Shown here: positions 1 to 64,000 of the stretch, one piece after another
Layout: the number at the start of each line of letters is the position of its first letter
Numbering within the stretch: position 1 is the first letter of the stretch
Assembly (NCBI GenBank): GCA_965603015.1
Contig: CBFDBJ010000005.1
Location: forward strand, 3,080 to 67,079
Reading direction: 5' to 3'
DNA length: 64,000 nucleotides
Source of the DNA: an uncultured Alphaproteobacteria bacterium
Lineage (GTDB): Bacteria > Pseudomonadota > Alphaproteobacteria > M2410
Translations under genes and position numbers: made by a program
The notes under the pieces: generated by a model
What the model saw: the letters and a program-made list of their open reading frames with translations, nothing else
Databases searched by the model: none
What the model was told of the DNA's origin: nothing

Positions 1-804
1 CGACAAACAGGATCGACAGGGAAACGAGAATCAACCCGAATGAAAAACTTCGTCCTGATATCTGTCCGGGAGTGATGATGAGGACCACGGGAATGACAAG
101 GGCGCCGATCAGAATCAATACCCGGACGGCGACCAGGATCGCATCCGGAGCGAAAAATCCGGCCAGCAGGAGAGCAAGGAACCCGCCGCCAAACCCGAAC
201 AGCAGCACCTGCCGGAACAGGCGCGGCAAATGATATCCAAAAACGGTCGTGACCATAAGGGTCCCCGCCAGGCCCATCAGGGCCATTGGAGCATAGTCGG
301 TGCCAAGAAAATCAAGCGCGCCAATCTTGAGCCCCGCGATAATCGACCTGAATTCAAAGATCCAGACAGAAAGCGTGAAGGCGAAGACCGCTCCGGACCG
401 CCAGCTCAGAGACCAGATCCCGACCACTGCAGAAAGCGCCAACAGGGCGCCAGCGAGCACTTTGATGACAATACCCAGAACCGCTTGCTGCTTGCCCTGT
501 GCAGCAAGATCGCGCTCATTCCAGACAAACCCCTGGGCAGCGTTACTTTCAGGCGGGACAATTGCCGGTTTTTCACGGGGTAAAGCTTCCTCGGGATTTT
601 GGGCAGGATCCGAGGCTGGCTCAGGCTTTGCCTGCCTTTTTGGTTCTGCAGATTTTTCTTCGTCGCCTGGCTTGCGGCGCGGTGTGACCTGAGCGATCTG
701 CCAGGTGTTGTCAGCGCGAAAGGACGGCGATGTCCCGGCCTGCGCTTCTTCAGGAAACGCTCCTGCCGCGCCAAAAGCCAACAGGAGGAGCAGAGCCACT
801 GTCA
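1..804 (-). CDS. Hypothetical secreted/membrane protein, N-terminal 268 aa only; the C-terminus lies beyond the window start. It has a signal peptide, a Pro/Glu-rich linker and a multi-pass hydrophobic domain.
   Basis: My own minus-strand translation from ATG at 802-804 reads MTVALLLLLAFGAAGAFPEEAQA..., an acidic/Pro-rich stretch, then several hydrophobic segments (VLGIVIKVLAGALLALSAVVGIW..., LLFGFGGGFLALLLAGFF..., VLILIGALVIPVVLII). There is no stop before position 1, which is why the supplied ORF track does not list it. Confidence 0.45.
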
Positions 805-861
805 TGGAGGCCGGTAAGCATTTTTTCTTGAAACTGTTCAGAACCCACACCCACATTGACA

Positions 862-1449
862 TTACGGCCTCGGATCGCTTGCCAGCATAGCAAACAGAAG
901 ATGATCCTGCCAGTCGCCGTTAATGCGCAGATACTTGCGTGCGACGCCCTCTTCGGTAAATCCAACCCGCTTGAGAAGACGACGCGAGGGCTCGTTTGTC
1001 GGCAGGCAAGCCGCCTCAACTCTGTGCAATCCCGCCCGGTCGAAGATGAAGGGCAAAATCGCGCGCGCAGCCTCCGTCATATGTCCCTTGCCGGAATACA
1101 TTTCGCCAACCCAATACCCCAGAGAACAACTCTGAGCCACGCCCCGGCGCACATTGGATATGATACTGCTTCCAATCAGCTTGTCAGTGCCGCTGTCGAA
1201 CAGAAAGAATGGATAGGATGTATCGTCTCTCAATTCGCGGGCGTAACGGCGCAACCGTCTTCGGAAGGCCGGGCGGGTCAAATCATCAATGGGCCATACC
1301 GGCTCCCAGGGCGTCAGAAAATCCTTACTCTGATCACGCAAAGACGCCCATTCGGCGTAGTCGGCCATGACCGGATGGCGCAAATAAACCCCGTTACCGG
1401 AAATCACTTCATCGGCTTCAAGGCCGCCTGTGGATCTCAAGATTACCAT
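862..1449 (-). CDS. GNAT family N-acetyltransferase (RimJ/RimL-like)
   Basis: 195 aa ORF with a GNAT-like core (..GYWVGEMYSGKGHMTEAARAILPFIFDRAGLHRVEAACLPTNEPSRRLLKRVGFTEEG..). Confidence 0.75.
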   Translation of the reverse strand: MVILRSTGGLEADEVISGNGVYLRHPVMADYAEWASLRDQSKDFLTPWEPVWPIDDLTRPAFRRRLRRYARELRDDTSYPFFLFDSGTDKLIGSSIISNVRRGVAQSCSLGYWVGEMYSGKGHMTEAARAILPFIFDRAGLHRVEAACLPTNEPSRRLLKRVGFTEEGVARKYLRINGDWQDHLLFAMLASDPRP

Positions 1450-1468
1450 TTACACTCGCCGAAACAAA

Positions 1469-2734
1469 TTACCCGCCAAATCTTGCCGCGATAGTGTCGT
1501 AGGAGTCCAGCCCGGCAACAGGTCCAAGGGCCGCAAAAGCCGGTGCACGCGTTTCCATAAGCCTGGTACCGAAGCTCTTTAATTGTACCGCGTCGACGCT
1601 TTCAAACCGCTTAACGAGTTCGTCCGGGGTCAGGACCCGGCCAAAGCGCGGCAAGTACCTTGCGATCCATTCGGCGCGGGAATAGGCGCTCTCCAGACTC
1701 ATGAGGACACCCGCTTTCACCTGGGCCAGGGACCGCGCCAGTTCTTTTTCCTCGACCTTTGTGGCGAGGCGCTCCATTTCACCGGTGATTACGGAAACAA
1801 GTTCATTGGCATCAGCCGCACTGGTCCCGGCATAGATGGAAAACAATCCCGTGTCCGTATAACCGGAATGGAACGAATAAACTGAATAGCAAAGCCCCCG
1901 CTTCTCTCGAACTTCCTGAAACAGGCGCGAGGACATACCGCCGCCAAGAATTTCTGAATAGACTTGAGCGGCATAAAAATCCTCATGCTCGACACCAACA
2001 CCAGGAAAGCCAAGGGTGATGTGGGCTTGTTCAAAGTTGCGCTGCTCTACCCGGGCGCCACCATGATAGAGGGCGGGGTCCGGGCTGGCGGCCGCACTCA
2101 AGGCTTTAAGGCCATCAAAGGCTTTCTCACACAAGGTAACCAGCGCGCCATGATCGATGGCGCCCGCCCCGACGACCCACATGGAATCCGATCCGTAGAA
2201 GTTCTTCATGTGGCTGCGCAACATCGCCTGATCAATCCTGTTCACCGTCTCATTGGTGCCCAGGATTGGACGACCAAGCGGCTGGTCCGGAAAGGCAGCC
2301 TCCTGCAACAGGTCATAGATGAGATCTTCGGGGTTATCGGCACACTGCCCGATTTCCTGAAGGATCACACCGCGTTCACGCTCCAGCTCGTCTGCCTCAA
2401 ACGTGGAGTGCATTAAAATATCGCCAAGCAGGTCGACGGCCAGAGGAATATCCTGTTTGAGACACCGCACAAAATATCCGGTTTGCTCACGGCTCGTGTA
2501 GGCGCTCAAATACCCACCAACAGATTCTATTTCTTCAGCAATTTGCAAGGCAGAACGGCTGATGGTTCCCTTGAAAGCCATATGTTCGAGAAAATGGGAG
2601 ACGCCGAGAACGGCTTCGCTCTCATAGCGTCCGCCTGCCGAGACCCATACACCGATCGCCGCGGTTTCCAGATGCCCCATCGGATCCGTCGCAACAGTAA
2701 GTCCGTTCTTTAATTTGGAGATCTCGATTGCCAT
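1469..2734 (-). CDS. M16 family zinc peptidase (pitrilysin/MPP-like), active type
   Basis: 421 aa with the inverted zinc motif HFLEHMAFKG (HxxEH) near the N-terminus. It shows M16 N/C-domain similarity (QEIGQCADNPEDL, REKRGLCYSVYS). Its ATG overlaps the thrC stop by 1 nt (TAATG). Confidence 0.85.
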   Translation of the reverse strand: MAIEISKLKNGLTVATDPMGHLETAAIGVWVSAGGRYESEAVLGVSHFLEHMAFKGTISRSALQIAEEIESVGGYLSAYTSREQTGYFVRCLKQDIPLAVDLLGDILMHSTFEADELERERGVILQEIGQCADNPEDLIYDLLQEAAFPDQPLGRPILGTNETVNRIDQAMLRSHMKNFYGSDSMWVVGAGAIDHGALVTLCEKAFDGLKALSAAASPDPALYHGGARVEQRNFEQAHITLGFPGVGVEHEDFYAAQVYSEILGGGMSSRLFQEVREKRGLCYSVYSFHSGYTDTGLFSIYAGTSAADANELVSVITGEMERLATKVEEKELARSLAQVKAGVLMSLESAYSRAEWIARYLPRFGRVLTPDELVKRFESVDAVQLKSFGTRLMETRAPAFAALGPVAGLDSYDTIAARFGG

Positions 2735-4134
2735 TAAAGGCCTTTCTCGTTCAAAATGTAGCTGCGAACCGCATCAACATCGTTCGGCAAAACAACAAAA
2801 TGCTCCGGACGCTCAAGCAGACCATCAAATTGTGGTGGCAATGCGGGACGTCGACCGCTCATCGTTTCAACTGCATCAGGGAACTTTGCCGGGTGGGCTG
2901 TCGCCAGGACGACCCGCGCCACGTCGGCATCAAGCTTCTCTGCCCGAGCCGCATGAAGTCCTGTTGCGGTATGGGGATCAAGCAGTATGTCATCGCTGGC
3001 GAGCGTCTCTTTGATAATCTGTTCGACATGTTTTTCGTTGCACCGGTGAGCCGAAAACTCGGAGCGGATCTTCCCCAGCGTCTTGTCTTTCAGAGTAAAA
3101 CCACCCGACTGGGCAAGGCCGGACATGTAGCTGCGTACTTCGGCGCCATCTCGTCCGGATGCTTCAAACAGCAGGCGCTCGAAATTTGACGAGACCTGGA
3201 TATCCATGGACGGGCTGGTTGTTGGCACAACCGATGTGGGGCGGTACTCGCCCGTCTCAAGGGTGCGCACCAGAATATCGTTGGTGTTCGTACCAATGAT
3301 GAGCCGCTCGATGGGCAGACCCATGCGCTTTGCCACATAGCCTGCGAAGATATCCCCGAAATTACCCGTTGGCACCGCGAACGCGAGACGCCGGTTCGGT
3401 GCGCCGAGAGCAAGACCCGCAGCAAAGTAATAAACGGTCTGCGCCATCACCCGCGCCCAATTGATCGAATTCACGCCGCCGAGCCCGACTTCATCGCGGA
3501 AGCCATGATCATTAAAAAGTGCCTTCAGGATGTTCTGGCAATCATCAAAATTTCCCTCGATGGCGATGTTCTTCACACCGGGGTCATCAACAGTTGTCAT
3601 CATCCGGCGCTGGACGTCGGAGACCCGGCCCCTGGGGTGCATGATGAACGTCGAGAGCGCCTCACGGCCGCGCATTGCCTCGATTGCCGCGCCGCCGGTA
3701 TCGCCCGACGTGGCCCCGACGATGGTCATCTTGCGGCCCTGAGCTTTCAACACATGATCGAAGAGCCCGCCAAGCAGCTGCATGGCAAGATCCTTGAACG
3801 CCAGCGTGGGGCCATGGAAAAGCTCAAGCAAAAACGTTTGCTCATCTATTTGTGCAAGCGGCGTCACAGCCTTGTGGGAAAACCCGCTATAGGCCTTCGC
3901 TGCAATGTCACCCAGAGTTTTGTCATCAATGACCCCGCCGATGAAGGGTTTGATGATCTTCAAACAGAGTTCGGCATAGGGCAGTCCGCGCATGGCATTG
4001 ATATCATTTTGCGTGAACGCTGGCCATTCTTCGGGAAGGAAGAGCCCGCCATCTCGCGCAAGACCGGCAAGAAGCGTCTCGCCAAAATCGAGAGCCTTCT
4101 CGCCGGGTTCTGCACGTGTACTGATATACTTCAT
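2734..4134 (-). CDS. thrC: Threonine synthase
   Basis: 466 aa PLP-dependent threonine synthase (long form), with MKYISTRAEPGE... at the N-terminus and a conserved Lys region FHGPTLAFKDLAMQ. Confidence 0.9.
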   Translation of the reverse strand: MKYISTRAEPGEKALDFGETLLAGLARDGGLFLPEEWPAFTQNDINAMRGLPYAELCLKIIKPFIGGVIDDKTLGDIAAKAYSGFSHKAVTPLAQIDEQTFLLELFHGPTLAFKDLAMQLLGGLFDHVLKAQGRKMTIVGATSGDTGGAAIEAMRGREALSTFIMHPRGRVSDVQRRMMTTVDDPGVKNIAIEGNFDDCQNILKALFNDHGFRDEVGLGGVNSINWARVMAQTVYYFAAGLALGAPNRRLAFAVPTGNFGDIFAGYVAKRMGLPIERLIIGTNTNDILVRTLETGEYRPTSVVPTTSPSMDIQVSSNFERLLFEASGRDGAEVRSYMSGLAQSGGFTLKDKTLGKIRSEFSAHRCNEKHVEQIIKETLASDDILLDPHTATGLHAARAEKLDADVARVVLATAHPAKFPDAVETMSGRRPALPPQFDGLLERPEHFVVLPNDVDAVRSYILNEKGL

Positions 4135-4146
4135 TTATCTTTACTT

Positions 4147-5634
4147 TCACGCATCCAGATAGCGCGCCTTGACATGGGCCTTGTAAGCAGCGGCAGAAAG
4201 CGGCGCACCGGTCGCCTGTTCGATGAGATCTCCTGCTGCCAGGCTGGAGCCGTGTGAACGCACATTTTTGTCGAGCCAGCCGAAGAGAGGTTTGAAATCG
4301 CCTGAGGCGAGACCCGGCAAAATACCAGGTTCAGCCGTCGTTGCCGCTGCAAACATCTGTGCCGCCGTCATGGCACCAAGCGAGTAGGTCGGAAAATAAC
4401 CGAACAGCCCGGCTGGCCAGTGAACGTCCTGCATGACGCCGTCAACATCGCTCGGCGGCGTAATCCCCACCAGCTTTTGCATCAATTCATTCCAGGCACC
4501 CGGCAGATCGACAGCCTTCAGGTCTCCTGCAAGGACAGCCTTCTCGAGCCGGTAACGCAGGATGATATGAAGCGGATAGGTGACCTCGTCTGCATCAACC
4601 CGAATGAGCCCGCGCTCGATCTTGCGGTAATGCTTCAGGACATTCTCGGGCTCCCAGGCATCGCCGCGCGGGAAGGCCTCGGCGAGAATTGGAGAAATGT
4701 GTCCGATGAACTCTTCGGTACGCCCGGCCTGCATTTCCAGCAGCAGGGACTGGCTTTCATGCAGCGTCATGCCCTGGGCTTCGCCGACCGGCTGGCCACG
4801 CCATTCCTTTGGCAATCCGTTCTCATAAAGCGCATGTCCTGTCTCGTGGACGACCGCATAGAGACCGGACAGGAAATCATGTTCCAGATAGCGGGAAGTA
4901 ATGCGGATGTCGCCCTCGGCTCCGCCACAAAACGGATGATGGGCTTCATCAAGGCGTCCGTGTTCGAAAGGAAAGCCGATGATTTCCATGATCTGACGGG
5001 CAACCTTGCGCTGGGTCTCAACGGGAAATGGTCCCTCGAGCGGTTTGGGAGCGCCGGCGCTGGCCTGCTTCTCCAGAACTTCATTCAGGAAGCCCGGGAG
5101 AAAGGCTTCGAGGTCATCGAAGACAACATCAATTTCTGCTTCTGTACGCCCCTCATCGTATCCGTCGACCAGAGCCTCATAGGGCGAGACGCCAAGTGTT
5201 TCCGAAAGCTGCGCCGCCTCCTCACGCAGGAGGCTAAAAGTTTCCTCGAGCATAGGGGCGAGCGTCGCAAAATCATTGGCGGGCCGCGCCTCGCGCCAGG
5301 CCATTTCGGTTTCAGAGGTAAGACGAGACTTGCGCGCGACAAGATCAGCGGAGATCGACGTTGCATGAATGTACTGGCGGCGCATCTTTTTCAGGTTTGC
5401 GCTCTGCCAGTTGTCGAGGTCACCGGCTGCCTCTGCCTCATTCAGGAGATCACCCATACGCGGATCGACCGTCATCTCATGGCGCAAAACCGAAAGCTCG
5501 GACATAACCTCGGCCCGGGCGGGGGCCGCTCCTGTGGCCATCATGGTCGCCTGGTCCCAGTTGAGGATACCAAGGGCATTCCCGAGGGCCGCCATGCGTT
5601 TCTGACGGGCTTCAAGTTGTTTGTAAGCATTCAC
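4147..5634 (-). CDS. Carboxypeptidase Taq-like metallopeptidase, M32 family
   Basis: 495 aa with the HETGHALYE zinc motif, HESQS and DIRITSRY signature blocks of M32 carboxypeptidases. Confidence 0.9.
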   Translation of the reverse strand: MNAYKQLEARQKRMAALGNALGILNWDQATMMATGAAPARAEVMSELSVLRHEMTVDPRMGDLLNEAEAAGDLDNWQSANLKKMRRQYIHATSISADLVARKSRLTSETEMAWREARPANDFATLAPMLEETFSLLREEAAQLSETLGVSPYEALVDGYDEGRTEAEIDVVFDDLEAFLPGFLNEVLEKQASAGAPKPLEGPFPVETQRKVARQIMEIIGFPFEHGRLDEAHHPFCGGAEGDIRITSRYLEHDFLSGLYAVVHETGHALYENGLPKEWRGQPVGEAQGMTLHESQSLLLEMQAGRTEEFIGHISPILAEAFPRGDAWEPENVLKHYRKIERGLIRVDADEVTYPLHIILRYRLEKAVLAGDLKAVDLPGAWNELMQKLVGITPPSDVDGVMQDVHWPAGLFGYFPTYSLGAMTAAQMFAAATTAEPGILPGLASGDFKPLFGWLDKNVRSHGSSLAAGDLIEQATGAPLSAAAYKAHVKARYLDA

Positions 5635-6371
5635 TTTGGCTGTTTCCCTTCGGTTTTTTCAAATCGGAGCCGACCCTGGCTCACATGAAAAGCGATATAG
5701 ACGCTTAGCAGCGCAAAGGCCAGTCCGAACCATGTAAGGGCATAGCCCAGATGAGAGTTGCGAAAGGTGAGGTTCGGCGCCTCGGGCCTTGGCCAGGGCT
5801 CGCCGCCGTCTGCCGGCAGAGCCACGACAAAGACCGGTGCTGCGCCGGGCAGAGCCATATATGATGCCATCCCGCTGAGGTCTCGAAACATCCAGACGGG
5901 ATCACGCCCCTGATGGCCAGGAACACCAGGCGTTGCCTCACCGGGCAGAAGAACTATCCCGGTAACCGTGATCTCGCCTTCGATCTGCCCCGAGAGGCGC
6001 GTGTCAGCAGCTTGCTTCTCATTTGGAACCCAGCCGCGGTCGACGAGAACAGGGGCGCCGGCAAGAGGAACAAGCGGCGTGATAACCCTGAACCCGGGAC
6101 CCTGTTGGTGTGGGGCATAAAAGAAGACTTCCTTGCTGTGATCAAAGGTGCCGGTGACGCTGACTTTTTGGTAGCGCATCTCTTCAAGGGTCGGGCGCTT
6201 CAGAACCTCATCCAGCGCCACCGGGTCACCCGATGCCCGCTGTTGTGACGTCTCGATGAGATCAAGCTTCCAGGCAAGACGCTCGAGTTGCCAGACGCCG
6301 AGCCAGCACAGCAAGATAAAGGTGCCAAGAGCGAAGATGGTTTGCCCGAGCAACGGGCGGAAGTAAATCAC
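5631..6371 (-). CDS. surf1: SURF1 family cytochrome oxidase biogenesis protein
   Basis: 246 aa with an N-terminal TM helix, a GVWQLERLAWK motif and a C-terminal TM helix. It sits at the end of the cta cluster and overlaps neighbours by 4 nt on both sides. Confidence 0.85.
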   Translation of the reverse strand: MIYFRPLLGQTIFALGTFILLCWLGVWQLERLAWKLDLIETSQQRASGDPVALDEVLKRPTLEEMRYQKVSVTGTFDHSKEVFFYAPHQQGPGFRVITPLVPLAGAPVLVDRGWVPNEKQAADTRLSGQIEGEITVTGIVLLPGEATPGVPGHQGRDPVWMFRDLSGMASYMALPGAAPVFVVALPADGGEPWPRPEAPNLTFRNSHLGYALTWFGLAFALLSVYIAFHVSQGRLRFEKTEGKQPK

Positions 6372-6769
6372 AGTTCATCTCCCTCGCCGCCTGAAGGATC
6401 TCCTTCAGCAGCCTTGTAATGGAATTGGAGGGCAAACATGAGCGCTTTGGCCGGGCGCAACAGGCCAAGACTGAGACCGATGAGAAGCGGCACGGCCGTA
6501 ACGCCGTAAATCCAGTAGGGCGGGCTGTAGACGAATTCGACAATAAAAGCCGGAACCAGCACAAGCGTCGAGGCGATCAACATGATGAAGACTGCCGGGC
6601 CGTCGCCGGTATCATGCGAGGCAAAATCCTGATCGCAGGCGGCACACCTGTTGCGCACCCGGAGGAAGCCCTCAAACAGAGACCCCTTGCCGCACCTGGG
6701 GCACTTCATGCGCAATCCGGCGCTGAACGGGTTCGGTTTTTCATACTCACTCGTTTCGACGTTGCTCAT
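6368..6769 (-). CDS. DUF983 zinc-ribbon membrane protein, conserved in alphaproteobacterial cox clusters
   Basis: CPRCGKGSLF...CAACDQDF zinc ribbon followed by two TM helices. I chose the internal ATG (MSNVETSEYEK...) over the upstream ORF-track start. It lies between ctaE and surf1. Confidence 0.7.
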   Translation of the reverse strand: MSNVETSEYEKPNPFSAGLRMKCPRCGKGSLFEGFLRVRNRCAACDQDFASHDTGDGPAVFIMLIASTLVLVPAFIVEFVYSPPYWIYGVTAVPLLIGLSLGLLRPAKALMFALQFHYKAAEGDPSGGEGDEL

Positions 6770-6853
6770 CCTTGCAGTCTCTTCACAAACCAGATCCACA
6801 TCAACAAAAAGGGCCGGAGTTTCCTCCGGCCCTTTTGCGCAATCTGCAAATCA

Positions 6854-7741
6854 CTAATGGGCGGCGGGAACAGCTCCCATTGAGCCCCATACGTAGATGG
6901 CGGCAAACAGGAAAATCCAGACGGTATCAACAAAGTGCCAATACCAGGCTGCGGCTTCAAAGCCGAAATGCTGTTCCGGCTTGAAGTGGCCAGCGTATAC
7001 CCGGAACAGGCAAACGAACAGGAAGATTGTTCCGACGATCACATGGAACCCGTGGAACCCGGTCGCCATAAAGAACGTCGCGCCATAAACGTTGCCGGAG
7101 AAACCGAAGGCGGCGTGGGCATATTCGTAAGCCTGCACGCAACTAAAGATAATCCCGAGGATAACCGTGATCCACAAGGCAAGCTTTGTGGTCTTGCGAT
7201 CACCGTGGCGCAGCGCGTGGTGGGCCCAGGTCACCGTGAAACTTGATGTGACCAGAATGACCGTGTTGAGGAACGGCAGATGCCACGGGTCAAAAGTCGC
7301 GATGCCCTCAGGTGGCCAGACACCGCCAAACAGCTCGGTCCGATCAACGCGGCCGACAATATCCCCGGAGGTCGATGTCGGGCTTTCAGGAAACAGGGCC
7401 GCATTGAAGTAGGCCCAGAACCAGGCGACGAAGAACATCACTTCAGACGCAATGAAGAGCACCATGCCGTAGCGCAAGCCCAGCTGGACAACCGCCGTAT
7501 GATCCTTGCCGCTATTGGCTTCCTTGATGACATCGCGCCACCATCCGACCATGGTGAACAGCACCGCTGCCAGACCGATCAGAAAGACCGCAGGACCTGA
7601 CGCACCGAAAAGCCCGCCGTTGGCAGTTTGCATCCAGATGATCGCGCCGACCGCCATAATAAAGGCGCTCAGTGATCCAACAGCCGGCCAGGGGCTCGGG
7701 TTGACCAGGTGATAGTCGTGATTTACCTCATCATGTGCCAT
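6854..7741 (-). CDS. ctaE: Cytochrome c oxidase subunit III
   Basis: 295 aa starting [19 protein letters not shown], with 7 TM helices and typical COX3 blocks ([20 protein letters not shown]). Confidence 0.9.
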
Positions 7742-7815
7742 AATTTTTTCTCTTCTTACTTTTGGACTTCATAATTTCGAAACGGGCTACCATCAGGCGG
7801 CTCGCAAGGTGTTGC

Positions 7816-8373
7816 TTATCCGGTCTCTTCTTCTACCTCGAAGAAGGTGTAGGACAAGGTAATGGTTCCAACATTATCGAGGTTTTTATCCTCGGCAATG
7901 TCAGGATCAACAAAAAAGGTGACCGGCATATCAATGGTTTCGCCCGGTCCGAGAATTTGTTCAGTAAAACAGAAACATTCAATTTTGCTGAAATAACTGC
8001 CCGCTTTGGACGGTGACACGTTGAAGGATGCCGTTCCCGTCACCGTTCTGTCGGAGTGATTGGTTGCCCGATAAAAGGCGATTGATGGTTCGCCAACCTT
8101 GACACCCATTGTATTTTCCAGCGGCTTGAAGTCCCAGGGCATCTGATGCGCGACATTGGCGTCAAAGCGAATGGTCATGGCCCGATCGAGAACCTGTGTC
8201 GGCGCGGCATAGGCAATTTGCGTCGTCCCGGCGTATCCGGTTACACGGCAGAATATATTGTAAAGCGGCACTGCAGCGTAGGACAGGCCAATCATGCCGA
8301 CAAAAATCCCTGCGCAAATGAGACCCGTCGCGTTCTTGCCGCGCAGTCTCTTGCCAGGCGATTTCGTCGCCAT
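7816..8373 (-). CDS. ctaG: Cytochrome c oxidase assembly protein CtaG/Cox11
   Basis: Cox11 signature YNIFCRVTGYAGTTQ with a single N-terminal TM helix. I chose the internal ATG (MATKSPGKR...), which removes the overlap with the upstream small ORF. The ORF-track start would be 8454. Confidence 0.85.
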   Translation of the reverse strand: MATKSPGKRLRGKNATGLICAGIFVGMIGLSYAAVPLYNIFCRVTGYAGTTQIAYAAPTQVLDRAMTIRFDANVAHQMPWDFKPLENTMGVKVGEPSIAFYRATNHSDRTVTGTASFNVSPSKAGSYFSKIECFCFTEQILGPGETIDMPVTFFVDPDIAEDKNLDNVGTITLSYTFFEVEEETG

Positions 8374-8413
8374 AGAGTTTTTTGTATCCAGTGCCGTCAC
8401 TTTCAGTTCACCT

Positions 8414-8605
8414 CTAAACGCCAAAGTTTGTTGAGAGTTTTGCCATTGTGACAAAGAAAGTCAGAACGACGAAAGCCAACAAGGCACCAGCCACAACAAG
8501 GTTCTTGCGCCCGCGCTCTTTCAGCTCGTCCTTGCTCAATTTAACCGGGTTTTGCATGGCGTCCAGTTCCGGCCACGCTGCATCAGTCTTGCTCGCTTCA
8601 GTCAT
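8414..8605 (-). CDS. Small single-TM protein conserved between ctaB and ctaG (hypothetical)
   Basis: 63 aa: hydrophilic N-terminus, K/R cluster, then one TM helix (LVVAGALLAFVVLTFFVTMA). It is tightly packed between ctaB (stop 8608) and ctaG. Confidence 0.5.
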   Translation of the reverse strand: MTEASKTDAAWPELDAMQNPVKLSKDELKERGRKNLVVAGALLAFVVLTFFVTMAKLSTNFGV

Positions 8606-8607
8606 GT

Positions 8608-9549
8608 CTAAACTCCAAAGCCAAGGATGCCGCTGGCATCCAGGCCCAAAATAAGAAATTCCGCAAAAAGATAAAAGATAGAAAAGCCAAACAGCTTCTT
8701 TGCTGCGGCGTCTTCCTCGCCGCGCATGCGCCAGATGTTGAAGGCGTAGTAGATGAAAATAGCGCTCAGGATTACTGTCAGGACGCCGTAGACCGGTCCG
8801 ACAAACCCCAAGGCCAATGGCAGGAGTGCCGTGGGAGCCAGCAACAAGGCGTAGACAAAAATCTGAAGCCGTGTCGATTTTTTGCCCGCCACAACAGGCA
8901 TCATGGGAATACCGGCCGCCTCATAGTCTCCAGCCCGGTAGAGCGACAGAGCCCAGAAATGTGGCGGCGTCCACATGAAGATAATGGCGAAAAGAGACAG
9001 GGAGGCGAACGATACATCCCCCGTCACCGCCGCCCAGCCAATCATCGGAGGAAGGGCGCCAGCTGCGCCGCCAATGACAATGTTCTGCGGCGTCTTTCGT
9101 TTCAGCCACATGGTATAAAAAAGCACATAGTAGCCGATCGTCAGCGCAAGGAGCGCGGCCGCAACGAAATTCACCATGAACGCCATCGAGAAGATAGAAA
9201 GAAAGGACAGTACGAGGCCAAGGGTCAGCGCTTCGCTGGCCGGGATGCGCCCGGCGGCAACCGCACGATCTTTGGTCCGTTCCATCTTTGTATCGATGTC
9301 GGCGTCATACCACATATTAAGCGAGGCAGAGGCCCCCGCACCAACCGCAATGGCAAGGATCGCCGCCACGGCAATGACCGGGTCAATAGACCCCGGTGCC
9401 GCGACCAGTCCGATGACGGCAGTAAAGATCGACAGGCGCATGACACCCGGTTTCAGGAGAGAATAGTAGTCACCAACGGTCGCCACTGTTCCTCCTTCTT
9501 CGAGGGAGACATCTCCCATAACTTCCATATCTGCAATGCTCTGGGGCAT
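8608..9549 (-). CDS. ctaB: Protoheme IX farnesyltransferase (heme O synthase)
   Basis: 313 aa polytopic UbiA-superfamily protein with YYSLLKP, DADID and WTPPHFWAL motifs. It sits between ctaD and ctaG. Confidence 0.9.
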   Translation of the reverse strand: MPQSIADMEVMGDVSLEEGGTVATVGDYYSLLKPGVMRLSIFTAVIGLVAAPGSIDPVIAVAAILAIAVGAGASASLNMWYDADIDTKMERTKDRAVAAGRIPASEALTLGLVLSFLSIFSMAFMVNFVAAALLALTIGYYVLFYTMWLKRKTPQNIVIGGAAGALPPMIGWAAVTGDVSFASLSLFAIIFMWTPPHFWALSLYRAGDYEAAGIPMMPVVAGKKSTRLQIFVYALLLAPTALLPLALGFVGPVYGVLTVILSAIFIYYAFNIWRMRGEEDAAAKKLFGFSIFYLFAEFLILGLDASGILGFGV

Positions 9550-9561
9550 TAGCCAGGCGCC

Positions 9562-12107
<2,546 letters not shown>

Positions 12108-12662
12108 CGTTTTTCCTTCTTCTTTTTTGTTATCAGCTGGCGTCCAGATACCATGCTGTTGTCGGGAGGTGGACAAGATAAACGTAATCCACGGTCCTTC
12201 AGTTTTATTCTGAGCTGTGGCCCTTGTGGTCCTTGATATCTGATTGAAAAGAACAGCCGCCCCGGCAAAAGAATTTTTACAAAATCAACACTGAACGCCG
12301 AATTTCCGCCGATCAATGATCACAAAATAGTGAGTGGCGCAAGGTTTGTTTTATTTGCAATCAAGTCGCAATCCAGGCTGGTGCCCGTCGGAAGGGTTTG
12401 TTAACTATTTCCCCAGACTGGAGCCTTTCCAGACATTGGCGGTTTGGATACGGTGACAGCGAGATCCGGGCCAAATCAACTTTGTGGAAATAGCCACCCC
12501 GGGTCAGCAGCCGGCTGACGGCAATGGTGTGTTGTCTCCATGATCAGAATGTCTATTCTGGACGCCAGAGCCGGTTTTCGACTGCTGCGCCAGAATCAAC
12601 TTACATGTTGCGAATCAGTGAAGGTCCCCTTCAGAACCCTGCCTTATCGAGGATCCAACCCA

Positions 12663-14090
12663 ATGTCTTCCCGTGATGACGACTTCTTTTTCAACCGCAA
12701 CGACCTCGATCAGGGCCGTATTCAGAAAATTGTTGATGATACGCTGCATGGCGGGGACGACGGAGAGCTGTATTTCGAATATTGCCAGTCCGAGGGCTTC
12801 ATGTTCGACGATGGCCGGTTGAAAAACGCCAGCTTCGATACCTCTCAAGGTTTTGGTCTGCGCAGTGTTGCGGGAGAGACCACCGGCTTTGCCCACTCCT
12901 CCGAACTCTCGGAAGCCGCTATAAAGCGCGCCGCCGATGCCGTGGTTGCGGTCAAGTCAGGGCACACCGGTGTCATGGCCGACGATCCGCGCGGCACCAA
13001 CCTCTCGCTTTATACCGATGACAATCCGGTCAACGGCGTGGATTTCGGGACCAAGGTCAAGCTGATGCAGGATATTGACGCCTATGCCAGAGCCAAGGAC
13101 CCGCGCATAAGACAGGTCTCGTGCTCGCTCACCGGCGAATGGTCTGTCGTTGCGATCATGCGCGCCGATGGTCAGATGATGCGGGACGTTCGACCCCTTG
13201 TGCGGCTCAATGTGTCGATTATGGCCGGCGTTGGAGATCGTCAAGAGTCTGGCTCATCGGGTACTGGCGGGCGCACCGGGTATGATTTCTACCTGCAGCC
13301 TGACGTGTGGCAGGGCGAGGTTGACGAGGCACTCAGGCAGGCGCTGGCCAATCTGGAGGCCGTTGATGCCCCGGCGGGCGAGATGACCGTTGTGCTCGGG
13401 CCCGGCTGGCCTGGCATTCTCCTGCACGAAGCGATCGGTCACGGCCTTGAGGGCGACGCAAACCGCAAAAAGACTTCGGCCTTTGCCGGGCTGCTCGGCG
13501 AGCGGATTGCCTCGCCAGGCGTAACGGTCATAGATGATGGCACCATTGCCGACCGGCGCGGCAGTCTCAGCATTGATGACGAGGGAACACCGTCGCAAAA
13601 GACCGTGCTGATCGAAGACGGTATTTTGAAAGGCTACATGCATGACCGGATGAATGCCCGGCTCATGGGCCACGCGCCGACAGGCAACGGTCGCCGACAG
13701 TCCTATGCCTGCCAGCCGCTGCCGCGTATGACCAACACATTGATGCTGGGCGGCAAGGACGATCCGGGTGAAATCCTGGGCAGCGTCAACTCGGTCCTTT
13801 ATTGTACATCCTTCGGCGGCGGTCAGGTCGACACGACGAATGGCAAGTTCGTGTTCTCGTGCACCGAGGCCTACAAGATCGAAAACGGCAAGCTCGGCGC
13901 GCCGGTCAAAGGCGCAACGCTCATTGGCAATGGGCCAGACTGCCTGACCCGGGTTTCCATGATCGGCAACGACATGGCTATGGATCGCGGCATCGGCACC
14001 TGCGGTAAGGGCGGCCAGAGCGTGCCGGTTGGCGTGGGTCAGCCGACGCTACGGCTCGATGGCATTACCGTTGGCGGGACGTCAACCTGA
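12663..14090 (+). CDS. tldD: Metalloprotease TldD
   Basis: TldD/PmbA family (GDDGELYFEY..., HEAIGHGLEGD). I chose ATG at 12663, preceded by a GAGGA RBS. The ORF-track start at 12540 adds a non-conserved 41 aa. Confidence 0.9.
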   Translation: MSSRDDDFFFNRNDLDQGRIQKIVDDTLHGGDDGELYFEYCQSEGFMFDDGRLKNASFDTSQGFGLRSVAGETTGFAHSSELSEAAIKRAADAVVAVKSGHTGVMADDPRGTNLSLYTDDNPVNGVDFGTKVKLMQDIDAYARAKDPRIRQVSCSLTGEWSVVAIMRADGQMMRDVRPLVRLNVSIMAGVGDRQESGSSGTGGRTGYDFYLQPDVWQGEVDEALRQALANLEAVDAPAGEMTVVLGPGWPGILLHEAIGHGLEGDANRKKTSAFAGLLGERIASPGVTVIDDGTIADRRGSLSIDDEGTPSQKTVLIEDGILKGYMHDRMNARLMGHAPTGNGRRQSYACQPLPRMTNTLMLGGKDDPGEILGSVNSVLYCTSFGGGQVDTTNGKFVFSCTEAYKIENGKLGAPVKGATLIGNGPDCLTRVSMIGNDMAMDRGIGTCGKGGQSVPVGVGQPTLRLDGITVGGTST

Positions 14091-14129
14091 TCGACAAAAG
14101 CAAGAATAATAATCGGAGGCGTCTGCGGT

Positions 14130-15773
14130 ATGTCTGAAACACGGATCTATTCGGCCAAAAAAATCATTACCATGAATAACTACCGCGCGACCGCAAGCCA
14201 TGTGGCGGTGCGGGACGGGCGTATATTGGGCGTCGGTGATTTGAAGGATCTTGAGACCTGGGGCGACTACGTTCTCGATGATCGCTATAGCGACAAGGTT
14301 CTGTTGCCAGGCTTTGTCGAGGGACACGGCCACATGCTTGAAGCGACAATGTGGGCCAATCACTATGCCGGATTTTTTCCCCGTCTTGATCCTTTCGGTG
14401 TGAAACACGAGGGCCTCAAATCGATCGATGACGTCGTCGCCATGTTGAAGCGCAAGGACGCGGAGATAGATGATCCAGAGGCACCCCTGGTCGCCTGGTG
14501 CTTTGATCCGATCTATTTCGGCGGACGCCGGATGACGCGCGAAGACCTTGACAGTGTCTCGACCACGCGACCGGTTCTGGTGCTGCACGCAAGCCTGCAC
14601 ATTACCAATGTCAATCAGGCCTTTGTTGATCAGGTGGGCTGGCAGGAGGCCGATGATGTTGTCGGCATCAAACGCCATGCAGACGGCACCGCCAGCGGCG
14701 AAATGCACGGTGCTGCCAATCACTACGCGATGGTCTGGGCCATGCGCCAGGGCCGCAATACCAACTCCGGAGCCAACGACAGCCACCGCGCCGAATGGGA
14801 GCAATATGGCCGGATCGCAACACGGGCCGGGGTCACCACACTGACTGATCTTGGCGCGACCCTTTCAGAAAAAGGCACAAAAATCCTGAGTGAATGGTCA
14901 AGAGAGCCGGATGCGCCTTTCCGCCTGGTCCCTGCCCTCCTCGCTACTGCCATCCCGACCGCAGACGGACTTGCCAGCCTCAAGGCGGTTGAAAGCATGG
15001 GCACGGACAAACTCAAACTGGGAATTGTGAAGCTTGTCGTTGACGGGTCCATCCAGGGGTTCACGGGGCGCCTGCGCTGGCCCGGCTATGCCAATGGTAC
15101 TGAAAACGGCATCTGGAACGTCGAGCCTTCGGATCTGCCTGGCCGCCTTGGCACCTATCACGATGCTGGCTATCAAGTTCACATTCACACCAACGGTGAC
15201 GAGGCAACAGCGGTGGCGCTCGACGCCCTCGAAGAGGTTCTGTCGCGTAACCCGCGCCCTGATCACCGCCACACGCTGCAGCATTGTCAGATGGCAGACG
15301 AAGCACAGTTTCGCCGCATCAAGGCACTCGGTGTTTGTGTCAATCTGTTCTCCAATCACCTTTATTATTGGGGTGACCAACACATGACCGAAACCATGGG
15401 GCCGGACCGGGCGCGCCGGATGAATGCAACAGGCACCGCGGAACGGCTGGGCGTTCCCTTTACGATCCATTCGGACACGCCGATCACGCCGCTCGACCCG
15501 CTTTTTACGGCCTGGTGCGCGGTCAATCGGTTGACGGAGTCCGGTGAAGTGCTGGGCCCGGACGAGTGTATCTCTGTTCAATCTGCCCTGCGCGCTATCA
15601 CCCTTGGCGCAGCTTACACTCTAAAGATGGACGGCGAGATCGGGTCCATAGAGGCAGGTAAATGGGCTGACTTTGCGGTCCTTGATGCAGATCCGCTCGA
15701 AGTGGATCCACGTGCCCTCAAGGATATTCCTGTTTCCGGCACCATGATTGGCGGGCGTGCGGTCGAAAGCTGA
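14130..15773 (+). CDS. Amidohydrolase family protein (YtcJ-like, Amidohydro_3), metal-dependent hydrolase
   Basis: 547 aa with an N-terminal HGH metal-binding motif (FVEGHGHMLEA) and HIHTNGDEA, typical of TIM-barrel amidohydrolases. It lies 39 bp after tldD. Its stop overlaps the next gene's start (ATGA). Confidence 0.8.
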   Translation: MSETRIYSAKKIITMNNYRATASHVAVRDGRILGVGDLKDLETWGDYVLDDRYSDKVLLPGFVEGHGHMLEATMWANHYAGFFPRLDPFGVKHEGLKSIDDVVAMLKRKDAEIDDPEAPLVAWCFDPIYFGGRRMTREDLDSVSTTRPVLVLHASLHITNVNQAFVDQVGWQEADDVVGIKRHADGTASGEMHGAANHYAMVWAMRQGRNTNSGANDSHRAEWEQYGRIATRAGVTTLTDLGATLSEKGTKILSEWSREPDAPFRLVPALLATAIPTADGLASLKAVESMGTDKLKLGIVKLVVDGSIQGFTGRLRWPGYANGTENGIWNVEPSDLPGRLGTYHDAGYQVHIHTNGDEATAVALDALEEVLSRNPRPDHRHTLQHCQMADEAQFRRIKALGVCVNLFSNHLYYWGDQHMTETMGPDRARRMNATGTAERLGVPFTIHSDTPITPLDPLFTAWCAVNRLTESGEVLGPDECISVQSALRAITLGAAYTLKMDGEIGSIEAGKWADFAVLDADPLEVDPRALKDIPVSGTMIGGRAVES

Positions 15774-16684
15774 TGTCAGATCCAGCTCCCCTCACAGTTA
15801 TTGGCGGTTTCCTGGGCGCAGGGAAAACCACGCTGGTCAATCATATCCTGACCGAGGCCGCAAAGACCGGCGGCGGCGTGCGATACGCCGTCCTGGTCAA
15901 CGACTTTGGTGACCTTGCCATTGATGAAAGCCTCATCGAAAAACATGATGGCACCACCATTGCGCTGGCCAACGGCTGTATCTGCTGCACCATCGGCAAT
16001 GATCTCTTTGAAACTGTGATGGACCTGATGGAACGTGAGATGCCGCCGGAGCATTTGATCATTGAGGCGAGCGGCGTTGCAGATCCTCGCCCCATCGCAG
16101 AACTTGGCAGTCTCAACCCGCACCTGTCGCGGGACCTCACAGTCGTTGTCATTGATGCAGAACAGATCCAGGCACAATGGAAAGACGAGCGCCTGCGCGA
16201 CACAGTGGAGCGACAGATCCAGGCGGCCAACCTCCTTGTTCTGAATAAAATCGAAACTCTCGAACCGGCCGACCTGTCCGAACTGGATCTATGGCTTGAT
16301 ACCCATGCAGCAGGCGTGCCCCGCTTGAAAGCCGATAAAGGCCGCATTCCCCTTTCAATTCTCGATGATCGGTCCTTTACAGGGGGCAGGCCCGGCGCCT
16401 CTGTCTTTCATGATCAGGATCACAGCACACTGTTCCAAACTCGCACCCTCGAGATCGATCCCGCGATAACCCGCGACCTTTTTCGCCAAAAGGCAAGGAT
16501 GCTGCCCCGTTCAATCCTGCGCGCCAAGGGCTATGTCACCCTGAACGGCAAGACCCACCTCTTTCAAAAGGTGGGTCCGCGTTTTTCCCTTACACCCTCA
16601 CTGCATGAGGTTCCGGATGACAAGGCTAACAAGATCGTCGTGATCGGGATCGGCGACCTGCCGTCTCTCCCATGGTTTTCATGA
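15773..16684 (+). CDS. COG0523/CobW-family G3E GTPase (putative zinc metallochaperone)
   Basis: P-loop GFLGAGKTTLVN, the CxCC metal motif GCICCT, and a CobW C-terminal domain. Translationally coupled to the amidohydrolase. Confidence 0.85.
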   Translation: MSDPAPLTVIGGFLGAGKTTLVNHILTEAAKTGGGVRYAVLVNDFGDLAIDESLIEKHDGTTIALANGCICCTIGNDLFETVMDLMEREMPPEHLIIEASGVADPRPIAELGSLNPHLSRDLTVVVIDAEQIQAQWKDERLRDTVERQIQAANLLVLNKIETLEPADLSELDLWLDTHAAGVPRLKADKGRIPLSILDDRSFTGGRPGASVFHDQDHSTLFQTRTLEIDPAITRDLFRQKARMLPRSILRAKGYVTLNGKTHLFQKVGPRFSLTPSLHEVPDDKANKIVVIGIGDLPSLPWFS

Positions 16685-16702
16685 TCCGGGTCTCGCTTCT
16701 GG

Positions 16703-17365
16703 TCACTTTGCGGAATTATATTTCTCGTTAAACTTTCTTTCGAGTTCCAGGGCATTGTCCGGCAGCTGATGCGCGATGCCCTTGTGACAATCAATGCACG
16801 TCTTGCCCTCGTCTTCGGCCTGCAGGTGACGGTTGCGCGCGCGTTTTTCCTGCAATGTCACATCCATCGCCATGAACGTATGGCAGTTTCGGCACTCGCG
16901 GCTGTCGGTCTTTTTCATGACCGTCCAGACACGCTCGGCCATTATCGGCCGCTCGTGTTCAAACTCCGCGCGGGTGTCAATGCTACCCAGTGCCCAATGG
17001 AACAATTCATTTGACGCCTGGATCTTGCGGCGGATCTTGTAGACCCACGGCTTGGGAACATGGCAGTCGGGGCAGGATGCCCGTACGCCGCTGGGATTTG
17101 TGTCATGCACTGTGCCCTTGTACTCGTTATAAACATTGGCGCGCATTTCGTGACACGAGATGCAAAATTTCTCGGTGTTGGTGATTTCCAGCGCCCAGTT
17201 AAAGCCGCCCCAGAACATAATCCCGATGGCAAAGCCCCCGATCGCGAGTGTTCCGATAGAATATTTTGCTGTGGGACGCCGGACGGTCGTCCAGATCGCC
17301 CGGAGCCTTCCCTTCATTCCAGTGGGGGATGAGACCTTGTTCCCGTCTTGTGGAGCCTCTGTCAT
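16703..17365 (-). CDS. napC: NapC/NirT-family membrane tetraheme cytochrome c
   Basis: Four CxxCH motifs (CISCH, CPDCH, CRNCH, CIDCH) after an N-terminal TM anchor. Last gene of the nap operon. Confidence 0.9.
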   Translation of the reverse strand: MTEAPQDGNKVSSPTGMKGRLRAIWTTVRRPTAKYSIGTLAIGGFAIGIMFWGGFNWALEITNTEKFCISCHEMRANVYNEYKGTVHDTNPSGVRASCPDCHVPKPWVYKIRRKIQASNELFHWALGSIDTRAEFEHERPIMAERVWTVMKKTDSRECRNCHTFMAMDVTLQEKRARNRHLQAEDEGKTCIDCHKGIAHQLPDNALELERKFNEKYNSAK

Positions 17366-17417
17366 ACTGTTTTCTCCATCTTCATAATTCGCCGGACCTG
17401 GATCCGGAATCCTTTAC

Positions 17418-17882
17418 TCACTTTTGCCGGGCGGGCTCAAACGTATTCACCACAATCGGATTTTTGTCCGTTTGGGGAACATGGCACTGAGTGCAGAACC
17501 AGCGCCCGGGATAAACGCGGTCCAACGCCTTGCCATCGCGGTCGCGATAGTGGGTCTCCGAAATCTTCGGCGCATTTTCTGTGACATTGTTTGGCCAGTC
17601 ATGACACCGCATGCACTGATTGACCTTCAAATCAATCTCATATTTGTCAACCCGGTGGGGGATGAGCGGCGGTTGCTGGCGATAGGCCTTGGTAACACGG
17701 CCGCTTTCATCCACAGAATGGATTTCATTCACGACATTGGGCTCATTTATGTCTGTTTCCCCACGCAGCGATTGAGTGCCCTCGCCATAACTGGGCGACG
17801 CAAGGGTCAGCCCGATTACGATCACTGAGAAGGCCGTCAGGGCTGTGATGGCGACCACGCCGAATTTTTCTTCCCTCTTCAT
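17418..17882 (-). CDS. napB: Periplasmic nitrate reductase diheme cytochrome c subunit
   Basis: Two CxxCH motifs (CMRCH, CTQCH) and a signal peptide. I chose the internal ATG (MKREEKF...). The ORF-track start is 17939. Confidence 0.85.
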   Translation of the reverse strand: MKREEKFGVVAITALTAFSVIVIGLTLASPSYGEGTQSLRGETDINEPNVVNEIHSVDESGRVTKAYRQQPPLIPHRVDKYEIDLKVNQCMRCHDWPNNVTENAPKISETHYRDRDGKALDRVYPGRWFCTQCHVPQTDKNPIVVNTFEPARQK

Positions 17883-17951
17883 GGCCTGAACTCCTTTCTT
17901 GATACCGCGCTGGGTATTGGATTTGTCTGATTGTGTCATGGTTCTCTCTCC

Positions 17952-18890
17952 TCAAGCTGCCGCCCGCCGGGCAGCGGCTTTGTCTGGCTCTATGCCAGTG
18001 TTAAATCGTGTTGTCAGTTTAAAGACCGAGTGCGGACAGACATCGGTGCACCGTCCGCACAGAGTGCAATCGCTGGAAAGGATTAAGGGGCCGGCGTCTG
18101 CCGCATTGGCACCTTTTAACGCGGGCGCTATAACCTGGGGCTCGGGGCAGACCGCATAGCAAAGCATGCAGTTGTCACACTTTGAGCGGGATGCGGCGCT
18201 GATGACCGGGAGACGGAAACGGCCGATGAGGCCATAAAAGGCGCCGACAGGACACAGATGTCCACACCACCCGTGGCGCGAGACAGCGACATCAAAGGCA
18301 AACAGCGCGGCGAGCATCGTCAGGGTAAACCCGCTGGTCCACAATGTTCCGAAGACGAGTTCGCGGTGCAGCATCGTTATCGGATTAACAGATTCCCAGA
18401 ATACCGTGCCGCTCAAGAATGCGGCAAGAAGGATCATGGCCAGCACCCATAGTCTGATCTGCCTGGCCGGTTGCCATCCTTTCGCGAAAGCAAAGCGCCG
18501 ATGGATCCAGTGAGCCGCATCGGTCAGCAGGTTGATCGGGCAAACAAAAGAGCAATAGGCCCGCCCGGCGAAGATCGCATAGACCGCCGTGACAATCGCC
18601 ATGCCGATGAGAACCGTGGACGCCAGAGCGTGACCGGCCAGAAAGACCTGCAGGCCCACGAGGGGGTCCGTCAAAGGCAAGACGCCGAACGTCATACTGG
18701 ACGCCAGGGTTCCCTTTGCAATCCAGATGCCGACAAGGGGACCACTCATAAAGACCGCAAGAAATGTCAGTTGAGCCACACGCCGGACAATGAGCCACTT
18801 GTTGGCCCGCAGCTTGCCCTTTGCTGCGACCGCAGCGCGGCCCGGCCTTCTGACATCCACGAGGGGGCTGAGTGTCCTTGTGCCACTCAT
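17952..18890 (-). CDS. napH: Ferredoxin-type membrane protein NapH
   Basis: 312 aa with 4 TM helices and C-terminal CxxCxxC...CP iron-sulfur motifs (CDNCMLCYAVCP, CTLCGRCTDVCP). Overlaps napG by 4 nt. Confidence 0.85.
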   Translation of the reverse strand: MSGTRTLSPLVDVRRPGRAAVAAKGKLRANKWLIVRRVAQLTFLAVFMSGPLVGIWIAKGTLASSMTFGVLPLTDPLVGLQVFLAGHALASTVLIGMAIVTAVYAIFAGRAYCSFVCPINLLTDAAHWIHRRFAFAKGWQPARQIRLWVLAMILLAAFLSGTVFWESVNPITMLHRELVFGTLWTSGFTLTMLAALFAFDVAVSRHGWCGHLCPVGAFYGLIGRFRLPVISAASRSKCDNCMLCYAVCPEPQVIAPALKGANAADAGPLILSSDCTLCGRCTDVCPHSVFKLTTRFNTGIEPDKAAARRAAA

Positions 18891-19651
18891 GGGGTCACCT
18901 CTTCAGGAAGGCGATCTGGCAGATCAATAATATCTTCGACCAACGGGCGTCCGTGTCTTGCCTTTTCTTTCCAGCCAAGGCGGTAATGTTCGCCCAGTTG
19001 TCCCAGTGCGAGCTCACGTGGCAAAACTTTGATTGAGGCTTTGGGCAGCACGCAAGCGCTCTCGCACTTGCCGCAACCGGTGCAGTGTTCCGGGTCCACC
19101 GTTGGAATAAATTTCGCGTGGGCGCCGCTGCGTTCATCATGCTGGCGGTCGAGCCGGATTGCCTTATCGATGACCGGACAGACCCGGTAACACACATCAC
19201 ATCTCAGGCCGAGTGTATTGAGGCAGGTGTCCTGGCCCACCAGAACAGCAACACCCATCCTGGCATCATCAATATCAGTCAACTCTTTTGACAGCGCGCC
19301 GGTGGGGCACGCAGCAACGCAGGGAATGTCATCACACATTTCGCACGGCACGTTACGGGCGATGAAGAACGGCGTCCCGGCAGCCACTGGCGAACCGAGG
19401 CGCGACAGGCTCAAGGTATCGTAAGGACAATCCGCGACGCATTGACCGCAATGCACGCAGGCACCGAGAAACTTTTCTTCGACCAAGGCGCCGGGCGGGC
19501 GAAGCGCCACGGCGGGTAAAGCCTCCGCCTTGTTGTTAATCAGAGAAATTCCCAGGCCCATCATGCCAACACCACAGGCCGACCCCGCCGCTTCCTTAAA
19601 GAAGCGACGGCGATCGACCGGTCTTTTTGCTGTGTCAGCGAAGCTGTTCAC
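18887..19651 (-). CDS. napG: Ferredoxin-type periplasmic protein NapG
   Basis: Tat signal (RRRFFKEAAG) and four 4Fe-4S cysteine clusters (CVHCGQCVADCP, CEMCDDIPCVAACP, CLNTLGLRCDVCYRVCP, CTGCGKCESACV). Confidence 0.85.
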   Translation of the reverse strand: MNSFADTAKRPVDRRRFFKEAAGSACGVGMMGLGISLINNKAEALPAVALRPPGALVEEKFLGACVHCGQCVADCPYDTLSLSRLGSPVAAGTPFFIARNVPCEMCDDIPCVAACPTGALSKELTDIDDARMGVAVLVGQDTCLNTLGLRCDVCYRVCPVIDKAIRLDRQHDERSGAHAKFIPTVDPEHCTGCGKCESACVLPKASIKVLPRELALGQLGEHYRLGWKEKARHGRPLVEDIIDLPDRLPEEVTP

Positions 19652-19680
19652 TGGCCCTTCCCTTCAGGCGAAAACATGGG

Positions 19681-22182
19681 TTACGCCTTGACGACCCTGA
19701 CGGCGCACTTCTTGAAGTCCGTTTCCTTGGAAATAGGACAAGTGGCGTCGAGTGTCAGCTTGTTGACGAGCTGCGTTGCATCGAACCAGGGAATGAAGAC
19801 GACCCCTTGCGGTGGTTTATTACGCCCCTTGGTTTCGACGCGGGTTCGCAATTCGCCGCGGCGGGTTTGCAGCTTGACCTCCTGGCCGCGCCTCAACCCT
19901 CGTTCTTCGGCATCAACCGGATGCATGAAGACCTGCGCATTCGGATAGGCCCGGTGAAGCTCGGGGACCCGAGCCGTCATGGAACCGGAATGCCAGTGCT
20001 CAAGAACACGCCCGGTGGACAGCCACAGATCGAATTCATCATCGGGCTCTTCGGCGGCGGGCTCATAAGGTGCGAAAATGATGTTCGCCTTGCCGTCGGG
20101 CTTGCCATAGAACTCAAAGTCCTTGCCCGGCTTGACGTAGGGATCATAACCCTCGCGGAAGCGCCACAGGGTTTCCTTGCCATCAACCACCGGCCAGCGC
20201 AAACCGCGGGCCTTGTGATAGGTATCAAACGGCGCCAGGTCATGTTTCTTGCCGCGACCAAAGCTGGCGTATTCCTCGAACAGACCCTTCTGAATATAAT
20301 AGCCGAAATGATCGGCTTCGTGGTTGCCGTGACCTTCCTGCTTTTGCGAAAGCGGGAACTGATCCACTTCACCATTGGCATACAGAACATCATAGAGCGT
20401 CTTGCCGCGATATTCGGGCATTTGAGCAATGAGTTCTTGCGGCCAGACCTCCTCGACCGTGAAACGCTTTGAAAATTCCACGAGTTGCCAGAGATCGGAT
20501 TTGGACTCGCCCGGTCCGGCAACCTGTTCGCGCCAGAACTGCGTGCGTCTCTCGGCGTTACCGTAGGCGCCTTCCTTTTCGACCCACATGGAGGTCGGCA
20601 GGATGAGATCGCCCGCCATGGCGGTTATGGTCGGATAGGGGTCGGAAACGACGATGAAGTTTTCGGGGTTACGATAACCGGGATATGTTTCCTCGTTGAG
20701 ATTGGGCGCGGCCTGAACATTGTTATTGCACATCACCCAATAGGCGTTCATGACGCCATCCTTGAGCTTGCGATTGTGCAGCACGGCATGGAAGCCTGGC
20801 TTGGGAGGAATGGTTCCCTTCGGCAATTTCCAGATTTTCTCGGCGATATCGCGGTGCGCTTCCTTGGCGACCACCAGATCGGCTGGCAGGCGGTGGGCGA
20901 AAGTTCCAACTTCGCGCGCAGTGCCACACGCTGATGGCTGACCGGTCAAAGAGAACGGCCCACTGCCCGGCGTGGAGATCTTCCCGGTGAGCAGGTGAAT
21001 ATTGTAAAGCAAGCCATTGACCCATGTGCCGCGAGAATGCTGGTTCACACCCATTGTCCAGAGTGACATGATCTTGCGATCTGGATCCGCATAGGCCTTT
21101 GCCATACGCTCCAGATTTTCTGGCGGAACTTTGGACAGCTTCGATGTGTACTCGAGGGTATATTTCGAAACAGCGGCCTTGTATTCGGTAAAATCGATCT
21201 TGGTGAGCTTGCCATGTTTGCCTTCATGGGCCGGATTGTCGGCAGCCTGTTCGCGCGGATCTTCCGGGCGCAGGCCATAACCAATACCGGTTGCGGTTTT
21301 GGTTATGTTGACGTGTTTGGCGACAAATTCCTCATTCACCGCACCACTCTCAATAATGTAATTGGCAATATAGTTGAGGATGGCGAGATCGGTCTGTGGT
21401 TCAAAAATCATCTGGTTGTCAGCAAGCTCGAAACTGCGATGCTTGTAGGTCGACAGAACGTGAACCTGGCAGCCGGGTTTGGTGAGACGCGTATCGGTCA
21501 ACCGGGACCACAGAATCGGATGCATCTCCGACATGTTAGAGCCCCACAGAACAAAATCGTCGGCTTCCTCAAGGTCATCATAGCAACCCATCGGCTCATC
21601 AATGCCAAAGGCGCGGATGAACCCGGCAACTGCCGAGGCCATGCAATGACGTGCGTTGGGATCAAGATTATTGGACCTGAAGCCTGCCTTCATCAGCTTG
21701 GAGGCTGCATAACCCTCCCACACGGTCCATTGTCCCGAGCCAAACATACCAACCGATGTCGGGCCTTTCTTTTTCAGAGCGTCCTTGAACTTGACGGCCA
21801 TGATGTCGAAGGCTTCATCCCAGGAAACAGGTGTGAACTCGCCCTCTTTGTCATACTGGCCGTCGGTCTTGCGTAGCAACGGCGTCGTCAGGCGATCCTC
21901 GCCGTACATAATCTTGGAGAGGAAATAGCCCTTGATGCAGTTAAGACCCCTGTTGACCGGGGCATCCGGATCGCCCTGGGTCGCGACCACGCGGCCCTCC
22001 TTGGTTCCGACAAGGACCGAGCACCCGGTACCGCAGAAACGGCAGGGAGCCTTGTCCCAGCGGATGTCTGACTGAACGGGCTGAGCAACCGCTGCAGGGT
22101 TTGAAGCAATCGCAATGCCCGCCGCTGCGGCTGTTGCGCTTACTGCGCTGGTCTTGATGAATTCGCGCCTGTTTTGTTTCAT
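19681..22182 (-). CDS. napA: Periplasmic nitrate reductase catalytic subunit
   Basis: 833 aa with a Tat signal [22 protein letters not shown], an N-terminal 4Fe-4S motif CRFCGTGCS, and molybdopterin oxidoreductase domains. Confidence 0.95.
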
Positions 22183-22490
22183 GTTTCATCTCCTGAAACT
22201 GTCGTGGTTTGAGCCTGGGTCAGGTCCGATCCGAAACCCTGCCCCTCAATTTGTTCAAAGTGGTGATAGACCAGCGACGCCGAAGCGACGCCGGGAAGCG
22301 ATTGTATTTGAATGAGAATGTCGCCAGCCTGCCTCTGGTTGCCGGACTCAACTGTAACGACCAGACGTCCATCATCTGTTTCGTGATGGACCTCTGTGCC
22401 GGGCATCGTGCTCAGATCATCAACAAGACCGGATGCCTTGCCGGGTATCGCGTGAACCAAAAGACCGCAGACAATGAGCTCTTCATTCAA
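22179..22490 (-). CDS. napD: NapA chaperone NapD
   Basis: 103 aa small acidic protein immediately upstream of napA, overlapping it by 4 nt. Position and size match NapD. Confidence 0.7.
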
Positions 22491-22819
22491 GAGACAGTCT
22501 CCTCGTTGTCCAGTTTAGCTTGCCAAACCGGTGTGATTGCCTGTGCCGGACAGACCGCCTTGCAGTCCATGCAACCGTTGCACAAGGTTTCGTCGACCAT
22601 GGGCACAGCACGGCCACCGGTCATCAATTGAAAGGAAATTGCCCCGCGGTCACATTCGTCCTCGCAGAGACGGCACATGGTCCCCGAGACGCTGAGGCAT
22701 CGGCTGTTGATCGTGACACCAACGGCTTCTTCAGATGCCGTTACATTGACATCTGTTACAGCTGCGTCAGTGCGAAACCGACCGCGCAGAAATTGCTTTC
22801 TGGAAATCTCGACGTTCAT
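22487..22819 (-). CDS. napF: Ferredoxin-type protein NapF (short form)
   Basis: 110 aa first gene of the operon. It has one canonical CxxCxxCxxxCP motif (CNGCMDCKAVCP) and one atypical cluster (C-x7-CRLCEDEC). It is shorter than E. coli NapF. Confidence 0.6.
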   Translation of the reverse strand: MNVEISRKQFLRGRFRTDAAVTDVNVTASEEAVGVTINSRCLSVSGTMCRLCEDECDRGAISFQLMTGGRAVPMVDETLCNGCMDCKAVCPAQAITPVWQAKLDNEETVS

Positions 22820-23060
22820 GCGACCCTGTCGTCTGTTGGATTTAGCGACAGATCAAACTCGATCCGCTGCCTCATCTGGATGCAGACATTACATATTCAA
22901 AACGGCAATCATATTTGCCAGATTGCCGCAAGTCGGCATGTCGCACGCTGCTTTGACACGCGCCAGCCGGTTACCCTGGAACTATCCCAAAGTTGCGTTT
23001 GAGGTGCTTAATTTTTTGTTAACACCCAGGTGTCCGCCGGGTGGGAAGGCTCGGAAAAAT

Positions 23061-24422
23061 CTAGTAGGCGCAATCCGAATAAAGCCGCTTGATATCGCCC
23101 TGCCAGTCATTGTGGAAAGCCTCGAGCAGATCCTCTGCGGGCGTCTTACCACGTTCCAGACTGTCCTGAAGTGTAGCAAGGAAGTGGACTTCATCGACAC
23201 CGGCACTGTCGAGCCTGGCGCGTGCTTTCAGACCCTGCTTCGCCAGGTCCACGACGTCCTTCGCGATCTCAAGAACGCTTCGACCGCAAATTTCAGCCCT
23301 GAATCCAAGACGTGCGACATCGCGCCGCAGAGCTTCCATTTCCTCCGGGCTCCATCCCTTTGCAATATCCCAGGCCGCATCAAGCGACGACTGGTTGTAA
23401 AACAGGCCAACCCAAAGCGCGGGCAAAGCGCAAATCCGATCCCAGGGACCGCCATCGGCGCCGCGCACTTCCAGATATTGCTTAATGCGCGCTTCAGGGA
23501 AAATTGTTGTCAGATGATCGGCCCAATCGGACAGGGTCGGCTTTTGCCCCTCGAAGCCCTCCAGTTTTCCATCAAGGAAGTTACGGAACGATTTGCCACT
23601 CACATCGTGGTAGATCCCGTCGCGATAGACAAAATACATCGGCACATCGAGGGCAAAATCCGTATAGGCCTCGAACCCGAAACCCTCCTCAAAAACAAAC
23701 GGCAAAACGCCGGTGCGATCCGGGTCCGTATCGGTCCAGATATGGGCGCGGTATGACAAATATCCGTTGGGCTTGCCGTCAAGGAACGGGGAATTGGCGA
23801 ACAGCGCTGTGGCAATTGGCTGGAGCGCGAGGGCAACGCGCAGTTTTTGCACCATGTCGGGCTCCGAGCCGAAATCAAGATTGGTCTGGATGGTGCAGGA
23901 GCGGAACATCATATCGAGACCCATACTGCCTTTTTTAGGCATGTAGCTCGACATGATGCCGTAGCGGCCCTTGGGCATGACCGGAACCTGATCGCGGGTC
24001 CAGTCGGGCGTAACACCCAGTCCGAGAAACCCGGCGCCGATTTCGTCGGCCACTTCGCGGACCTGATCGAGGTGGGTATGAACCTCGTTGCAGGTCTGGT
24101 GCAGGGTCTTCAGATTGGCGCCCGAAAGCTCCAATTGCCCGCCAGGCTCGAGACTGACGGAGGCACCGTCCTGCAAAAGACCGATAATCTTGCCCTGTTC
24201 GCGCACCGGCTCCCAGCCAAACCGTGTCAGTCCATTGAGCATGGCCTCGATCCCGGCGGGACCCTCATAGGGGAGCGGCGCAAGGGTCTCGGCGTTGAAG
24301 CTGAATTTCTCGTGCTCGGTACCAATGCCCCATTTATCCTCGGGCTTTGATCCATCGGCCAGAAACCTGACCAGATCGTCCCTCGATTCAACGGGTCCAC
24401 CACCTTGCTGCGGTATCGACAT
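23061..24422 (-). CDS. gshA: Glutamate--cysteine ligase, plant/alphaproteobacterial type (GCS2)
   Basis: 453 aa with GCS2 family blocks (GTEHEKF, RSCTIQTNLDFGSE, PFVFEEGFGFEAY). Confidence 0.9.
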   Translation of the reverse strand: MSIPQQGGGPVESRDDLVRFLADGSKPEDKWGIGTEHEKFSFNAETLAPLPYEGPAGIEAMLNGLTRFGWEPVREQGKIIGLLQDGASVSLEPGGQLELSGANLKTLHQTCNEVHTHLDQVREVADEIGAGFLGLGVTPDWTRDQVPVMPKGRYGIMSSYMPKKGSMGLDMMFRSCTIQTNLDFGSEPDMVQKLRVALALQPIATALFANSPFLDGKPNGYLSYRAHIWTDTDPDRTGVLPFVFEEGFGFEAYTDFALDVPMYFVYRDGIYHDVSGKSFRNFLDGKLEGFEGQKPTLSDWADHLTTIFPEARIKQYLEVRGADGGPWDRICALPALWVGLFYNQSSLDAAWDIAKGWSPEEMEALRRDVARLGFRAEICGRSVLEIAKDVVDLAKQGLKARARLDSAGVDEVHFLATLQDSLERGKTPAEDLLEAFHNDWQGDIKRLYSDCAY

Positions 24423-24567
24423 GCCGTCCCTTTCAACACTCGTGTTCGTTATAAGTCGTCAGAATCTGACACGTTTGAGCAGGAACCTATGGGCTTGCCC
24501 AATCCCATACAAGCCTCAAGGTATTGCGCACCGTCACAATCCTGCGAGGCACCATGTTAATCAAATA

Positions 24568-24637
24568 GGGGTCAGACACCATTTTTGCAAAACAGAGGGC
24601 GTGTTTGCGAAAATGGTGTCTGACCCCTACATGTTAC
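24568..24637 (-). terminator. Putative intrinsic terminator of rsmE: a 25-bp-arm near-perfect inverted repeat followed (minus strand) by TATTTGATT
   Basis: Arms are GGGGTCAGACACCATTTTTGCAAAAC (24568-24593) and GTTTGCGAAAATGGTGTCTGACCCC (24603-24627), with a 9-nt loop. It lies just 3' of the rsmE stop on the coding strand. Confidence 0.4.
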
Positions 24638-24648
24638 CACCCTACATG

Positions 24649-25398
24649 TTACCAGTCGCCTCGGGTGGCCTGGAAAACTGCGAGGGCGGCGAGGGCGGCG
24701 GTGTCGGCGCGCATGATCCGGGGGCCAAGCGATACCGCCATGGCAGGGGCAAAGCGGCGCAGGGTCTCGCGTTCCTCATCGGCAAAGCCGCCTTCGGGAC
24801 CGATGAGGATCGACCAGGGGCCATCCGAATCAGACCTTTCGAGCGCCTCCGCCAGTGGCGCCGCGTCCCTTGATTCATCGCAAAAGATGAGCCCGCGCCC
24901 CGGGGGCCATTCTGCAAGCAGCGTCTCCAGCTTCACTTCATGCTTTACCTCCGGCACATCGAGCCGGCCGCACTGCTCTGCAGCCTCGACGACATTGGCG
25001 ACCATACGGTCCTGTTTCACTTTTGCGTTAGTGCGCCGGGTGATGACGGGACGAATGACTGAGACACCAAGCTCGGTGGCCTTCTGCACAAGAAAATCGA
25101 GCCGCAGCTTTTTGACCGGGGCAAACAGGAGCTCGAGGTCGGGGGTTATGGTCTGGGCGCGCGACGGTTTGACAACCCTCAGGTCCAGCGCCTTTTTGCC
25201 GATTTTGGCGATCTCGGCCAGCCACTCCCCGTCGCGGCCATTGAACAGCAGCACGGTCTCGCCCATGCTCTTGCGCATCACATTGGCAAGATAATGAGTT
25301 TGTCCCGGGTCGAGGACGACCCCAGCCCCCTCGGCCAGATCATCGCCGACAAAAAGTCTGGTTTTTGCAAAATCAAAGGGCTCCAAAGCCGTCGACAT
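24649..25398 (-). CDS. rsmE: 16S rRNA (uracil1498-N3)-methyltransferase
   Basis: 249 aa RsmE family, with a PUA-like N-terminus and a SPOUT C-terminus (LIGPEGGF). Confidence 0.85.
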   Translation of the reverse strand: MSTALEPFDFAKTRLFVGDDLAEGAGVVLDPGQTHYLANVMRKSMGETVLLFNGRDGEWLAEIAKIGKKALDLRVVKPSRAQTITPDLELLFAPVKKLRLDFLVQKATELGVSVIRPVITRRTNAKVKQDRMVANVVEAAEQCGRLDVPEVKHEVKLETLLAEWPPGRGLIFCDESRDAAPLAEALERSDSDGPWSILIGPEGGFADEERETLRRFAPAMAVSLGPRIMRADTAALAALAVFQATRGDW

Positions 25399-25464
25399 TC
25401 CCGCTACTTTCAGATTTAAAGAGACCCGATTGCCACCTTCACTCTTTCAACTGCTCAGGTCTTC

Positions 25465-26460
25465 ATGTCAACGTCGTCGCCACAGGGCCAGCCCCGGAAC
25501 AAAGTTTCTGACGCCCCGCGCGCCAACTGGGTCGATCGTTACGCCCCCGAAAGAACCAAGCCATACCTTCGCCTTGCGCGGGCGGACCGCCCTATCGGGA
25601 CCTGGCTTTTGCTGCTGCCCTGCTGGTGGGGGATGGCACTGTCTTATGGTTACGAAACTTGTAATATCGCAACCGAAACGTGTGGTTCCGCTGCCGAAAT
25701 TCATCATATCGCTCCCGGAATGATTTTGTTTTACGGGCTCCTGTTCGCCATCGGCGCCTTTGTCATGCGTGGCGCCGGGTGCACCTATAACGATATTGTT
25801 GACCGCGATTTTGACGCACAGGTTGAGCGTACGCGGTCGCGCCCGATCCCCAGCGGCCAGGTCTCGCACAAAATGGCGCTGCTGTTTTTGACGTTCCTCA
25901 GCCTTGTCGGGCTCGCCGTGCTGGTCTCGTTCAACCCTTTCACGGTGCTTCTGGGGCTTTCATCCCTCGGGCTTGTTGCCATCTATCCGTTCATGAAGCG
26001 GGTCACGCACTGGCCGCAAATCTGGCTCGGCTTGACCTTCAACTGGGGCATTTTGATGGGCTGGAGTGCGCTGGCCGGCAGCCTCTCGCTCGCGCCGCTG
26101 CTGTTCTATGCCGGAGCGATATTCTGGACCATTGGCTATGACACGATCTACGCTCATCAGGACAAGGAGGATGACCTCATGGTCGGGGTTAAATCCTCTG
26201 CCATTCGCCTCGGGCAAAATTCGAAATTCTGGATTGGGGTGTTTTACGGCGCCACCATCGGGTTTTTTGTCGCGGCGGGTTTTGCATCAGGGCTCGGCCC
26301 CCTGTTCTTTGCCGCGATGATTGGCGCTGCCATGCACCTCCTCAGACAAATCAGAAAGGTCGATATTGACGACCCGGATATTTGTCTGAAGGTTTTCAAA
26401 TCAAACCGCGATTTCGGTTTTGTCATTCTTGCCGCTATTATTCTGGGGCATGCCCTATAA
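25465..26460 (+). CDS. ubiA: 4-hydroxybenzoate polyprenyltransferase (UbiA family)
   Basis: 331 aa polytopic protein with UbiA motifs (NDIVDRDFDAQVERTRSRPIPSG, YDTIYAHQDKEDD). Confidence 0.85.
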   Translation: MSTSSPQGQPRNKVSDAPRANWVDRYAPERTKPYLRLARADRPIGTWLLLLPCWWGMALSYGYETCNIATETCGSAAEIHHIAPGMILFYGLLFAIGAFVMRGAGCTYNDIVDRDFDAQVERTRSRPIPSGQVSHKMALLFLTFLSLVGLAVLVSFNPFTVLLGLSSLGLVAIYPFMKRVTHWPQIWLGLTFNWGILMGWSALAGSLSLAPLLFYAGAIFWTIGYDTIYAHQDKEDDLMVGVKSSAIRLGQNSKFWIGVFYGATIGFFVAAGFASGLGPLFFAAMIGAAMHLLRQIRKVDIDDPDICLKVFKSNRDFGFVILAAIILGHAL

Positions 26461-26537
26461 GGCGAAATCCCGAACACTCTCTCCCTGCCAATAAGAACTC
26501 TTGGCAGGAAGGGTTCGACCCCCTATGATTCCGACCT

Positions 26538-27536
26538 ATGTCAAAAGCCGCCCGATATCTGCCTCCCGAGGACATCAAACAAGTCTCTGAACGCTCCGAT
26601 TTCAAGGGTGCGTGGCTGGTGTTCCATGCCTGGGCGACGATCTTCGGGTCGATGGCTCTCTTCGCGATATTCCCCGATACGCTGACTTTCATCCTTGCAA
26701 TCTTGCTGATCGGCGGCAGGCAACTTGGCCTTGCGATCCTCATGCATGACGGCTCGCACGGCGTGCTGTTCAAGACACCAAAATACAACGCGGTCGCCGT
26801 TCAATGGCTGTGCGCCTACCCGATATTCTCGGAGATGTGGGCTTATCGCAAATATCATCTGGTGCACCATAAATTCACCCAGCAGGACAATGATCCCGAC
26901 TTGTCCCTCTCGGCCCCCTTCCCGATCTCGCGGGCGAGTTTTCGGCGCAAGGCGGTGCGCGATCTGACCGGGCAAACCTGTTTCAAACAAAGGCGCGCAC
27001 AATTTCGTGCAGGAATGGGCGACCCCTCCCTGCCACTCGGGGCACGACTGCAGAATTTCTACAACCGCTTCCGTGGACCGCTGCTGATGAACTTCGGGCT
27101 GTTTGTTTTGCTGGCCCTGGTCGGCAAGTGGCACTACTATTTTCTGTTCTGGATCCTGCCTTTTATGACATGGCAACAGCTTATCCTTCGTGTGCGGAAT
27201 ATAGCCGAGCACGCCATGGTTCCGGCGCAGGATGATGTTTTCCTGAATGCTCGGACGACAAAGGCGAGCTGGATCATCCGGGCGATCCTCGCGCCCTACT
27301 ATGTCAACTATCATGTCGAGCATCACATGATGATCTATGTGCCGTGCTATAATCTGCCGCTGGCCCACGAGCTTCTGCGGCGCCGGGGCTGGCACGACAG
27401 CATGGAAATCCAGCCGAACTACTGGGACGTTCTCAAGATGGCCACGTCAAAGCCCGATGATGGCTCTCGGTCCGGCGACGGCCGCGAGGCGACGCTTTTT
27501 GCGGGGATCAACGGACCGATAGGCGAGACCAAGTGA
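26538..27536 (+). CDS. Membrane fatty-acid-desaturase-family di-iron enzyme (three His boxes)
   Basis: 332 aa with His boxes HDGSHG, HLVHHKF and HVEHHMM and 4 predicted TM helices. Confidence 0.8.
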   Translation: MSKAARYLPPEDIKQVSERSDFKGAWLVFHAWATIFGSMALFAIFPDTLTFILAILLIGGRQLGLAILMHDGSHGVLFKTPKYNAVAVQWLCAYPIFSEMWAYRKYHLVHHKFTQQDNDPDLSLSAPFPISRASFRRKAVRDLTGQTCFKQRRAQFRAGMGDPSLPLGARLQNFYNRFRGPLLMNFGLFVLLALVGKWHYYFLFWILPFMTWQQLILRVRNIAEHAMVPAQDDVFLNARTTKASWIIRAILAPYYVNYHVEHHMMIYVPCYNLPLAHELLRRRGWHDSMEIQPNYWDVLKMATSKPDDGSRSGDGREATLFAGINGPIGETK

Positions 27537-28198
27537 TTACGCCCGGGCGTGCGCTCGACCATCCTGAAGCCTTCATTCTTGAAAACACACGGCTTCAAAG
27601 CTCTCCTCTTGTGCCCGAAATCCAGCTTCATCTGGCCGATGAAATGTTGCCCCTGTGGAAGCTGACTGAAGACGAACTTGACGCGTCCGGTCTGCCGCCG
27701 CCGTGGTGGGCCTTTGCGTGGGCTGGCGGACAGGCGCTGGCGCGGCACATTCTTGACAATCCCGAGCTGGTGCGCGGCGCCCGCGTCCTCGACTTTGCCA
27801 CAGGATCCGGCATCGTTGCCATTGCCGCCATGAAGGCAGGCGCCATGAGCGCACGCGCCAATGACATCGACCCCATGGCCATCGCCGCCACACAGCTCAA
27901 CGCCGAGGCCAACGGCGTTTATGTCCGGGTCAGCGCCGACAATCTGGTTGGTCAGCCGAGCCACGGCTGGACGACCGTGCTGGCAGGCGACATCTGTTAC
28001 GAACAACCGCTTGCCGGCGAGGTCGAGGCCTGGCTCAAGTCACTGGCAGGAGACGCCCTCGTCCTGATGGGCGATCCGGGGCGCACGTATCTGCCAAAGG
28101 CGGGCATGACCCGGGTCGCGGAATACCGCGTCGAGACGACCCGGGAACTGGAAGACAATGATGTGCGTCATACGACCGTCTGGAGATTTGAGCCTTGA
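27533..28198 (+). CDS. Class I SAM-dependent methyltransferase (COG3897-like)
   Basis: 221 aa with SAM-binding motif I (VLDFATGSGIVAIAA) and an acidic post-I motif (ANDID). Start overlaps the desaturase stop (ATGA). Confidence 0.7.
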   Translation: MITPGRALDHPEAFILENTRLQSSPLVPEIQLHLADEMLPLWKLTEDELDASGLPPPWWAFAWAGGQALARHILDNPELVRGARVLDFATGSGIVAIAAMKAGAMSARANDIDPMAIAATQLNAEANGVYVRVSADNLVGQPSHGWTTVLAGDICYEQPLAGEVEAWLKSLAGDALVLMGDPGRTYLPKAGMTRVAEYRVETTRELEDNDVRHTTVWRFEP

Positions 28199-28268
28199 GG
28201 GTTTGATTGCGCCGTCAATTTGAACTTGTTAGGTTCATTTTGATTCCTCTGGAAAGCCCCTGGTTCTC

Positions 28269-29768
28269 ATGTCCTACAAGTCCCTGCGAGATTTTATCGA
28301 TCACCTTGAACGCGCAGGCGAGCTGGTCCGCGTTTCAGAACCGGTTTCGACCTTTCTTGAGATGACCGAAATCCAGACGCGGCTGTTGGCAAAAGGTGGT
28401 CCGGCGGTGCTGTTTGAAAAACCGGTCAATGAGCGCGGCGAGCCCTCCGACATTCCGGTTCTTGTCAACCTGTTCGGCACGGTCAAGCGTGTTGCCATGG
28501 CGGTGACCCTTGAAGGAAAAGAGCGCACAGAAGCAAAGGATCTGCGCGAGGTTGGCGAGGCGCTGGCGTTCCTGCGCCAGCCCGAACCGCCCGGCGGTAT
28601 CAAGGAAGCGGTGGCCATGCTGCCGCTGGTCAAGACCGTTTTGCAGATGAAGCCAAAGACCGTGGCGAGCGCGCCGGTACACGAAGTTGTCCTGACAGGC
28701 GACGATATTGACCTGACAAAGCTCCCCATTCAGACCTGCTGGCCGGGCGAGCCCGCACCGCTCATCACCTGGCCGCTTGTCGTGACCGAAGGGCCAACGG
28801 GCAAAGGCGAGGACAGTTTTAATCTCGGCATCTACCGGATGCAGTTGCGCGACAGCAAATCGACACTGATGCGCTGGCTGAAACACCGCGGCGGCGCCGC
28901 GCATCACCGGCGTTGGGCGGAGATTTCAGAAGAACCGCTGCCTGTGGCTGTTGTGATCGGCGCGGACCCCGGGACCATCCTGGCGGCAGTGACCCCGGTG
29001 CCTGACACGATATCGGAATATCAGTTCGCCGGGCTGTTCCGCGGCAAGCGCGTCGAGCTTGTCGATTGCAAGACCGTTCCCCTGAAAGTCCCCGCCGAAG
29101 CCGAAATCGTTCTGGAAGGCCATGTCTCGCTGACGAATTACGAGGATGAAGGTCCGTACGGGGATCATACGGGTTATTATAATTCTGTTGAGCAATTCCC
29201 GGTGTTTACGGTGAGCGCCATCACCATGCGCAAGGACCCGCTTTATCTTTCGACCTTTACCGGTCGGCCGCCGGATGAGCCGTCTGTGCTTGGCGAAGCG
29301 CTCAACGAGGTTTTCGTGCCGCTGATCAGGCAGCAGTTCCCGGAGATCACAGATTTTTACCTGCCGCCCGAAGGCTGCTCCTACCGCATCGCCGTCGTCT
29401 CCATGAAGAAAGCCTTCCCGGGGCATGGCAAGCGCGTAATGATGGGGGTGTGGTCCTACCTGCGCCAGTTCATGTATACCAAGTGGATCATCGTCGTGGA
29501 CGACGACATCGATATTCGGGACTGGAAGGATGTCATGTGGGCTGTTTCAACCCGGATGGACCCGGTGCGCGATATCACGATGGTCGAGAACACACCGATC
29601 GACTATCTCGACTTCGCCTCGCCGGAAAGCGGCCTCGGCGGCAAGGTCGGGCTTGATGCGACCAACAAACTGCCACCCGAAACTCACCGCGAATGGGGCC
29701 ACAAGATCACCATGGATCCGGCGGTTGTGGAGCTGGTGACGAAGAAGTGGCCGAAGCTTGGGCTATAG
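28269..29768 (+). CDS. ubiD: UbiD-family decarboxylase (3-octaprenyl-4-hydroxybenzoate carboxy-lyase-like)
   Basis: 499 aa with UbiD family blocks ([32 protein letters not shown]). Confidence 0.9.
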
Positions 29769-29895
29769 GATTCCTGCGGATGTCCGGACATTAACAGCGG
29801 AATCGGGGGCTGCAAGTGTCAGGATTCTTTACAGTTCATCAACACTTCCACGCAGAAAATATCACAACCCCTTGAAATTAATCATATATTTTTTC

Positions 29896-29911
29896 TGGCA
29901 CAAAGATTGCT
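29896..29911 (+). promoter_or_regulatory. Sigma-54 (-24/-12) promoter TGGCACaaagaTTGCT upstream of the first PEP-CTERM gene
   Basis: Matches the TGGCAC-N5-TTGCW consensus (GG-N10-GC spacing), 48 bp upstream of the ATG at 29959. A near-identical site precedes the paralog. Confidence 0.55.
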
Positions 29912-29958
29912 TAATTGGGGCTGTAATGACGGGTTCTGATTTTTAAGGAGTAGGGATT

Positions 29959-30660
29959 ATGGGAACGAAGTTGAATAGAAAAGTTCTAGGCCTTGGCGCT
30001 GCACTGATTGGTGCTGTATTTGCCTCTGCCTCTGCCTATGCGGGCGCAGTATTGGTGATGATCGATGATCTCGGTGGCACAGTCGCCGTTGTAGATAATG
30101 GCGCAGGCGATTCGGATGCGACTGTTGGCGTTATCAATTACAACGGGGCGATCGGCGCATGGCTGGTTACAGCGGAGATCGGCGTTTCCAAGCCTATCGT
30201 TGGCTCAGCCTCGGAAGCTCAAGTGGATTTGCTCTCGGTTAACGCTTCAAGCGGCGCTGCCGGGGACCTTTATGTTCTGTTTTCCGATACGGATTTCATC
30301 AGCACGGGCGGCAACATGTGGTTTGACCTTGCCATTGGCGGGACCACTGACGGGACCGTCGAGACTGCCGGTTGCTTCAACGCCAGCAATTCAAACTGGA
30401 TGGACGAGGGCTTATGCGAAAACCTGTTTCTGCTTTCGCCAGTCCTGAACACAAATCCATTTTCATGGGCCGGTGGCACTTCGGTTGCAACATCCGGTGA
30501 CCTGTTCAGCCTTGGTATTGGCGCTTTGATTAGCCATGACAAAGGCGGGATTACGAGCTTTGACGCCAACCTGCGTGTGCCAGAGCCTGGCATGCTTGGC
30601 TTCCTCGGCTTTGGTCTCCTCGGCATGGGCCTTGCTGCCCGTCGTCGCCGGAAAGCATAA
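29959..30660 (+). CDS. Secreted PEP-CTERM sorting-domain protein (putative exosortase substrate), paralog 1
   Basis: 233 aa with signal peptide (AYAGAV), a Gly/Thr/Ser-rich domain with two Cys, and a C-terminal VPEP-GMLGFLGFGLLGMGLAA-RRRRKA (PEP motif, TM helix, basic tail). An AAGGAG RBS lies 8 nt upstream. Confidence 0.8.
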   Translation: MGTKLNRKVLGLGAALIGAVFASASAYAGAVLVMIDDLGGTVAVVDNGAGDSDATVGVINYNGAIGAWLVTAEIGVSKPIVGSASEAQVDLLSVNASSGAAGDLYVLFSDTDFISTGGNMWFDLAIGGTTDGTVETAGCFNASNSNWMDEGLCENLFLLSPVLNTNPFSWAGGTSVATSGDLFSLGIGALISHDKGGITSFDANLRVPEPGMLGFLGFGLLGMGLAARRRRKA

Positions 30661-30692
30661 GCAGACAATAGAATTCAGAACCAGAATTTGGA

Positions 30693-30724
30693 GCGGCCCG
30701 CCTTTGGCGGGCCGCTTTTTTATT
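30693..30724 (+). terminator. Rho-independent terminator
   Basis: GCGGCCCGCC-TTT-GGCGGGCCGC: a 10-bp GC stem followed by TTTTTTATT. Confidence 0.8.
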
Positions 30725-30848
30725 GGGCTCGCAAAACAGTCCCCCTGCACACCCTTCCTGTCGGGAGAGTGTCGGGATTCTTTACGGTTCAGGTCCGTAC
30801 AAATATGGTTAATTCAATAACCCATTGAAAATGCGGTGTTATTTTATC

Positions 30849-30864
30849 TGGCACGACGCTTGCT
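30849..30864 (+). promoter_or_regulatory. Sigma-54 (-24/-12) promoter TGGCACgacgcTTGCT upstream of the second PEP-CTERM gene
   Basis: Same consensus match and spacing as the site at 29896. It lies 79 bp upstream of the ATG at 30943. Confidence 0.55.
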
Positions 30865-30942
30865 AATAAGGGGTATCGCCCATGAGGGGTTTTTGGTCTT
30901 TTGTACCAGTTGTGTAACAGTCAGAGTTGAGTGGTGAGTGTA

Positions 30943-31635
30943 ATGAAAAGTAAAACAGCCCTGAGTATTGGGATTGCCCTTTTGGGTATAGTGTGTGGCT
31001 CTTCGAGTGCGTTTGCAGGCGCAATGATGGTGCTGATTGATGATCTCGGCGGCACAGTCGCTATTGTAGATAACGGTGCAGGCGATTCGGATGCGACTGT
31101 TGGTGTTATCAATTACAACGGGGCGATCGGCGCATGGCTGGTTACAGCGGAAATCGGCGTTTCCAAGCCTATCGTTGGCTCAGCCTCGGAAGCTCAAGTG
31201 GATTTGCTCTCGGTTAACGCGTCAAGTGGCGCTGCCGGAGAGCTTGTCGTTTTGTTCTCTGATACAGATTTCATCAGTACGGGCGGCAACATGTGGTTTG
31301 ATCTTGCCATTGGCGGCACAACTGATGGAACCGTTGTAACGGGTGGCTGCTACAATGCCAGCAATACGAACTGGACCGATGGTGATTCATGCGAAAACCT
31401 GTTTCTGCTTTCGTCGGATCTGACCGGAAATCCATTTTCATGGCTTGACGGTGGATTGGTTGCAACATCCGGTGACTTGTTCAGCCTTGGTATCGGGGCT
31501 GCGATTGTCCACGACAAAGGCGGCATTACCAGCTTTGATGCCAACCTGCGTGTGCCAGAGCCTGGCATGCTTGGCTTCCTCGGCTTGGGTCTCCTCGGCA
31601 TGGGCCTTGCTGCCCGTCGTCGTCAAAAGGCATAA
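30943..31635 (+). CDS. Secreted PEP-CTERM sorting-domain protein, paralog 2
   Basis: 230 aa, about 85% identical to paralog 1, with the same architecture and C-terminal VPEPGMLGFLGLGLLGMGLAARRRQKA. I chose ATG at 30943 (MKSKTAL...). An alternative GTG lies at 30931. Confidence 0.8.
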   Translation: MKSKTALSIGIALLGIVCGSSSAFAGAMMVLIDDLGGTVAIVDNGAGDSDATVGVINYNGAIGAWLVTAEIGVSKPIVGSASEAQVDLLSVNASSGAAGELVVLFSDTDFISTGGNMWFDLAIGGTTDGTVVTGGCYNASNTNWTDGDSCENLFLLSSDLTGNPFSWLDGGLVATSGDLFSLGIGAAIVHDKGGITSFDANLRVPEPGMLGFLGLGLLGMGLAARRRQKA

Positions 31636-31668
31636 GCAGACAATAGAATTCAGAACCCGAATTTGGAG

Positions 31669-31700
31669 CGGCTCGCCTTTGGCGGGCCGTTTCTTTTTTG
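31669..31700 (+). terminator. Rho-independent terminator (near-identical copy of the one at 30693)
   Basis: CGGCTCGCC-TTT-GGCGGGCCG stem followed by TTTCTTTTTTGG. Confidence 0.8.
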
Positions 31701-31825
31701 GTCTTCGTTTGGGGACGCCGGGCCAAAGCGTTTTGTCATTGCCCGAGAATTGCTGTATGGAAAGCCCATAAGGGTCGCCGGCATTTTGTGCGATCCATTG
31801 CCACTTTTTCTACAGGACCCAGCCC

Positions 31826-33184
31826 ATGACATCCCAGAGTGAGCTCTCCGGCAGCTCCATAGAAGACGTTGTCGCAGCCCTTGTGAAGGAAGCGATCAAG
31901 GCTGGCGCAGATGCTGCCGATGCACTCGTGGCCGAGGGGATATCCCATGCGGCCTCGTTTCGCCTTGGCAAGCTGGAGGATATCGAGCGCTCCGAGGGTC
32001 AGGACCTGGGCCTCAGGGTGATGGTTGGCCAGCGCCAGGCGGCGGTTTCATCCAGCGATCTTTCAAGAGAAGGGCTCCAGCCCCTGGCCGAGCGGGCTGT
32101 GGCCATGGCGAAACTGGCGCCGGAGGATCCTTATTGTGGGCTCGCGCCGGACGATCGCCTCGCCAAGGACTTCCCGGACCTTGATCTCATTGATCCGGTG
32201 GAGCCGGGCTCCGACCATCTCATAGAACTGGCCCGGACCGCCGAGGAGGCTGCCCTTGCCATTGAGGGTGTTACCAATTCCGGCGGTGCAGGCGCAAGCT
32301 GGGGGCGATCCGGCATCGTGCTGGCGACCTCGGCCGGATTTGTTGGCCGGTATGGCGGAACCTCGCAAGGTGTCTCTGTTTCTGTTGTCGCCGGTGAAGG
32401 TGCCGCGATGGAGCGCGACTATGACTTCACCCAGGCGCGCCATGCAGAAGACCTCGAGAGCGCGGCTAAAATCGGCCAGAGCGCCGGGGAGCGCGCCGTA
32501 AAACGGTTGAATGCTCGCAAGATGGCCAGCCAGAGCGTGCCCGTTGTTTACGACCCAAGGGTTTCCTCGGGTCTTGTCGGGCATCTGGCCGGGGCAATAT
32601 CGGGCTCCGGCATTGCCCGGGGCTCAAGCTTCCTCAAGGACCAGATGTGTAAGCAAATTTTCAAAGCGGGCCTTTGCATCATCGATGATCCACATCGCAA
32701 GCGCGGTTTCGGGTCAAAGCCGTTCGACGGCGAAGGCGTTGCCAACAAGCGCCACAATCTCATTGAAGATGGCCGCCTCACCACGTGGCTGCTCGACACC
32801 GCCACGGCCCGGCAGCTCGGGCTTGAGACCACCGGGCATGCCAGCCGGGGCATCGGCGGACCGCCCTCGCCCGGCGCGACAAATCTCTATATGGAGCCCG
32901 GCGACCTGAGCGCGGACGAACTCATCGCAGACATAAAATCGGGGCTTTATATCACCCAGCTCATCGGCTCGGGCGTCAACGGCATCACCGGCGATTACAG
33001 CCGCGGCGCGTCGGGCTTCTGGATCGAGAACGGCGAGATTGTTTTTGCGGTCAACGAGATTACCGTCGCGGGCAATCTCAAATCCATGTTTGCCGAGATG
33101 ACGCCGGCCAACGACCTTGAGTTCAAAGGCCGTGTCAACGCGCCAACCATACGCATCGATGGCATGACCATCGCCGGAACGTGA
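31826..33184 (+). CDS. pmbA: Metalloprotease PmbA/TldE
   Basis: 452 aa TldD/PmbA family protein without the HExxxH motif of TldD, which matches PmbA. Confidence 0.9.
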   Translation: MTSQSELSGSSIEDVVAALVKEAIKAGADAADALVAEGISHAASFRLGKLEDIERSEGQDLGLRVMVGQRQAAVSSSDLSREGLQPLAERAVAMAKLAPEDPYCGLAPDDRLAKDFPDLDLIDPVEPGSDHLIELARTAEEAALAIEGVTNSGGAGASWGRSGIVLATSAGFVGRYGGTSQGVSVSVVAGEGAAMERDYDFTQARHAEDLESAAKIGQSAGERAVKRLNARKMASQSVPVVYDPRVSSGLVGHLAGAISGSGIARGSSFLKDQMCKQIFKAGLCIIDDPHRKRGFGSKPFDGEGVANKRHNLIEDGRLTTWLLDTATARQLGLETTGHASRGIGGPPSPGATNLYMEPGDLSADELIADIKSGLYITQLIGSGVNGITGDYSRGASGFWIENGEIVFAVNEITVAGNLKSMFAEMTPANDLEFKGRVNAPTIRIDGMTIAGT

Positions 33185-33223
33185 CACGGCACCGAATTAA
33201 CTTTTAGCCTGGAGGACCAACTC

Positions 33224-33448
33224 ATGAGCAAGCAATTGCTGCATCTTGTTTTTGGCGGCGAACTGACCGATATCAGCGACATCACGTTCAAAGATCTGGA
33301 CGCCGTTGAAGTGGTCGGGATCTACCCGAGTTATGCAAAAGCCTATGATGCGTGGAAGGCTGCGTCGCACAGCAGCGTCGATCATGCCAAAATGCGCTAT
33401 TTCATCGTCCATTTGCACCGCCTGATGCGCCCTGAAGAGCCCGAATAG
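33224..33448 (+). CDS. Small conserved protein (DUF4170-like)
   Basis: 74 aa (LHLVFGGEL...MRYFIVHLHRL). The DUF4170 assignment is from recall, not a search. Confidence 0.5.
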   Translation: MSKQLLHLVFGGELTDISDITFKDLDAVEVVGIYPSYAKAYDAWKAASHSSVDHAKMRYFIVHLHRLMRPEEPE

Positions 33449-33507
33449 GCCTGCACTTGCTCCGCTGAACCTCCAACACGCAAAAGGGCGCGCTTTTTCA
33501 CGCTTTC

Positions 33508-35415
33508 GTGGTAAAACGGGGCCCAATGATCCGGGCGGGAGAATTCGCCTGTCCCTTAACTTTGAGCCGAAGACTTCAACCTGTGAACACTATCAGCGCA
33601 AATCAGCATCTGCCTTCTGCCGGACCGTCGGCCAGGGAGACAGAAAAAGCTCAGAGCCGCGCCTCTGTGCGTCGGTTGTGGCGGGAGTATCTCAGGCCTC
33701 AAAGCATGCCGCTTTTTTGTGCCGTTCTCCTCATGTTGGTGATCGCCGCGACAACCGCTGGTCTTGCGTTCCTCCTCGATCCGGCAATCAAATTTCTGTT
33801 CCTCGAGAAAGACAAGGATCTACTCTATCTGATCCCAACAGTCGTTATCGTCGTCGCAACAGTGAAAGCCCTTGCGACCTATGGCGAAGGCAACATCATG
33901 GCGACGATTGGCCAGAGGCTGGTCGCAGACTTGCAGCTGCGCCTCTTTCGCACCATGGTCTATGCGGACTTGCAAAGGCTCAACGTCACCCACTCCGGCG
34001 AGTTCATGACCAATACATTGAACAATGTCACGCTGGTTCAACAAGCCTCGGTTCAGGCGATTGCCGGGTTTGCCAAGGAGACGACATCGGTGATCGGCCT
34101 TCTGGCCGTGATGTATTATCAGGACCCGGCTCTGGCGCTTGTTGCATCGGGCGTCATTCCGCTTGTCATCCTGAACTCTCGCAAGCAGGGCAAAAAAACC
34201 CGCAAGGCGACAAAAAAACAGATGGCCGAAACCGGTATTCTAACGGCGCTGATATCGGAGAACCTCGATGGCACCCGGGTCGTCAAGGCCTATGGTCAGG
34301 AAGAGCGCGAGATCGCGAGGACGCAGGCCTCCATTCATCGCCGGATGCTGCATCAATTGAAGGCAGCGCGGGCGAAACTTGCCGCTGCCCCGGTAACAGA
34401 AGCCATTACCGGGATTGGTATTGCCGCAGTGCTGTTTTATGGCGGTCTTCGCGCACTCGACGGTGAATTCACACTCAATCAGTTCATGAGCTTCCTCATG
34501 GCAATGATGCTGTCCTACGATCCGTTGAAAAAGCTCTCCAATCTTTTTGCCATCCTCAGCCAGGGAATGGCTGCGCTCGGCCAGGTCTTTGAGGAAATTG
34601 ATATTGAGCCGGAAATTGTTGATGATCCGGAAGCAGGTCAACTGGTGCTGAACGGTGGACGGATTGCTTTCAATGACGTCTCGTTCCACTACGGCGACGA
34701 CAAGGCGGCGCTCAATAACATATCCTTTGCTGCAGAACCTGGTGAAACCATTGCGCTGGTGGGTCCCAGCGGTGCCGGCAAAAGTACCGTCCTCAACCTC
34801 ATTCCCCGGTTTTATGATGTGACCAGCGGCTCGGTGGAAATTGACGGACAGGACATTCGCGGCGTCACGCAGGAGAGCCTGAGACGTCCCATCGCCATCG
34901 TCACCCAGGACCCGTTCCTCTTCGATGATACAATCGCTGCCAATATCGCCTATGGCAAACCGGATGCGACCGACGAAGAGATCGAGGCCGCAGCGCGCGC
35001 AGCAGCGGCGCACGACTTCATTTCCGAGATGCAGGACGGGTATGCGTCCTACGCCGGCGAAGGTGGTGCCCGGCTTTCAGGCGGACAGCGCCAGCGCATT
35101 GCCATAGCACGAGCGATGTTGAAGAACGCGCCTATATTGCTGCTTGACGAAGCCACTTCGGCGCTCGATACACGCTCGGAGGCGCAGGTGCAGCAGGCGC
35201 TGCGAACCCTGATGAAGGACCGAACCACAATCGTGATTGCCCACCGGCTCTCGACCATCATCGACGCCGACCGGATCTTTGTCCTGGATCAGGGCAGGAT
35301 TGTCGAAGCGGGCCGTCACGGCGAATTGATTGACAACGGCAAACTTTATGCCTCGCTCTACAGCTCAATTTTCGACGATGCAGAAAAAACCTCCGTTCTT
35401 GAGGCAGGAGAATAG
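33508..35415 (+). CDS. msbA: ABC transporter permease/ATPase, lipid A exporter MsbA-like
   Basis: Six-TM domain plus Walker A (GPSGAGKST), ABC signature (LSGGQRQR) and Walker B (ILLLDEATSALD). The true start is uncertain: GTG at 33508, ATG at 33526, or GTG near 33583. The ORF-track N-terminus is longer than typical for MsbA. Confidence 0.85.
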   Translation: MVKRGPMIRAGEFACPLTLSRRLQPVNTISANQHLPSAGPSARETEKAQSRASVRRLWREYLRPQSMPLFCAVLLMLVIAATTAGLAFLLDPAIKFLFLEKDKDLLYLIPTVVIVVATVKALATYGEGNIMATIGQRLVADLQLRLFRTMVYADLQRLNVTHSGEFMTNTLNNVTLVQQASVQAIAGFAKETTSVIGLLAVMYYQDPALALVASGVIPLVILNSRKQGKKTRKATKKQMAETGILTALISENLDGTRVVKAYGQEEREIARTQASIHRRMLHQLKAARAKLAAAPVTEAITGIGIAAVLFYGGLRALDGEFTLNQFMSFLMAMMLSYDPLKKLSNLFAILSQGMAALGQVFEEIDIEPEIVDDPEAGQLVLNGGRIAFNDVSFHYGDDKAALNNISFAAEPGETIALVGPSGAGKSTVLNLIPRFYDVTSGSVEIDGQDIRGVTQESLRRPIAIVTQDPFLFDDTIAANIAYGKPDATDEEIEAAARAAAAHDFISEMQDGYASYAGEGGARLSGGQRQRIAIARAMLKNAPILLLDEATSALDTRSEAQVQQALRTLMKDRTTIVIAHRLSTIIDADRIFVLDQGRIVEAGRHGELIDNGKLYASLYSSIFDDAEKTSVLEAGE

Positions 35416-35418
35416 CCC

Positions 35419-36192
35419 ATGAGCAATGACGCCCTCATGCCCACCAAACAGAAACCACGCCGCCGGACGCCCCAGTGGATCAAGGCCTTTGGGCGCAATG
35501 ATCAATTGCGCAGCGTTATTTCCTGGCTGACCGCGCTTTACATTCGCTTCGTCTATTTTACGGGACGCTGGACAATCCTGGGCGAGGAGCATCCGCGCGC
35601 GCTGTGGCAAGAGGGCAAACCGTTTCTGGTAGCGTACTGGCATGGCCGTATCCTGATGATGCCGCATGCCTGGCGAACAGACATGCCAATGAACCTGTTG
35701 ATTTCAAAACACCGGGACGGAGCTATCATTGCCGATGCCGTCGCTCATCTGGGTCTGGGAACGGTGCGTGGGTCGTCGTCAAAGGATGGCAACAAGGGCG
35801 GAGCCCGGGCCTTGCGCGCCATGGTGAAGGCGGTACGGGCGGGGCAGTCAGTCGGGATCACACCCGATGGCCCTTCCGGGCCCTTCATGCGGGCCAGCGA
35901 AGGGGTCTGTGCGACCGCGCGGCTGGCAGGCGTTCCTATCCTTCCTGCGACCTACGCTGCGCGTAGCCGAAAGGTCATGAAGAGTTGGGACCGCTTCGTC
36001 GTGGCGCTGCCGTTTACCCGGGGCGTCATCATGTGGGGCGAACCGATCTTCATTGACAACAAAGCCTCTCCGGAAGAGCTGGATCTTGGCCGGGCCCGCG
36101 TGGAACAGGCGATGATTGATCTGACGCGCGAGGCAGACCTCATTGTCGGTGCTGACCCCATTTTGCCGCCTGAAGAAACAGCGAAGGTTTGA
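35419..36192 (+). CDS. DUF374 / lysophospholipid-acyltransferase-family protein of the Kdo-lipid A cluster
   Basis: 257 aa with a conserved position between msbA and waaA. The AYWHGRILMMP block is an HX4-like region. Confidence 0.7.
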   Translation: MSNDALMPTKQKPRRRTPQWIKAFGRNDQLRSVISWLTALYIRFVYFTGRWTILGEEHPRALWQEGKPFLVAYWHGRILMMPHAWRTDMPMNLLISKHRDGAIIADAVAHLGLGTVRGSSSKDGNKGGARALRAMVKAVRAGQSVGITPDGPSGPFMRASEGVCATARLAGVPILPATYAARSRKVMKSWDRFVVALPFTRGVIMWGEPIFIDNKASPEELDLGRARVEQAMIDLTREADLIVGADPILPPEETAKV

Positions 36193-36198
36193 CCGGCG

Positions 36199-37566
36199 GT
36201 GGGACAAACACTCATGAACGAAGCCCTGCCCCGCCCGACCCCGAAGGGGTCTTCTGCATTCAATGTCGGGCGCGCCCTTTACAGGGCAGCATGGTGGCTC
36301 ATGGGCCCTGTGCTTCCGTTTTACCTTCGACGGCGCGCGCGGCGCGGCAAGGAAGATCCCGCCAGGCTGGTGGAGCGCTACGGCAAGTCTTCCAGGGCAA
36401 GGCCCGACGGAGACCTCTTGTGGGTACATGGCGCCAGCGTCGGGGAAAGTCTGTCGGCCCTGCCGCTTGTCGAACGTCTGCTTGAAGCGCACGCGAACCT
36501 TCATGTTTTGGTTACTACAGGGACCATGACCTCGGCGCAGCTCCTGGAGGCGCGGCTTCCGGAGCGAGCCTTTCATCAATATCTGCCCCTCGACCACCCC
36601 TCCCACGCTGCCGCCTTTATGGATCACTGGCAACCTGATGCGGTTTTCTGGATCGAAAGTGAATTTTGGCCAAATCTTCTCCACGAGATATCGGCGCGGG
36701 AGATCCCGGCAGCACTGCTCAATGCCCGCCTCTCGGAACAAAGTTTCAAGCGATGGCAAAAGAGTCCTCGATTTATCAGGGAACTGCTCGGAACATTTTC
36801 ACTTTGTCTTGCTCAGGATGAAAATATCGCAGGCATGCTGGCTGCTCTGGGCGCGACCAAAATTTCGACCGCGGGCAATCTCAAGTTCGCGGCCCTGCCT
36901 CTTCCGGACGCAGAACAGAAACGCCAGTCGCTGGAGGCCCTGCTCGGCGAACGGAAGGTCATTGTGGCAGCACAGACAGTCGAGGGTGAAGAAACAGGCC
37001 TCGGGTCCATTCTGCCTGACTTAAAGCAGGAATTCAGCGACCTTCTTCTCATCATCATTCCGAAACACACACATCGCTCATCCTCCATAGAGCAGGCGCT
37101 TGCGGCGGCCACACTCAAAGTCGCCGTGCGTTCGAGGGCCGAGGCTCCGGCGACCGACACTGACATCTACCTCGCCGATACAATGGGAGAGCTCGGCCTC
37201 TTTTACAGACTTGATGCGCCGGTTTTTCTCGGGCGCAGCCTTGTCCCGGGTTACGGGGGCTCTAACCTGCTTGAGCCGGCACGATTTGGCCGTTGCATTA
37301 TTCAGGGTGTCCACACCGAGAACTTTACTGCAATGAATGACCTCTTTCAGTCCTCGTCGGCCTCCCTCGTTGCCCGGGATGAGGCGCAGCTCAGAGACCT
37401 CTTGCTGGATGTCTTGAGAGACCCGCAGTGCGCTAACGAGATAGGGACCAAAGCCGAAGCGGTTACCAGCTCAGCATCAAGCGTTCTGGACAGGGTTGCA
37501 GATCTTGTCTCTCCCCTGTTACCCGAGCCCTCACCCACTTCAGGAGAACCCGATGCGCGCTCCTGA
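36199..37566 (+). CDS. waaA: 3-deoxy-D-manno-octulosonic acid (Kdo) transferase
   Basis: 455 aa with WVHGASVGE in the N-terminal domain and a GT-B C-terminal domain. Start is GTG at 36199 or ATG at 36214. Confidence 0.9.
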   Translation: MGQTLMNEALPRPTPKGSSAFNVGRALYRAAWWLMGPVLPFYLRRRARRGKEDPARLVERYGKSSRARPDGDLLWVHGASVGESLSALPLVERLLEAHANLHVLVTTGTMTSAQLLEARLPERAFHQYLPLDHPSHAAAFMDHWQPDAVFWIESEFWPNLLHEISAREIPAALLNARLSEQSFKRWQKSPRFIRELLGTFSLCLAQDENIAGMLAALGATKISTAGNLKFAALPLPDAEQKRQSLEALLGERKVIVAAQTVEGEETGLGSILPDLKQEFSDLLLIIIPKHTHRSSSIEQALAAATLKVAVRSRAEAPATDTDIYLADTMGELGLFYRLDAPVFLGRSLVPGYGGSNLLEPARFGRCIIQGVHTENFTAMNDLFQSSSASLVARDEAQLRDLLLDVLRDPQCANEIGTKAEAVTSSASSVLDRVADLVSPLLPEPSPTSGEPDARS

Positions 37567-38557
37567 GTTCTGGTATCCTGACGGCGGCCGCGCGGGCCTG
37601 ACCGCCACGCTGCTCACGCCGCTTGGCTGGCTCTACGGCGCCGTAGGTGGATGGCAAAGGTTGACGGGATCACCGCGCCGCACGGTTGCGAAAGTGGTCT
37701 GCGTCGGCAACCTGACCGCCGGGGGGACAGGCAAGACGCCCGTCTGCCTCGCGCTCAATGATCTCCTCACCGCCGACGGGACACGCACCGCCTTTCTTAC
37801 GCGAGGCTACGGCGGAAAGACTGCTGATCCGACGCGAATCGATCTTTCCGCTCACGGATTTGATGTGGCCGGTGACGAGGCCTTGCTGCTTGCCAGCGCC
37901 GCTCCAACCTATATTTCCCCGACTCGGCGGCGCGGCGGCGAAGCGGCCTCGCGGGACGGCGCTGATGTTATTCTCATGGATGACGGATTTCAAAATCCGG
38001 CGATCATCAAGGACCTGTCGCTGGTCGTGATTGACGGAACGGCCGGGTTTGGCAACAGACGCATGATACCGGCCGGACCCTTGCGCGAATCCATAAGGCT
38101 GGGTCTGCGCCGAGCTGACGCGATCATTCTGGTTGGCGAGCTGAGCCATGAGCGTGATCGAGACCTGGTAAAAGCGAGCGGCACTCCGGTCTTTCGGGCC
38201 AGCGTCAGTGTCGACCCGAGGTCCGAATTTGATCTGACCAGACCAGTTGTTGCCTTTACCGGCATCGGCAGACCGCAAAAGTTTTTCGACACGCTGGCGT
38301 CACAAGGCTTCGACGTGGTTGAGGCCGTCCCCTACCCTGACCATCATCCATTCAAGGCGCGCGACCTTGAATGGCTGGAGGACCTGTGCGACGAACGTAG
38401 CGCAGATCTGATAACAACATCCAAGGACTACGTCCGGCTCCCCACTGACTTCCGTGCCAAAACCCGGGAATTGCCAATTCGCGTTCTGTTTGAGGAACCC
38501 GAAAGCGTTGCGGGTTTTCTTGCTGAGGGCTTGCGGGACCATAGTGCCACGCGCTAA
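37553..38557 (+). CDS. lpxK: Tetraacyldisaccharide 4'-kinase
   Basis: P-loop VGNLTAGGTGKTP. I chose ATG at 37553 (MRAPEFWYP...), which overlaps the waaA stop by 14 nt. The ORF-track start is 37496. Confidence 0.9.
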   Translation: MRAPEFWYPDGGRAGLTATLLTPLGWLYGAVGGWQRLTGSPRRTVAKVVCVGNLTAGGTGKTPVCLALNDLLTADGTRTAFLTRGYGGKTADPTRIDLSAHGFDVAGDEALLLASAAPTYISPTRRRGGEAASRDGADVILMDDGFQNPAIIKDLSLVVIDGTAGFGNRRMIPAGPLRESIRLGLRRADAIILVGELSHERDRDLVKASGTPVFRASVSVDPRSEFDLTRPVVAFTGIGRPQKFFDTLASQGFDVVEAVPYPDHHPFKARDLEWLEDLCDERSADLITTSKDYVRLPTDFRAKTRELPIRVLFEEPESVAGFLAEGLRDHSATR

Positions 38558-38598
38558 AAACCCTCTTGAACGAGTGGCCAATCCATCAGGACACGTAA

Positions 38599-39558
38599 AT
38601 GAAAAGACCGCACAGTGTAAAAGGAGCACGCGACCTCAAGGCTCGCCACTACGCTGAATATGCCCTGCTGCGCGGTTTCACAGCGTTTTGCAGCCTGTTC
38701 GGCCTTGACGGCGCATCGGCCATTGGTGGCTGGCTCGCGCGGACGGTTGGGCCATTGACGCCGGCCCAGAAAACCGCACGCAATAATATGCGCATGTGCA
38801 TTCCCGAAATGCCCGACGAGGAGATTGAGGAGAACCTGAGGGCCATGTGGGACAACTTTGGCCGGACCATGCAGGAATTCCCACAGATCACAAGACTTCT
38901 TCCCTATAGAGACGGATCTCGCATCGAGGTGGTTGGCGGAGAGATTATTGATGAGGTGGTTGGCCGCGGCAAGGGCGCGCTGTTCATCTCCGGCCACTTC
39001 GCTAATTGGGAGCTATTGGCTCCGTGTATTCGATTGCGCGGACTGGAGCTTGACGGGGTCTATCGCTCCGCCAACAACGCGCTGGTTAACGACTGGTCGA
39101 TGCGGCTCAGGGGCCCCAATTCCTTCAGCTCCCAGTCACCCAAGGGCCGGGCGGGGGCAAAGATGATCGTCAAACACATTCGCGCCGGAACGCCGGTTGC
39201 CATGCTGGTCGACCAAAAAATGAATGACGGGATCGAAGCGCCGTTCTTTGGCCGCCCGTCCATGACTGCAGGTGCTGCGGCGCAGCTGTCAGAAAAGTAT
39301 GATTGCCCGATCGTGCCAATGCACATCCGCCGCACGGGAGGGGCGCATTTCCGGGTTGAGATCTATCCGCCGCTCGATGTGCCCAAAACCGGCAGCAAAT
39401 CAGGCGACATCCTGGCGATCACCACCGCCTACAATCAATTCCTTGAAGACCGGATTCGCGAGACTCCGGGTCAGTGGATGTGGATGCACAATCGCTGGTC
39501 GCCGCCGAAGCGCAAGAAGAAATACGGTCCGAAACCGGTGCGGGAAACGGCAAGCTAG
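38599..39558 (+). CDS. lpxL: Lipid A biosynthesis lauroyl/myristoyl acyltransferase (LpxL/HtrB family)
   Basis: 319 aa LPLAT-family protein with an HX4D-like block (SGHFANWE) and a characteristic C-terminus (RETPGQWMWMHNRW). Confidence 0.8.
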   Translation: MKRPHSVKGARDLKARHYAEYALLRGFTAFCSLFGLDGASAIGGWLARTVGPLTPAQKTARNNMRMCIPEMPDEEIEENLRAMWDNFGRTMQEFPQITRLLPYRDGSRIEVVGGEIIDEVVGRGKGALFISGHFANWELLAPCIRLRGLELDGVYRSANNALVNDWSMRLRGPNSFSSQSPKGRAGAKMIVKHIRAGTPVAMLVDQKMNDGIEAPFFGRPSMTAGAAAQLSEKYDCPIVPMHIRRTGGAHFRVEIYPPLDVPKTGSKSGDILAITTAYNQFLEDRIRETPGQWMWMHNRWSPPKRKKKYGPKPVRETAS

Positions 39559-39567
39559 CCGCCGACA

Positions 39568-40398
39568 TCATTCAGGCATTGCCCCGACGATAAGGACCGG
39601 GTCGATATGCTGGTCGAACCAATACATGCGCCAGTCAAGATGCGGGCCATTGGCCCGGCCAGCGGCGCCTACGCGGCCCAGCACATCACCCGTCGCAACC
39701 ACATCCCCCGGCTTCACATCGACCCCTGAAAGATGCAGGAAGGCCGAGGTCAGGCCCATACCATGATCGAGGAAAATGAGACCGCCCTCAAAGTACATGT
39801 CATCATCGGCGAGGGTTACAACACCGTCCGCAGGCGCGTAAAACTCAGTGCCAGCGGGCGCGGCGACGTCGACACCAAAGTGGGGACGCCCTGGCTTGCC
39901 ATTGTAATAGCGCTGGGAACCATAGACGCCGGAAATGCGGCCCGTCAAAGGCCAGTTAAAATCCGCCAGATAACCGGTCGAAGCATTCATCTCTGCCCGT
40001 GCGGCGCGCTTGCGTTTTGCCTCGGACCGAATACGGGCCAGGGTATCTGCCGGTGGCTCCACGTATTTTTTAGCGATCCCTTCAACATACTGAACATCAT
40101 AGTCACGAGCGCCGACGTCGAGCGTTCCGACCCACGTCCGGCCATCGGGGAATGTGACATTGACGTTGGCCTTGTCGGCATAATCGCGATCAAAGCCGAA
40201 TATGAAATTGCCCGCAGAGTCGAGGAGAAGATCGCGGCCATCCAGGGCAACCTTTGCGCCCGGTTCAATTTTCGCCCGGACGAGCCCACCCTGTTTCAAT
40301 TCACCGCTGACAGAAAACGGAAAAATACCAGGATCAGCAAACGCGGACGATGAAAGAACGAGGGAGAACAAACCCAAAAGCCTGACCCAAACTCTCAT
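39568..40398 (-). CDS. M23 family metallopeptidase (peptidoglycan DD-endopeptidase) with signal peptide
   Basis: M23 motifs HFGVD, FLDHG and HLHL, with an N-terminal signal peptide MRVWVRLLGLFSLVLSSSAFA. Confidence 0.85.
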   Translation of the reverse strand: MRVWVRLLGLFSLVLSSSAFADPGIFPFSVSGELKQGGLVRAKIEPGAKVALDGRDLLLDSAGNFIFGFDRDYADKANVNVTFPDGRTWVGTLDVGARDYDVQYVEGIAKKYVEPPADTLARIRSEAKRKRAARAEMNASTGYLADFNWPLTGRISGVYGSQRYYNGKPGRPHFGVDVAAPAGTEFYAPADGVVTLADDDMYFEGGLIFLDHGMGLTSAFLHLSGVDVKPGDVVATGDVLGRVGAAGRANGPHLDWRMYWFDQHIDPVLIVGAMPE

Positions 40399-40631
40399 TG
40401 GGCGTCTCCCTTGGCGAGACCCAGTTGCTGCATTCTTTTGTGGACGGCTTCGGCGGATGCATAGGCTTCCTGGCGCTCGACGCTCCAGTAGCGCAGCTCG
40501 TCAAGCGGAATGCGCTGGCCTGTCACCTCACACAAGACATAAGCACCCGGTTTGACGACAGAGAATTCACCGTCGAGATATTCAAGTTCTGCTTTTGTCG
40601 TTCCGTCCATACCCGGTTCCTGAATGTTCAT
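40395..40631 (-). CDS. Small conserved protein (DUF2093-like)
   Basis: 78 aa (LEYLDGEFSVVKPGAYVLCEVTGQRIPLDELRYWSVERQEAY). It sits between xseA and the M23 peptidase and overlaps the peptidase by 4 nt. Confidence 0.55.
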   Translation of the reverse strand: MNIQEPGMDGTTKAELEYLDGEFSVVKPGAYVLCEVTGQRIPLDELRYWSVERQEAYASAEAVHKRMQQLGLAKGDAQ

Positions 40632-40664
40632 TTTACCTCAACCCTGATTTGCAATCAGGGCGCA

Positions 40665-42119
40665 CTATAGCAGCCGTCCCTGCTTTTCTTCCACTTCTTT
40701 AGCGGGCTTTTCTTTACCTGCCTTTGCGGGCTTTTTTGTGACTTTTTTGGGAACTGTACCAGGCGCGCCAAAAACCGCGGGAACCCTGCCATCAGAAAAC
40801 TCAATGTCTGCCGCCATGCCCGGCTGTGCCGCTGCTACATCGCGGATGATCCGGCCGTCTTCACCATGAACCATGGCATAGCCACGGTTCAACGTGCTCT
40901 TATAGCTCAGGACTTCAAGCATATTGGACGCGGCTTTGAGGCGCTCTTCCTGCCTTGCCAGACGCGACTTCATCGCATTGGTCTGGCGGGTGCCCAGCTC
41001 GGAGACCCGAGTGAGCGAGACCTCGGACCTTTGCTTCACTTGTTCAGGTCTCAACCTGGCAGCCACCCCGTCGAACCGGGATCGGTGGGCCCTGACGTGA
41101 CCCTTGAGTGACTGGGACAGGCGCAGGGACGCTGCATCAAACCTCTGTTGGGCGAGGCCCATGATGTCCCGGGGCTTGGGAATGGCACGGGCCAGACTTC
41201 TGACGCGTTCGCGGCGTTCGGTCATGGATCTCGCCGAAGCGCTGACAAGACGCCGGTCGAGGGTCATGAGATCGGCGACCAGTTCGCTGCGGACCGGCAC
41301 GGCCATTTCGGCGGCAGCGGTCGGCGTCGGCGCGCGCTGATCCGAGGCGAAATCAATCAGCGTGGTGTCGGTCTCGTGGCCGACGGCGGAGATCAACGGG
41401 ATCAGGCTCACGGCTGCCGCACGAACAACGATCTCTTCATTAAAAGGCCAAAGGTCCTCGATGGAGCCGCCGCCACGCGCCACGATAATTACATCAGGCC
41501 GGGGGATATCGCCGCCGACCTCAAGCGCATTGAAGCCTTCGATGCCGGCGGCAATCTGCTGCGCCGCCTTTTCCCCCTGAACCAGGCAGGGCCAGACCAG
41601 CACATGACGCGGGAAGCGGTCTGAAAGTCTGTGGAGGATATCGCGGATGACGGCGCCCGACGGCGAGGTGACCACGCCGATCACCTCGGGCAGGTGTGGC
41701 AGAAGCTGCTTGCGCGCCGGGTCAAACAGACCCTCGGCGTCAAGTTTCTTGCGGCGCTCTTCCAGCAGGGCCATGAGGGCGCCAACGCCGGCTGGCTCCA
41801 TGGTGTCGATGACGATCTGATAGCGCGACTGGCCGGGAAAGGTGGTGAGCTTGCCGGTGCAGATCACCTCAAGGCCCTGTTCCGGGCGAATGGACAGCTT
41901 TGAGGCGGTGCCTTTCCACATGACGCCGTTTAGAACCGCCTTGTCGTCTTTCAGGTCCATATAGAGATGGCCGGACGCAGGCCGTGAGACCCGCCCCAGC
42001 TCGCCGCGCACGCGAACGTAGCCAAAGGCCCCCTCGACGGTCTTCTTGATGGCGCCGGAAAGCTCGGAGACCGTGTATTCGGGGACATTAATGGCCTCAT
42101 TGGTTCTTGGGTCGCTCAT
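40665..42119 (-). CDS. xseA: Exodeoxyribonuclease VII large subunit
   Basis: 484 aa with an N-terminal OB-fold (YTVSELSGAIKKTVE...VRVRGEL) and a catalytic domain (RGGGSIEDLW). Confidence 0.9.
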   Translation of the reverse strand: MSDPRTNEAINVPEYTVSELSGAIKKTVEGAFGYVRVRGELGRVSRPASGHLYMDLKDDKAVLNGVMWKGTASKLSIRPEQGLEVICTGKLTTFPGQSRYQIVIDTMEPAGVGALMALLEERRKKLDAEGLFDPARKQLLPHLPEVIGVVTSPSGAVIRDILHRLSDRFPRHVLVWPCLVQGEKAAQQIAAGIEGFNALEVGGDIPRPDVIIVARGGGSIEDLWPFNEEIVVRAAAVSLIPLISAVGHETDTTLIDFASDQRAPTPTAAAEMAVPVRSELVADLMTLDRRLVSASARSMTERRERVRSLARAIPKPRDIMGLAQQRFDAASLRLSQSLKGHVRAHRSRFDGVAARLRPEQVKQRSEVSLTRVSELGTRQTNAMKSRLARQEERLKAASNMLEVLSYKSTLNRGYAMVHGEDGRIIRDVAAAQPGMAADIEFSDGRVPAVFGAPGTVPKKVTKKPAKAGKEKPAKEVEEKQGRLL

Positions 42120-42233
42120 ATAGACTTTCGGCTGAATATGGGGCCCCGGGTGGCAGGATTGCTCGCCTCGGGTCCGACTCTCTGATACAAGATAGCGCCC
42201 TTTCAGGCTTAAGAAAAGAGATCGAGAACGCTA

Positions 42234-43502
42234 ATGAAAATCTTGCTGGTCGGATCCGGTGGCCGTGAACATTCCCTCGCGTGGGCGATCTCGGGAAGCC
42301 CGCTCGTGGACGCGCTTTATTGCGCGCCCGGCAATGGCGGCATGGCGGAAATCTCCACCCTGGTCGATATCAAGGATACGGACATTGACGGCCTTGTGAG
42401 CTTTGCCAAAGACAAGGCCATCGATTTTGTTGTCGTCGGCCCGGAAGTCCCGCTCACCGCCGGGCTGGTGGACGCGCTTGATGCGGCAGGCATCGCGAGC
42501 TTCGGACCCAACAAGGCAGCCGCGGAGCTTGAAGGCTCCAAGGGGTTCATGAAAGATTTGTGTGCAGATTACGATATTCCAACTGCCGGATATCAGCGTT
42601 GCTACGATGCAGCTTCAGCAAAAGCCTTCCTCAACACCCTGAGCGCGCCTTATGTCATCAAGACGGACGGTCTTGCTGCTGGCAAGGGTGTTATCATTGC
42701 TGAGACTCTTGAGGATGCCGGGACCGCCATTGACGAAATGTTTGCCGGATCCTTTGGCGAGGCTGGCGATCAGGTGGTGATCGAGGAATTCCTTGACGGT
42801 GAAGAAGCCAGTTTCTTTGCCCTGACCGACGGGACCAACATCCTGCCACTGGTTAGCGCGCAGGATCACAAGCGCGTTGGCGATGGCGACACAGGGCTCA
42901 ACACCGGCGGCATGGGCGCCTATTCGCCAGCGCCGATCATGGACGAGGCCATGACCCAAAAGGTCATGGAGACAATCATCCGGCCAACTGTAGCGGCGAT
43001 GAAAGACAGGGGCGCGCCGTTCAAGGGGGTTCTTTATGCCGGACTGATGATTTCGAACGGCGTACCAAAGCTCATCGAATACAATGTCCGCTTCGGGGAT
43101 CCCGAATGCCAGGTGCTGATGGTGCGGCTCCAGAGCGATCTCCTGCCCGCGCTCATTGCCTGTCACGATGGAACCCTGGACGGGATCGAACTTTCCTGGT
43201 CGAATGAAAGCGCCATGACGGTTGTCATGGCCACCGAAGGCTATCCTGGCGCCTACCAAAAAGGCTCGGAGATCCGGGGGCTTGACGCGGTGGGTTCAGA
43301 CCAGAACGTCACCATTTTTCACGCCGGGACCCAAAAAACCGGCACAAAACTCACCGCCATTGGCGGCCGGGTCTTGAATGTTACGGCGCTTGGGGCCACC
43401 ATAGGCGAGGCACAGGCACGCGCCTATGAGGCCATTGGCAAGGTCGACTGGCCGCAGGGCTTTAACCGCAGCGATATCGGCTGGCGCGCACTGAAACGAT
43501 GA
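42234..43502 (+). CDS. purD: Phosphoribosylamine--glycine ligase
   Basis: 422 aa with [19 protein letters not shown] and ATP-grasp blocks. Confidence 0.95.
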
Positions 43503-43554
43503 AGAACAGGGCTCATAAAGAAAGCCTGTAAAAGACAAAAGGGAAGAGACGGAC

Positions 43555-44631
43555 ATGACAGAAGAACCGACACGCGAGGAACTGAATACCGGCACCAAGG
43601 ACGTTGCCGAGACCCACAAGTTCGATGAGAACGCGCTTCGCGACTATATGGAAGCCAATGTAGCTGGCTATGAGGGTCCGCTTGAGGTCAGCCAGTTCAA
43701 AGGTGGTCAATCCAATCCGACCTACCAGCTTATAACGCCGCGCCAGAAATATGTCATGCGGCGCAAGCCTCCCGGCAAGCTTCTGCCCTCTGCCCATGCG
43801 GTTGACCGCGAGTACAAGGTCATCACGGCACTGGGCAAGACCGACTTTCCCGTTCCCAAGACCTTCTGTCTTTGTGAGGATACCGACGTTATCGGCACGA
43901 TGTTCTACATCATGGAAAAAGTCGACGGCCGCATTTTGTGGGACCTCTTGCTTCCGGCAGAAAACCCTCAGTCGCGCCGCGAAATCTACGACAGCATGAA
44001 TGCAACGCTGGCCAAGCTGCACAAGACTGACTACACAGCCATTGGCCTTGAGGACTATGGCAAGCCGGGGAACTATTTTGCCCGCCAGATCTCGCGCTGG
44101 ACCAAGCAATATCAGATGTCCGAAACCGAAGAGATCAAGGAGATGAACAATCTCATTGCGTGGCTACCCGATGCAATCCCGCAAGATGACCTGACGACCA
44201 TTGTCCACGGGGATTATCGTCTCGATAACATGATCCTGCACCCGACAGAAAACCGCGTAGAGGCTGTTCTGGACTGGGAATTATCCACTCTCGGACATCC
44301 GATCGGTGACTTCACCTATCACCTGATGTCGTGGAAGATGCCATCGCGCGACGGCGGCGAAACGCTCTTGTCCTCGGACCTCAAGTCGCTTGGTATTCCG
44401 ACGGCTGAGGAATACACAGAAATGTATGAGGCGCGAACAGGCTACGTGGTTGGAGAGAACATCAACTTCTACCTGGCCTATAACTTCTTCCGTCTCGCCG
44501 GGATTTTGCAGGGCATTGTCGGACGTGTGCGCGACGGAACCGCCAGCTCTGCCAATGCAGAAGCCAATGCCGCAGCGGTGCGCCCGCTGGCTGAAGGTGG
44601 TTGGGCCTATGCGAAGCTTGCCGGGGCTTGA
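43555..44631 (+). CDS. Phosphotransferase (APH/choline-kinase-like) family protein
   Basis: 358 aa kinase-like fold with a Brenner motif [11 protein letters not shown] and D-x-E (DWELS), resembling the ACAD10/11-type N-terminal kinase domain. Confidence 0.8.
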
Positions 44632-44643
44632 TAATTTTTAGTT

Positions 44644-44800
44644 CTGTCGTCCCCTTCTCAGGCGTGCTTTGCACGCCCTGTCAGGCAGCGCAGACATGAG
44701 CCGGGACCTCGGGGCACGATGCGGAGAATAACCAGGACCTGCATTAGTCCCGACATCGTGCCCTGAGGTCCCGGGTCGCGCTGCGCTTGCCCGGGACGAC
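44644..44800. repeat. Intergenic composite palindromic element (MITE/REP-like), family TGTCRTCCC...GGGRYGACA, copy A
   Basis: Outer 9-bp stem TGTCGTCCC/GGGACGACA. Inner hairpin GGCGTGC-TTT-GCACGCC. Long imperfect stem GCAGCGC..CCGGGACCTCGGGGCACGATG vs CATCGTGCCCTGAGGTCCCGG..GCGCTGC. It lies between convergent genes. Confidence 0.5.
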
Positions 44801-44814
44801 AATTGTGGGGATTG

Positions 44815-45267
44815 CTATTTCCGCCGCGCTCTGAAAAACGCCTTCAGAACTTCAGAACACTCCTCCCACAACTCGCCAGAGGCGACGTCCGGTCTGTGGT
44901 GGCAGGTGGGTTGTTCAAAGAAGCGCGCGCCGTGTTCAATGGCGCCGCCCTTGGGGTCAGAGGTCCCATAGTGCACCCTGGCGATCCGGGCAAAGGAGAT
45001 CGCCCCGGCGCACATGGCGCAGGGCTCAAGGGTGACATAGAGCTCGCAGCCAATGAGGCGTTCATTGCCCAGCGCCTGCGCCGCCTTGCGGATCACCAGG
45101 ATCTCGGCATGGGCGGTCGGGTCTTTCAGCTCAAGGATGCGGTTGCCCTCGGCCGCCAGAACGTTGCCCTCAGGCGAGACCAGGACCGCACCAACCGGCA
45201 CTTCCTCGCGATCCGCCGCCTTTCTGGCCTCTTCAAGCGCCAGATCCATAAATTTGTTGTCTTTCAT
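44815..45267 (-). CDS. tadA: tRNA adenosine(34) deaminase
   Basis: CDA fold with HAE and PCAMC zinc motifs (HAEILVIRKAA...EPCAMCAGAI). I chose the internal ATG (MKDNKF...). The ORF-track TTG start is 45303. Confidence 0.85.
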   Translation of the reverse strand: MKDNKFMDLALEEARKAADREEVPVGAVLVSPEGNVLAAEGNRILELKDPTAHAEILVIRKAAQALGNERLIGCELYVTLEPCAMCAGAISFARIARVHYGTSDPKGGAIEHGARFFEQPTCHHRPDVASGELWEECSEVLKAFFRARRK

Positions 45268-45326
45268 AGGGGCCACAATGCGCCTAACGCTTTGCCGCGT
45301 CAAAGGGAGCTGATAGGAAGAGCCCC

Positions 45327-46295
45327 ATGGAAGACGAAAATTCAGAAATTCGAGAGGGCGACAGGATCGCCAAGGTGCTGGCCAGGAGCGGCGTATGTTC
45401 GCGGCGCGAGGCAGAACGCTGGATTGAAGCGGGCCGCGTGACGCTGAATGGCGATATTCTGACCTCCCCGGCGATTAATGTGAGCCCGAAGGACATCGTC
45501 CTTGTGGACGGCAACCGGCTGGCCAAACCGGAACCGATCCGGGCGTGGCGCTACAACAAGCCCCGAGGGCTGGTGACGACCCACAGTGATCCTGAGGGAC
45601 GACCCACGGTGTTTGCCGCCCTGCCCGGGGATCTGCCGCGGGTGGTCTCGGTCGGGCGGCTCGATATCAATTCGGAGGGGCTCCTCCTCCTCACCAATGA
45701 CGGCCAGCTGTCGCGACTTCTGGAACTTCCCGCGACCGGGTGGGTGCGGCGCTATCGGGTTCGCGTCTTTGGCAAGGTCACGGTGGAGGATCTTGCACGG
45801 TTAACGCGGGGCGTTACGATCGATGGTGTCAAGTACGAGGCGTCCGAGGCGACCATCCAGACCCAGGTCAAAGACAATTCCTGGATCCTTGTCGGCCTAA
45901 AAGAGGGCAAGAACCGGGAAGTCAAACGCATGATGGAGAGCATTGGCTGCAAGGTGAACCGGCTGATCCGGATTTCCTATGGGCCGTTCCAGCTCGGCAA
46001 TCTTGAAAGCGGCGAAGTTGAAGAGATCAAGACCCGGTCGCTGACCGAACAATTGGGCGCACGGCTCAGCAATGAGCTTGGCTTGAAAGCCCCCGAACCG
46101 AAGCTGAAGCCGGCAGACAGCAAAAAAGGCGGCAAACCAACCCCCCGCAATCAGGCGCGCAATGAAAAGCAGGCTGGCAAAAAGCAGGTCGGCAAAAAAC
46201 CGGCTGGCAAGAAACAGACTGGCCCAAAACAATCCGGCCCAAAACAATCCAGCAAGGGTCCGCAGGCGAGCCCGACCAGGAAAAAGCGTAGCTGA
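45327..46295 (+). CDS. rluB: 23S rRNA pseudouridine synthase RluB-like (RsuA family) with Lys-rich C-terminal tail
   Basis: S4 domain (KVLARSGVCSRREAERWI), catalytic GRLD motif (VSVGRLDINSEGLLLLTNDG), and a C-terminal tail of KKQ/GPKQ pentapeptide repeats. Confidence 0.85.
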   Translation: MEDENSEIREGDRIAKVLARSGVCSRREAERWIEAGRVTLNGDILTSPAINVSPKDIVLVDGNRLAKPEPIRAWRYNKPRGLVTTHSDPEGRPTVFAALPGDLPRVVSVGRLDINSEGLLLLTNDGQLSRLLELPATGWVRRYRVRVFGKVTVEDLARLTRGVTIDGVKYEASEATIQTQVKDNSWILVGLKEGKNREVKRMMESIGCKVNRLIRISYGPFQLGNLESGEVEEIKTRSLTEQLGARLSNELGLKAPEPKLKPADSKKGGKPTPRNQARNEKQAGKKQVGKKPAGKKQTGPKQSGPKQSSKGPQASPTRKKRS

Positions 46296-46849
46296 TGCGT
46301 ATTGTTGGCGGGACATATCGCGGGCGCACTTTGGTTGCCCCTGAAGGCCTCGGCGTTCGTCCGACGACGGACCGGGTGCGCGAGGCCCTGTTTAATATTC
46401 TTGAACACGGGGACACGCCGCTCGAAGGTGCGCGGGTGCTTGATCTCTTTTCAGGCAGTGGGGCGCTTGGCCTTGAAGCCCTGTCGCGGGGTGCTCGCTC
46501 GGTTCTGTTCGTCGAGATGGACGCCGATGCCCGCGGCGCCATACGCCAGAACGTCGAAAGCCTCGGTGCGACCGGGGCAACGCGCATCTTCCGGCGCGAC
46601 GCGACGCAGCTCGGTTCAATGCCCGGCGACAAGGGTGGCCCGTTTGATCTGGTGTTCCTTGATCCGCCCTACGGCAAGGGTCTGGGCGTGACGGCTCTGG
46701 CGTCAGCACAAGACGGCGGCTGGCTGACGGGCGATGCCCGGATCGTATTTGAATGCGGCGCGGATGAAACGCCGGATGTCAGCGGCTTTCAGCTTGATGA
46801 CATGCGACGCTACGGGGATACCAAGGTGTTGTTCTTGCGTCTCACATAA
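46295..46849 (+). CDS. rsmD: 16S rRNA (guanine966-N2)-methyltransferase
   Basis: 184 aa with RsmD motifs (LDLFSGSGALGLEALSRGA, DPPYGKG). Start overlaps the rluB stop. Confidence 0.85.
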   Translation: MRIVGGTYRGRTLVAPEGLGVRPTTDRVREALFNILEHGDTPLEGARVLDLFSGSGALGLEALSRGARSVLFVEMDADARGAIRQNVESLGATGATRIFRRDATQLGSMPGDKGGPFDLVFLDPPYGKGLGVTALASAQDGGWLTGDARIVFECGADETPDVSGFQLDDMRRYGDTKVLFLRLT

Positions 46850-46858
46850 CTTCAATTG

Positions 46859-46978
46859 CTGTCATCCCGGATGCTGTGCAACATGAAATGTTGCTCTGCT
46901 GGTCCGGGACCCAAATGTCAGAATTAGGCCCCGGACCAGCATTGCATCACTTTGTGCTGCAAAGCATCCGGGGTGACA
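46859..46978. repeat. Intergenic composite palindromic element, same family as 44644-44800, copy B
   Basis: Outer stem TGTCATCCCGGATGCT/AGCATCCGGGGTGACA (15/16). Inner hairpins GCAACAT-gaa-ATGTTGC and TGCTGGTCCGGG/CCCGGACCAGCA. It lies between the convergent rsmD and mutL. Confidence 0.5.
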
Positions 46979-47000
46979 CTGCTAGTTTAGAGTGCGATGA

Positions 47001-48863
47001 CTACCTTCTACCGAACAATCTCTCGATATCCGATAGCTTCAGTTCCACATAGGTCGGGCGGCCGTGGTTGCACTGACCTGAATGCGGGGTTACTTCCATT
47101 TCACGCAGGAGGGCGTTCATTTCATCGCCGGTGAGGCGGCGGCCGGCCCGGACAGAGCCGTGGCAGGCCATGGTGGAGCAAACCTCTTCCAGTTTTTCTT
47201 TCAGGGAATGGGCCTCGCCAAACTCTGCAATGTCATCAGCAAGATCGCGCACCAGTCCCTTGATGTCGCTGTCACCAAGCAGTGACGGGACCTCGCGAAC
47301 AACGACCGCGCCTTCGCCAAACGCTTCAACGAGCAGACCCAGCTCTTCAAACTCCCCGGCTCGGGTGAGCAGCCTTTGGGCCAGAGCGTCATCAAGCTCG
47401 ATCACTTCAGGGATGAGAAGCACCTGACGTTTGACCCCGCCCTCGGTGAGCGCACGTTTCACGGCTTCGTACACGAGGCGCTCATGGGCGGCGTGCTGAT
47501 CGACAATGACAATGCCGTCCTCGGTCTGGGAGACAATATAGGTCTCATGGAGCTGACCACGCGCCGCGCCGAGCGGAAACCGCGACAAGGCCATATCAAC
47601 GGCAGATATCGAGGGGCTGCCGGTTCGCCCGCTCAAATCTTCAAGCCCCGACATGATGCCCTGAACGGGGCCGCGGCCCTCGGTTCCGGCGGCATAAAGC
47701 AGCTGCTCATCTTCAGAAAACCCGCCCGGGCGGCGCAACACTCCAGGCGATCTGCCATAATCCTGCTGATAAGGAGTATGACTGTCGCCGCTCTGGATCG
47801 CCCCGAGGGCGGCATCTGCCACCGTGCTCGAGGCGCGGTGACCCGATGCGGCCAGCCCGTGTTTAAGTGCGCTGACAATGAGGCCGCGTATCAGACCGGC
47901 GTCACGGAAGCGCACTTCAGCTTTGGCGGGATGAACATTGACGTCAACCTGGGACGGGTCGAGATCAACGAACAGCGCCAGAACCGGATGGCGATCACGG
48001 GCGAGGAAATCCATATAGGCGCCGCGCACCGCACCGACCAGCAGCTTGTCGCGAACAGGCCTGCCGTTGACAAACAAAAACTGCATCTGGGCGTTACCAC
48101 GATTGAATGTGGGAAGCCCGGCAAAACCGGAGAGCTTAATCTCTTCGCGGGTCGCATCGACCTTGAAAGCATTTTCGCCGAACTCGCGACCCATGATGGC
48201 CGCAAGACGGCGCAGACGCGTGTCAAAGAAATCACCCGCCTCGGCTTCGAGGTTCAAGATCTGCCTTGTGCCCGAGCGGAGCGAAAACCCGACCTCCGGA
48301 TGGGCCATGGCGAGGCGGCGCACGACGTCAACAACGGCCGTCGTCTCGGCGCGATCGCTTTTCAGAAATTTGAGCCGGGCCGGGGTCGCATAGAACAGAT
48401 CGCGGATTTCAATGCGTGTGCCTTTTGAAGCGGCGACCGGTTCGAGCCTTGATTTCTCACCGCCGAGAACGGAAAGCCCCCAGGGGTCCTCACCGGGCTT
48501 GCGACTGGCGATGGTCATGCGGGACACCGAGCCTATGGACGGCAGCGCCTCACCGCGAAACCCGAAATTGGCGATATCGAAAAGATCATCCTCGCCGTCT
48601 TGCTTGACCTTGAGCTTTGAGGTCGCGTGACGTTCGACGGCGAGCGACAAATCCTCGCCAGACATGCCGCAGCCGTTGTCAGTGACGGTGATCAGCGTCT
48701 TGCCACCGTCCTGAATAAAGACCTCGATTTGCGTTGCGCCCGCATCGACGGCATTTTCAGCCAGTTCCTTGACGACGCTGGCCGGCCGTTCGACCACTTC
48801 ACCAGCGGCGATGCGGTTGACAGTACCCTCGGACAGGCGGCGTATGACGGGAACCGTGCTCAA
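47001..48863 (-). CDS. mutL: DNA mismatch repair protein MutL
   Basis: Conserved N-terminus [26 protein letters not shown] ATPase, and C-terminal dimerization domain. I chose TTG at 48863 with a GAAGGG RBS; the ORF-track ATG at 48938 would overlap pgi by 71 nt. Confidence 0.85.
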
Positions 48864-48867
48864 GACA

Positions 48868-50175
48868 TTACCCTTCACCCAGGTATTGACGGGCCAGCAC
48901 CTTGCCTTCTTCGACGGCGGGCTGGTCGAAGGGTTCAACGCCCATCAGGTGCCCTGCGATAATTGTCTCCAGCATGAAATGCATGAGAAGCGCGCCGAGG
49001 CTTGCCTCGTTCACTTCATCAAGTTTCATGATTCGGGTTGGTCGTTGATTGCGCACCAGTGTTTCGGCGGTCGCGCGTTGCTGGGCATCGACCAGGTCAC
49101 CGACAGTTTTGCCGGACAGATAGGAGAGGCGTTCATCGTCGGCATGAGCCCCCGGAGACATCACCGGCCCCTTGCCGGCGCAGGCGGTCATGACGATGGT
49201 GTGGAACTTGTCGTTGGGGCCGCCAAGGTAAAGCTGTAGCTGGCTGTGCTGATCAACGGGGCCAAGAGCGCCAAAGGGAACCGTGCCCTGGCCGTCCTTA
49301 CCCAGACTTTCAGCCCAGAGCTGCGCATACCACGCACTGAAGAGTTTCAGCTTGTCGGAATAGGCCATCAGTACATTGGTGCCGGTGCCACGGTGGCGAT
49401 TGAGCCCGACGGCGACGGCAGCCCCTAGAGCGGGCGCAACGTCGCGGGCAGCGGCACCTTCAAGGATCGGCTGCAAGACCCTTGCCGCGCCCTCTCTCAC
49501 CTTCACAGGATCAAGGCCGAACAACATGGCTGGCAGCATTCCGACATTCGACAGCACCGAAAACCGCCCGCCAACCATCGGATCGTGATCAAGCACCGGG
49601 AAGCCCTCAGCTTCTGCAATGCGGCGCAGTGGATTATCACCGGGGATCGTGATGACGGCAAAATGGCGTCTCAAGTCTTTGCCAACCCCGGCTGCCTTCA
49701 GGCGATCGATGGCGCTGAGGGCCTGCATCATGGTCTCGGCCGTCGAGCCGGATTTGGAAACAAGCAGGAAACGGGTCCGCCTGAGATCAAGGGTGTCAAG
49801 CGCGGCAGAGAACGTGAGCGGGTCCAGATTGTCGAAGAAATGAATGCGCGGGCTGTTTGCAGCCCGCTCGTTTGCCGGTATGGCGTAGCCGCCAAGCTGG
49901 CCAAGCGTCTGCGCGCCAAGGCTCGACCCGCCAACACCACAGATAACCAGGTCCGAAGCGTCTTCTCCGAGATGGTCGCACAGGTCCCGCATGGGCTCGA
50001 GGTCACCGCGTTCCTCGGGTAATCGCAGGAGCGGCAGCGTGCGGGTCTTGTACATTTCGCGCAGATTGTCCAAAGCCGCCCCGGACGCCCCAAGCAACGC
50101 CGTCAGCTCATCGGCCTTGAGGCCAAAGCCGGTCTCGTCTTCAAGGCATCCGGAAATGTCCTGAGTGTAAGGCAT
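48868..50175 (-). CDS. pgi: Glucose-6-phosphate isomerase (short bacterial form)
   Basis: 435 aa with SIS domains and the PGI signature SKSGSTAET. Confidence 0.9.
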
Positions 50176-50276
50176 TGCGCCATCCTTCGAATATCACCAT
50201 GCGAGAATCGTCATGGAACCAGCCTCAAGCCTAGCAAATTCCGGAGTGAGGCCCAAGCGGAGACGAAACCAGGTGC

Positions 50277-51686
50277 CTATTCCAGCCCCTCCGGCTGTCC
50301 GACGACCACAAAAGTGAGTTCCGATGCGGCGGGAAACCGCTTCAGAGCCCGATTGACGTCGTCCATCGTCACCGCGTTTATTTTGTCATTGCGGATATTG
50401 ATGTAGTCAATCGGGAAGCCGCCAAGCTGATAGCCCAGCAGTTGACTTGCGATCTTGGCATTGGAGTCAAACCGCAAGGCAAAAGCTCCCGTCAAGTAGG
50501 TTTTTGCGTCGCTCAGCTCTTCGGCGGTCACACCATCTTCGCGCAACCGGTCAATTTCGGCTTTGGTAAGGGCAATGGCCTCGGCAACCTTGGCGTTATC
50601 TGAGGCCACGCCGCCTGTGAAGATCCCGGCGCGTTCCAGTGGCTGGAAGTAGGAATAGACGCCGTAGGTGAGACCGCGTTTTTCCCGAATTTCATTCATC
50701 AGCCGTGATGTAAATCCACCGCCGCCAAGAATATGATTGGCAACAAACGCAGCAAAGAAATCCGGGTCATCCTGCATGAACCCGAGACCGGAGAACTGAA
50801 CTGTACTCTGCGGATTATCGAAGGGCTCGATGACCATTTTACCCACTTGGGAAACTGCGACCGGGGCGAGATCCCGGGGTTTTCCAATGGCGGGTAAATC
50901 ACCAAAAATAGTGTCGAGCAGCACGCCGAGTTCCTCCGGCGTTACATCCCCTACAACGGAAACCTTAAGGCGATCTTTGGTCAGACCATCCTCGCGGAAA
51001 GCCTGAAGGCCGGCGACGGAAAGGTTCGCCAGAGTGTCTTCTGTCCCCATGACGCGGCGCGCATAACGCTGCTTACCAAAAATCTCTGTGGCAAGACGGT
51101 TGGCGGCAACCTGGTTTGGCGACGACGCGGCGCGCTTCTGCATGACTGCAATTTGCGCACGGATCCGCTCGACCGGTTCGTCGTCAAAGCGTGGCTCGGT
51201 CAACGACAGGCGCAGAAGCTCAAAGGCGAGATCCTTCGTCTTGCTGAGAGTGAACAGGCTTCCGGTCAGGGCGTCACGGCCCGCCCTGTAGGAAAGCGAT
51301 ATGGAATTTTCATCAAGCGCGGACTGAAACGCCTGACTGTCGTAGTCTCCAGCCCCTTCATCCAGCAGGGCAGCCAGCATGTTGGCCAGCCCTTCCTGAC
51401 CGGCTGGATCAAGCCAGGCCCCGCCCTGAAAACCAAAATTGATGGCGACCAGAGGAATGGAATGCTCTTCCACAAGCCAGACCTCGATCCCGCCGCGGCT
51501 GACAATCTTTTTAACATCGACTGTGCCGGTGAGGGATTGTGCTTCGCCCCGGGCCGAAGGATCAATAGTCCCGGCATCCGCCGGGGTTTTTGATTCTGAA
51601 CCGGATTCTTCGCAGGCGACCAGAATGAGCACAGGAATGACAATGCAGGTCAGTGACTTGAAAAGAGCTTTCAAGAATATGGTCAT
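50277..51686 (-). CDS. M16 family peptidase, lipoprotein, non-catalytic (HxxEH absent) partner subunit
   Basis: 469 aa with a lipobox (ILVAC) and M16 N/C domains but no HxxEH. It lies 4 bp downstream of the active M16 gene. Confidence 0.8.
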   Translation of the reverse strand: MTIFLKALFKSLTCIVIPVLILVACEESGSESKTPADAGTIDPSARGEAQSLTGTVDVKKIVSRGGIEVWLVEEHSIPLVAINFGFQGGAWLDPAGQEGLANMLAALLDEGAGDYDSQAFQSALDENSISLSYRAGRDALTGSLFTLSKTKDLAFELLRLSLTEPRFDDEPVERIRAQIAVMQKRAASSPNQVAANRLATEIFGKQRYARRVMGTEDTLANLSVAGLQAFREDGLTKDRLKVSVVGDVTPEELGVLLDTIFGDLPAIGKPRDLAPVAVSQVGKMVIEPFDNPQSTVQFSGLGFMQDDPDFFAAFVANHILGGGGFTSRLMNEIREKRGLTYGVYSYFQPLERAGIFTGGVASDNAKVAEAIALTKAEIDRLREDGVTAEELSDAKTYLTGAFALRFDSNAKIASQLLGYQLGGFPIDYINIRNDKINAVTMDDVNRALKRFPAASELTFVVVGQPEGLE

Positions 51687-51690
51687 GAGC

Positions 51691-53049
51691 CTACTCCCCT
51701 TCTTCCGGAAGCAATCGTCCCGTGACAGATCGATTTGGCTTCAGATATTTTCTCGCAACAGCGTTGACGCTCTCAACGGTAACACCGCGCATATTTTCCG
51801 GCCATTGCAATACCCGCTCAATGGTTCCACCTGTCGCCAAAGTCTGGCCGAAGATGTAGTTGAGGGTCATCGGGCTATCGAGCGCGAAGATCGCATCATT
51901 GAGGAGCGCGGTCACGGCGCCCTCGACTTCTTCCTTCGTCACGCCATTTGCAATCAGTTTCGCAATCTCGTCATCCATCAAAGCCTCGATATTATCAAGA
52001 CTCTCGCCGGGGCGGGGCACGGCCGAAAAAGAGAAATCCATGTCGTTGACCGCCGTCGAATAGTAGCCCGTGCTGGCGACTGCGGCCTTGCCTTCCTCGA
52101 TAATCAGACGTTTGTAGAGGCGGCTGCGCGGGCCTTCACCCATGATGGATGACAGAACCTCAAGCGCCTCTGATTCTCCTGGTGCTCCGGTGTTTTCGGT
52201 CGGCGCGAGATACCAGCGCTCCCACGACGGCTGGCGAACGCGGGCATCACGCATTGTGATCTGGCGCGCCGCATGTTGTTCGGGTTCAACCGCGCGGACC
52301 CTTTCGGGCAAATCCTGCGGTTTGAGCTTGCCATAGTATTTTTCCGCCAGCGGGCGGATTTCATCCACTGTGACGTCGCCCGAGACGATGAGGAATGCAT
52401 TGTTGGGGGCGTAATAGCGCGTATAGAAAGCCAGCGCATCCTGTTGTGTCAGCGCGCCAATTTCATGGGCCCAGCCAATGACCGGCACGCCATAGCGGTG
52501 GTTCTGATAGAGCGCGGCACCCATCTGCTCGCGGAAAAGACTGGATGGATTATTGTCGACCCGGAGCGAGCGTTCTTCGAGGATGACATCGCGCTCCGGC
52601 AAGAATACTTCCTCGGTCAATACCAGGCCGGTCATGCGATCTGCTTCCAGTTCCATGACCAACGGCAGGCGGTCAACGGCCACGCGGGCGAAATAGGCAG
52701 TAAAATCCCATGAGGTGAAGGCGTTATCCTGACCGCCGTTGCGGGCGATGATTTTACTGTAGGCCGCATCCGGTACGGCTTTTGTGCCCTTGAAGAGCAA
52801 ATGTTCAAAGAAATGAGCGAGGCCGGATTTGCCGGCGACCTCATCGGCGGCCCCGACACGGTACCACAACATATGCGTTGCGACCGGGACCCGGTGATCT
52901 GAAATCACCAGGACCTGAAGACCATTATCGAGGGTGAAGGTTTCGGGCCTGATGCTTCGGGCGAAATCAAACTCGTCAGCAATGGCGCCGGGGGCCTGTC
53001 CACAGACAAGAATGGCCGCAGACAAGGCAGCGATGGCAAATTTCAACAT
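51691..53049 (-). CDS. M16 family zinc peptidase, secreted, catalytic subunit
   Basis: HFFEHLLFKGT (HxxEH) and a signal peptide. I chose the internal ATG (MLKFAIAALSAAIL...). The ORF-track start is 53076. Confidence 0.8.
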   Translation of the reverse strand: MLKFAIAALSAAILVCGQAPGAIADEFDFARSIRPETFTLDNGLQVLVISDHRVPVATHMLWYRVGAADEVAGKSGLAHFFEHLLFKGTKAVPDAAYSKIIARNGGQDNAFTSWDFTAYFARVAVDRLPLVMELEADRMTGLVLTEEVFLPERDVILEERSLRVDNNPSSLFREQMGAALYQNHRYGVPVIGWAHEIGALTQQDALAFYTRYYAPNNAFLIVSGDVTVDEIRPLAEKYYGKLKPQDLPERVRAVEPEQHAARQITMRDARVRQPSWERWYLAPTENTGAPGESEALEVLSSIMGEGPRSRLYKRLIIEEGKAAVASTGYYSTAVNDMDFSFSAVPRPGESLDNIEALMDDEIAKLIANGVTKEEVEGAVTALLNDAIFALDSPMTLNYIFGQTLATGGTIERVLQWPENMRGVTVESVNAVARKYLKPNRSVTGRLLPEEGE

Positions 53050-53117
53050 ATGCCCTCTCTTAACAATGGTTTCCATGATTTACCGGTCACAGCCCCCACC
53101 GCGACAGGGTCTGCACT

Positions 53118-53663
53118 CTAGTCCGTTGTCGGACCGTCATCAGTGGCCGGTTGCCCGGGATCCTCGTTGTTGACTGGAGGCGTTGCTTCTCCGAGCGTTG
53201 CCGGATCAACTGTTTCACCCTGCCAGAAGAGAATCTTGTTGGCAAAACCGGTGTTGGTGCGCTGGATCGTATAGAACTCGGAATCGACCAGATCACGGAT
53301 AGAGTCATCGGCGTCCTGGGCCCCGGCACCTTCGAGGAGCATACGCTCACCATCGGTTTGCACTGCGGCAGCTGGGCCACTCCCGCCAAAGACGGCATTG
53401 GCGGCCTCTTGCGCGGCGTCACGTTCTTGCGGGCGTCTTGCGCCTGGCCGTGGCGGACGCAGCGAGAAATCCGGGGGGATCACAAGGGGTGCCTTGGTCA
53501 CAACCGCAAATTCGTCTGGCGAATTCTTGCCGCTGCCCACGGCTTTTGAAAGGCTGGAACAGCTGGCTGTGCCGAACGCCAGGGCCACAACAACCGCCGC
53601 GAGCGGCGCAGCGTGGATCTTCCTCTTGAGGCTGGAGCGCTCCGACTTTTCGACTAGAAACAT
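53118..53663 (-). CDS. Putative lipoprotein (DUF3035-like), Pro/Asp-rich
   Basis: 181 aa with signal peptide and lipobox-like FGTASC. The mature part is low-complexity. It lies between lspA and the M16 pair. Confidence 0.5.
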   Translation of the reverse strand: MFLVEKSERSSLKRKIHAAPLAAVVVALAFGTASCSSLSKAVGSGKNSPDEFAVVTKAPLVIPPDFSLRPPRPGARRPQERDAAQEAANAVFGGSGPAAAVQTDGERMLLEGAGAQDADDSIRDLVDSEFYTIQRTNTGFANKILFWQGETVDPATLGEATPPVNNEDPGQPATDDGPTTD

Positions 53664-53700
53664 TTACTACCCTTTGTCTTTTTCGCCCAAATTTGGCGAC

Positions 53701-54204
53701 TCACTCGGATTGAGTGTCTTTTTCAGGATCTTCTTTAGCAAAGAACGCATCGAAGACCAAGAGAGCAACGCCTGTTGAAATAGCAGAATCGGCCACATTG
53801 AAGACCCATTTGAAGGCGAGACCCGAAAAATCGAGAAAATCCACTACCGCACCGTAGATTACGCGGTCCAGCGCATTGCCCAGGGCACCGCCAATGATCA
53901 TACCGAGAAAGACAGCCTGGAGGCGCCTTTCAGCTTCCAGCAGCCATTTAACGAGAAAACCCGCGACCAAAAGCGAGAAAATGACAAGAACGGTGCGCCC
54001 TGCCACGGTGCCGGCCTGGAACATGCCGAAGCTGACGCCTTCATTCCAGACCATGGAGAGATCGAAAAACGGCAATATCTCGATGGAACGTCGGGCAGGC
54101 AGATCGACAATATTGAGGATCCACCATTTCGACAGCTGGTCGAGAACAAAGACGACCAGGGCGACCAGCGCCCCCCATTGCGGTAATGTCAGGTCACGCT
54201 TCAC
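53701..54204 (-). CDS. lspA: Lipoprotein signal peptidase (signal peptidase II)
   Basis: 167 aa with 4 TM helices and LspA blocks (VWNEGVSFGMF, NALDR, FNVAD). It lies immediately downstream of ileS. Confidence 0.9.
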   Translation of the reverse strand: MKRDLTLPQWGALVALVVFVLDQLSKWWILNIVDLPARRSIEILPFFDLSMVWNEGVSFGMFQAGTVAGRTVLVIFSLLVAGFLVKWLLEAERRLQAVFLGMIIGGALGNALDRVIYGAVVDFLDFSGLAFKWVFNVADSAISTGVALLVFDAFFAKEDPEKDTQSE

Positions 54205-57123
54205 TCAGATTGCCCCGTTTTCTGCCAACCAGGCCACAGCGTCGGCGTCGCGTGCCGAGAGCGTCGGGTATTTCGGATTGGAGCCAACATCGGGCAAGAT
54301 CTTCCACGACCGCTCACATTTTCCGCCCTCGGCCCGTTTGGAAACAACCGCGACGCCGGGCACGTCTTCAAGACGGAAGGCGTCGGACGGCCCCTCCCCG
54401 TCAGTAAGGACAGCCTGGGAGGTGATAGCGATCTCGGCCAGGTCAATACCGGACATGGCGGCCAGAAGGCCAGGGTCTGAAACGAAGACCTCCGGCGCGG
54501 CTTCCAGGGAGGATCCGATCCGCTTTTCGCGGCGCTCGACTTCAAGAGCTCCGGTTACGACACGGCGCAGGGTCTTCACGCCTTCCCATTTTGCTGCAAG
54601 TTCCGGGTCTGACCACACTACAGGCGTTTCAGGGAAATCCTGAAGGTGAATGGAATGCTCATCCCCCGGGAAGCGCGACAGCCAAACCTCTTCCATTGTG
54701 AAACACATCATGGGAGCAAGCCACGTGGTCAGCCTACGGAAGGCCTCATCTATAACAGTGCGACATGACCGACGCACAACACTGTCCGCCCGATCACAAT
54801 AAAGCGCATCCTTTCGAATATCGAAATAGAAGGCGGAGAGTTCGGTGGTTGCGAAATTGAACAGCGTGTGGAAGACCCTGGAAAACTCGTATTCTGTATA
54901 CGCCTGGCGCACCAGGACATCGAGTTCTTGCAGTCGGCTCAACATCAAACGCTCAAGCTCCGGCATTTCGGAAACGTCGATACGTTCGTCTTCAGTGAAA
55001 CCATCGAGATTGCCGAGCATAAACCGCATGGTGTTACGCATCTTGCGATAGGCATCGGTCACGCCCTTAACGACCTCGTCACCAATTGTCAGATCATCGC
55101 GGTAGTCGGATGATGCGGCCCAGAGCCGGATAATTTCAGCGCCATATTGCTTCGTCAGCTTGTCCGGCGGCATGGCATTGCCGCCGGACTTGGCCATTTT
55201 GAAACCCTTGTCATCAAGGATGAAGCCGTGCGTCACGACCTGATCATAGGGCGCACGGCCTCGTGTGCCGCAGGACTGCAAGAGAGACGACTGGAACCAG
55301 CCGCGATGCTGGTCGGAGCCTTCAAGGTAAAGATTGGCTGGCCATTTAAGATTCTCACGCCCCTCAAGGACGAAGGCGTGGGTCGATGCTGAATCAAACC
55401 AGACATCGAGAATATCATCGACGCGGTCATAGTCTTCGGGACTGTAATCATTGCCGAGGAATCGTTCTGAGTCGGATGTAAACCAGGCCACGGTGCCATC
55501 TTGTTCAATCGCATCGGAAATACGTTTGACGACTGCCGGGTCCTTAAGAATTTCGCCGGTAGACTTGTTGACAAAGACTGCAAGTGGCACGCCCCAGGAG
55601 CGCTGGCGCGAGACGACCCAGTCCGGGCGGTTTTCAACCATGGCACGGATACGCGCCTGACCTTTAGCGGGGAACCATTCGACCCGGTCGATCTCCGAGA
55701 GCGCGAGCTGCCGCAAGGTCTTGCCGCCATACACCTCAATTGGCTTGTCCAGAGCAATAAACCATTGCACCGTATTGCGGAAGATGAGCGGAGCTTTGGA
55801 ACGCCACGAATGCGGATAGGAATGTTCAAGATGGCCAAGACCAACAAGGGCGCCGACACCCTTCATCACTTCGATGACGGATGAATTGGCATCACCGAAC
55901 TTGCCGGCCTTCTTGCCATCAGCATGTATGACGGTCTTGCCACCAAACAGCGGCACGTGGTCATAGTAAATACCGTTTTCATCGACCATATGCGGCACTT
56001 CGAGACCAAACTTCTGACCCACGATATAATCATCGGCGCCGTGACTTGGCGCGGTATGAACAAAGCCGGTGCCTTCTTCCTGGGTGACATGGTCACCGGG
56101 AATAAGCGGTACATCAAAGTCGTAGCCCTGCCCCCGGAACGGATGCGAACATTTGACACCGGACATGGACGGGGCATCACCGATGCGAGTCCATTCGACA
56201 ATTTTTGCGGCTTCTGCAACTTGCGGGGCCAACGCGTCAGCCAACACATAGCGCTTGCCAACTTCCGCCAGAGCTTCTTCGCCAACGGACTTGATTTCGT
56301 AGATGCCATAGGCAATGCCATCGCTGTACGCGATCCCGCGGTTTGCCGGGATCGTCCAGGGGGTCGTCGTATAAATCAGGACCTGCGTACCCTTCAAGGC
56401 GTCAGGACCATCGATGACGGGGAAACCGACCCAGATGGTTGAAGAGATCTTGTCGTGATATTCGACTTCGGCCTCAGCCAGAGCTGTGCGCTCGACGGCT
56501 GACCACATGACGGGCTTGGAGCCCTGGACAACGAGTCCCTTTTCAACAAATTTATGGAATTCCCGAACGATGACGGCTTCCGAGGAAAAATCCATGGTCT
56601 TGTAAGGATTGTCCCACTCGCCGATGTTACCAAGCCTCAGGTAGACCTGTTTTTGGACGTCGATCCAGTGATTGGCAAAATCACGGCATTCCTGAAGGAA
56701 ATCGGCGATCGGGACCTCATCCTTGTTCTTGCCGGCCTTGCGGTATTTCTCCTCGATTTTCCATTCAATCGGCAGACCGTGGCAATCCCAACCCGGCACG
56801 AACGGCACGTCCTTGCCCATCATCTGCTGGGAGCGGACAACCATATCCTTGAGGATCCGGTTGAGCGCGTGGCCCAAATGCGCCTCGCCGTTCGCATAAG
56901 GCGGACCCTCGTGATAGGTGAAGGTTTCACGCTCTTCGTGTTTCGTCTTGGCCCTCAGGCGGCCATATATATCCAGTTCCTTCCAGCGCTCGAGCCACTC
57001 GGGCTCTTTCTTGGGAAGTCCGGCCCGCATGGGGAAATCGGTTTTGGGCAGGGCCAGCGTATTTTTGTAATCGACGGCGCCATCCTTTTCGGGGGCAGCC
57101 TTTGAATCATCTGTCTGTGACAT
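54205..57123 (-). CDS. ileS: Isoleucine--tRNA ligase
   Basis: 972 aa class I aaRS with HIGH (PYANGEAHLGHALN) and KMSKS (KMAKSGGN) motifs and a C-terminal zinc-binding domain. Confidence 0.95.
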   Translation of the reverse strand: MSQTDDSKAAPEKDGAVDYKNTLALPKTDFPMRAGLPKKEPEWLERWKELDIYGRLRAKTKHEERETFTYHEGPPYANGEAHLGHALNRILKDMVVRSQQMMGKDVPFVPGWDCHGLPIEWKIEEKYRKAGKNKDEVPIADFLQECRDFANHWIDVQKQVYLRLGNIGEWDNPYKTMDFSSEAVIVREFHKFVEKGLVVQGSKPVMWSAVERTALAEAEVEYHDKISSTIWVGFPVIDGPDALKGTQVLIYTTTPWTIPANRGIAYSDGIAYGIYEIKSVGEEALAEVGKRYVLADALAPQVAEAAKIVEWTRIGDAPSMSGVKCSHPFRGQGYDFDVPLIPGDHVTQEEGTGFVHTAPSHGADDYIVGQKFGLEVPHMVDENGIYYDHVPLFGGKTVIHADGKKAGKFGDANSSVIEVMKGVGALVGLGHLEHSYPHSWRSKAPLIFRNTVQWFIALDKPIEVYGGKTLRQLALSEIDRVEWFPAKGQARIRAMVENRPDWVVSRQRSWGVPLAVFVNKSTGEILKDPAVVKRISDAIEQDGTVAWFTSDSERFLGNDYSPEDYDRVDDILDVWFDSASTHAFVLEGRENLKWPANLYLEGSDQHRGWFQSSLLQSCGTRGRAPYDQVVTHGFILDDKGFKMAKSGGNAMPPDKLTKQYGAEIIRLWAASSDYRDDLTIGDEVVKGVTDAYRKMRNTMRFMLGNLDGFTEDERIDVSEMPELERLMLSRLQELDVLVRQAYTEYEFSRVFHTLFNFATTELSAFYFDIRKDALYCDRADSVVRRSCRTVIDEAFRRLTTWLAPMMCFTMEEVWLSRFPGDEHSIHLQDFPETPVVWSDPELAAKWEGVKTLRRVVTGALEVERREKRIGSSLEAAPEVFVSDPGLLAAMSGIDLAEIAITSQAVLTDGEGPSDAFRLEDVPGVAVVSKRAEGGKCERSWKILPDVGSNPKYPTLSARDADAVAWLAENGAI

Positions 57124-57374
57124 GTTTCAGTCCTAAAACTCTTCCTGGTCGGGAGATAGGGGTAATCGGGAGATGTGGCGCGGAAAGTTTCCCGGACCGG
57201 CGCACATAATATCAGGCGCCGGCCGGGCCCATAATTCGGGCCCATCCGTCGATTTCTTCAGGACATGGTATAGCGCAACGGTATTTCATAGCCGGTACTG
57301 GTATCAGAGCGTCGCCAGGGCGTCCAGAGAAGAGTCTTTTGCTGTCAGGACCGGGCATTGTCATTTCCCGGGAT

Positions 57375-58349
57375 TCAAGCGGACTGCTTGATACCCGCCA
57401 AAATGTCTCTGGCAGTTCGGCTGTCGATGAGGATTTGGCTTTTCAGGGCTTCAAGGCCGTCGAATTTCTGTTCCGGACGGATAAAGTCAATCACCGACAC
57501 TGCGATGGGAAGACCATAAAGATCGGAAGAGAAGCCAAACAAGTGGGCCTCCAGCAGGATGTCTTCCTTGTCGAAGGTCGGGCGGCGACCGATATTGGCG
57601 ACACCATCATAAACGCCCGCATCCGGGCCTTCCAGAACTTCAACCTTGACCGCATAGACCCCCAGCGCGGGCTCAACCAGCCAGTTCATCGACAGGTTGG
57701 CGGTTGGAAAGCCGATGGTCCGGCCCCGCTGGTCGCCCTTCTGGACGACGCCTTCTATGGTCCAGTAATGGCCGAGCAACCGCGCTGCATCAGCCGGGCG
57801 CCCTGAACGCAGGCAATTGCGCACGCGGGTTGAAGAAAAAATCTCATCGTCATTGTCGGGCACTGCAGAAGCTTGCAAGGCGACCGGATCGACCACTGTG
57901 ACACCGTAGCCTTCTTCGTGTCCCATATAGCCAATGACCGAGACATCCCCGCCCCGGCCTTTACCAAAGCGAAAATCGTACCCGGTCACAACATGGACGA
58001 CGCCGAGGGCGGCAATCAGGATGTCTGCGATAAAGTCTTGCGCAGGCTTGCTGGCCAATTCCTCGTCAAAAGTCAGGACATAAAGAATATCCACGCCTTC
58101 CTTTTCAAGAAGCCGCGCCTTTTGTGACAGGGAGGTCAAGCGGAAGGGTTTGTCGGCGCGGCGGAAAAATTCACGCGGATGAGGCTCAAAGACGATAACG
58201 CCGAGCGGCACACCGAGCGTATCGGCTCGCTTCTTGGCCTGTCGGATAACCGCGCGATGTCCCAAATGCACACCATCGAAGTTCCCCAGCGCGACCACTG
58301 CACCGCGTTCACTCGGAGTAACGTCAGTATATTGACGAATAATTTTCAT
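57375..58349 (-). CDS. ribF: Bifunctional riboflavin kinase / FMN adenylyltransferase
   Basis: FAD synthetase domain (ALGNFDGVHLGH) and riboflavin kinase domain (GFPTANL). I chose the internal ATG (MKIIRQY...). The ORF-track start is 58400. Confidence 0.9.
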   Translation of the reverse strand: MKIIRQYTDVTPSERGAVVALGNFDGVHLGHRAVIRQAKKRADTLGVPLGVIVFEPHPREFFRRADKPFRLTSLSQKARLLEKEGVDILYVLTFDEELASKPAQDFIADILIAALGVVHVVTGYDFRFGKGRGGDVSVIGYMGHEEGYGVTVVDPVALQASAVPDNDDEIFSSTRVRNCLRSGRPADAARLLGHYWTIEGVVQKGDQRGRTIGFPTANLSMNWLVEPALGVYAVKVEVLEGPDAGVYDGVANIGRRPTFDKEDILLEAHLFGFSSDLYGLPIAVSVIDFIRPEQKFDGLEALKSQILIDSRTARDILAGIKQSA

Positions 58350-58530
58350 TGCAGATCTTGTTCCCGAAGTTTTTCTTTGGCGCCAACGGGACTCGCACAA
58401 ACCGCGTCAACTGCGATAACACCCTGGTTCTAGCAACAATTTGTTGCTTTTCGCTAAACAGTTTTATTAACAAGTTGTTAGAAATCTCCCGGACCACGTC
58501 GCAGACAAGGTTCAAATTCATCGACTTTTC

Positions 58531-58959
58531 TCACCCGCTCTTTGATGGCACCATGACAAGCGCCTCACCCTCGATAACCGCCTTGCCATCAACCAGGCAC
58601 ACCGTTTCCAGCGTGACGCGGCGACGGGCAGCATTGATGTCGGTGATCGTGCACTTCGCGGTCACCACATCGCCAATTTTCACCGGTGCCTTGAAACGCA
58701 TCTGCTGAGACATATAAATGGCGCCAGGCCCGGGAAGCCTTGTCCCGATGACAGCGGAGATAAACCCGGCTGACAGCATGCCGTGGGCGATACGCTCCTT
58801 GAACATTGTACCAGCGGCATATTCAGCATCAAGGTGTACCGGGTTATCATCTCCACTCACCTCGGCAAAGAGCTCGATCTCCTTTTCCGTCACGGTTTTG
58901 GTGAATTCATCACTTTGGCCAATGGACAAATCCTCGATAAAGTAGCCTTCAGCGCTCAT
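58531..58959 (-). CDS. MaoC-like (R)-specific enoyl-CoA hydratase / hot-dog dehydratase
   Basis: 142 aa hot-dog fold (DDNPVHLDAEYAA...FKERIAHGML). I chose the internal ATG with an AAGGAGA RBS. The ORF-track start at 59178 adds a non-conserved 73 aa. Confidence 0.8.
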   Translation of the reverse strand: MSAEGYFIEDLSIGQSDEFTKTVTEKEIELFAEVSGDDNPVHLDAEYAAGTMFKERIAHGMLSAGFISAVIGTRLPGPGAIYMSQQMRFKAPVKIGDVVTAKCTITDINAARRRVTLETVCLVDGKAVIEGEALVMVPSKSG

Positions 58960-59226
58960 GACATGTCTCCTTAATTTTTTGTTATTGTGTTCCCACGCTA
59001 ACACTTGAGGTGCGGGACTTAATACCTGTGTCTTTGCACAAAGCCGCTGTCGCCGCAATCCCCGCGATGCGTGTGCAGGACATTCCGCCTGTCTGTTAAC
59101 CGAATTTAAAATGATCCGAGGATAATCTGTCTGGATTGAGTGTGGGGTTAGCGAACATTTTCCGACAAAGTGCGCCAAAGCCTTGCCTCCTTGAATTGTG
59201 TAACAAACAGTCAGAGAGTGATTGAA

Positions 59227-59613
59227 ATGTCCGTTGATACATCAATGCAAGTCCTCGTAGTCGATGACTATAAGACCATGATCCGCATTATTCGCAACCT
59301 TCTGAAACAACTCGGTTTCAACAATGTTGACGACGCCGCAGATGGCTCCGCCGCATTGGAAATGATGCGCGCCAGAAAATACGGCCTTGTCATCTCCGAC
59401 TGGAACATGGAGCCCATGACCGGTTTCGAGTTGCTCAAGGAAGTGCGGTCTGACGAAAAGCTGAAGGCAACGCCATTCATTATGGTCACAGCTGAGTCCA
59501 AAACAGAAAATGTGATTGCCGCCAAAAAGGCCGGTGTGAACAACTACATCGTCAAACCTTTCAATGCAGCGACATTGAAGGGCAAACTGGTTACTGTCCT
59601 CGGCGACTTCTAG
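59227..59613 (+). CDS. cheY: Chemotaxis response regulator CheY (single REC domain, enteric-like)
   Basis: 129 aa with the phospho-acceptor region LVVDD...ISDWNMEPMTGFELLK...MVTAESK..YIVKPF, closely resembling E. coli CheY. Confidence 0.9.
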   Translation: MSVDTSMQVLVVDDYKTMIRIIRNLLKQLGFNNVDDAADGSAALEMMRARKYGLVISDWNMEPMTGFELLKEVRSDEKLKATPFIMVTAESKTENVIAAKKAGVNNYIVKPFNAATLKGKLVTVLGDF

Positions 59614-59623
59614 GAACCTGACT

Positions 59624-60292
59624 ATGGCACTTCCTGCGGAAATGCCTGCGGATCTCCACAAGGCCATCACATTCTTTTGTGAAAAGGACCCGGAGGACTT
59701 GCAGCTCAATGATGTCTTGGGTGTGACCGAGATCATGGCGCTGTGCCTCAGGGACCTGTTCGCAACCGAAGATACTCCGATCTTTTCGAGTGCCGTTATG
59801 ATGGCGGCCTATGTTCGCGGCGCGCGTGAGCGTTTGAAAAACATTCGCCCGGCAAGTCTGCGGGACGAAGACCTGCCACTTGCAAGAGAAGAGCTGGAAG
59901 CCATCGTTGCTCACACCGAAGAGGCGACCAACACTATTATGGAACTCGCCGAGACCATGATGGGACTTGACCCGGAAGACAGCAACTACCCCGAAACAAT
60001 CAATGACAGTCTGATGCAAATCTTTGAGGCCTGTGCGTTCCAGGATATTACCGGGCAAAGGGCGGGCAAGGTCGCTGACACAATCGCAACCACATCAGAT
60101 CAAATTTCTGTAGTTGCCTCAGTCCTGGGAAGTACACATGATAAAACCGTTGGTCCTGCTGAAGAAACCGAAGAGGAAGCGCGTCGCCGCGAGAACCTGC
60201 TTCACGGACCCCAGAGCGGCGACGTGGCTGTCACGCAGGATGAGGTTGATGAAATGATCAATCAGGATGATATTGATTCTCTTTTCGATTGA
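59624..60292 (+). CDS. cheZ: CheY-P phosphatase CheZ
   Basis: 222 aa with the catalytic CheZ motif FQDITGQ and a C-terminal CheY-binding peptide (LLHGPQ...VTQDEVDEMI...DSLFD) like E. coli CheZ. Confidence 0.8.
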   Translation: MALPAEMPADLHKAITFFCEKDPEDLQLNDVLGVTEIMALCLRDLFATEDTPIFSSAVMMAAYVRGARERLKNIRPASLRDEDLPLAREELEAIVAHTEEATNTIMELAETMMGLDPEDSNYPETINDSLMQIFEACAFQDITGQRAGKVADTIATTSDQISVVASVLGSTHDKTVGPAEETEEEARRRENLLHGPQSGDVAVTQDEVDEMINQDDIDSLFD

Positions 60293-60312
60293 CCCTTCAG
60301 CCAACCCAATGA

Positions 60313-61200
60313 TCAACCCACCAGCCAGGGCATTGCATAAGTTGGCCAATTTCCTTCAGAGCCAAATACCTCACCCATTCCGGATTGATCCAGCCCACCA
60401 TCGGAGTTGAAACAATCTTCCGAATGAATGCCGCCGCCGATAAAAAGGCTGTCGAAACGCTGATCCAGCGCTCCTCTGATATCCGTCTTCGGACCGTCCC
60501 CGACAACAAGGATCCGCTCCCGGTTCACTTGCCCTGATACAGCACCGCTGGAATCCGCGATGAGATCAAGGCAGTGATTATAGATGGGGGCATGGGGTTT
60601 GCCGGCATAGGTCGCCTGACCGCCTTTCTTCTCGTAGGCTTCAGCAAGAGCCCCGCCGCAGTAAATCAACCTGTCGCCACGCTGGACAACAATGTCAGGG
60701 TTGGCGCAAATCATTTCCAGTTGACGCTCAAGGGCCTGCGCCAAAAGGTTTTGGTAATCATCCGGAGTTTCGGTCTCATCATCAAACAGTCCACTGCACA
60801 ATATGAAGTCGGCATCCTCCAGGGATGTCTTTTTCAACCCCATACCATCGAGCAGCGACTGATCACGCTCCGGGCCCAGGTGGAAGACCGAACGACCGCG
60901 GAAGCGTTCAAGCTCAACCCGCGTCACATCGCCGGAACTTGCCATATGATCATAAATATCGAGGGGCACACCGATCTCGTCAAATTGTGGCAGAAGCAGC
61001 TTTGAGGGCCGCGGAGCGTTCGTGATCAAAACAACCAGACCGCCGCTTGCTCGCCAGGCCTGCAGGGCTGCTATCGCCTCGCGAAAGGGGGTCTGGCCAT
61101 TGTGAACCACGCCCCAGATGTCGCAGAGAAGCGCATCGTAGCGCTGTCTCAAAGTTCCGAGCCCCGATACAATTTCCACATGGTTTTGCGATCCTGCCAT
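60313..61200 (-). CDS. HAD-superfamily class IIA hydrolase (TIGR01459-like)
   Basis: 295 aa with HAD motif I (LLCDIWGVV) and motif IV (VVGDGPKTDIRGA). Confidence 0.8.
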   Translation of the reverse strand: MAGSQNHVEIVSGLGTLRQRYDALLCDIWGVVHNGQTPFREAIAALQAWRASGGLVVLITNAPRPSKLLLPQFDEIGVPLDIYDHMASSGDVTRVELERFRGRSVFHLGPERDQSLLDGMGLKKTSLEDADFILCSGLFDDETETPDDYQNLLAQALERQLEMICANPDIVVQRGDRLIYCGGALAEAYEKKGGQATYAGKPHAPIYNHCLDLIADSSGAVSGQVNRERILVVGDGPKTDIRGALDQRFDSLFIGGGIHSEDCFNSDGGLDQSGMGEVFGSEGNWPTYAMPWLVG

Positions 61201-61309
61201 ATCTGTTTTCGCCCCGGTCTTGTCTGAAAATACGAACGGCGCGGGTTATAACAGTATGTCAAAGGTTTCGGGGATTTTTCTGAAGTCGCGCCGGAACCTG
61301 CGGCGAAAG

Positions 61310-62707
61310 CTAGAAACCGGACGCCTGATCCTCGTCTGGAGCATGATAGGCAATTGGTTTCCACATCGGACCGCGGTCATAGTCTCTGGACCCTTGCGCG
61401 CCGATTGCCGCTTCAACTTCTTCAAGCGGTCTTGGTTCACCGAACAGGTATCCCTGGCCGAATTTCACTTCATATTCGAGAACCTCCACGACCTGAGATT
61501 CTTGCTCGAGACGCTCGATAATCAAATCAATTCCGAACCGACCGAGCAGTTCGTGCAGATCAGATGGATGAACAAAAGAACTCCCCGGTTCTGCATTGCC
61601 ATGCAGGAAGAGGCCGCTGGCGACCTTGATATAGCGGAAGTTACGTTGGCGCAGATCCGGCAAATCCAGATCAAGATCGCCAACACGATCAAGCGAAAAC
61701 TTGAACCCAAGTTCGGCCAGACGCGACAGGTTCTTGCTCTCGTCAGGACCGCATTTGTCGATGGTCTCCCTGGCAAACTCAAAGACAAGCGTATCGGCCA
61801 GGTCCGCGTTGAAAGACATGAAATCGAGGAAATAGGGGAAGAAGTTCCTGTCCTGCAGAGAATTCAGAGAGATGTTGCACATAATGGCAATATCCGTCTT
61901 GTGTTCAGCGAGGCGTCGCACCACTTGCACGCAGCGGAAAAGAAGCAGGTTATCAATGATTGACATCAGACCTGCAGGCTCGGCGACGCGCAGGTACTGA
62001 GCGGGCAGAATGAGTTCGCCATTTTCACTGCGCAGTCTGGACAGGGCTTCATAGAAACAGATCTGGCGCTGCGGCAAGGTAACAATTGGCTGAAGGTAAA
62101 GATCAACACGGTTTTCCTCAAGCGAAGATCGAATGATACGCAGCAGCTCCTGCTCGCTCATGGAATCAAACAGGGCCGCCTTGTCACCCGGCGTCATATC
62201 ACCATTTTTTTCTGCTTCACTCAGGGCTTGTTCAATGCTGCCAATCAGACGCTTGACCGCTTGCGGATCATTGCCTGTGAGAACGTTGGTCTGGGCTTGC
62301 TCGACAACTTCCATCGCAGCCTTGCGAGCCTTCTTCTCGAGTTCGCCGGCCATTTGCCTGATCAGCGTTTCAAGCAAACGAACTTCAGAGATTACCTGAT
62401 GATTGCGTTGCTGAACTTTTTCTTCAAAAGACTCGGCCAGGTCATCGTTCTGCCCACGCATGAGATCAATTTCTTCTGAAAGCGCGAGCTTGCCGTTTTG
62501 CAGGAAGGTGAGCTCATTCTCGAACGACTGGCGTTCCTGCGCCCGATTAAACGTCTGGTGAACCTGGGCGGCCAGCAAAAACGACAAAGTGCTCGTCACG
62601 AGAGCGCCGGCCAGTTCGAATCCGAAGACCCTGAAACAGACAATCCCGATGGCTGCAGAAAGAACCACATAGGAAAGAGTGATAAGCCAATTTGTAAAAC
62701 TCGGCAT
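61310..62707 (-). CDS. EAL-domain c-di-GMP phosphodiesterase with N-terminal membrane anchor and coiled coil (no GGDEF)
   Basis: 465 aa with two N-terminal TM helices, a coiled-coil region and an EAL domain (QPIVTL...YEALSRL, DDFG-like SLDRVGD). Confidence 0.85.
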   Translation of the reverse strand: MPSFTNWLITLSYVVLSAAIGIVCFRVFGFELAGALVTSTLSFLLAAQVHQTFNRAQERQSFENELTFLQNGKLALSEEIDLMRGQNDDLAESFEEKVQQRNHQVISEVRLLETLIRQMAGELEKKARKAAMEVVEQAQTNVLTGNDPQAVKRLIGSIEQALSEAEKNGDMTPGDKAALFDSMSEQELLRIIRSSLEENRVDLYLQPIVTLPQRQICFYEALSRLRSENGELILPAQYLRVAEPAGLMSIIDNLLLFRCVQVVRRLAEHKTDIAIMCNISLNSLQDRNFFPYFLDFMSFNADLADTLVFEFARETIDKCGPDESKNLSRLAELGFKFSLDRVGDLDLDLPDLRQRNFRYIKVASGLFLHGNAEPGSSFVHPSDLHELLGRFGIDLIIERLEQESQVVEVLEYEVKFGQGYLFGEPRPLEEVEAAIGAQGSRDYDRGPMWKPIAYHAPDEDQASGF

Positions 62708-62824
62708 AGGACTAACAACCTGCTACATTTGGTGGCACCTCTCCATGGGTGAAGTCATCCATGGTTTCCGCCAGCTTTATCCATCGCCTCAAATTACGGC
62801 GAAACTGTTTCGATCCGGTTAACT

Positions 62825-63409
62825 ATGATGTCACCCCCGCCTGGGCAATTGGTTGAAATTGCTGATGTTTTTGAAGATCCACATCAAATTGCAGAGACTT
62901 TTGATGACATCTGGGTGTTTGGTTATGGATCCCTCATGTGGCTGCCGGATTTTGACTATCGCCTTGCGGTTTGCGCCCGTCTGCACGGTTGGCATCGCCG
63001 GTTTACCTGCCGGTCTGTGAAAGCATGGGGGACACCGGATCGCCCGGGGCTCTCAGCGGCGCTGCATCCTGGCGGGTCGGTGCTGGGTGTTGCTTTTGCT
63101 CTGGCACCGGAACACCGCGAAGCGTCCTTGCGCGCGCTTGATCGCCGCGAGGCCGCCTACCGCCAAACGTCCGTGGCCTGTTCTCTGCCCGGCGGCCAAA
63201 CGATCACAGCACTCACCTATGTAGTCAATTTTGAAAACGGTCGATTTTTGGATAATCCGACCCAGAGTGATCAGATCCGCCACATTCGCCAGGGCAAGGG
63301 ACCGAAGGGCACTTCATTGTTTTATCTGGAGAGCACCGTGCATTGTCTCGATGGACTGGGCAGTGGCAAGACCCGGGCTCATGACCTGCTGGATCGCGCC
63401 CAAAGCTAG
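62825..63409 (+). CDS. chaC: ChaC-family gamma-glutamylcyclotransferase (glutathione-specific)
   Basis: 194 aa with the GGCT fold signature VFGYGSLMW. Confidence 0.8.
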   Translation: MMSPPPGQLVEIADVFEDPHQIAETFDDIWVFGYGSLMWLPDFDYRLAVCARLHGWHRRFTCRSVKAWGTPDRPGLSAALHPGGSVLGVAFALAPEHREASLRALDRREAAYRQTSVACSLPGGQTITALTYVVNFENGRFLDNPTQSDQIRHIRQGKGPKGTSLFYLESTVHCLDGLGSGKTRAHDLLDRAQS

Positions 63410-64000
63410 CGGATCGATTTGACGAAGGCATCAAACAGAGCGTTACCGGGATGATCCGTCCCGTGAAACTTTTCCTGATGCCACTGGATGCCGAGGGCGA
63501 AGTGTTGGCCTGGCAGCTCAATGGCCTCAATCACACCGTCGGGAGCGCGGGCCGATACCACGACGCCCTGCGGAACTTCCACCACCGCTTCATTATGCAG
63601 CGAGTTCACCACGGCCTTTGTGGTCTTCATAATCGCCGCAAGCTGCGAGCCCGCGGCGATTTCCACATCGTGACTGCAGTCTGTGCCATTGTGGATGAGA
63701 GGATTTCCGGCCTTATCCCTTGTGTCGCCGACCAGTTTGCAGCCGGCAAGTCCGGCCATCATTTGCATACCGCTGCAAATGCCAAACACCGGCTTGTCGG
63801 CTGACAGGAAGAGTCGCATCAACTTCAGGTCAAAATCACACCGCTCTGACGGCGGGGCCGACGAAACTCGGCCCTCGACATACCAGGCTCTTGGAAATTC
63901 AAACCGCCCGCCAGGCGATATCAAGCCGTCGTGAGCCTCAAGAACTTGCTCTTCCCGACCCGGCAGGTAGGGAATCCCGTAGGGAATTGCCCCCGCATCG
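63406..64000 (-). CDS. Class I glutamine amidotransferase-like gamma-glutamyl hydrolase (PuuD/peptidase C26 family), C-terminal portion; N-terminus beyond the window end
   Basis: Catalytic Cys block (GICSGMQMMA) and His region (ALGIQWHQE). The reading frame stays open upstream of the TTG listed in the ORF track, so the gene runs off the window. It overlaps the chaC stop convergently by 4 nt. Confidence 0.75.
   Translation of the reverse strand, partial: DAGAIPYGIPYLPGREEQVLEAHDGLISPGGRFEFPRAWYVEGRVSSAPPSERCDFDLKLMRLFLSADKPVFGICSGMQMMAGLAGCKLVGDTRDKAGNPLIHNGTDCSHDVEIAAGSQLAAIMKTTKAVVNSLHNEAVVEVPQGVVVSARAPDGVIEAIELPGQHFALGIQWHQEKFHGTDHPGNALFDAFVKSIR

Follow-up and report, generated by a model that had tools for sequence, protein, structure and literature searches.

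The four genes at 25465-29768, a ubiA, a His-box protein gene (Des, 26538-27536), a methyltransferase gene (MT, 27533-28198) and a ubiD, are best read, with a probability of roughly 0.6, as a compacted form of an old alphaproteobacterial neighbourhood, gshA-rsmE <> ubiA ... Des ... MT ... ubiD ... pmbA; they are probably not a dedicated quinone-tailoring operon. The analysis yields no new quinone-modifying operon because MT is, by its sequence, a METTL20-type lysine methylase and Des an apparently separately controlled, uncharacterised oxygenase. The undescribed quinone-modification operon proposed by the sequence-only reading is thus not upheld, Des having its own promoter-like site and, in relatives, a TetR partner and a place beside fabD.

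Gene content and assignment of MT

All four open reading frames lie on the + strand, at 25465-26460 (331 aa), 26538-27536 (332 aa), 27533-28198 (221 aa, GTG start) and 28269-29768 (499 aa). The listing of open reading frames confirms the spacings of 77, -4 and 70 bp given for them earlier; the overlap between Des and MT, described as ATGA, reads GTGA (...aaGTGAtta..., a GTG start on a TGA stop). Domain and profile searches bear out the family given to each gene. UbiA (PF01040, E 1e-61) scores 370 bits against TIGR01474 ubiA_proteo (cut-off 275) as a 4-hydroxybenzoate polyprenyltransferase. UbiD, of the prFMN-dependent 4-hydroxy-3-polyprenylbenzoate decarboxylase family, comprises UbiD_N, UbiD (Rift-related) and UbiD_C domains, scores 518 against TIGR00148 (cut-off 245) and 693 against the equivalog PRK10922, slightly below its cut-off of 788, and is 74-79% identical to the UbiD of related loci. 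At the family level the two are assigned as ordinary ubiquinone genes, which would serve ubiquinone synthesis by prenylating 4-hydroxybenzoate and by the subsequent decarboxylation step. No further ubi genes were found in the window, which denotes the whole 64-kb stretch of DNA analysed, and the canonical hydroxylases and methylases are absent there too. The flanks are formed by gshA (23061-24422, - strand; plant-type glutamate-cysteine ligase, TIGR01436, 668 bits against a cut-off of 463), a member of the conserved block, by rsmE (24649-25398, - strand; 16S rRNA U1498 methyltransferase, NF008696, 328 bits against 234), divergent from ubiA, and by pmbA (31826-33184, + strand; three PmbA_TldD domains) at the downstream end of the block.

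Comparison of MT with human ETFβ-KMT (METTL20), the reference sequence of which was first verified in the database, gave 40% identity by BLASTP (E 2e-43; residues 12-221 against 48-262) and a probability of 100 by hhalign (E 3e-41). The domain call is PrmA/MTS-type class I. PrmA is also the closest entry in a sequence search of the PDB (E 6e-8), and the best fold matches are the lysine methyltransferases FAM86A, METTL21A-D and PrmA. UbiG ranks only 25th and 34th among the fold matches, as a generic Rossmann-fold match, and neither a UbiG nor a UbiE family match was returned by the domain and profile searches. D153-x-x-Y156 directly follows β4 of the model, with D153 and Y156 invariant in 38 homologues; a DxxY at motif Post II is a trait of METTL20-group enzymes and of lysine methylases. 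Post II itself is defined by its position at the end of β4 (PMC10238732). Invariant positions that begin at F14 in the same 38 homologues, and a 4-bp overlap that relatives share, back the GTG start. On sequence and fold, MT is assigned as the bacterial orthologue of METTL20/ETFβ-KMT, a protein-lysine N-methyltransferase, rather than as a ring O- or C-methylase; a ring O-methyltransferase had been suggested earlier as one possibility. ETFβ is reported as a substrate of the R. etli and A. tumefaciens homologues (PMC9006661). The likeliest targets of MT are lysines in the β subunit of the electron-transfer flavoprotein, perhaps along with L7/L12, in line with what is reported of the Agrobacterium enzyme. 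No description of a METTL20-type gene linked to ubiA, Des or ubiD was found in the literature searched.

Sequence family and control of Des

The His boxes HDGSH (70-74), HLVHH (107-111) and HVEHH (259-263) are seen in the translation of Des, which scores 118 bits against PF00487 and belongs to an uncharacterised clade of three-His-box integral-membrane di-iron oxygenases centred on Alphaproteobacteria. The only PDB fold matches of its AF2 model (pLDDT 81.6) are a Chlamydomonas chain (8xqw_M, 8xks_K) and AlkB (8sbb). Des probably hydroxylates or desaturates aliphatic C-H using O2 and an electron donor, and its substrate would be hydrophobic or amino-acid-like.

The spacer between ubiA and Des contains a promoter-like site, TTGGCA-17-TATGAT (26501-26529, + strand), which is defined by its match to 10 of 12 consensus positions only, ends 8 nt before the Des ATG and is the best-conserved spacer block in the relative locus L092. 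In locus L001, TTGGCA-18-TAAACT is located 6 nt before the Des ATG, despite an opposite-strand cupin gene between ubiA and Des. Such a site would yield a leaderless or near-leaderless mRNA, and Des is probably transcribed from it together with MT, possibly with ubiD as well. The -35-like hexamer is overlapped by an inverted repeat, CTCCCTGCCAA / TTGGCAGGAAG (26481-26511, unstranded), found by a repeat search, with 11-nt arms that are 91% complementary and 9 nt apart; in L092 the right arm is wholly and the left arm nearly conserved. The repeat may act as an operator or form an RNA hairpin, and the terminator scan made no call there because no T-run follows it.

Related genomes present Des in other company. 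TetR-Des pairs occur in Parvibaculaceae and Rhodobiaceae. A derived clade, in Nitrobacteraceae and Xanthobacteraceae, has a TetR of another type, TetR_C_12: in at least 11 loci it shares a 4-bp overlap with Des, which there stands immediately upstream of fabD and has no ubi gene within 10 kb. An AtuA-Des arrangement is found in Rhodoblastus. This gene context suggests control of Des by a dedicated TetR repressor in many relatives.

The TetR-Des operons and the place directly before fabD also argue for another view, in which Des is an acyl-lipid or acyl-CoA desaturase tuning membrane fluidity under a DesT/DesB-like fatty-acid-sensing TetR and sits in the housekeeping block by chance. The Pfam FA_desaturase score, the source names (all 'fatty acid desaturase') and a homologue in A. 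baumannii (38% identity), in whose vicinity a long-chain fatty-acid transporter and an NAD(P)H oxidoreductase are encoded, point the same way. We consider this view unlikely. The comparison with acyl-lipid desaturases had been set beforehand as a refuting test for the quinone proposal, and Des does not cluster there: with its family profile, none of the verified Δ5, Δ9 and Δ12 desaturases, nor DEGS1 or AlkB, scores above 22 bits (DesA (Δ12) 22, B. subtilis Des (Δ5) 11, FAD2 (Δ12) 11, SCD1 (Δ9) 0.5 and DesC (Δ9) -0.9), whereas verified desaturases score 86-140 bits inside their own groups. By sequence, Des does not belong with the acyl-lipid desaturases. Its best characterised relatives, GntB, an rtxC-like protein and CrtW, do not act on acyl chains, and the homologue in A. 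baumannii differs from the characterised DesA, since that locus lacks the published DesA primer sequences.

Gene order across related genomes

The order ubiA-Des-MT recurs in all deep branches of the Des trees (rapid NJ trees that carry no support values), including a clade of 44-51% identity from which gshA-rsmE has moved away. As judged from this distribution, the order is ancestral for the Des clade and deeply conserved, and its persistence appears to exceed what drift alone would predict. In ~58 of the 80 nearest genome loci Des directly follows ubiA; ubiD is found 0.05-9.6 kb beyond the trio across related loci. The surrounding genes behave similarly: of 80 related loci, ~50 have gshA upstream of rsmE/ubiA, most related loci keep rsmE divergent from ubiA, and in many pmbA follows ubiD. 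Because the unrelated gshA, rsmE and pmbA are conserved about as well as the ubiA-Des-MT block, synteny alone is weak evidence.

The neighbourhood is open to insertion. In Parvibaculum, ubiA and ubiD are separated by ~20 kb that contain APH, rluC, rsmD, HAD and ribF, which in this window lie at 43-61 kb. Among the closest relatives, opposite-strand genes are present between ubiA and Des in two loci (L001 and L093) and between MT and ubiD in L092; elsewhere the ubiA-Des gap holds MAPEG, SnoaL-like or MFS genes, or one that we take, on our own motif reading, to be DUF1311-like. The interpretation given in the sequence-only reading stands in part: the family identities, the placement of Des apart from acyl-lipid desaturases and the old gene order favour it, and the promoter-like site of Des and the intervening opposite-strand genes oppose it.

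A non-canonical tailoring role for Des, alone or together with MT, is quite improbable; in such a role it would work with UbiA and UbiD on the prenylated aromatic or quinone, oxidising the polyprenyl tail or a ring substituent, or supplying a hydroxylation. The position of Des directly downstream of ubiA in most near loci and all deep branches is consistent with such a role, as are the compact ubiA-Des-MT-ubiD clusters of several lineages (five loci), a ubiA-Des-ubiD cluster that lacks MT, three loci in which the trio is intact although gshA-rsmE is gone, and the placement of Des outside the acyl-lipid clades and nearer to CrtW. Alphaproteobacterial ubiquinone pathways also leave room for it, with many uncharacterised steps according to the UbiN paper (PMC10626278). 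Against this role stand the METTL20 type of MT and the synteny that unrelated genes share. Moreover, Des moves alone with TetR to fabD, AtuA and MFS contexts and is still 50-54% identical there. Regulation by TetR and from a promoter apart suits a conditional function rather than core biosynthesis, the gap between ubiA and Des is a hot spot for insertions, and the 150 best representatives from 816 clusters included no fusion of Des with UbiA, MT or another Ubi protein. Hydroxylation of aromatic carbon is not known from any His-box enzyme.

MT, too, has partners of its own. In 80 metagenome loci, the gene upstream of MT is an EVE-domain gene in ~22, Des in ~14, ubiA directly in ~11 and ribF in 1, and MT was seen to overlap ribF as well as ubiA. 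MT is predicted to be translationally coupled to whichever gene precedes it (ubiA, ribF, an EVE-domain gene or Des); the overlaps suggest that it lacks a promoter and depends on read-through from that gene. Rhizobiaceae-type loci contain MT without Des and without ubi genes, the nearest copy seen, of S. meliloti (53% identical), lying in tsaD-gpsA-yciI-EVE-MT / sdhCDAB. Adjacency of MT and ubiA arises in three arrangements (ubiA-MT, ubiA-Des-MT and, in one locus, EVE-MT-ubiA), which hints at selection for linkage. That Des and MT form a two-enzyme unit for one substrate, for instance by hydroxylating and N-methylating a basic amino acid or amino-lipid head group, or that MT methylates Des or its electron donor, is very doubtful: the adjacency of Des and MT in ~25-30 loci of several families, at spacings between -17 and +30 bp with 4-bp overlaps frequent, and the pairing of an L-arginine hydroxylase as nearest characterised model with an amine (lysine) N-methylase speak for it, but MT is 53-63% identical in Des-less lineages with other coupling partners, Des is conserved without adjacent MT, and the R. 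etli and A. tumefaciens homologues are those reported to act on ETFβ.

Comparison with known systems

The compacted ancestral neighbourhood resembles the setting of the canonical ubiquinone ring enzymes (the flavin monooxygenases UbiI/H/F/L/M/N, Coq7, UbiU/V; the methylases UbiG and UbiE) only in the presence of ubiA and ubiD; Des differs in fold and chemistry from all known ubiquinone hydroxylases. The TetR-family gene beside a His-box enzyme in many Des relatives recalls the DesT-DesCB and DesA systems of Pseudomonas and Acinetobacter. In contrast to these, no oxidoreductase gene adjoins Des, Des falls outside the Δ9 clade, and its lineages use two unrelated TetR families.

The best NCBIfam model for Des is that of GntB, the guanitoxin L-arginine γ-hydroxylase, of the same His-box membrane fold family. 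Residues 12-282 align to model positions 12-280 of 308 with 105 bits, far under the cut-off of 380, at ~28% identity. The rtxC-like desaturase of a plasmid-borne rtx-like cluster in S. meliloti gives 94 bits. GntB and the rtxC-like membrane desaturases use substrates of the amino-acid type. Unlike both, Des is a conserved chromosomal gene outside any secondary-metabolite cluster, with no PLP-enzyme or other natural-product genes nearby. In direct comparison the best-scoring verified characterised enzyme is the β-carotene ketolase CrtW (30 bits; BLASTP 26% over 285 columns, E 3e-9), which acts on an isoprenoid substrate and shares the HDxxHG first box and two HxxHH boxes; Des nevertheless scores 21.5 bits against the NCBIfam CrtW model (cut-off 350) and is 90 aa longer, and carotenoid genes are absent from the 64-kb window.

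MT resembles METTL20/ETFβ-KMT over its full length: both proteins end in ...VW.F.P, and MT shows a fold of seven β-strands, a DxxY immediately behind β4, the PrmA and Methyltransf_16 Pfam signatures of the family and an alphaproteobacterial distribution, as described in PMC9006661. MT (221 aa) lacks the mitochondrial presequence of the human protein (262 aa).

The four genes and the methyltransferase

The ORF listing bears out the arrangement from which the sequence-only reading set out: ubiA (25465-26460), the gene of a three-His-box membrane di-iron protein (Des, 26538-27536), a methyltransferase gene (MT, 27533-28198) and ubiD (28269-29768) all lie on the forward strand, spaced by 77 bp, a 4-bp overlap and 70 bp. 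The Des/MT overlap, formerly read as ATGA, is in fact GTGA and the MT start is GTG; this start is backed by residues that are invariant from position 14 on in 38 sequences, and by the recurrence of the same overlap in relatives. UbiA matches TIGR01474 with 370.5 bits (cut-off 275.45), Des matches PF00487 FA_desaturase with 117.8 bits (gathering threshold 29.7), and MT is a PrmA/MTS-like class I methyltransferase in Pfam and NCBIfam. UbiD contains the UbiD_N, Rift-related and C domains and scores 518 against the TIGR00148 cut-off of 245; its 693 bits against the E. coli-type equivalog PRK10922 come close to the cut-off of 788, but stay below it. A role of ubiD in ubiquinone synthesis is suggested by its family, by the neighbouring ubiA and by 74-79% identity across related loci.

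Upstream of ubiA lie the divergent rsmE and a plant-type gshA, with the nap operon beyond. This periplasmic nitrate reductase cluster (16703-22490, reverse strand; napD, napA, two ferredoxin-type genes, napB, napC) borders gshA on its upstream side; the related loci L001 and L092 have it as well, and L003 and L093 lack it. A 359-aa ORF antisense to gshA (22677-23756, forward strand) has no Pfam or NCBIfam match and is most likely a spurious shadow ORF. Downstream of ubiD follow two tandem PEP-CTERM genes, pmbA, msbA, DUF374, kdtA, lpxK, lpxL and further housekeeping genes. The PEP-CTERM pair (29959-30660 and 30931-31635, forward strand; 233 and 234 aa) is 83% identical and thus a recent tandem duplication; in relatives, its place between ubiD and pmbA is taken by MAPEG and/or ArfB-like genes. 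No Pfam match was obtained for the ORFs at 44803-45441 (forward strand, 212 aa) and 59242-59736 (reverse strand, 164 aa). Nothing in the window matched Rfam or was called as a tRNA, and Pfam and NCBIfam identified no ubiG, ubiE, ubiX, ubiB, coq7 or flavin hydroxylase gene within its 64 kb.

The sequence-only reading had considered MT as a possible O-methylase of the quinone ring. Instead, it aligns end to end with human ETFβ-KMT (METTL20), residues 12-221 covering residues 48-262, i.e. the whole mature domain, with 40% identity and an E-value of 2e-43, and no UbiG or UbiE model is found among its Pfam and NCBIfam matches. The human reference (protein entry P0241) was confirmed to be 100% identical to the named human database entry before it was aligned. 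The MT family profile matches it with an hhalign probability of 100, and full-length similarity places MT in the METTL20/ETFβ-KMT family, clearly ahead of other methyltransferase families; the closest solved structure by sequence, PrmA, is matched over ~70 residues only (E 6e-8). A fold search with the AF2 model of MT (pLDDT 88.7) is headed by the protein-lysine methyltransferases FAM86A and METTL21A-D and by PrmA, with UbiG structures at ranks 25 and 34, behind the lysine methyltransferases.

In the model, strand 148-152 is followed by D153-I-C-Y156, in which D153 and Y156, directly after β4, are invariant in 38 sequences. We take (D/E)xx(Y/F), here DxxY, to be the Post II consensus of lysine methyltransferases, which D153-x-x-Y156 of MT matches. 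Both the seven-β-strand fold and this motif at the β4 end are present in the model and the 38-sequence alignment; PMC10238732 places motif Post II of seven-β-strand lysine methyltransferases at this point, where β4 ends. Because of the ETFβ-KMT alignment, the fold matches and the invariant residues after β4, MT is predicted by every test applied here to be a protein-lysine N-methylase and is no candidate for O- or C-methylation of a ring. The characteristic reaction of METTL20/ETFβ-KMT is methylation of two lysines adjacent to the ETFβ recognition loop. Alphaproteobacterial METTL20 homologues methylate ETFβ, according to reviews (PMC9006661). The window contains no ETF genes within its 64 kb. 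A 53%-identical copy of MT is present in S. meliloti, and MT also occurs in Rhizobiaceae-type loci; relatives are annotated as "predicted nicotinamide N-methylase" or "L11 methyltransferase", many of them with PF10294.

Gene neighbourhoods and transcription signals

The context of Des was surveyed in the 80 nearest genome loci, ±10 kb around each match, with neighbouring genes called by tblastn and Pfam. All related loci are alphaproteobacterial, and the nearest genome representative is 65% identical for Des. The gshA-rsmE pair and the divergent ubiA lie upstream of Des in ~58 of the 80 loci. MT directly follows Des in ~33, and the two often overlap by 4 bp or are <30 bp apart. The compact ubiA-Des-MT-ubiD form is seen in only ~7 loci; ubiD, where visible, lies 0.05-9.6 kb past Des or MT. 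Elsewhere the ubiA-Des gap holds MAPEG, SnoaL-like, TetR, MFS or DUF1311-like genes (the last by motif reading), and many loci of Parvibaculaceae, Rhodobiaceae and Tepidicaulis have a TetR gene immediately before Des. MAPEG and SnoaL/NTF2-like proteins, families that bind hydrophobic ligands, are lineage-specific inserts in this gap: a MAPEG gene (148 aa) is found in L031, L053, L059 and L069 and a SnoaL/NTF2-like gene (~121-125 aa) in L046, L054, L021 and L034. MAPEG also follows ubiD in L001, L003, L007 and L008.

Parvibaculum species have the order ubiA-MFS-TetR-Des-APH, with MT 9.5 kb on behind ribF and ubiD beyond MT. The genes for an APH-family kinase, an rluC-type pseudouridine synthase, RsmD, RibF and a HAD hydrolase, located between Des and MT in Parvibaculum, are present in the window 14-31 kb downstream and partly inverted (43555-44631, 45327-46849, 57375-58400, 60313-61200); one or a few rearrangements thus separate the two layouts.

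In 22 of the 80 loci, ubiA, MT and ubiD are all absent within 10 kb of Des. Nitrobacteraceae and Xanthobacteraceae have a different TetR gene, of the TetR_C_12 type and unrelated to that of Parvibaculaceae, which overlaps Des immediately upstream of fabD, in the order DUF2232(-) ... TetR-Des ... fabD (L080, L081, L063, L076, L079). The same order is found in L082, L084, L087 and L089, and the overlap is 4 bp in L080 and L081, the two loci examined in detail. Rhodoblastus has AtuA-x-Des, and MFS-Des occurs in two loci. In a neighbour-joining tree of Des, rooted on Acinetobacter and rtxC-like sequences, the contexts devoid of ubi genes all fall in one derived clade and ubiA-Des-MT occurs on every deeper branch; this makes ubiA-Des-MT the ancestral order, from which Des relocated once. 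One clade of 44-51% identity retains ubiA-Des-MT with gshA-rsmE moved elsewhere. Enoyl-CoA hydratase genes, which lie close to Des or to MT in various lineages, were rejected as a travelling partner; they are paralogues that share only 27-36% identity.

MT was followed in 80 metagenome loci by recording the gene directly upstream, which is an EVE-domain gene in ~22, Des in ~14, ubiA in ~11 and ribF in 1. Where an EVE-domain gene precedes MT, the order is gpsA-yciI-EVE-MT; S. meliloti has this form, with sdhCDAB next in line. EVE-MT-ubiA occurs in one seawater metagenome contig (L097, 1244-3196), a third, independent arrangement that keeps a METTL20-type gene beside ubiA. The upstream contexts are interleaved in the MT tree, and MT overlaps ribF and ubiA in other loci as it overlaps Des in the window; MT is thus kept with or without Des, coupled to whichever gene precedes it. 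The recurrent MT-ubiA adjacency is notable and so far without explanation. We also note that the 3.7-Mb S. meliloti record CP090106.1 (L090), labelled "plasmid pSymB", carries sdhCDAB, hemC, tsaD and gpsA and therefore looks like a chromosome; several other multi-megabase PLSDB "plasmids" among the matches come from Acinetobacter, Shinella and Methylobacterium.

A single ubiA-ubiD operon is favoured by the common strand, the short gaps and a terminator scan that found no intrinsic terminator-like site in the three junctions from ubiA to ubiD. Against it stand a conserved promoter-like site before Des, the rarity of the compact four-gene form (~7 of 80 loci) and, in the closest relatives, opposite-strand genes inserted between ubiA and Des (L093) and between MT and ubiD (L092), the two outer junctions. 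The promoter-like site, TTGGCA-17-TATGAT, has 10/12 consensus matches and stops 8 nt short of the Des ATG; an 11-nt inverted repeat (palindrome 26481-26511) overlaps it. This site is the conserved part of the ubiA-Des spacer in an 88%-identity relative. L001 has TTGGCA-18-TAAACT ahead of Des, and an opposite-strand cupin gene parts ubiA from Des there. Des-MT, possibly Des-MT-ubiD, may form a unit read from this putative near-leaderless promoter, as the consensus matches suggest.

Readings of the cluster

We favour, with a probability of about 0.6, the view that the cluster is an ancestral neighbourhood that became compacted, and not an operon for quinone modification. The unrelated genes gshA, rsmE and pmbA belong to the same conserved block, as do ~20 kb of housekeeping genes in Parvibaculum whose counterparts are found at 43-61 kb of the window; the junctions are insertion hot spots, and ubiD is attached only loosely.

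A plain lipid desaturase is an unlikely identity for Des. Its His boxes HDGSH, HLVHH and HVEHH (from the translation) fit the HX3H, HX2HH, HX2HH pattern, with H70/H74, H107/H110/H111 and H259/H262/H263 invariant, which together with the above-threshold score places it in the PF00487 membrane di-iron family. Eight reference enzymes, confirmed by exact look-up, were scored with the Des-family profile: CrtW reached 30, Δ12 DesA 22, DEGS1 13, B. subtilis Δ5-Des 11, FAD2 11, AlkB 5, SCD1 0.5 and DesC -0.9 bits. Within their own groups, acyl-lipid desaturases reach 86-140 bits. The firm clustering with acyl-lipid desaturases that would have undone the sequence-only reading is thus not seen (-0.9 to 22 bits), and assignments of Des as an acyl-lipid or acyl-CoA desaturase (Δ5, Δ9, Δ12), a sphingolipid Δ4-desaturase (DEGS) or AlkB were rejected on these scores. 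An uncharacterised 330-aa A. baumannii protein, 38% identical to Des, scores 269 bits with the profile; its locus lacks the published DesA primers (PMC11448061), so it is not the characterised DesA and no function was transferred from it to Des.

A quinone or prenyl role has a small chance of being correct. Des would then be a hitherto unrecognised membrane di-iron oxygenase that serves quinone metabolism in Alphaproteobacteria and oxidises the polyprenyl tail or a prenylated ubiquinone precursor, or takes electrons from the quinol pool. This would explain why it was kept directly downstream of ubiA and beside an ETFβ methylase gene from a time before the orders of Alphaproteobacteria split. 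The deep, ancestral conservation of ubiA-Des-MT and the position of Des outside the acyl-lipid clades agree with such a link, and alphaproteobacterial ubiquinone synthesis still has open steps (PMC10626278; bioRxiv 10.64898/2026.03.05.709815). On the other hand, the function of the methylase is of a different, known kind, and Des appears to be separately regulated and is able to leave the locus. No hydroxylation of an aromatic ring is known for a His-box enzyme. The literature searched yielded no description of the combination ubiA-Des-MT-ubiD, and Degli Esposti (2017) names no desaturase in the synteny of Ubi genes.

That Des and MT work as a two-enzyme unit is very improbable, their frequent overlap notwithstanding, given that MT is kept without Des. 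The Des family comprises 816 clusters at 50% identity (E ≤ 1e-30), and no protein combining Des with UbiA, with MT or with any redox partner was found among the best 150 of the 816 cluster representatives. The only fusion among these 150, P0504 (697 aa), in which Des is joined to a lactonase domain with a seven-bladed β-propeller, may be genuine or may result from faulty gene calling, and is probably irrelevant. Links to 4-hydroxybenzoate supply, carnitine-like trimethyl-lysine hydroxylation or ornithine-lipid head-group modification were set aside as speculation.

If the compacted-neighbourhood reading holds, the "L11 methyltransferase" and "nicotinamide N-methylase" labels should be corrected to bacterial METTL20/ETFβ-KMT, the whole His-box clade called "fatty acid desaturase" would be mislabelled, lying outside the acyl-lipid desaturases, and caution is advised, as deep alphaproteobacterial synteny also ties unrelated housekeeping genes. 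The recurrent linkage of an ETFβ methylase gene to ubiA is in itself a small clue tying the control of electron input through ETF to the quinone pool. Should the quinone reading be true, Des would represent a new enzyme class for ubiquinone biology in a mitochondria-related lineage.

Des and its characterised relatives

A PDB sequence search with Des gave no match. Its model is helical, and the fold matches only AlkB and a chain of the Chlamydomonas Ycf2/Orf2971-FtsHi complex (8xqw_M, 8xks_K), which says nothing on the substrate. With the Des profile, 94 bits are reached by an rtxC-like desaturase whose gene belongs to an amino-acid natural-product cluster of an S. meliloti plasmid. The locus, on plasmid pSmeAK21a (L095; NZ_CP026528.1, 74031-78395), carries this His-box "fatty acid desaturase family protein" gene flanked by PLP-dependent transferase genes and a γ-glutamyl-GABA hydrolase-family gene, a layout like that of the rhizobitoxine (rtx) cluster.

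Only the GntB and CrtW models of NCBIfam match Des. The L-arginine γ-hydroxylase GntB (NF041365) is matched over the full length with 105 bits, below its cut-off of 380, and CrtW (NF045690) with 21.5 bits, below 350. Owing to these sub-threshold matches and the low reference-profile scores, Des lies within the His-box superfamily but outside all its characterised clades; GntB and CrtW are its nearest characterised relatives, and Des is a member of neither family.

Follow-up and report, generated by a model that had tools for sequence, protein, structure and literature searches.

In the 64-kb stretch of alphaproteobacterial DNA that was analysed, in the following called the window, two adjacent genes located between ubiD (upstream) and pmbA (downstream) encode a tandem pair of paralogous PEP-CTERM proteins, and each gene is a single-gene operon that carries its own promoter signature and its own strong intrinsic terminator. 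The locus is a typical case of a system for surface-protein sorting that is already known, and its mature domain belongs to a family that does not have a curated name. We think that the pair is part of a sigma-54-type PEP-CTERM regulon, that its products are sorted by an exosortase and take a lectin-like role in the extracellular matrix, and that it arose through an old duplication; for this explanation as a whole we estimate a probability of about 0.7.

Both open reading frames are intact and lie on the forward strand. Copy A (29959–30660) starts with ATG and encodes a protein of 233 amino acids, in which a signal peptide (residues ~1–29) is followed by a beta-sandwich domain (~30–206) and the PEP-CTERM tail (207–233). 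Copy B (30943–31635) has the same architecture and comprises 230 amino acids when counted from the ATG at 30943; translation may alternatively start from a GTG in the same frame at 30931, which results in 234 amino acids. The database entry for copy B, P0002, uses a later start, so that it has only 202 amino acids and is devoid of the signal peptide. Copy A possesses a Shine-Dalgarno sequence, AAGGAG, about 10 nt upstream of its ATG, and the corresponding sequence of copy B is weaker. The two proteins can be aligned without gaps over 228 amino acids with 83% identity, which agrees with the initial annotation of this DNA as encoding a tandem pair of similar PEP-CTERM proteins, and the conserved sequence blocks quoted there are indeed found in both of them.

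The same annotation had assigned a signal peptide and a PEP-CTERM sorting signal to each protein and had proposed an HMM search for the latter. Both C-termini exceed the curated cut-offs, with 18.8 and 19.8 bits for TIGR02595 (cut-off 16) and 22.1 and 23.3 bits for PF07589 (cut-off 20.7), and by these tail criteria both genes encode PEP-CTERM domain proteins. The N-termini are Sec-like, as judged by inspection, with predicted cleavage between AYA and G in copy A and between AFA and G in copy B. In the AlphaFold model, a hydrophobic helix covers residues 7–20 and the tail helix residues 212–232, while residues 31–206 are all beta, and also by inspection there is no other transmembrane segment between signal peptide and tail.

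The sigma-54 promoter, activator box and terminator of each copy were absent from the initial annotation. The box is a 17-nt sequence, TGTCnGGATTCTTTAC(A/G), that is found on the forward strand at 29817–29833 upstream of copy A (TGTCAGGATTCTTTACA) and at 30770–30786 upstream of copy B (TGTCGGGATTCTTTACG), where the final base is G (TTTACG). Exact matches to its core, GGATTCTTTAC, occur only twice in the 64 kb. In both copies a spacer of 61 nt separates the box from a -24/-12 element of the form CTGGCAC-N5-TTGCT, which is located at 29895–29911 (CTGGCACAAAGATTGCT; an exact match to TGGCAC-N5-TTGC) and at 30848–30864 (CTGGCACGACGCTTGCT), again on the forward strand, and which is followed by the ATG after 47 nt in copy A and 78 nt in copy B. 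Haft et al. (2006; PMC1569441) described upstream of proteobacterial PEP-CTERM genes a 17-nt motif 1 that ends with TTTACA, followed after about 63 nt (SD 10.6) by a sigma-54 motif with -24(GG) and -12(GC), from which the start codon is about 71 nt (SD 38) away. Both copies agree with these motifs 1 and 2 in box, spacer, sigma-54 element and distance to the start, and the box can be regarded as the predicted PrsR site. Taken by itself, the sigma-54 hexamer pattern does not reach significance, with 9 matches at up to one mismatch versus 6.8 expected in the window; significant is only the composite signature of box and promoter, for which 0.00 chance occurrences are expected. Two further exact sigma-54 matches, at 15949 and 30474, are inside coding regions and were treated as chance.

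In metagenomes, hits to the box in the same register as at copies A and B are followed by PEP-CTERM genes from other families (14 of 17 vs 0 of 57), and since the same signature is thus present upstream of unrelated PEP-CTERM genes, it marks a regulon. Within the spacer of each copy, a putative IHF binding site can be recognized from its sequence on the reverse strand, at 29865–29877 in copy A (TTTCAAGGGGTTG), where it forms a conserved island in the alignment of upstream regions, and at 30818–30830 in copy B (TTTCAATGGGTTA), with an offset that equals those in copy A and in L004, the complete alphaproteobacterial chromosome OZ252216.1, which is treated below. A relaxed IHF consensus is found at the identical offset (32) in 12 of 27 promoters with a PEP-CTERM box. 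Downstream of the genes, the terminators at 30690–30718 and 31665–31693 (forward strand) each consist of a 13-bp stem, with 10 G-C pairs in copy A and 9 in copy B, and a T-run; the predicted RNA folds have energies of -30.6 kcal/mol (z = -4.5) and -29.0 kcal/mol (z = -4.0), respectively. The leader RNAs did not fold better than shuffled sequences (z -1.25 and +0.38), and no Rfam match was found in the whole 64 kb.

The tail-trimmed proteins match no curated Pfam or NCBIfam model, in line with the earlier statement that the mature domain falls outside recognized families. The rarity that this statement implied does not hold, as the family comprises at least 2,285 clusters at 50% identity (E<=1e-30). 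A structure prediction had also been suggested, and the AlphaFold model of copy A (pLDDT 88.4, pTM 0.79) confidently predicts the mature domain to be a compact globular beta-sandwich, probably of the beta-jelly-roll type. This fold resembles carbohydrate-binding modules and lectin-like domains, such as CBM4, CBM61, CBM16, CBM27, CBM6, the hyaluronan-binding CBM70, BtSGBP-B and PA14, at the level of the fold only; no sequence match to any CBM family was obtained in Pfam, NCBIfam or the PDB, and a PDB sequence search with the family profile gave nothing at E<=1. Across the family, D46, D51, G57 and G127–128 are 96–99% conserved, and D90 and D202 are also highly conserved. The pair of cysteines that had been described as conserved is present in both copies and is not a family feature, as it occurs in 23 of 186 members; the region of the loop flanked by these cysteines is where copies A and B differ most.

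A plausible sequence of events would begin with each gene being transcribed as a complete unit of its own. A response regulator of the enhancer-binding NtrC type, for which PrsR with its partner kinase PrsK is the candidate, would bind the upstream box, and with the DNA bent at the IHF-like site in the middle of the spacer it would activate sigma-54 RNA polymerase at the -24/-12 element; the strong terminator would then stop transcription. The product would be exported by the Sec system and lose its signal peptide, and its C-terminal helix and arginine cluster would hold it in the inner membrane until an exosortase of the XrtA/EpsH type, encoded elsewhere, recognizes the VPEP motif and removes the anchor. 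The predicted beta-jelly-roll domain of about 180 amino acids would thereby be passed to the cell surface or the exopolysaccharide matrix, where it would most likely serve as a lectin-like matrix protein by which polysaccharide is held to the cells, as for the unrelated PepA. Glycan binding is the least certain step in this explanation, and we consider it possible rather than probable. The presence of two copies would finally be explained if the whole unit was duplicated in tandem long ago, with gene conversion keeping them partly alike.

The initial annotation suggested an accessory insertion or duplication as the origin of the pair. The setting between ubiD and pmbA and the GC content below that of the flanks (0.49–0.56 over the PEP-CTERM locus versus about 0.57–0.65), on which this view was based, are both observed, and a recent acquisition would also be in keeping with the length of the ubiD-pmbA gap, which varies among Alphaproteobacteria from 162 bp to 4.9 kb, and with the finding of a family member in only 1 of 57 syntenic loci of GTDB representatives. 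However, two other alphaproteobacterial genomes, L081/L082 and L004, carry single-copy relatives at this position between ubiD and pmbA, likewise preceded by the same box, a spacer of again 61 nt and a sigma-54 element, and their identities of 45% and 31–34%, respectively, indicate a long residence. In each of the seven genomes that were compared, the family genes have a lower GC3 than the genes next to them, and the low GC is therefore a property of the gene. Neither integrase, transposase, tRNA nor flanking repeat was found, and the two copies have diverged up to a dS of about 1. Synteny, the conserved promoters in the slot and the family-wide low GC3 thus lead us to reject a recent insertion, which we regard as very unlikely. 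Even less can be said for the idea that one copy has become dispensable and is decaying into a pseudogene, to which the truncated annotation of copy B as P0002, its box ending with TTTACG and its weaker Shine-Dalgarno sequence could point. Both reading frames are intact, a signal peptide is available to copy B from the ATG at 30943, and purifying selection acts on both copies, with a dN/dS of 0.25 overall and 0.03–0.32 in every segment of the mature domain. Moreover, the exact -24/-12 elements, their 61-nt spacing to the box and the terminators have been kept, while the flanking non-coding DNA of the two copies has diverged to about 50–65% identity. The duplication in tandem, which comprised the unit as a whole, is old, and gene conversion has partly homogenised the copies.

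It was already recognized in the initial annotation that the window lacks exosortase and EPS genes, and our search of the 64 kb likewise found neither these nor PrsK, PrsR or PrsT, nor any GAFTGA-type activator or membrane kinase of the size of PrsK. As PEP-CTERM genes for the most part lie dispersed as operons of one gene (Haft et al. 2006, PMC1569441), an exosortase-free window says little. It could be argued from it that the genome has no exosortase and that the pair encodes orphan PEP-CTERM-like proteins, in which the tail simply anchors a periplasmic domain in the inner membrane, and Chlorobium tepidum, the one species listed with PEP-CTERM proteins and without EpsH, provides a precedent (Haft et al. 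2006, Figure 3 legend). This reading is highly improbable, given that the DNA motif upstream of the genes has exactly the phylogenetic profile of PrsR, PrsK and PrsT, and PEP-CTERM that of EpsH (Haft et al. 2006), that VPEP and the rest of the tail are intact in both copies under purifying selection (tail dN 0.035), and that P208 and P210 are 95–97% conserved across the mature-domain family. As far as can be judged from the sequence, the promoters with PEP-CTERM box and sigma-54 element imply a Prs/exosortase system elsewhere in the genome. With regulation and sorting unchanged, the domain could instead be a substrate, structural or glycosylated, that itself becomes linked covalently to polysaccharide or to the outer surface, as was the original idea of Haft et al., or it could form a proteinaceous surface coat. 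Haft et al. (2006; PMC1569441) proposed that the cleaved protein is transferred to some nucleophile in the periplasm that is bound for the EPS layer, and an interaction with EPS through glycosylation has been suggested (PMC9850573); the mature domain is rich in G, A, S, T, N and D and almost without basic residues, as are PEP-CTERM proteins generally (Haft et al. 2006), and the restriction of its CBM likeness to the fold level would fit as well. The compact, confidently predicted globular sandwich and the near-invariant D46, D51, G57 and G127–128 are, on the other hand, features that fit a folded binding module better than a linker-like glycosylation substrate, and we consider a substrate or coat role rather unlikely. 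The glycan-binder and substrate or coat readings are mutually compatible.

The closest known counterpart is the PEP-CTERM/EpsH-XrtA system with PrsK-PrsR-PrsT (Haft et al. 2006, PMC1569441), with which the pair shares the signal peptide and VPEP-helix-Arg tail, the single-gene operons behind large intergenic regions, the 17-nt TTTACA-type box, the spacer of about 62 nt and the sigma-54 -24/-12 motif, as well as the lack of any Pfam domain besides the tail, the lineage-specific paralogous expansion and start sites that are prone to miscalling. Nothing essential differs, except that the window contains neither the exosortase nor the Prs genes, and the mature-domain family of copies A and B was not singled out in that work. 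Two cysteines per mature domain are slightly unusual compared with the reported 0.4% Cys (Haft et al. 2006). The best experimental model of function is PepA of Zoogloea/Aquincola (NF033554; PMC9850573), which keeps EPS bound to the cells. It is likewise a small exported PEP-CTERM protein (~230–260 aa) with an RpoN-type TGGCAC promoter and an upstream enhancer-like sequence, whereas it is betaproteobacterial and adjoins prsT, and copies A and B are found among housekeeping genes in an alphaproteobacterium. The full-length proteins score 33.5 and 36.7 bits against NF033554 floc_PepA (cut-off 80), ten other family members score 22–42 bits, and after removal of the tail no floc_PepA homology is left for the two window proteins at E<=10 or for the ten members at E<=1. 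EDSAP-1 (NF041538) gives 30 and 33.1 bits (cut-off 100). Sub-threshold matches of this kind occur in 35 of 42 members, and membership in either family was rejected because the tail produces them: once it is trimmed, the two window proteins and the ten members give no match. EDSAP-1, THxN, FxDxF, NF038129 and XDP1 share with the pair the tail and a similar size and layout, but the scores are tail-driven and stay far below the cut-offs. The LPXTG/sortase system found in Gram-positive bacteria also combines an N-terminal signal peptide, a C-terminal tripartite signal and a dedicated membrane transpeptidase; it differs in motif, enzyme family and envelope destination and is analogous, not homologous.

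Environmental bacteria contain PEP-CTERM proteins in abundance, and the function is known for very few of them. The locus does not reveal a new mechanism; it is a clean annotated case in which box, IHF-like site, sigma-54 promoter, coding sequence and terminator have been duplicated as a unit, and for annotation it provides a corrected start of copy B, the assignment to a regulon and a large family with a lectin-like predicted fold that still lacks a curated model. It also offers a candidate matrix-binding module. One may speculate further that the beta-sandwich of about 180 amino acids represents a widespread, uncurated family of exosortase cargo and a new type of exopolysaccharide-binding lectin, in which the conserved acidic residues D46, D51, D90 and D202 might form a metal or sugar site and the Cys-stapled variable loop (residues ~133–180) could set the glycan specificity. 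We consider this an unlikely proposal at present; if it is true, tandem pairs such as the one described here would diversify the ways in which the matrix is bound.

The two tandem genes each form, as judged from their sequence, a complete sigma-54 transcription unit, which the initial annotation had missed. Copy A (29959-30660, + strand) is preceded by a predicted 17-nt upstream activator site, the box, at 29817-29833 (+, TGTCAGGATTCTTTACA), which is followed after a spacer of 61 nt by a sigma-54 -24/-12 element at 29895-29911 (+, CTGGCACAAAGATTGCT); the ATG, with an AAGGAG ribosome-binding site in front of it, lies 47 nt further. Copy B (30943-31635, + strand) has the same layout, with the box at 30770-30786 (+, TGTCGGGATTCTTTACG), again a 61-nt spacer, the -24/-12 element at 30848-30864 (+, CTGGCACGACGCTTGCT) and 78 nt from there to the ATG. 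Each gene is followed by a terminator consisting of a 13-bp G+C-rich hairpin and a T-run (30690-30718 for copy A, 31665-31693 for copy B), and these hairpins fold much better than shuffled sequence (z -4.5 and -4.0, respectively), while the leaders of both copies fold no better than shuffled sequence. Haft et al. described proteobacterial PEP-CTERM genes as single-gene operons in which motif 1, 17 nt long with TTTACA at its end, is followed at a distance of 62.8±10.6 nt by a 17-nt sigma-54 -24/-12 motif (motif 2) and, 71±38 nt further, by the start codon; in their proposal, the NtrC-type regulator PrsR acts at motif 1 (Haft et al. 2006, PMC1569441). The two units show this same arrangement of box, spacer, sigma-54 motif and single gene.

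The sigma-54 hexamers by themselves are not significant, as the window contains 9 matches with up to one mismatch against 6.8 expected. The composite pattern TGTC-N7-TTTAC-N45-75-TGGC-N7-TTGC occurs exactly twice in the window, each time directly 5' of one of the two copies, at an expectation of 0.00 from 100 shuffles, and its only occurrences in another 87 loci (about 1 Mb) are 5' of genes of the same protein family, which is defined by the shared mature domain of about 180 aa. An independent scan of metagenome contigs used GATTCTTTAC-N55-67-TGGC-N7-TTGC with the TGTC omitted, and 80 matches were analysed. An in-register TGTC was present in 17 of these, 14 of which precede an ORF with a PEP-CTERM tail, the three exceptions being a cut ORF, a contig end and one ORF without PEP tail. 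Six further PEP-tailed matches carry near-TGTC variants (CGTC, AGTC, TGTA, CGTA), and none of the remaining 57 is associated with a PEP tail. As most of the downstream proteins match the family HMM at tail level only (17-39 bits, with one at 71.8 bits), the signature marks a PEP-CTERM regulon and is not family-specific. The spacer of 27 such promoters measures 61-65 nt, with a mode of 61-62, and 12 of these promoters, both window copies included, possess a relaxed IHF-like consensus at one fixed offset (29865-29877 for copy A, 30818-30830 for copy B). This position fits the usual architecture of activator site, bend and -24/-12 element, in which IHF would bind. Two additional exact TGGCAC-N5-TTGC matches, at 30474-30488 inside the copy A coding sequence (absent from copy B) and at 15949-15963 inside ORF 15773-16684, have no box upstream and were treated as chance occurrences within coding sequence.

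The encoded proteins, of 233 aa for copy A and 230 aa for copy B (234 aa from an in-frame GTG at 30931), align over 228 residues without gaps at 83% identity, so that they are indeed tandem paralogues as first described. Both have N-termini that look like typical Sec signal peptides, with predicted sites AYA|G (copy A) and AFA|G (copy B), and their C-termini, VPEPGMLGFLG...ARRR(R/Q)KA, score above the curated cut-offs of TIGR02595 (18.8 and 19.8 bits, cut-off 16) and PF07589 (22.1 and 23.3 bits, cut-off 20.7), which bears out the proposed sorting signal. The database version of copy B, P0002, has only 202 aa from an internal Met start and lacks the signal peptide, which is recovered from the ATG at 30943 or the GTG at 30931; start-site miscalls are frequent among PEP-CTERM genes (Haft et al. 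2006, PMC1569441).

The family is far from rare. A word-indexed search gave 43 relatives, mostly metagenomic, at 30-45% identity, and an exhaustive profile search gave at least 2,285 representatives of 50%-identity clusters at E<=1e-30, or 5,816 at the looser E<=1e-10, nearly all of 215-250 aa. Common to them are the motifs DxGxGD, TGxSKP, DLNSVNxS, DTDF, IGGTTxGxV and SFDA, followed by VPEP, with D46, D51, G57, G127-128, F168 and S200 conserved at 96-99%. The cysteine pair that had been regarded as conserved is present in both window copies and in only 23 of 186 family members. In 7 of the 42 aligned members, for example P0024 and P0033, a VPDSG-CTERM tail (PF18205) replaces PEP-CTERM, and thus the domain is combined with alternative sorting signals. 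No member reaches a curated full-length NCBIfam cut-off. Sub-threshold scores recur for floc_PepA (22-42 bits, cut-off 80) and EDSAP-1 (23-34 bits, cut-off 100), and membership in either was rejected, as these matches disappeared after tail removal from the two window proteins and ten diverse members. Pfam matches only the tail of family members, and no PDB sequence matches the family profile; the mature domain is therefore without a curated model, in agreement with the original impression that it belongs to no recognised family. Two members deviate in architecture. P0019 (290 aa) has a long Cys/Gln/Pro-rich repeat (PQCWQQSCAPQC...) in place of the PEP-CTERM tail, for which a frameshift, read-through or a truly different C-terminal module are possible explanations. 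P0157 (509 aa) matches the family profile in two stretches and resembles a tandem pair joined by fusion or read-through, suggesting that tandem duplication of the family occurred elsewhere too.

The repeated unit extends from box to terminator (about 29811-30720 and 30755-31695), and its identity is a mosaic, with 97-98% in 30100-30230, 92-97% across tail and terminator, and 50-65% in the promoter and signal-peptide region outside three conserved islands. Between the copies, dS is about 1.0 except in the two tracts of near identity, where it is 0.15-0.20; dN/dS has an overall value of 0.25 and ranges over 0.03-0.32 within the mature domain. Together this indicates that the tandem duplication is old, that gene conversion later affected parts of it, and that both copies are under purifying selection. 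The two proteins differ mostly at residues ~133-180, a region including the Cys-flanked loop.

A duplication or accessory insertion had been suggested from the low GC of the locus, which is indeed 0.49-0.56 against ~0.57-0.65 in the flanking DNA. The duplication stands, but the accessory insertion is not supported. The order ubiD, gap, pmbA, DUF4170 and msbA-like ABC is kept in 57 of 80 alphaproteobacterial ubiD loci, and the gap, of 162 bp to 4.9 kb and with differing contents, looks like a variable slot within an otherwise stable neighbourhood. In one of these 57, L004 from a complete 3.5-Mb MAG chromosome, the gap holds a single-copy family member (31-34% identity) with the box TGTCAAGATTCTTTACA and, after 61 nt, CTGGCCC-N5-TTGCT. 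P0003, the closest relative at 45% identity, is likewise single-copy and directly between ubiD and pmbA, followed by the same ten genes that the window has there, and its box GGTGTCAGGATTCTTTACA is separated by 61 nt from TTGGCAT-N5-TTGCT. Within a small clade, therefore, the gene has long occupied this slot. GC3 of the family genes is below that of their neighbours in all seven genomes compared (L081, L083, L084, L086, L087, L004 and the window; 0.52-0.57 against 0.71-0.73 in the window, 0.36 against 0.75 in L087), so that low GC is a family trait, for which codon usage, expression level and amino-acid composition are all candidate causes. Remoter members are solitary genes amid unrelated housekeeping genes, with box and sigma-54 variants in most of those examined. 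The L004 gap (7555-8289, 9251-10147) also contains ORFs that the window does not have: two small ones precede the family gene, one of 106 aa and one of 133 aa for a membrane protein, and a minus-strand ORF of 298 aa follows it. The window UbiD is up to 79% identical to proteins of many alphaproteobacterial orders (Parvibaculum, Rhizomicrobium, Ferrovibrio, Sneathiella), which makes the source an alphaproteobacterium with no close representative in GTDB.

The other window genes are housekeeping genes (cytochrome oxidase, nap, gshA, ubiA, tldD, lipid A genes, xseA, purD, mutL, ileS, M16 peptidases, a TipF-like EAL protein, CheY/CheZ). As noted initially, a census of the 64 kb found no exosortase-like multi-span protein and no EPS gene, and also no GAFTGA activator; the absence of exosortase and EPS genes is expected, because most PEP-CTERM genes are scattered through the genome (Haft et al. 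2006, PMC1569441). Rfam at gathering threshold gave no match in the whole 64 kb, and no tRNA, rRNA or riboswitch family was detected. ORF 2-862 (-), which runs past the window start, encodes 287 aa with about six hydrophobic segments and has no NCBIfam match at E<=1e-5, so that by this test it is not an exosortase. The window encodes TldD as well as PmbA, the two partners of a protease pair, about 18 kb apart (12540-14090 and 31826-33184; TldD scores 541 bits against NF008006). Near the right end, a CheY-like response regulator, a weak CheZ-like protein and the TipF-like EAL-domain protein (366 bits, under the 600-bit equivalog cut-off) at 59170-62707 hint at a flagellar or c-di-GMP control cluster.

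The best-supported reading is that PrsR and sigma-54 would control transcription of both genes, and that the products would be exported by Sec and then sorted by exosortase to become proteins of the matrix or surface whose domain is lectin-like. As sequence-based predictions, both the regulon and the tail assignment are strong; exosortase cleavage and a surface location are inferred, as is, most tentatively, glycan binding. Among experimentally studied proteins the nearest model is PepA from Aquincola and Zoogloea, which is RpoN-dependent with a start site mapped downstream of TGGCAC/CTGCTT, and the overexpression of which moves EPS from soluble to cell-bound (PMC9850573). The window proteins are outside the PepA family, but by analogy they may work like PepA. 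The locus is an ordinary, well-formed instance of the known PEP-CTERM system, and its value is modest: it represents a large family with a confident fold prediction that still has no curated model, and it is an unusually clear case of a whole PEP-CTERM-box promoter unit that was duplicated and maintained.

Follow-up and report, generated by a model that had tools for sequence, protein, structure and literature searches.

A control region upstream of proteobacterial PEP-CTERM genes was described in 2006 as the PEP-CTERM box and predicted to mark the regulon of the response regulator PrsR (Haft, Paulsen, Ward, Selengut 2006, BMC Biol 4:29; PMC1569441). In that study, the arrangement preceded 99 of 167 proteobacterial PEP-CTERM genes and was made up of motif 1, a 17-nt sequence with TTTACA at its 3' end, a spacer with a mean length of 62.8 nt (SD 10.6), and motif 2, a 17-nt sigma-54 motif, with the start codon a mean of 71 nt (SD 38.5) further downstream; tandem copies of motif 1 were sometimes present (PMC1569441). 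The phylogenetic profile of this DNA motif matched three proteins, which were named PrsK, PrsR, and PrsT, a match that extended to 13 of 13 proteobacterial genomes, among them that of the alphaproteobacterium Rhodospirillum rubrum; the response regulator PrsR was predicted to bind the motif (PMC1569441). At NCBI, TIGR02915 now carries the name "PEP-CTERM-box response regulator".

Parts of this model have since been validated in other bacteria. In Zoogloea resiniphila, expression of pepA requires RpoN together with PrsK/PrsR, as summarized in PMC9012009. In Aquincola tertiaricarbonis, pepA is RpoN1-dependent, TGGCAC/CTGCTT precedes its mapped start, and "a previously predicted enhancer sequence" lies upstream (PMC9850573). 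The original prediction for the locus studied here had noted that PEP-CTERM genes are frequently sigma-54-dependent and controlled through PrsK/PrsR. Binding has been shown directly for this promoter class only in Desulfovibrio vulgaris, in which DAP-chip with the purified PrsR ortholog DVUA0057 enriched the upstream regions of all 5 predicted PEP-CTERM targets (PMC3333781). DVUA0057 is encoded on a plasmid of a deltaproteobacterium, and the DAP-chip study did not validate the motif that it binds.

A second set of related systems is provided by the IHF-assisted sigma-54 promoters, which include those activated by NifA at nifH (through a UAS with the sequence TGT-N10-ACA), by XylR at Pu, and by NtrC at glnHp2. 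At these classical promoters, IHF acts between the enhancer and the promoter.

Two PEP-CTERM genes and their upstream sequence blocks

The window, by which we mean the whole 64-kb stretch of DNA that was analyzed, contains a tandem pair of PEP-CTERM paralogs that is flanked by ubiD and pmbA, in housekeeping surroundings that include cox, nap, ubiA, and msbA. Paralog 1 (29959..30660, + strand) encodes a protein of 233 aa with a signal peptide and a VPEP...RRRRKA tail, and its ribosome-binding site, AAGGAG, is at 29945-29950. Paralog 2 (30943..31635, + strand) encodes 230 aa when read from the ATG at 30943, and an alternative GTG start is present at 30931. The public gene call for paralog 2 (P0002) begins at an internal Met and gives a protein of 202 aa from which the signal peptide is missing; the start is corrected here.

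Both proteins pass the Pfam PEP-CTERM model PF07589 (22.1 bits for paralog 1 and 23.3 bits for paralog 2, cutoff 20.7) and TIGR02595 (18.8 and 19.8, cutoff 16). Neither is a full-length match to the flocculation-associated PepA model NF033554 (33.5 and 36.7 bits, cutoff 80), and the weak alignment that they give covers the C-terminal half of this model only. The bodies of the two genes form a mosaic with 53-98% identity, and their 3' untranslated regions and terminators are identical at 63 of 70 positions. Each open reading frame is followed by its own intrinsic terminator (30690..30718, + strand, a 13-bp stem and then a T-run, for unit 1; 31665..31693, + strand, for unit 2), from which we conclude that the paralogs are two separate single-gene transcription units.

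Inspection of the DNA upstream of each paralog revealed the same three blocks, a 17-mer TGTCRGGATTCTTTACR, a 13-mer YAACCCNTTGAAA, and a sigma-54 element with the sequence TGGCAC-N5-TTGCT. The 17-mer, a predicted activator site that corresponds to motif 1 of the PEP-CTERM box, is found at 29817..29833 in unit 1 (+ strand, TGTCAGGATTCTTTACA) and at 30770..30786 in unit 2 (+ strand, TGTCGGGATTCTTTACG), the latter copy ending in ACG, not ACA. It is an imperfect TGT-N11-ACA palindrome that is centered near position -97 relative to the predicted start of transcription. The surrounding 23-bp block has exactly 2 copies, at 29816-29838 and 30769-30791, when 0 are expected. The original prediction had called attention to this block, and its existence was borne out; in the coordinates first given for it (29815-29838 and 30769-30792), one end of either copy is displaced by a single base, and its proposed distance of 73-74 bp from the -24 element could not be reproduced, as the T of TGGCAC is separated from the 23-bp block by 57 nt and from the 17-mer by 62 nt.

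The sigma-54 elements are at 29896..29911 in unit 1 (+ strand, TGGCACAAAGATTGCT, with the GG at 29897-98 and the GC at 29909-10) and at 30849..30864 in unit 2 (+ strand, TGGCACGACGCTTGCT). Both elements are exact to TGGCAC-N5-TTGCW and have the GG-N10-GC spacing, in line with the proposal that each paralog has a sigma-54 promoter of its own. Judging from the usual -12 spacing, transcription is predicted to start near 29922 in unit 1 and near 30875 in unit 2. Exact matches to TGGCAC-N5-TTGCW number 3 in the window, compared with 0.10 expected from shuffles. The third match (30474-30489) falls inside open reading frame 1.

Between the 17-mer and the sigma-54 element, a second conserved block had also been noted, and YAACCCNTTGAAA is indeed present at this place in both units. 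The copy in unit 1 (29865..29877, - strand) reads CAACCCCTTGAAA, or TTTCAAGGGGTTG on the minus strand, and the copy in unit 2 (30818..30830, - strand) reads TAACCCATTGAAA, or TTTCAATGGGTTA on the minus strand; each has 1 mismatch to the IHF consensus WATCAANNNNTTR. In both units, this IHF-like copy begins at -31 as counted from the T of TGGCAC and spans about -57 to -45 from the predicted start site. All three blocks are shifted by exactly 953 bp between the units, so that their spacing is identical, as the original prediction had it: 62 nt separate the 17-mer from the T of TGGCAC (61 nt if motif 2 is taken to start one base earlier), and the first base of the 17-mer precedes that of TGGCAC by 79 nt.

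When units 1 and 2 were compared without gaps, 15 of 17 positions were identical in the 17-mer, 11 of 13 in the middle block, and 13 of 16 in the sigma-54 element. The DNA between the blocks is identical at only 7 of 26 and 9 of 18 positions (27-50%), and the 20 nt that precede the 17-mer at 6 of 20, which shows that the promoter blocks have been selectively conserved. Because the blocks are islands within diverged DNA, they are more than plain duplicated sequence. This comparison bears on the possibility that the shared blocks are functionless leftovers of a tandem duplication, with transcription coming from a sigma-70 promoter or from read-through out of ubiD. In its favor, units 1 and 2 are paralogous, identity between their gene bodies reaching 98% in some stretches, and unit 1 contains a weak sigma-70-like match (ATCACA-18-TATATT, 9 of 12 positions, at 29861-29890). 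The blocks are nevertheless far more alike (85-100% identical) than the DNA between them, they recur with quantized spacing in an ortholog locus and, among the matches listed in the genome scan described below, in front of unrelated PEP-CTERM genes of more than 100 genomes, and unit 2 sits behind the strong terminator of unit 1. The sigma-70-like match, the sole one found, is missing from unit 2 and does not rise above shuffle expectation, so it was rejected as a promoter. We therefore regard this explanation as highly improbable.

Searches for other features in this region gave little. Rfam had no match near the gathering score, the only signal being the terminator hairpin (E = 0.16-0.96), and the intergenic hairpins and inverted repeats amounted to a single trivial 9-nt pair in unit 1 only. 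There are no second tandem copies of motif 1 in the window. Strings of the form TGTC(C/G)GGA at 29783 and 30759 were considered as additional half-sites; they were dropped because, among the matches listed in the genome scan described below, tandem copies of motif 1 are no more frequent (12) than in a control region (9).

Comparison with the PEP-CTERM box and its proposed regulator

The upstream regions of the two paralogs were compared, feature by feature, with the published box. The 3' end of motif 1, TTTACA, is exact in unit 1 and reads TTTACG in unit 2, with the last base changed. The spacer is 61-62 nt in both units, next to a published mean of about 62.8 nt. Motif 2, with its -24 GG and -12 GC, is represented by TGGCACAAAGATTGCT and TGGCACGACGCTTGCT. 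Both sites are in non-coding DNA 5' of single-gene PEP-CTERM operons, with 47 and 78 nt between motif 2 and the start codon. As judged from the DNA, both sites in the window correspond to the 2006 PEP-CTERM box in every sequence feature that defines it, and they show no difference in kind. This type of control region is already known, having been published in 2006 and partly validated since, and the locus is an ordinary instance of it. The differences are matters of detail, in that the window has a conserved IHF-like element in its spacer, a wider sample of sites has spacing classes that follow helical turns, and motif 1 of unit 2 ends in TTTACG. The original prediction was made without knowledge that the architecture had been published.

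The distribution of this arrangement was analyzed in reference genomes, one per species, by scanning for TGTCRGGATTCTTTACR-N45-75-TGGCA. At least 119 loci matched, and these were mostly from Alpha-, Beta-, Gamma-, and Deltaproteobacteria. Among the matches listed, a complete TGGCAY-N5-NTGC was present at 103 of 120 sites even though the scan demanded TGGCA alone. Downstream genes were identified by selection of open reading frames and a Pfam scan, which left 92 evaluable sites among the matches listed; the downstream open reading frame was a Pfam PEP-CTERM protein at 69 of them. The 17-mer together with the sigma-54 element precedes PEP-CTERM genes in more than 100 other genomes among the matches listed, and this recurrence identifies it as the widely shared consensus operator of the regulon. 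Variant sites are found beside other sigma-54 promoters in the scanned loci, including TGTAAAGATTTTTTACA and TGTAAAAGTTCTTTACA; these two variants have the dyad symmetry TGTMR...YKACA that is expected for binding of a dimer, and they fall into the same spacing classes. A G at position 17 of the 17-mer, as in unit 2, was present in 12 of 120 sampled sites among the matches listed, and since only about 10% of sampled sites have this ACG end, the site of unit 2 may be the weaker of the two.

Homologs of the window protein were also compared together with their flanking DNA (L001, L003, L004, and L010). L001 is a syntenic ortholog locus in which UbiD is 91% and PmbA 84% identical to the proteins of the window and the PEP-CTERM protein only 45%. 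It has one copy of the PEP-CTERM gene, and upstream of this gene the 17-mer is kept at 17 of 17 positions, along with a related middle block and TGGCATGAAGGTTGCT. The three other homologs, which are 31-39% identical and in unrelated contexts, have TGTC-N7-TTTACA and a GG-N10-GC element.

The finding of motif 1 at its published spacing (PMC1569441) is what was to be expected if an enhancer-binding protein, probably PrsR, uses the upstream block as its activator site, as the original prediction proposed. PrsK, PrsR, and PrsT were not found within the 64-kb window. The GAFTGA motif is absent from all frames of the window, as is any activator-type Walker motif, and a Pfam scan of 36 window proteins found no rpoN, exosortase, or EPS gene. 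We infer that PrsK/PrsR and RpoN are encoded in this genome. The dependence on RpoN and PrsK/PrsR and the in vitro binding by a PrsR ortholog, which are known from the literature on other species, would apply to this locus by analogy.

In this lineage, the 17-mer might instead be bound by another enhancer-binding protein, such as a PrsR-like paralog with a different sensor input. In a Rhodospirillales metagenome-assembled genome (L016), an exact box and its PEP-CTERM gene are directly downstream of a kinase/regulator pair that we considered as an alphaproteobacterial PrsK/PrsR and rejected, as the kinase scored 81 bits against the PrsK cutoff of 300 and the regulator 397.8 against the PrsR cutoff of 502.6. 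Since this pair fails the PrsK and PrsR models, a regulator that adjoins a box does not prove the identity of the protein that binds it. A different activator would also be compatible with the lack of any enhancer-binding regulator in the 64-kb window. Against this, the 17-mer in the window is identical to the widely conserved consensus, the profile of which matched PrsK/PrsR/PrsT in all of the 13 genomes considered in 2006 (PMC1569441), and a true PrsR equivalog adjoins a homolog of the window protein in L010, where the regulator passes the NCBIfam PrsR model (537 bits, cutoff 502.6) at a distance of 1.1 kb from the PEP-CTERM gene. In light of these results, we consider a different activator improbable, and PrsR is the most likely regulator.

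Among the closest known systems, the pepA genes of Zoogloea and Aquincola resemble those described here in that a PEP-CTERM gene has a TGGCAC -24 element and a predicted enhancer upstream. They differ in that the window proteins are below the PepA cutoff and so are not PepA equivalogs, and in that the context in the window is of an alphaproteobacterial type whereas pepA is betaproteobacterial.

Helical-turn spacing and the IHF-like middle block

The spacer between the activator site and the promoter was analyzed in 96 dereplicated sites among the matches listed, with gaps of 45-75 nt scanned. Spacers were of 50-54 nt (mean 52.1), 61-66 nt (mean 63.2), or 71-75 nt (mean 73.3) only; spacers of 45-49, 55-60, or 67-70 nt were not found among these 96 sites. 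At a period of 10.5 nt, the vector strength of this distribution was 0.75, whereas 10,000 uniform nulls reached no more than 0.34. The 62-nt spacer of the window belongs to the main class of 61-66 nt. This quantized spacing is helical phasing, which is expected if the activator must face the polymerase.

The same 96 promoters, among the matches listed, were used to analyze the middle block. When the sites were anchored at the -24 element, a recurrent YAANNNNTTGATW emerged, which is the reverse complement of the IHF consensus WATCAANNNNTTR. A perfect match to this consensus was present in 13 of the 96 spacers among the matches listed (0.24 expected), and a match with at most 1 mismatch was present anywhere in the spacer in 42 of 96 (4.3 in shuffles), an approximately tenfold enrichment. 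In 35 of the 96 listed promoters, the element had the same orientation and started 30-33 nt before the T of TGGCA; matches in the opposite orientation were much rarer (15 compared with 42). The original prediction had suggested that a site for an architectural protein might lie between activator site and promoter, and the middle block, 1 mismatch away from the IHF consensus and with an equivalent at the same position in these 35 listed promoters, fits that suggestion.

The middle block could have another role: it might give the activator an additional point of contact, bind a different nucleoid protein, or be an intrinsically curved A/T-rich tract. In both copies in the window, TTGAAA replaces the TTGATW of the IHF core, and 54 of the 96 listed promoters are without any match of at most 1 mismatch, the perfect consensus being confined to the 13 spacers noted above. 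IHF consensus matches are, moreover, weak predictors of binding. The enrichment, the fixed position, and the orientation preference argue against these other roles, as does the placement of the block between enhancer and promoter, where IHF sites are found at nifH, Pu, and glnHp2. On balance, we judge a role other than that of an IHF site to be somewhat unlikely for the middle block.

Taken together, the spacing classes and the IHF-like element suggest a tentative generalization, to which we give slightly less than even credence: that PEP-CTERM box promoters in general, including both of those described here, are tripartite, with an IHF-type bend site and a PrsR site placed only at whole helical turns from it. 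The bend site would start 30-33 nt before the -24 T in a fixed orientation, and the spacers would be of about 52, 63, or 73 nt but not of intermediate lengths, details for which our confidence is likewise short of even. Such promoters would share with nifH, Pu, and glnHp2 the tripartite layout of a TGT...ACA palindrome about 100 bp upstream, a -24/-12 promoter, and an IHF site between them, as well as the dependence of the activator site on the face of the helix. They differ from these classical promoters in a half-site spacing of N11 rather than N10, in having a single activator site rather than tandem ones, in the family of their activator (PrsR/AtoC-like), and in their regulon.

Neither IHF nor helical phasing is mentioned in the 2006 paper (PMC1569441), and tripartite or phasing features were not reported in the searchable literature. 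A literature search for PEP-CTERM together with integration host factor returned nothing relevant, including no test of IHF binding for this promoter class. The spacing classes and the fixed IHF-like site, for which the evidence is statistical and covers about 100 genomes, are thus small additions that were absent from the 2006 description. Both refinements are of the kind expected for sigma-54 promoters, and they add little beyond the known architecture.

Proposed control of the two genes

Based on the above comparisons, each paralog is very probably an independent single-gene operon under a canonical PEP-CTERM box promoter that works by the PrsR/sigma-54 mechanism. In the proposed sequence of events, an enhancer-binding response regulator of the NtrC/AtoC type, most likely PrsR that has been phosphorylated by PrsK, would bind as a dimer to TGTCRGGATTCTTTACR, the imperfect palindrome of 17 bp, at about -97. 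Bending of the DNA at the IHF-like element, centered at about -51 and presumably caused by IHF, would bring the activator to RNA polymerase, and the ATPase of the activator would then open the closed complex that the sigma-54 holoenzyme forms on TGGCAC-N5-TTGCT. Transcription would begin about 12 nt past the GC and would stop at the terminator of each gene.

If PEP-CTERM box promoters do prove to be tripartite, the regulon would offer a clean set of natural cases in which to test the face-of-helix rules of enhancer-dependent transcription. For this organism, the analysis assigns two previously unnamed surface proteins to the PEP-CTERM/exosortase regulon. Both proteins are predicted to be made only when a PrsK-type sensor fires, and signaling of this type is tied to the formation of floc and biofilm matrix in other bacteria.

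Mosaic identity of the PEP-CTERM gene pair

Comparison of paralog 1 (29959-30660) with paralog 2 (30943-31635) showed that identity is patchy along the pair, with 53% identity in the signal-peptide region, 92-98% in central stretches, and 73-83% in the remaining parts. In the flanking DNA, the 3' UTR and terminator of the two units are 63/70 identical, and promoter DNA outside the three blocks (17-mer, IHF-like middle block, and sigma-54 element) has near-random identity. The mosaic identity of these sequences suggests that an older duplication was followed by gene conversion of the gene body.

The syntenic ortholog locus, L001, contains one PEP-CTERM gene copy, and the gene order ubiD, PEP-CTERM, pmbA, DUF4170, and msbA is the same in the window and at L001. 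The window encodes two PmbA/TldD-family metallopeptidases, one directly 3' of the PEP-CTERM pair (31826-33184, + strand) and one at 12540-14090 (+ strand). The sole signalling gene found, at 61310-62707 (- strand), encodes an EAL-domain protein that is a predicted c-di-GMP phosphodiesterase; the rest of the window is housekeeping.

Leaders, start codon, and an internal promoter-like match

The unit 1 leader contains the string GGGTTCTGAT (29931-29940), with a counterpart, GAGTTCTGATC, at about 757-767 of L001. This string is degenerate in the unit 2 leader, which is about 30 nt longer than that of unit 1. Because the string shows no conservation in the profile of 103 sites with a full sigma-54 element (among the matches listed), the version common to unit 1 and L001 is probably lineage-specific.

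The public protein for paralog 2, P0002 (202 amino acids), begins at the internal Met of MVLIDD and lacks a signal peptide. Translation from the ATG at 30943 yields MKSKTALSIGIALLGIVCGSSSAFAGA, parallel to paralog 1. The start codon in the public record is probably misassigned.

TGGCAC-N5-TTGCW is matched exactly at a third place in the window, within the paralog 1 coding sequence (TGGCACTTCGGTTGCA; 30474-30489, + strand). There is no 17-mer upstream of this match, and the paralog 2 counterpart (CGGTGGATTGGTTGCA) does not keep it. The site is probably cryptic or due to chance.

The box in other genomes

In a Rhodospirillales MAG (JAJFIG010000109.1; locus L016, 2006-6565), a PEP-CTERM gene is preceded by the exact 17-mer with a sigma-54 promoter, and this unit directly follows genes encoding a histidine kinase and an activator of sigma-54. 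Both proteins score below the NCBIfam cutoffs (81 versus 300 bits for PrsK and 397.8 versus 502.6 bits for PrsR), and they may represent a diverged PrsKR system or may be adjacent to the box without being related to it.

Among the matches listed, L101, L129, L063, L127, and L065 likewise combine the exact box with a complete sigma-54 element and an ORF for a PEP-CTERM protein; their contigs carry the MAG labels Nitrospirota, Acidobacteriota, Syntrophomonas, and Deltaproteobacteria. The motif was previously found in Proteobacteria only (Haft 2006, PMC1569441); these contigs could be mis-binned, or the box could have a wider distribution than that study described.
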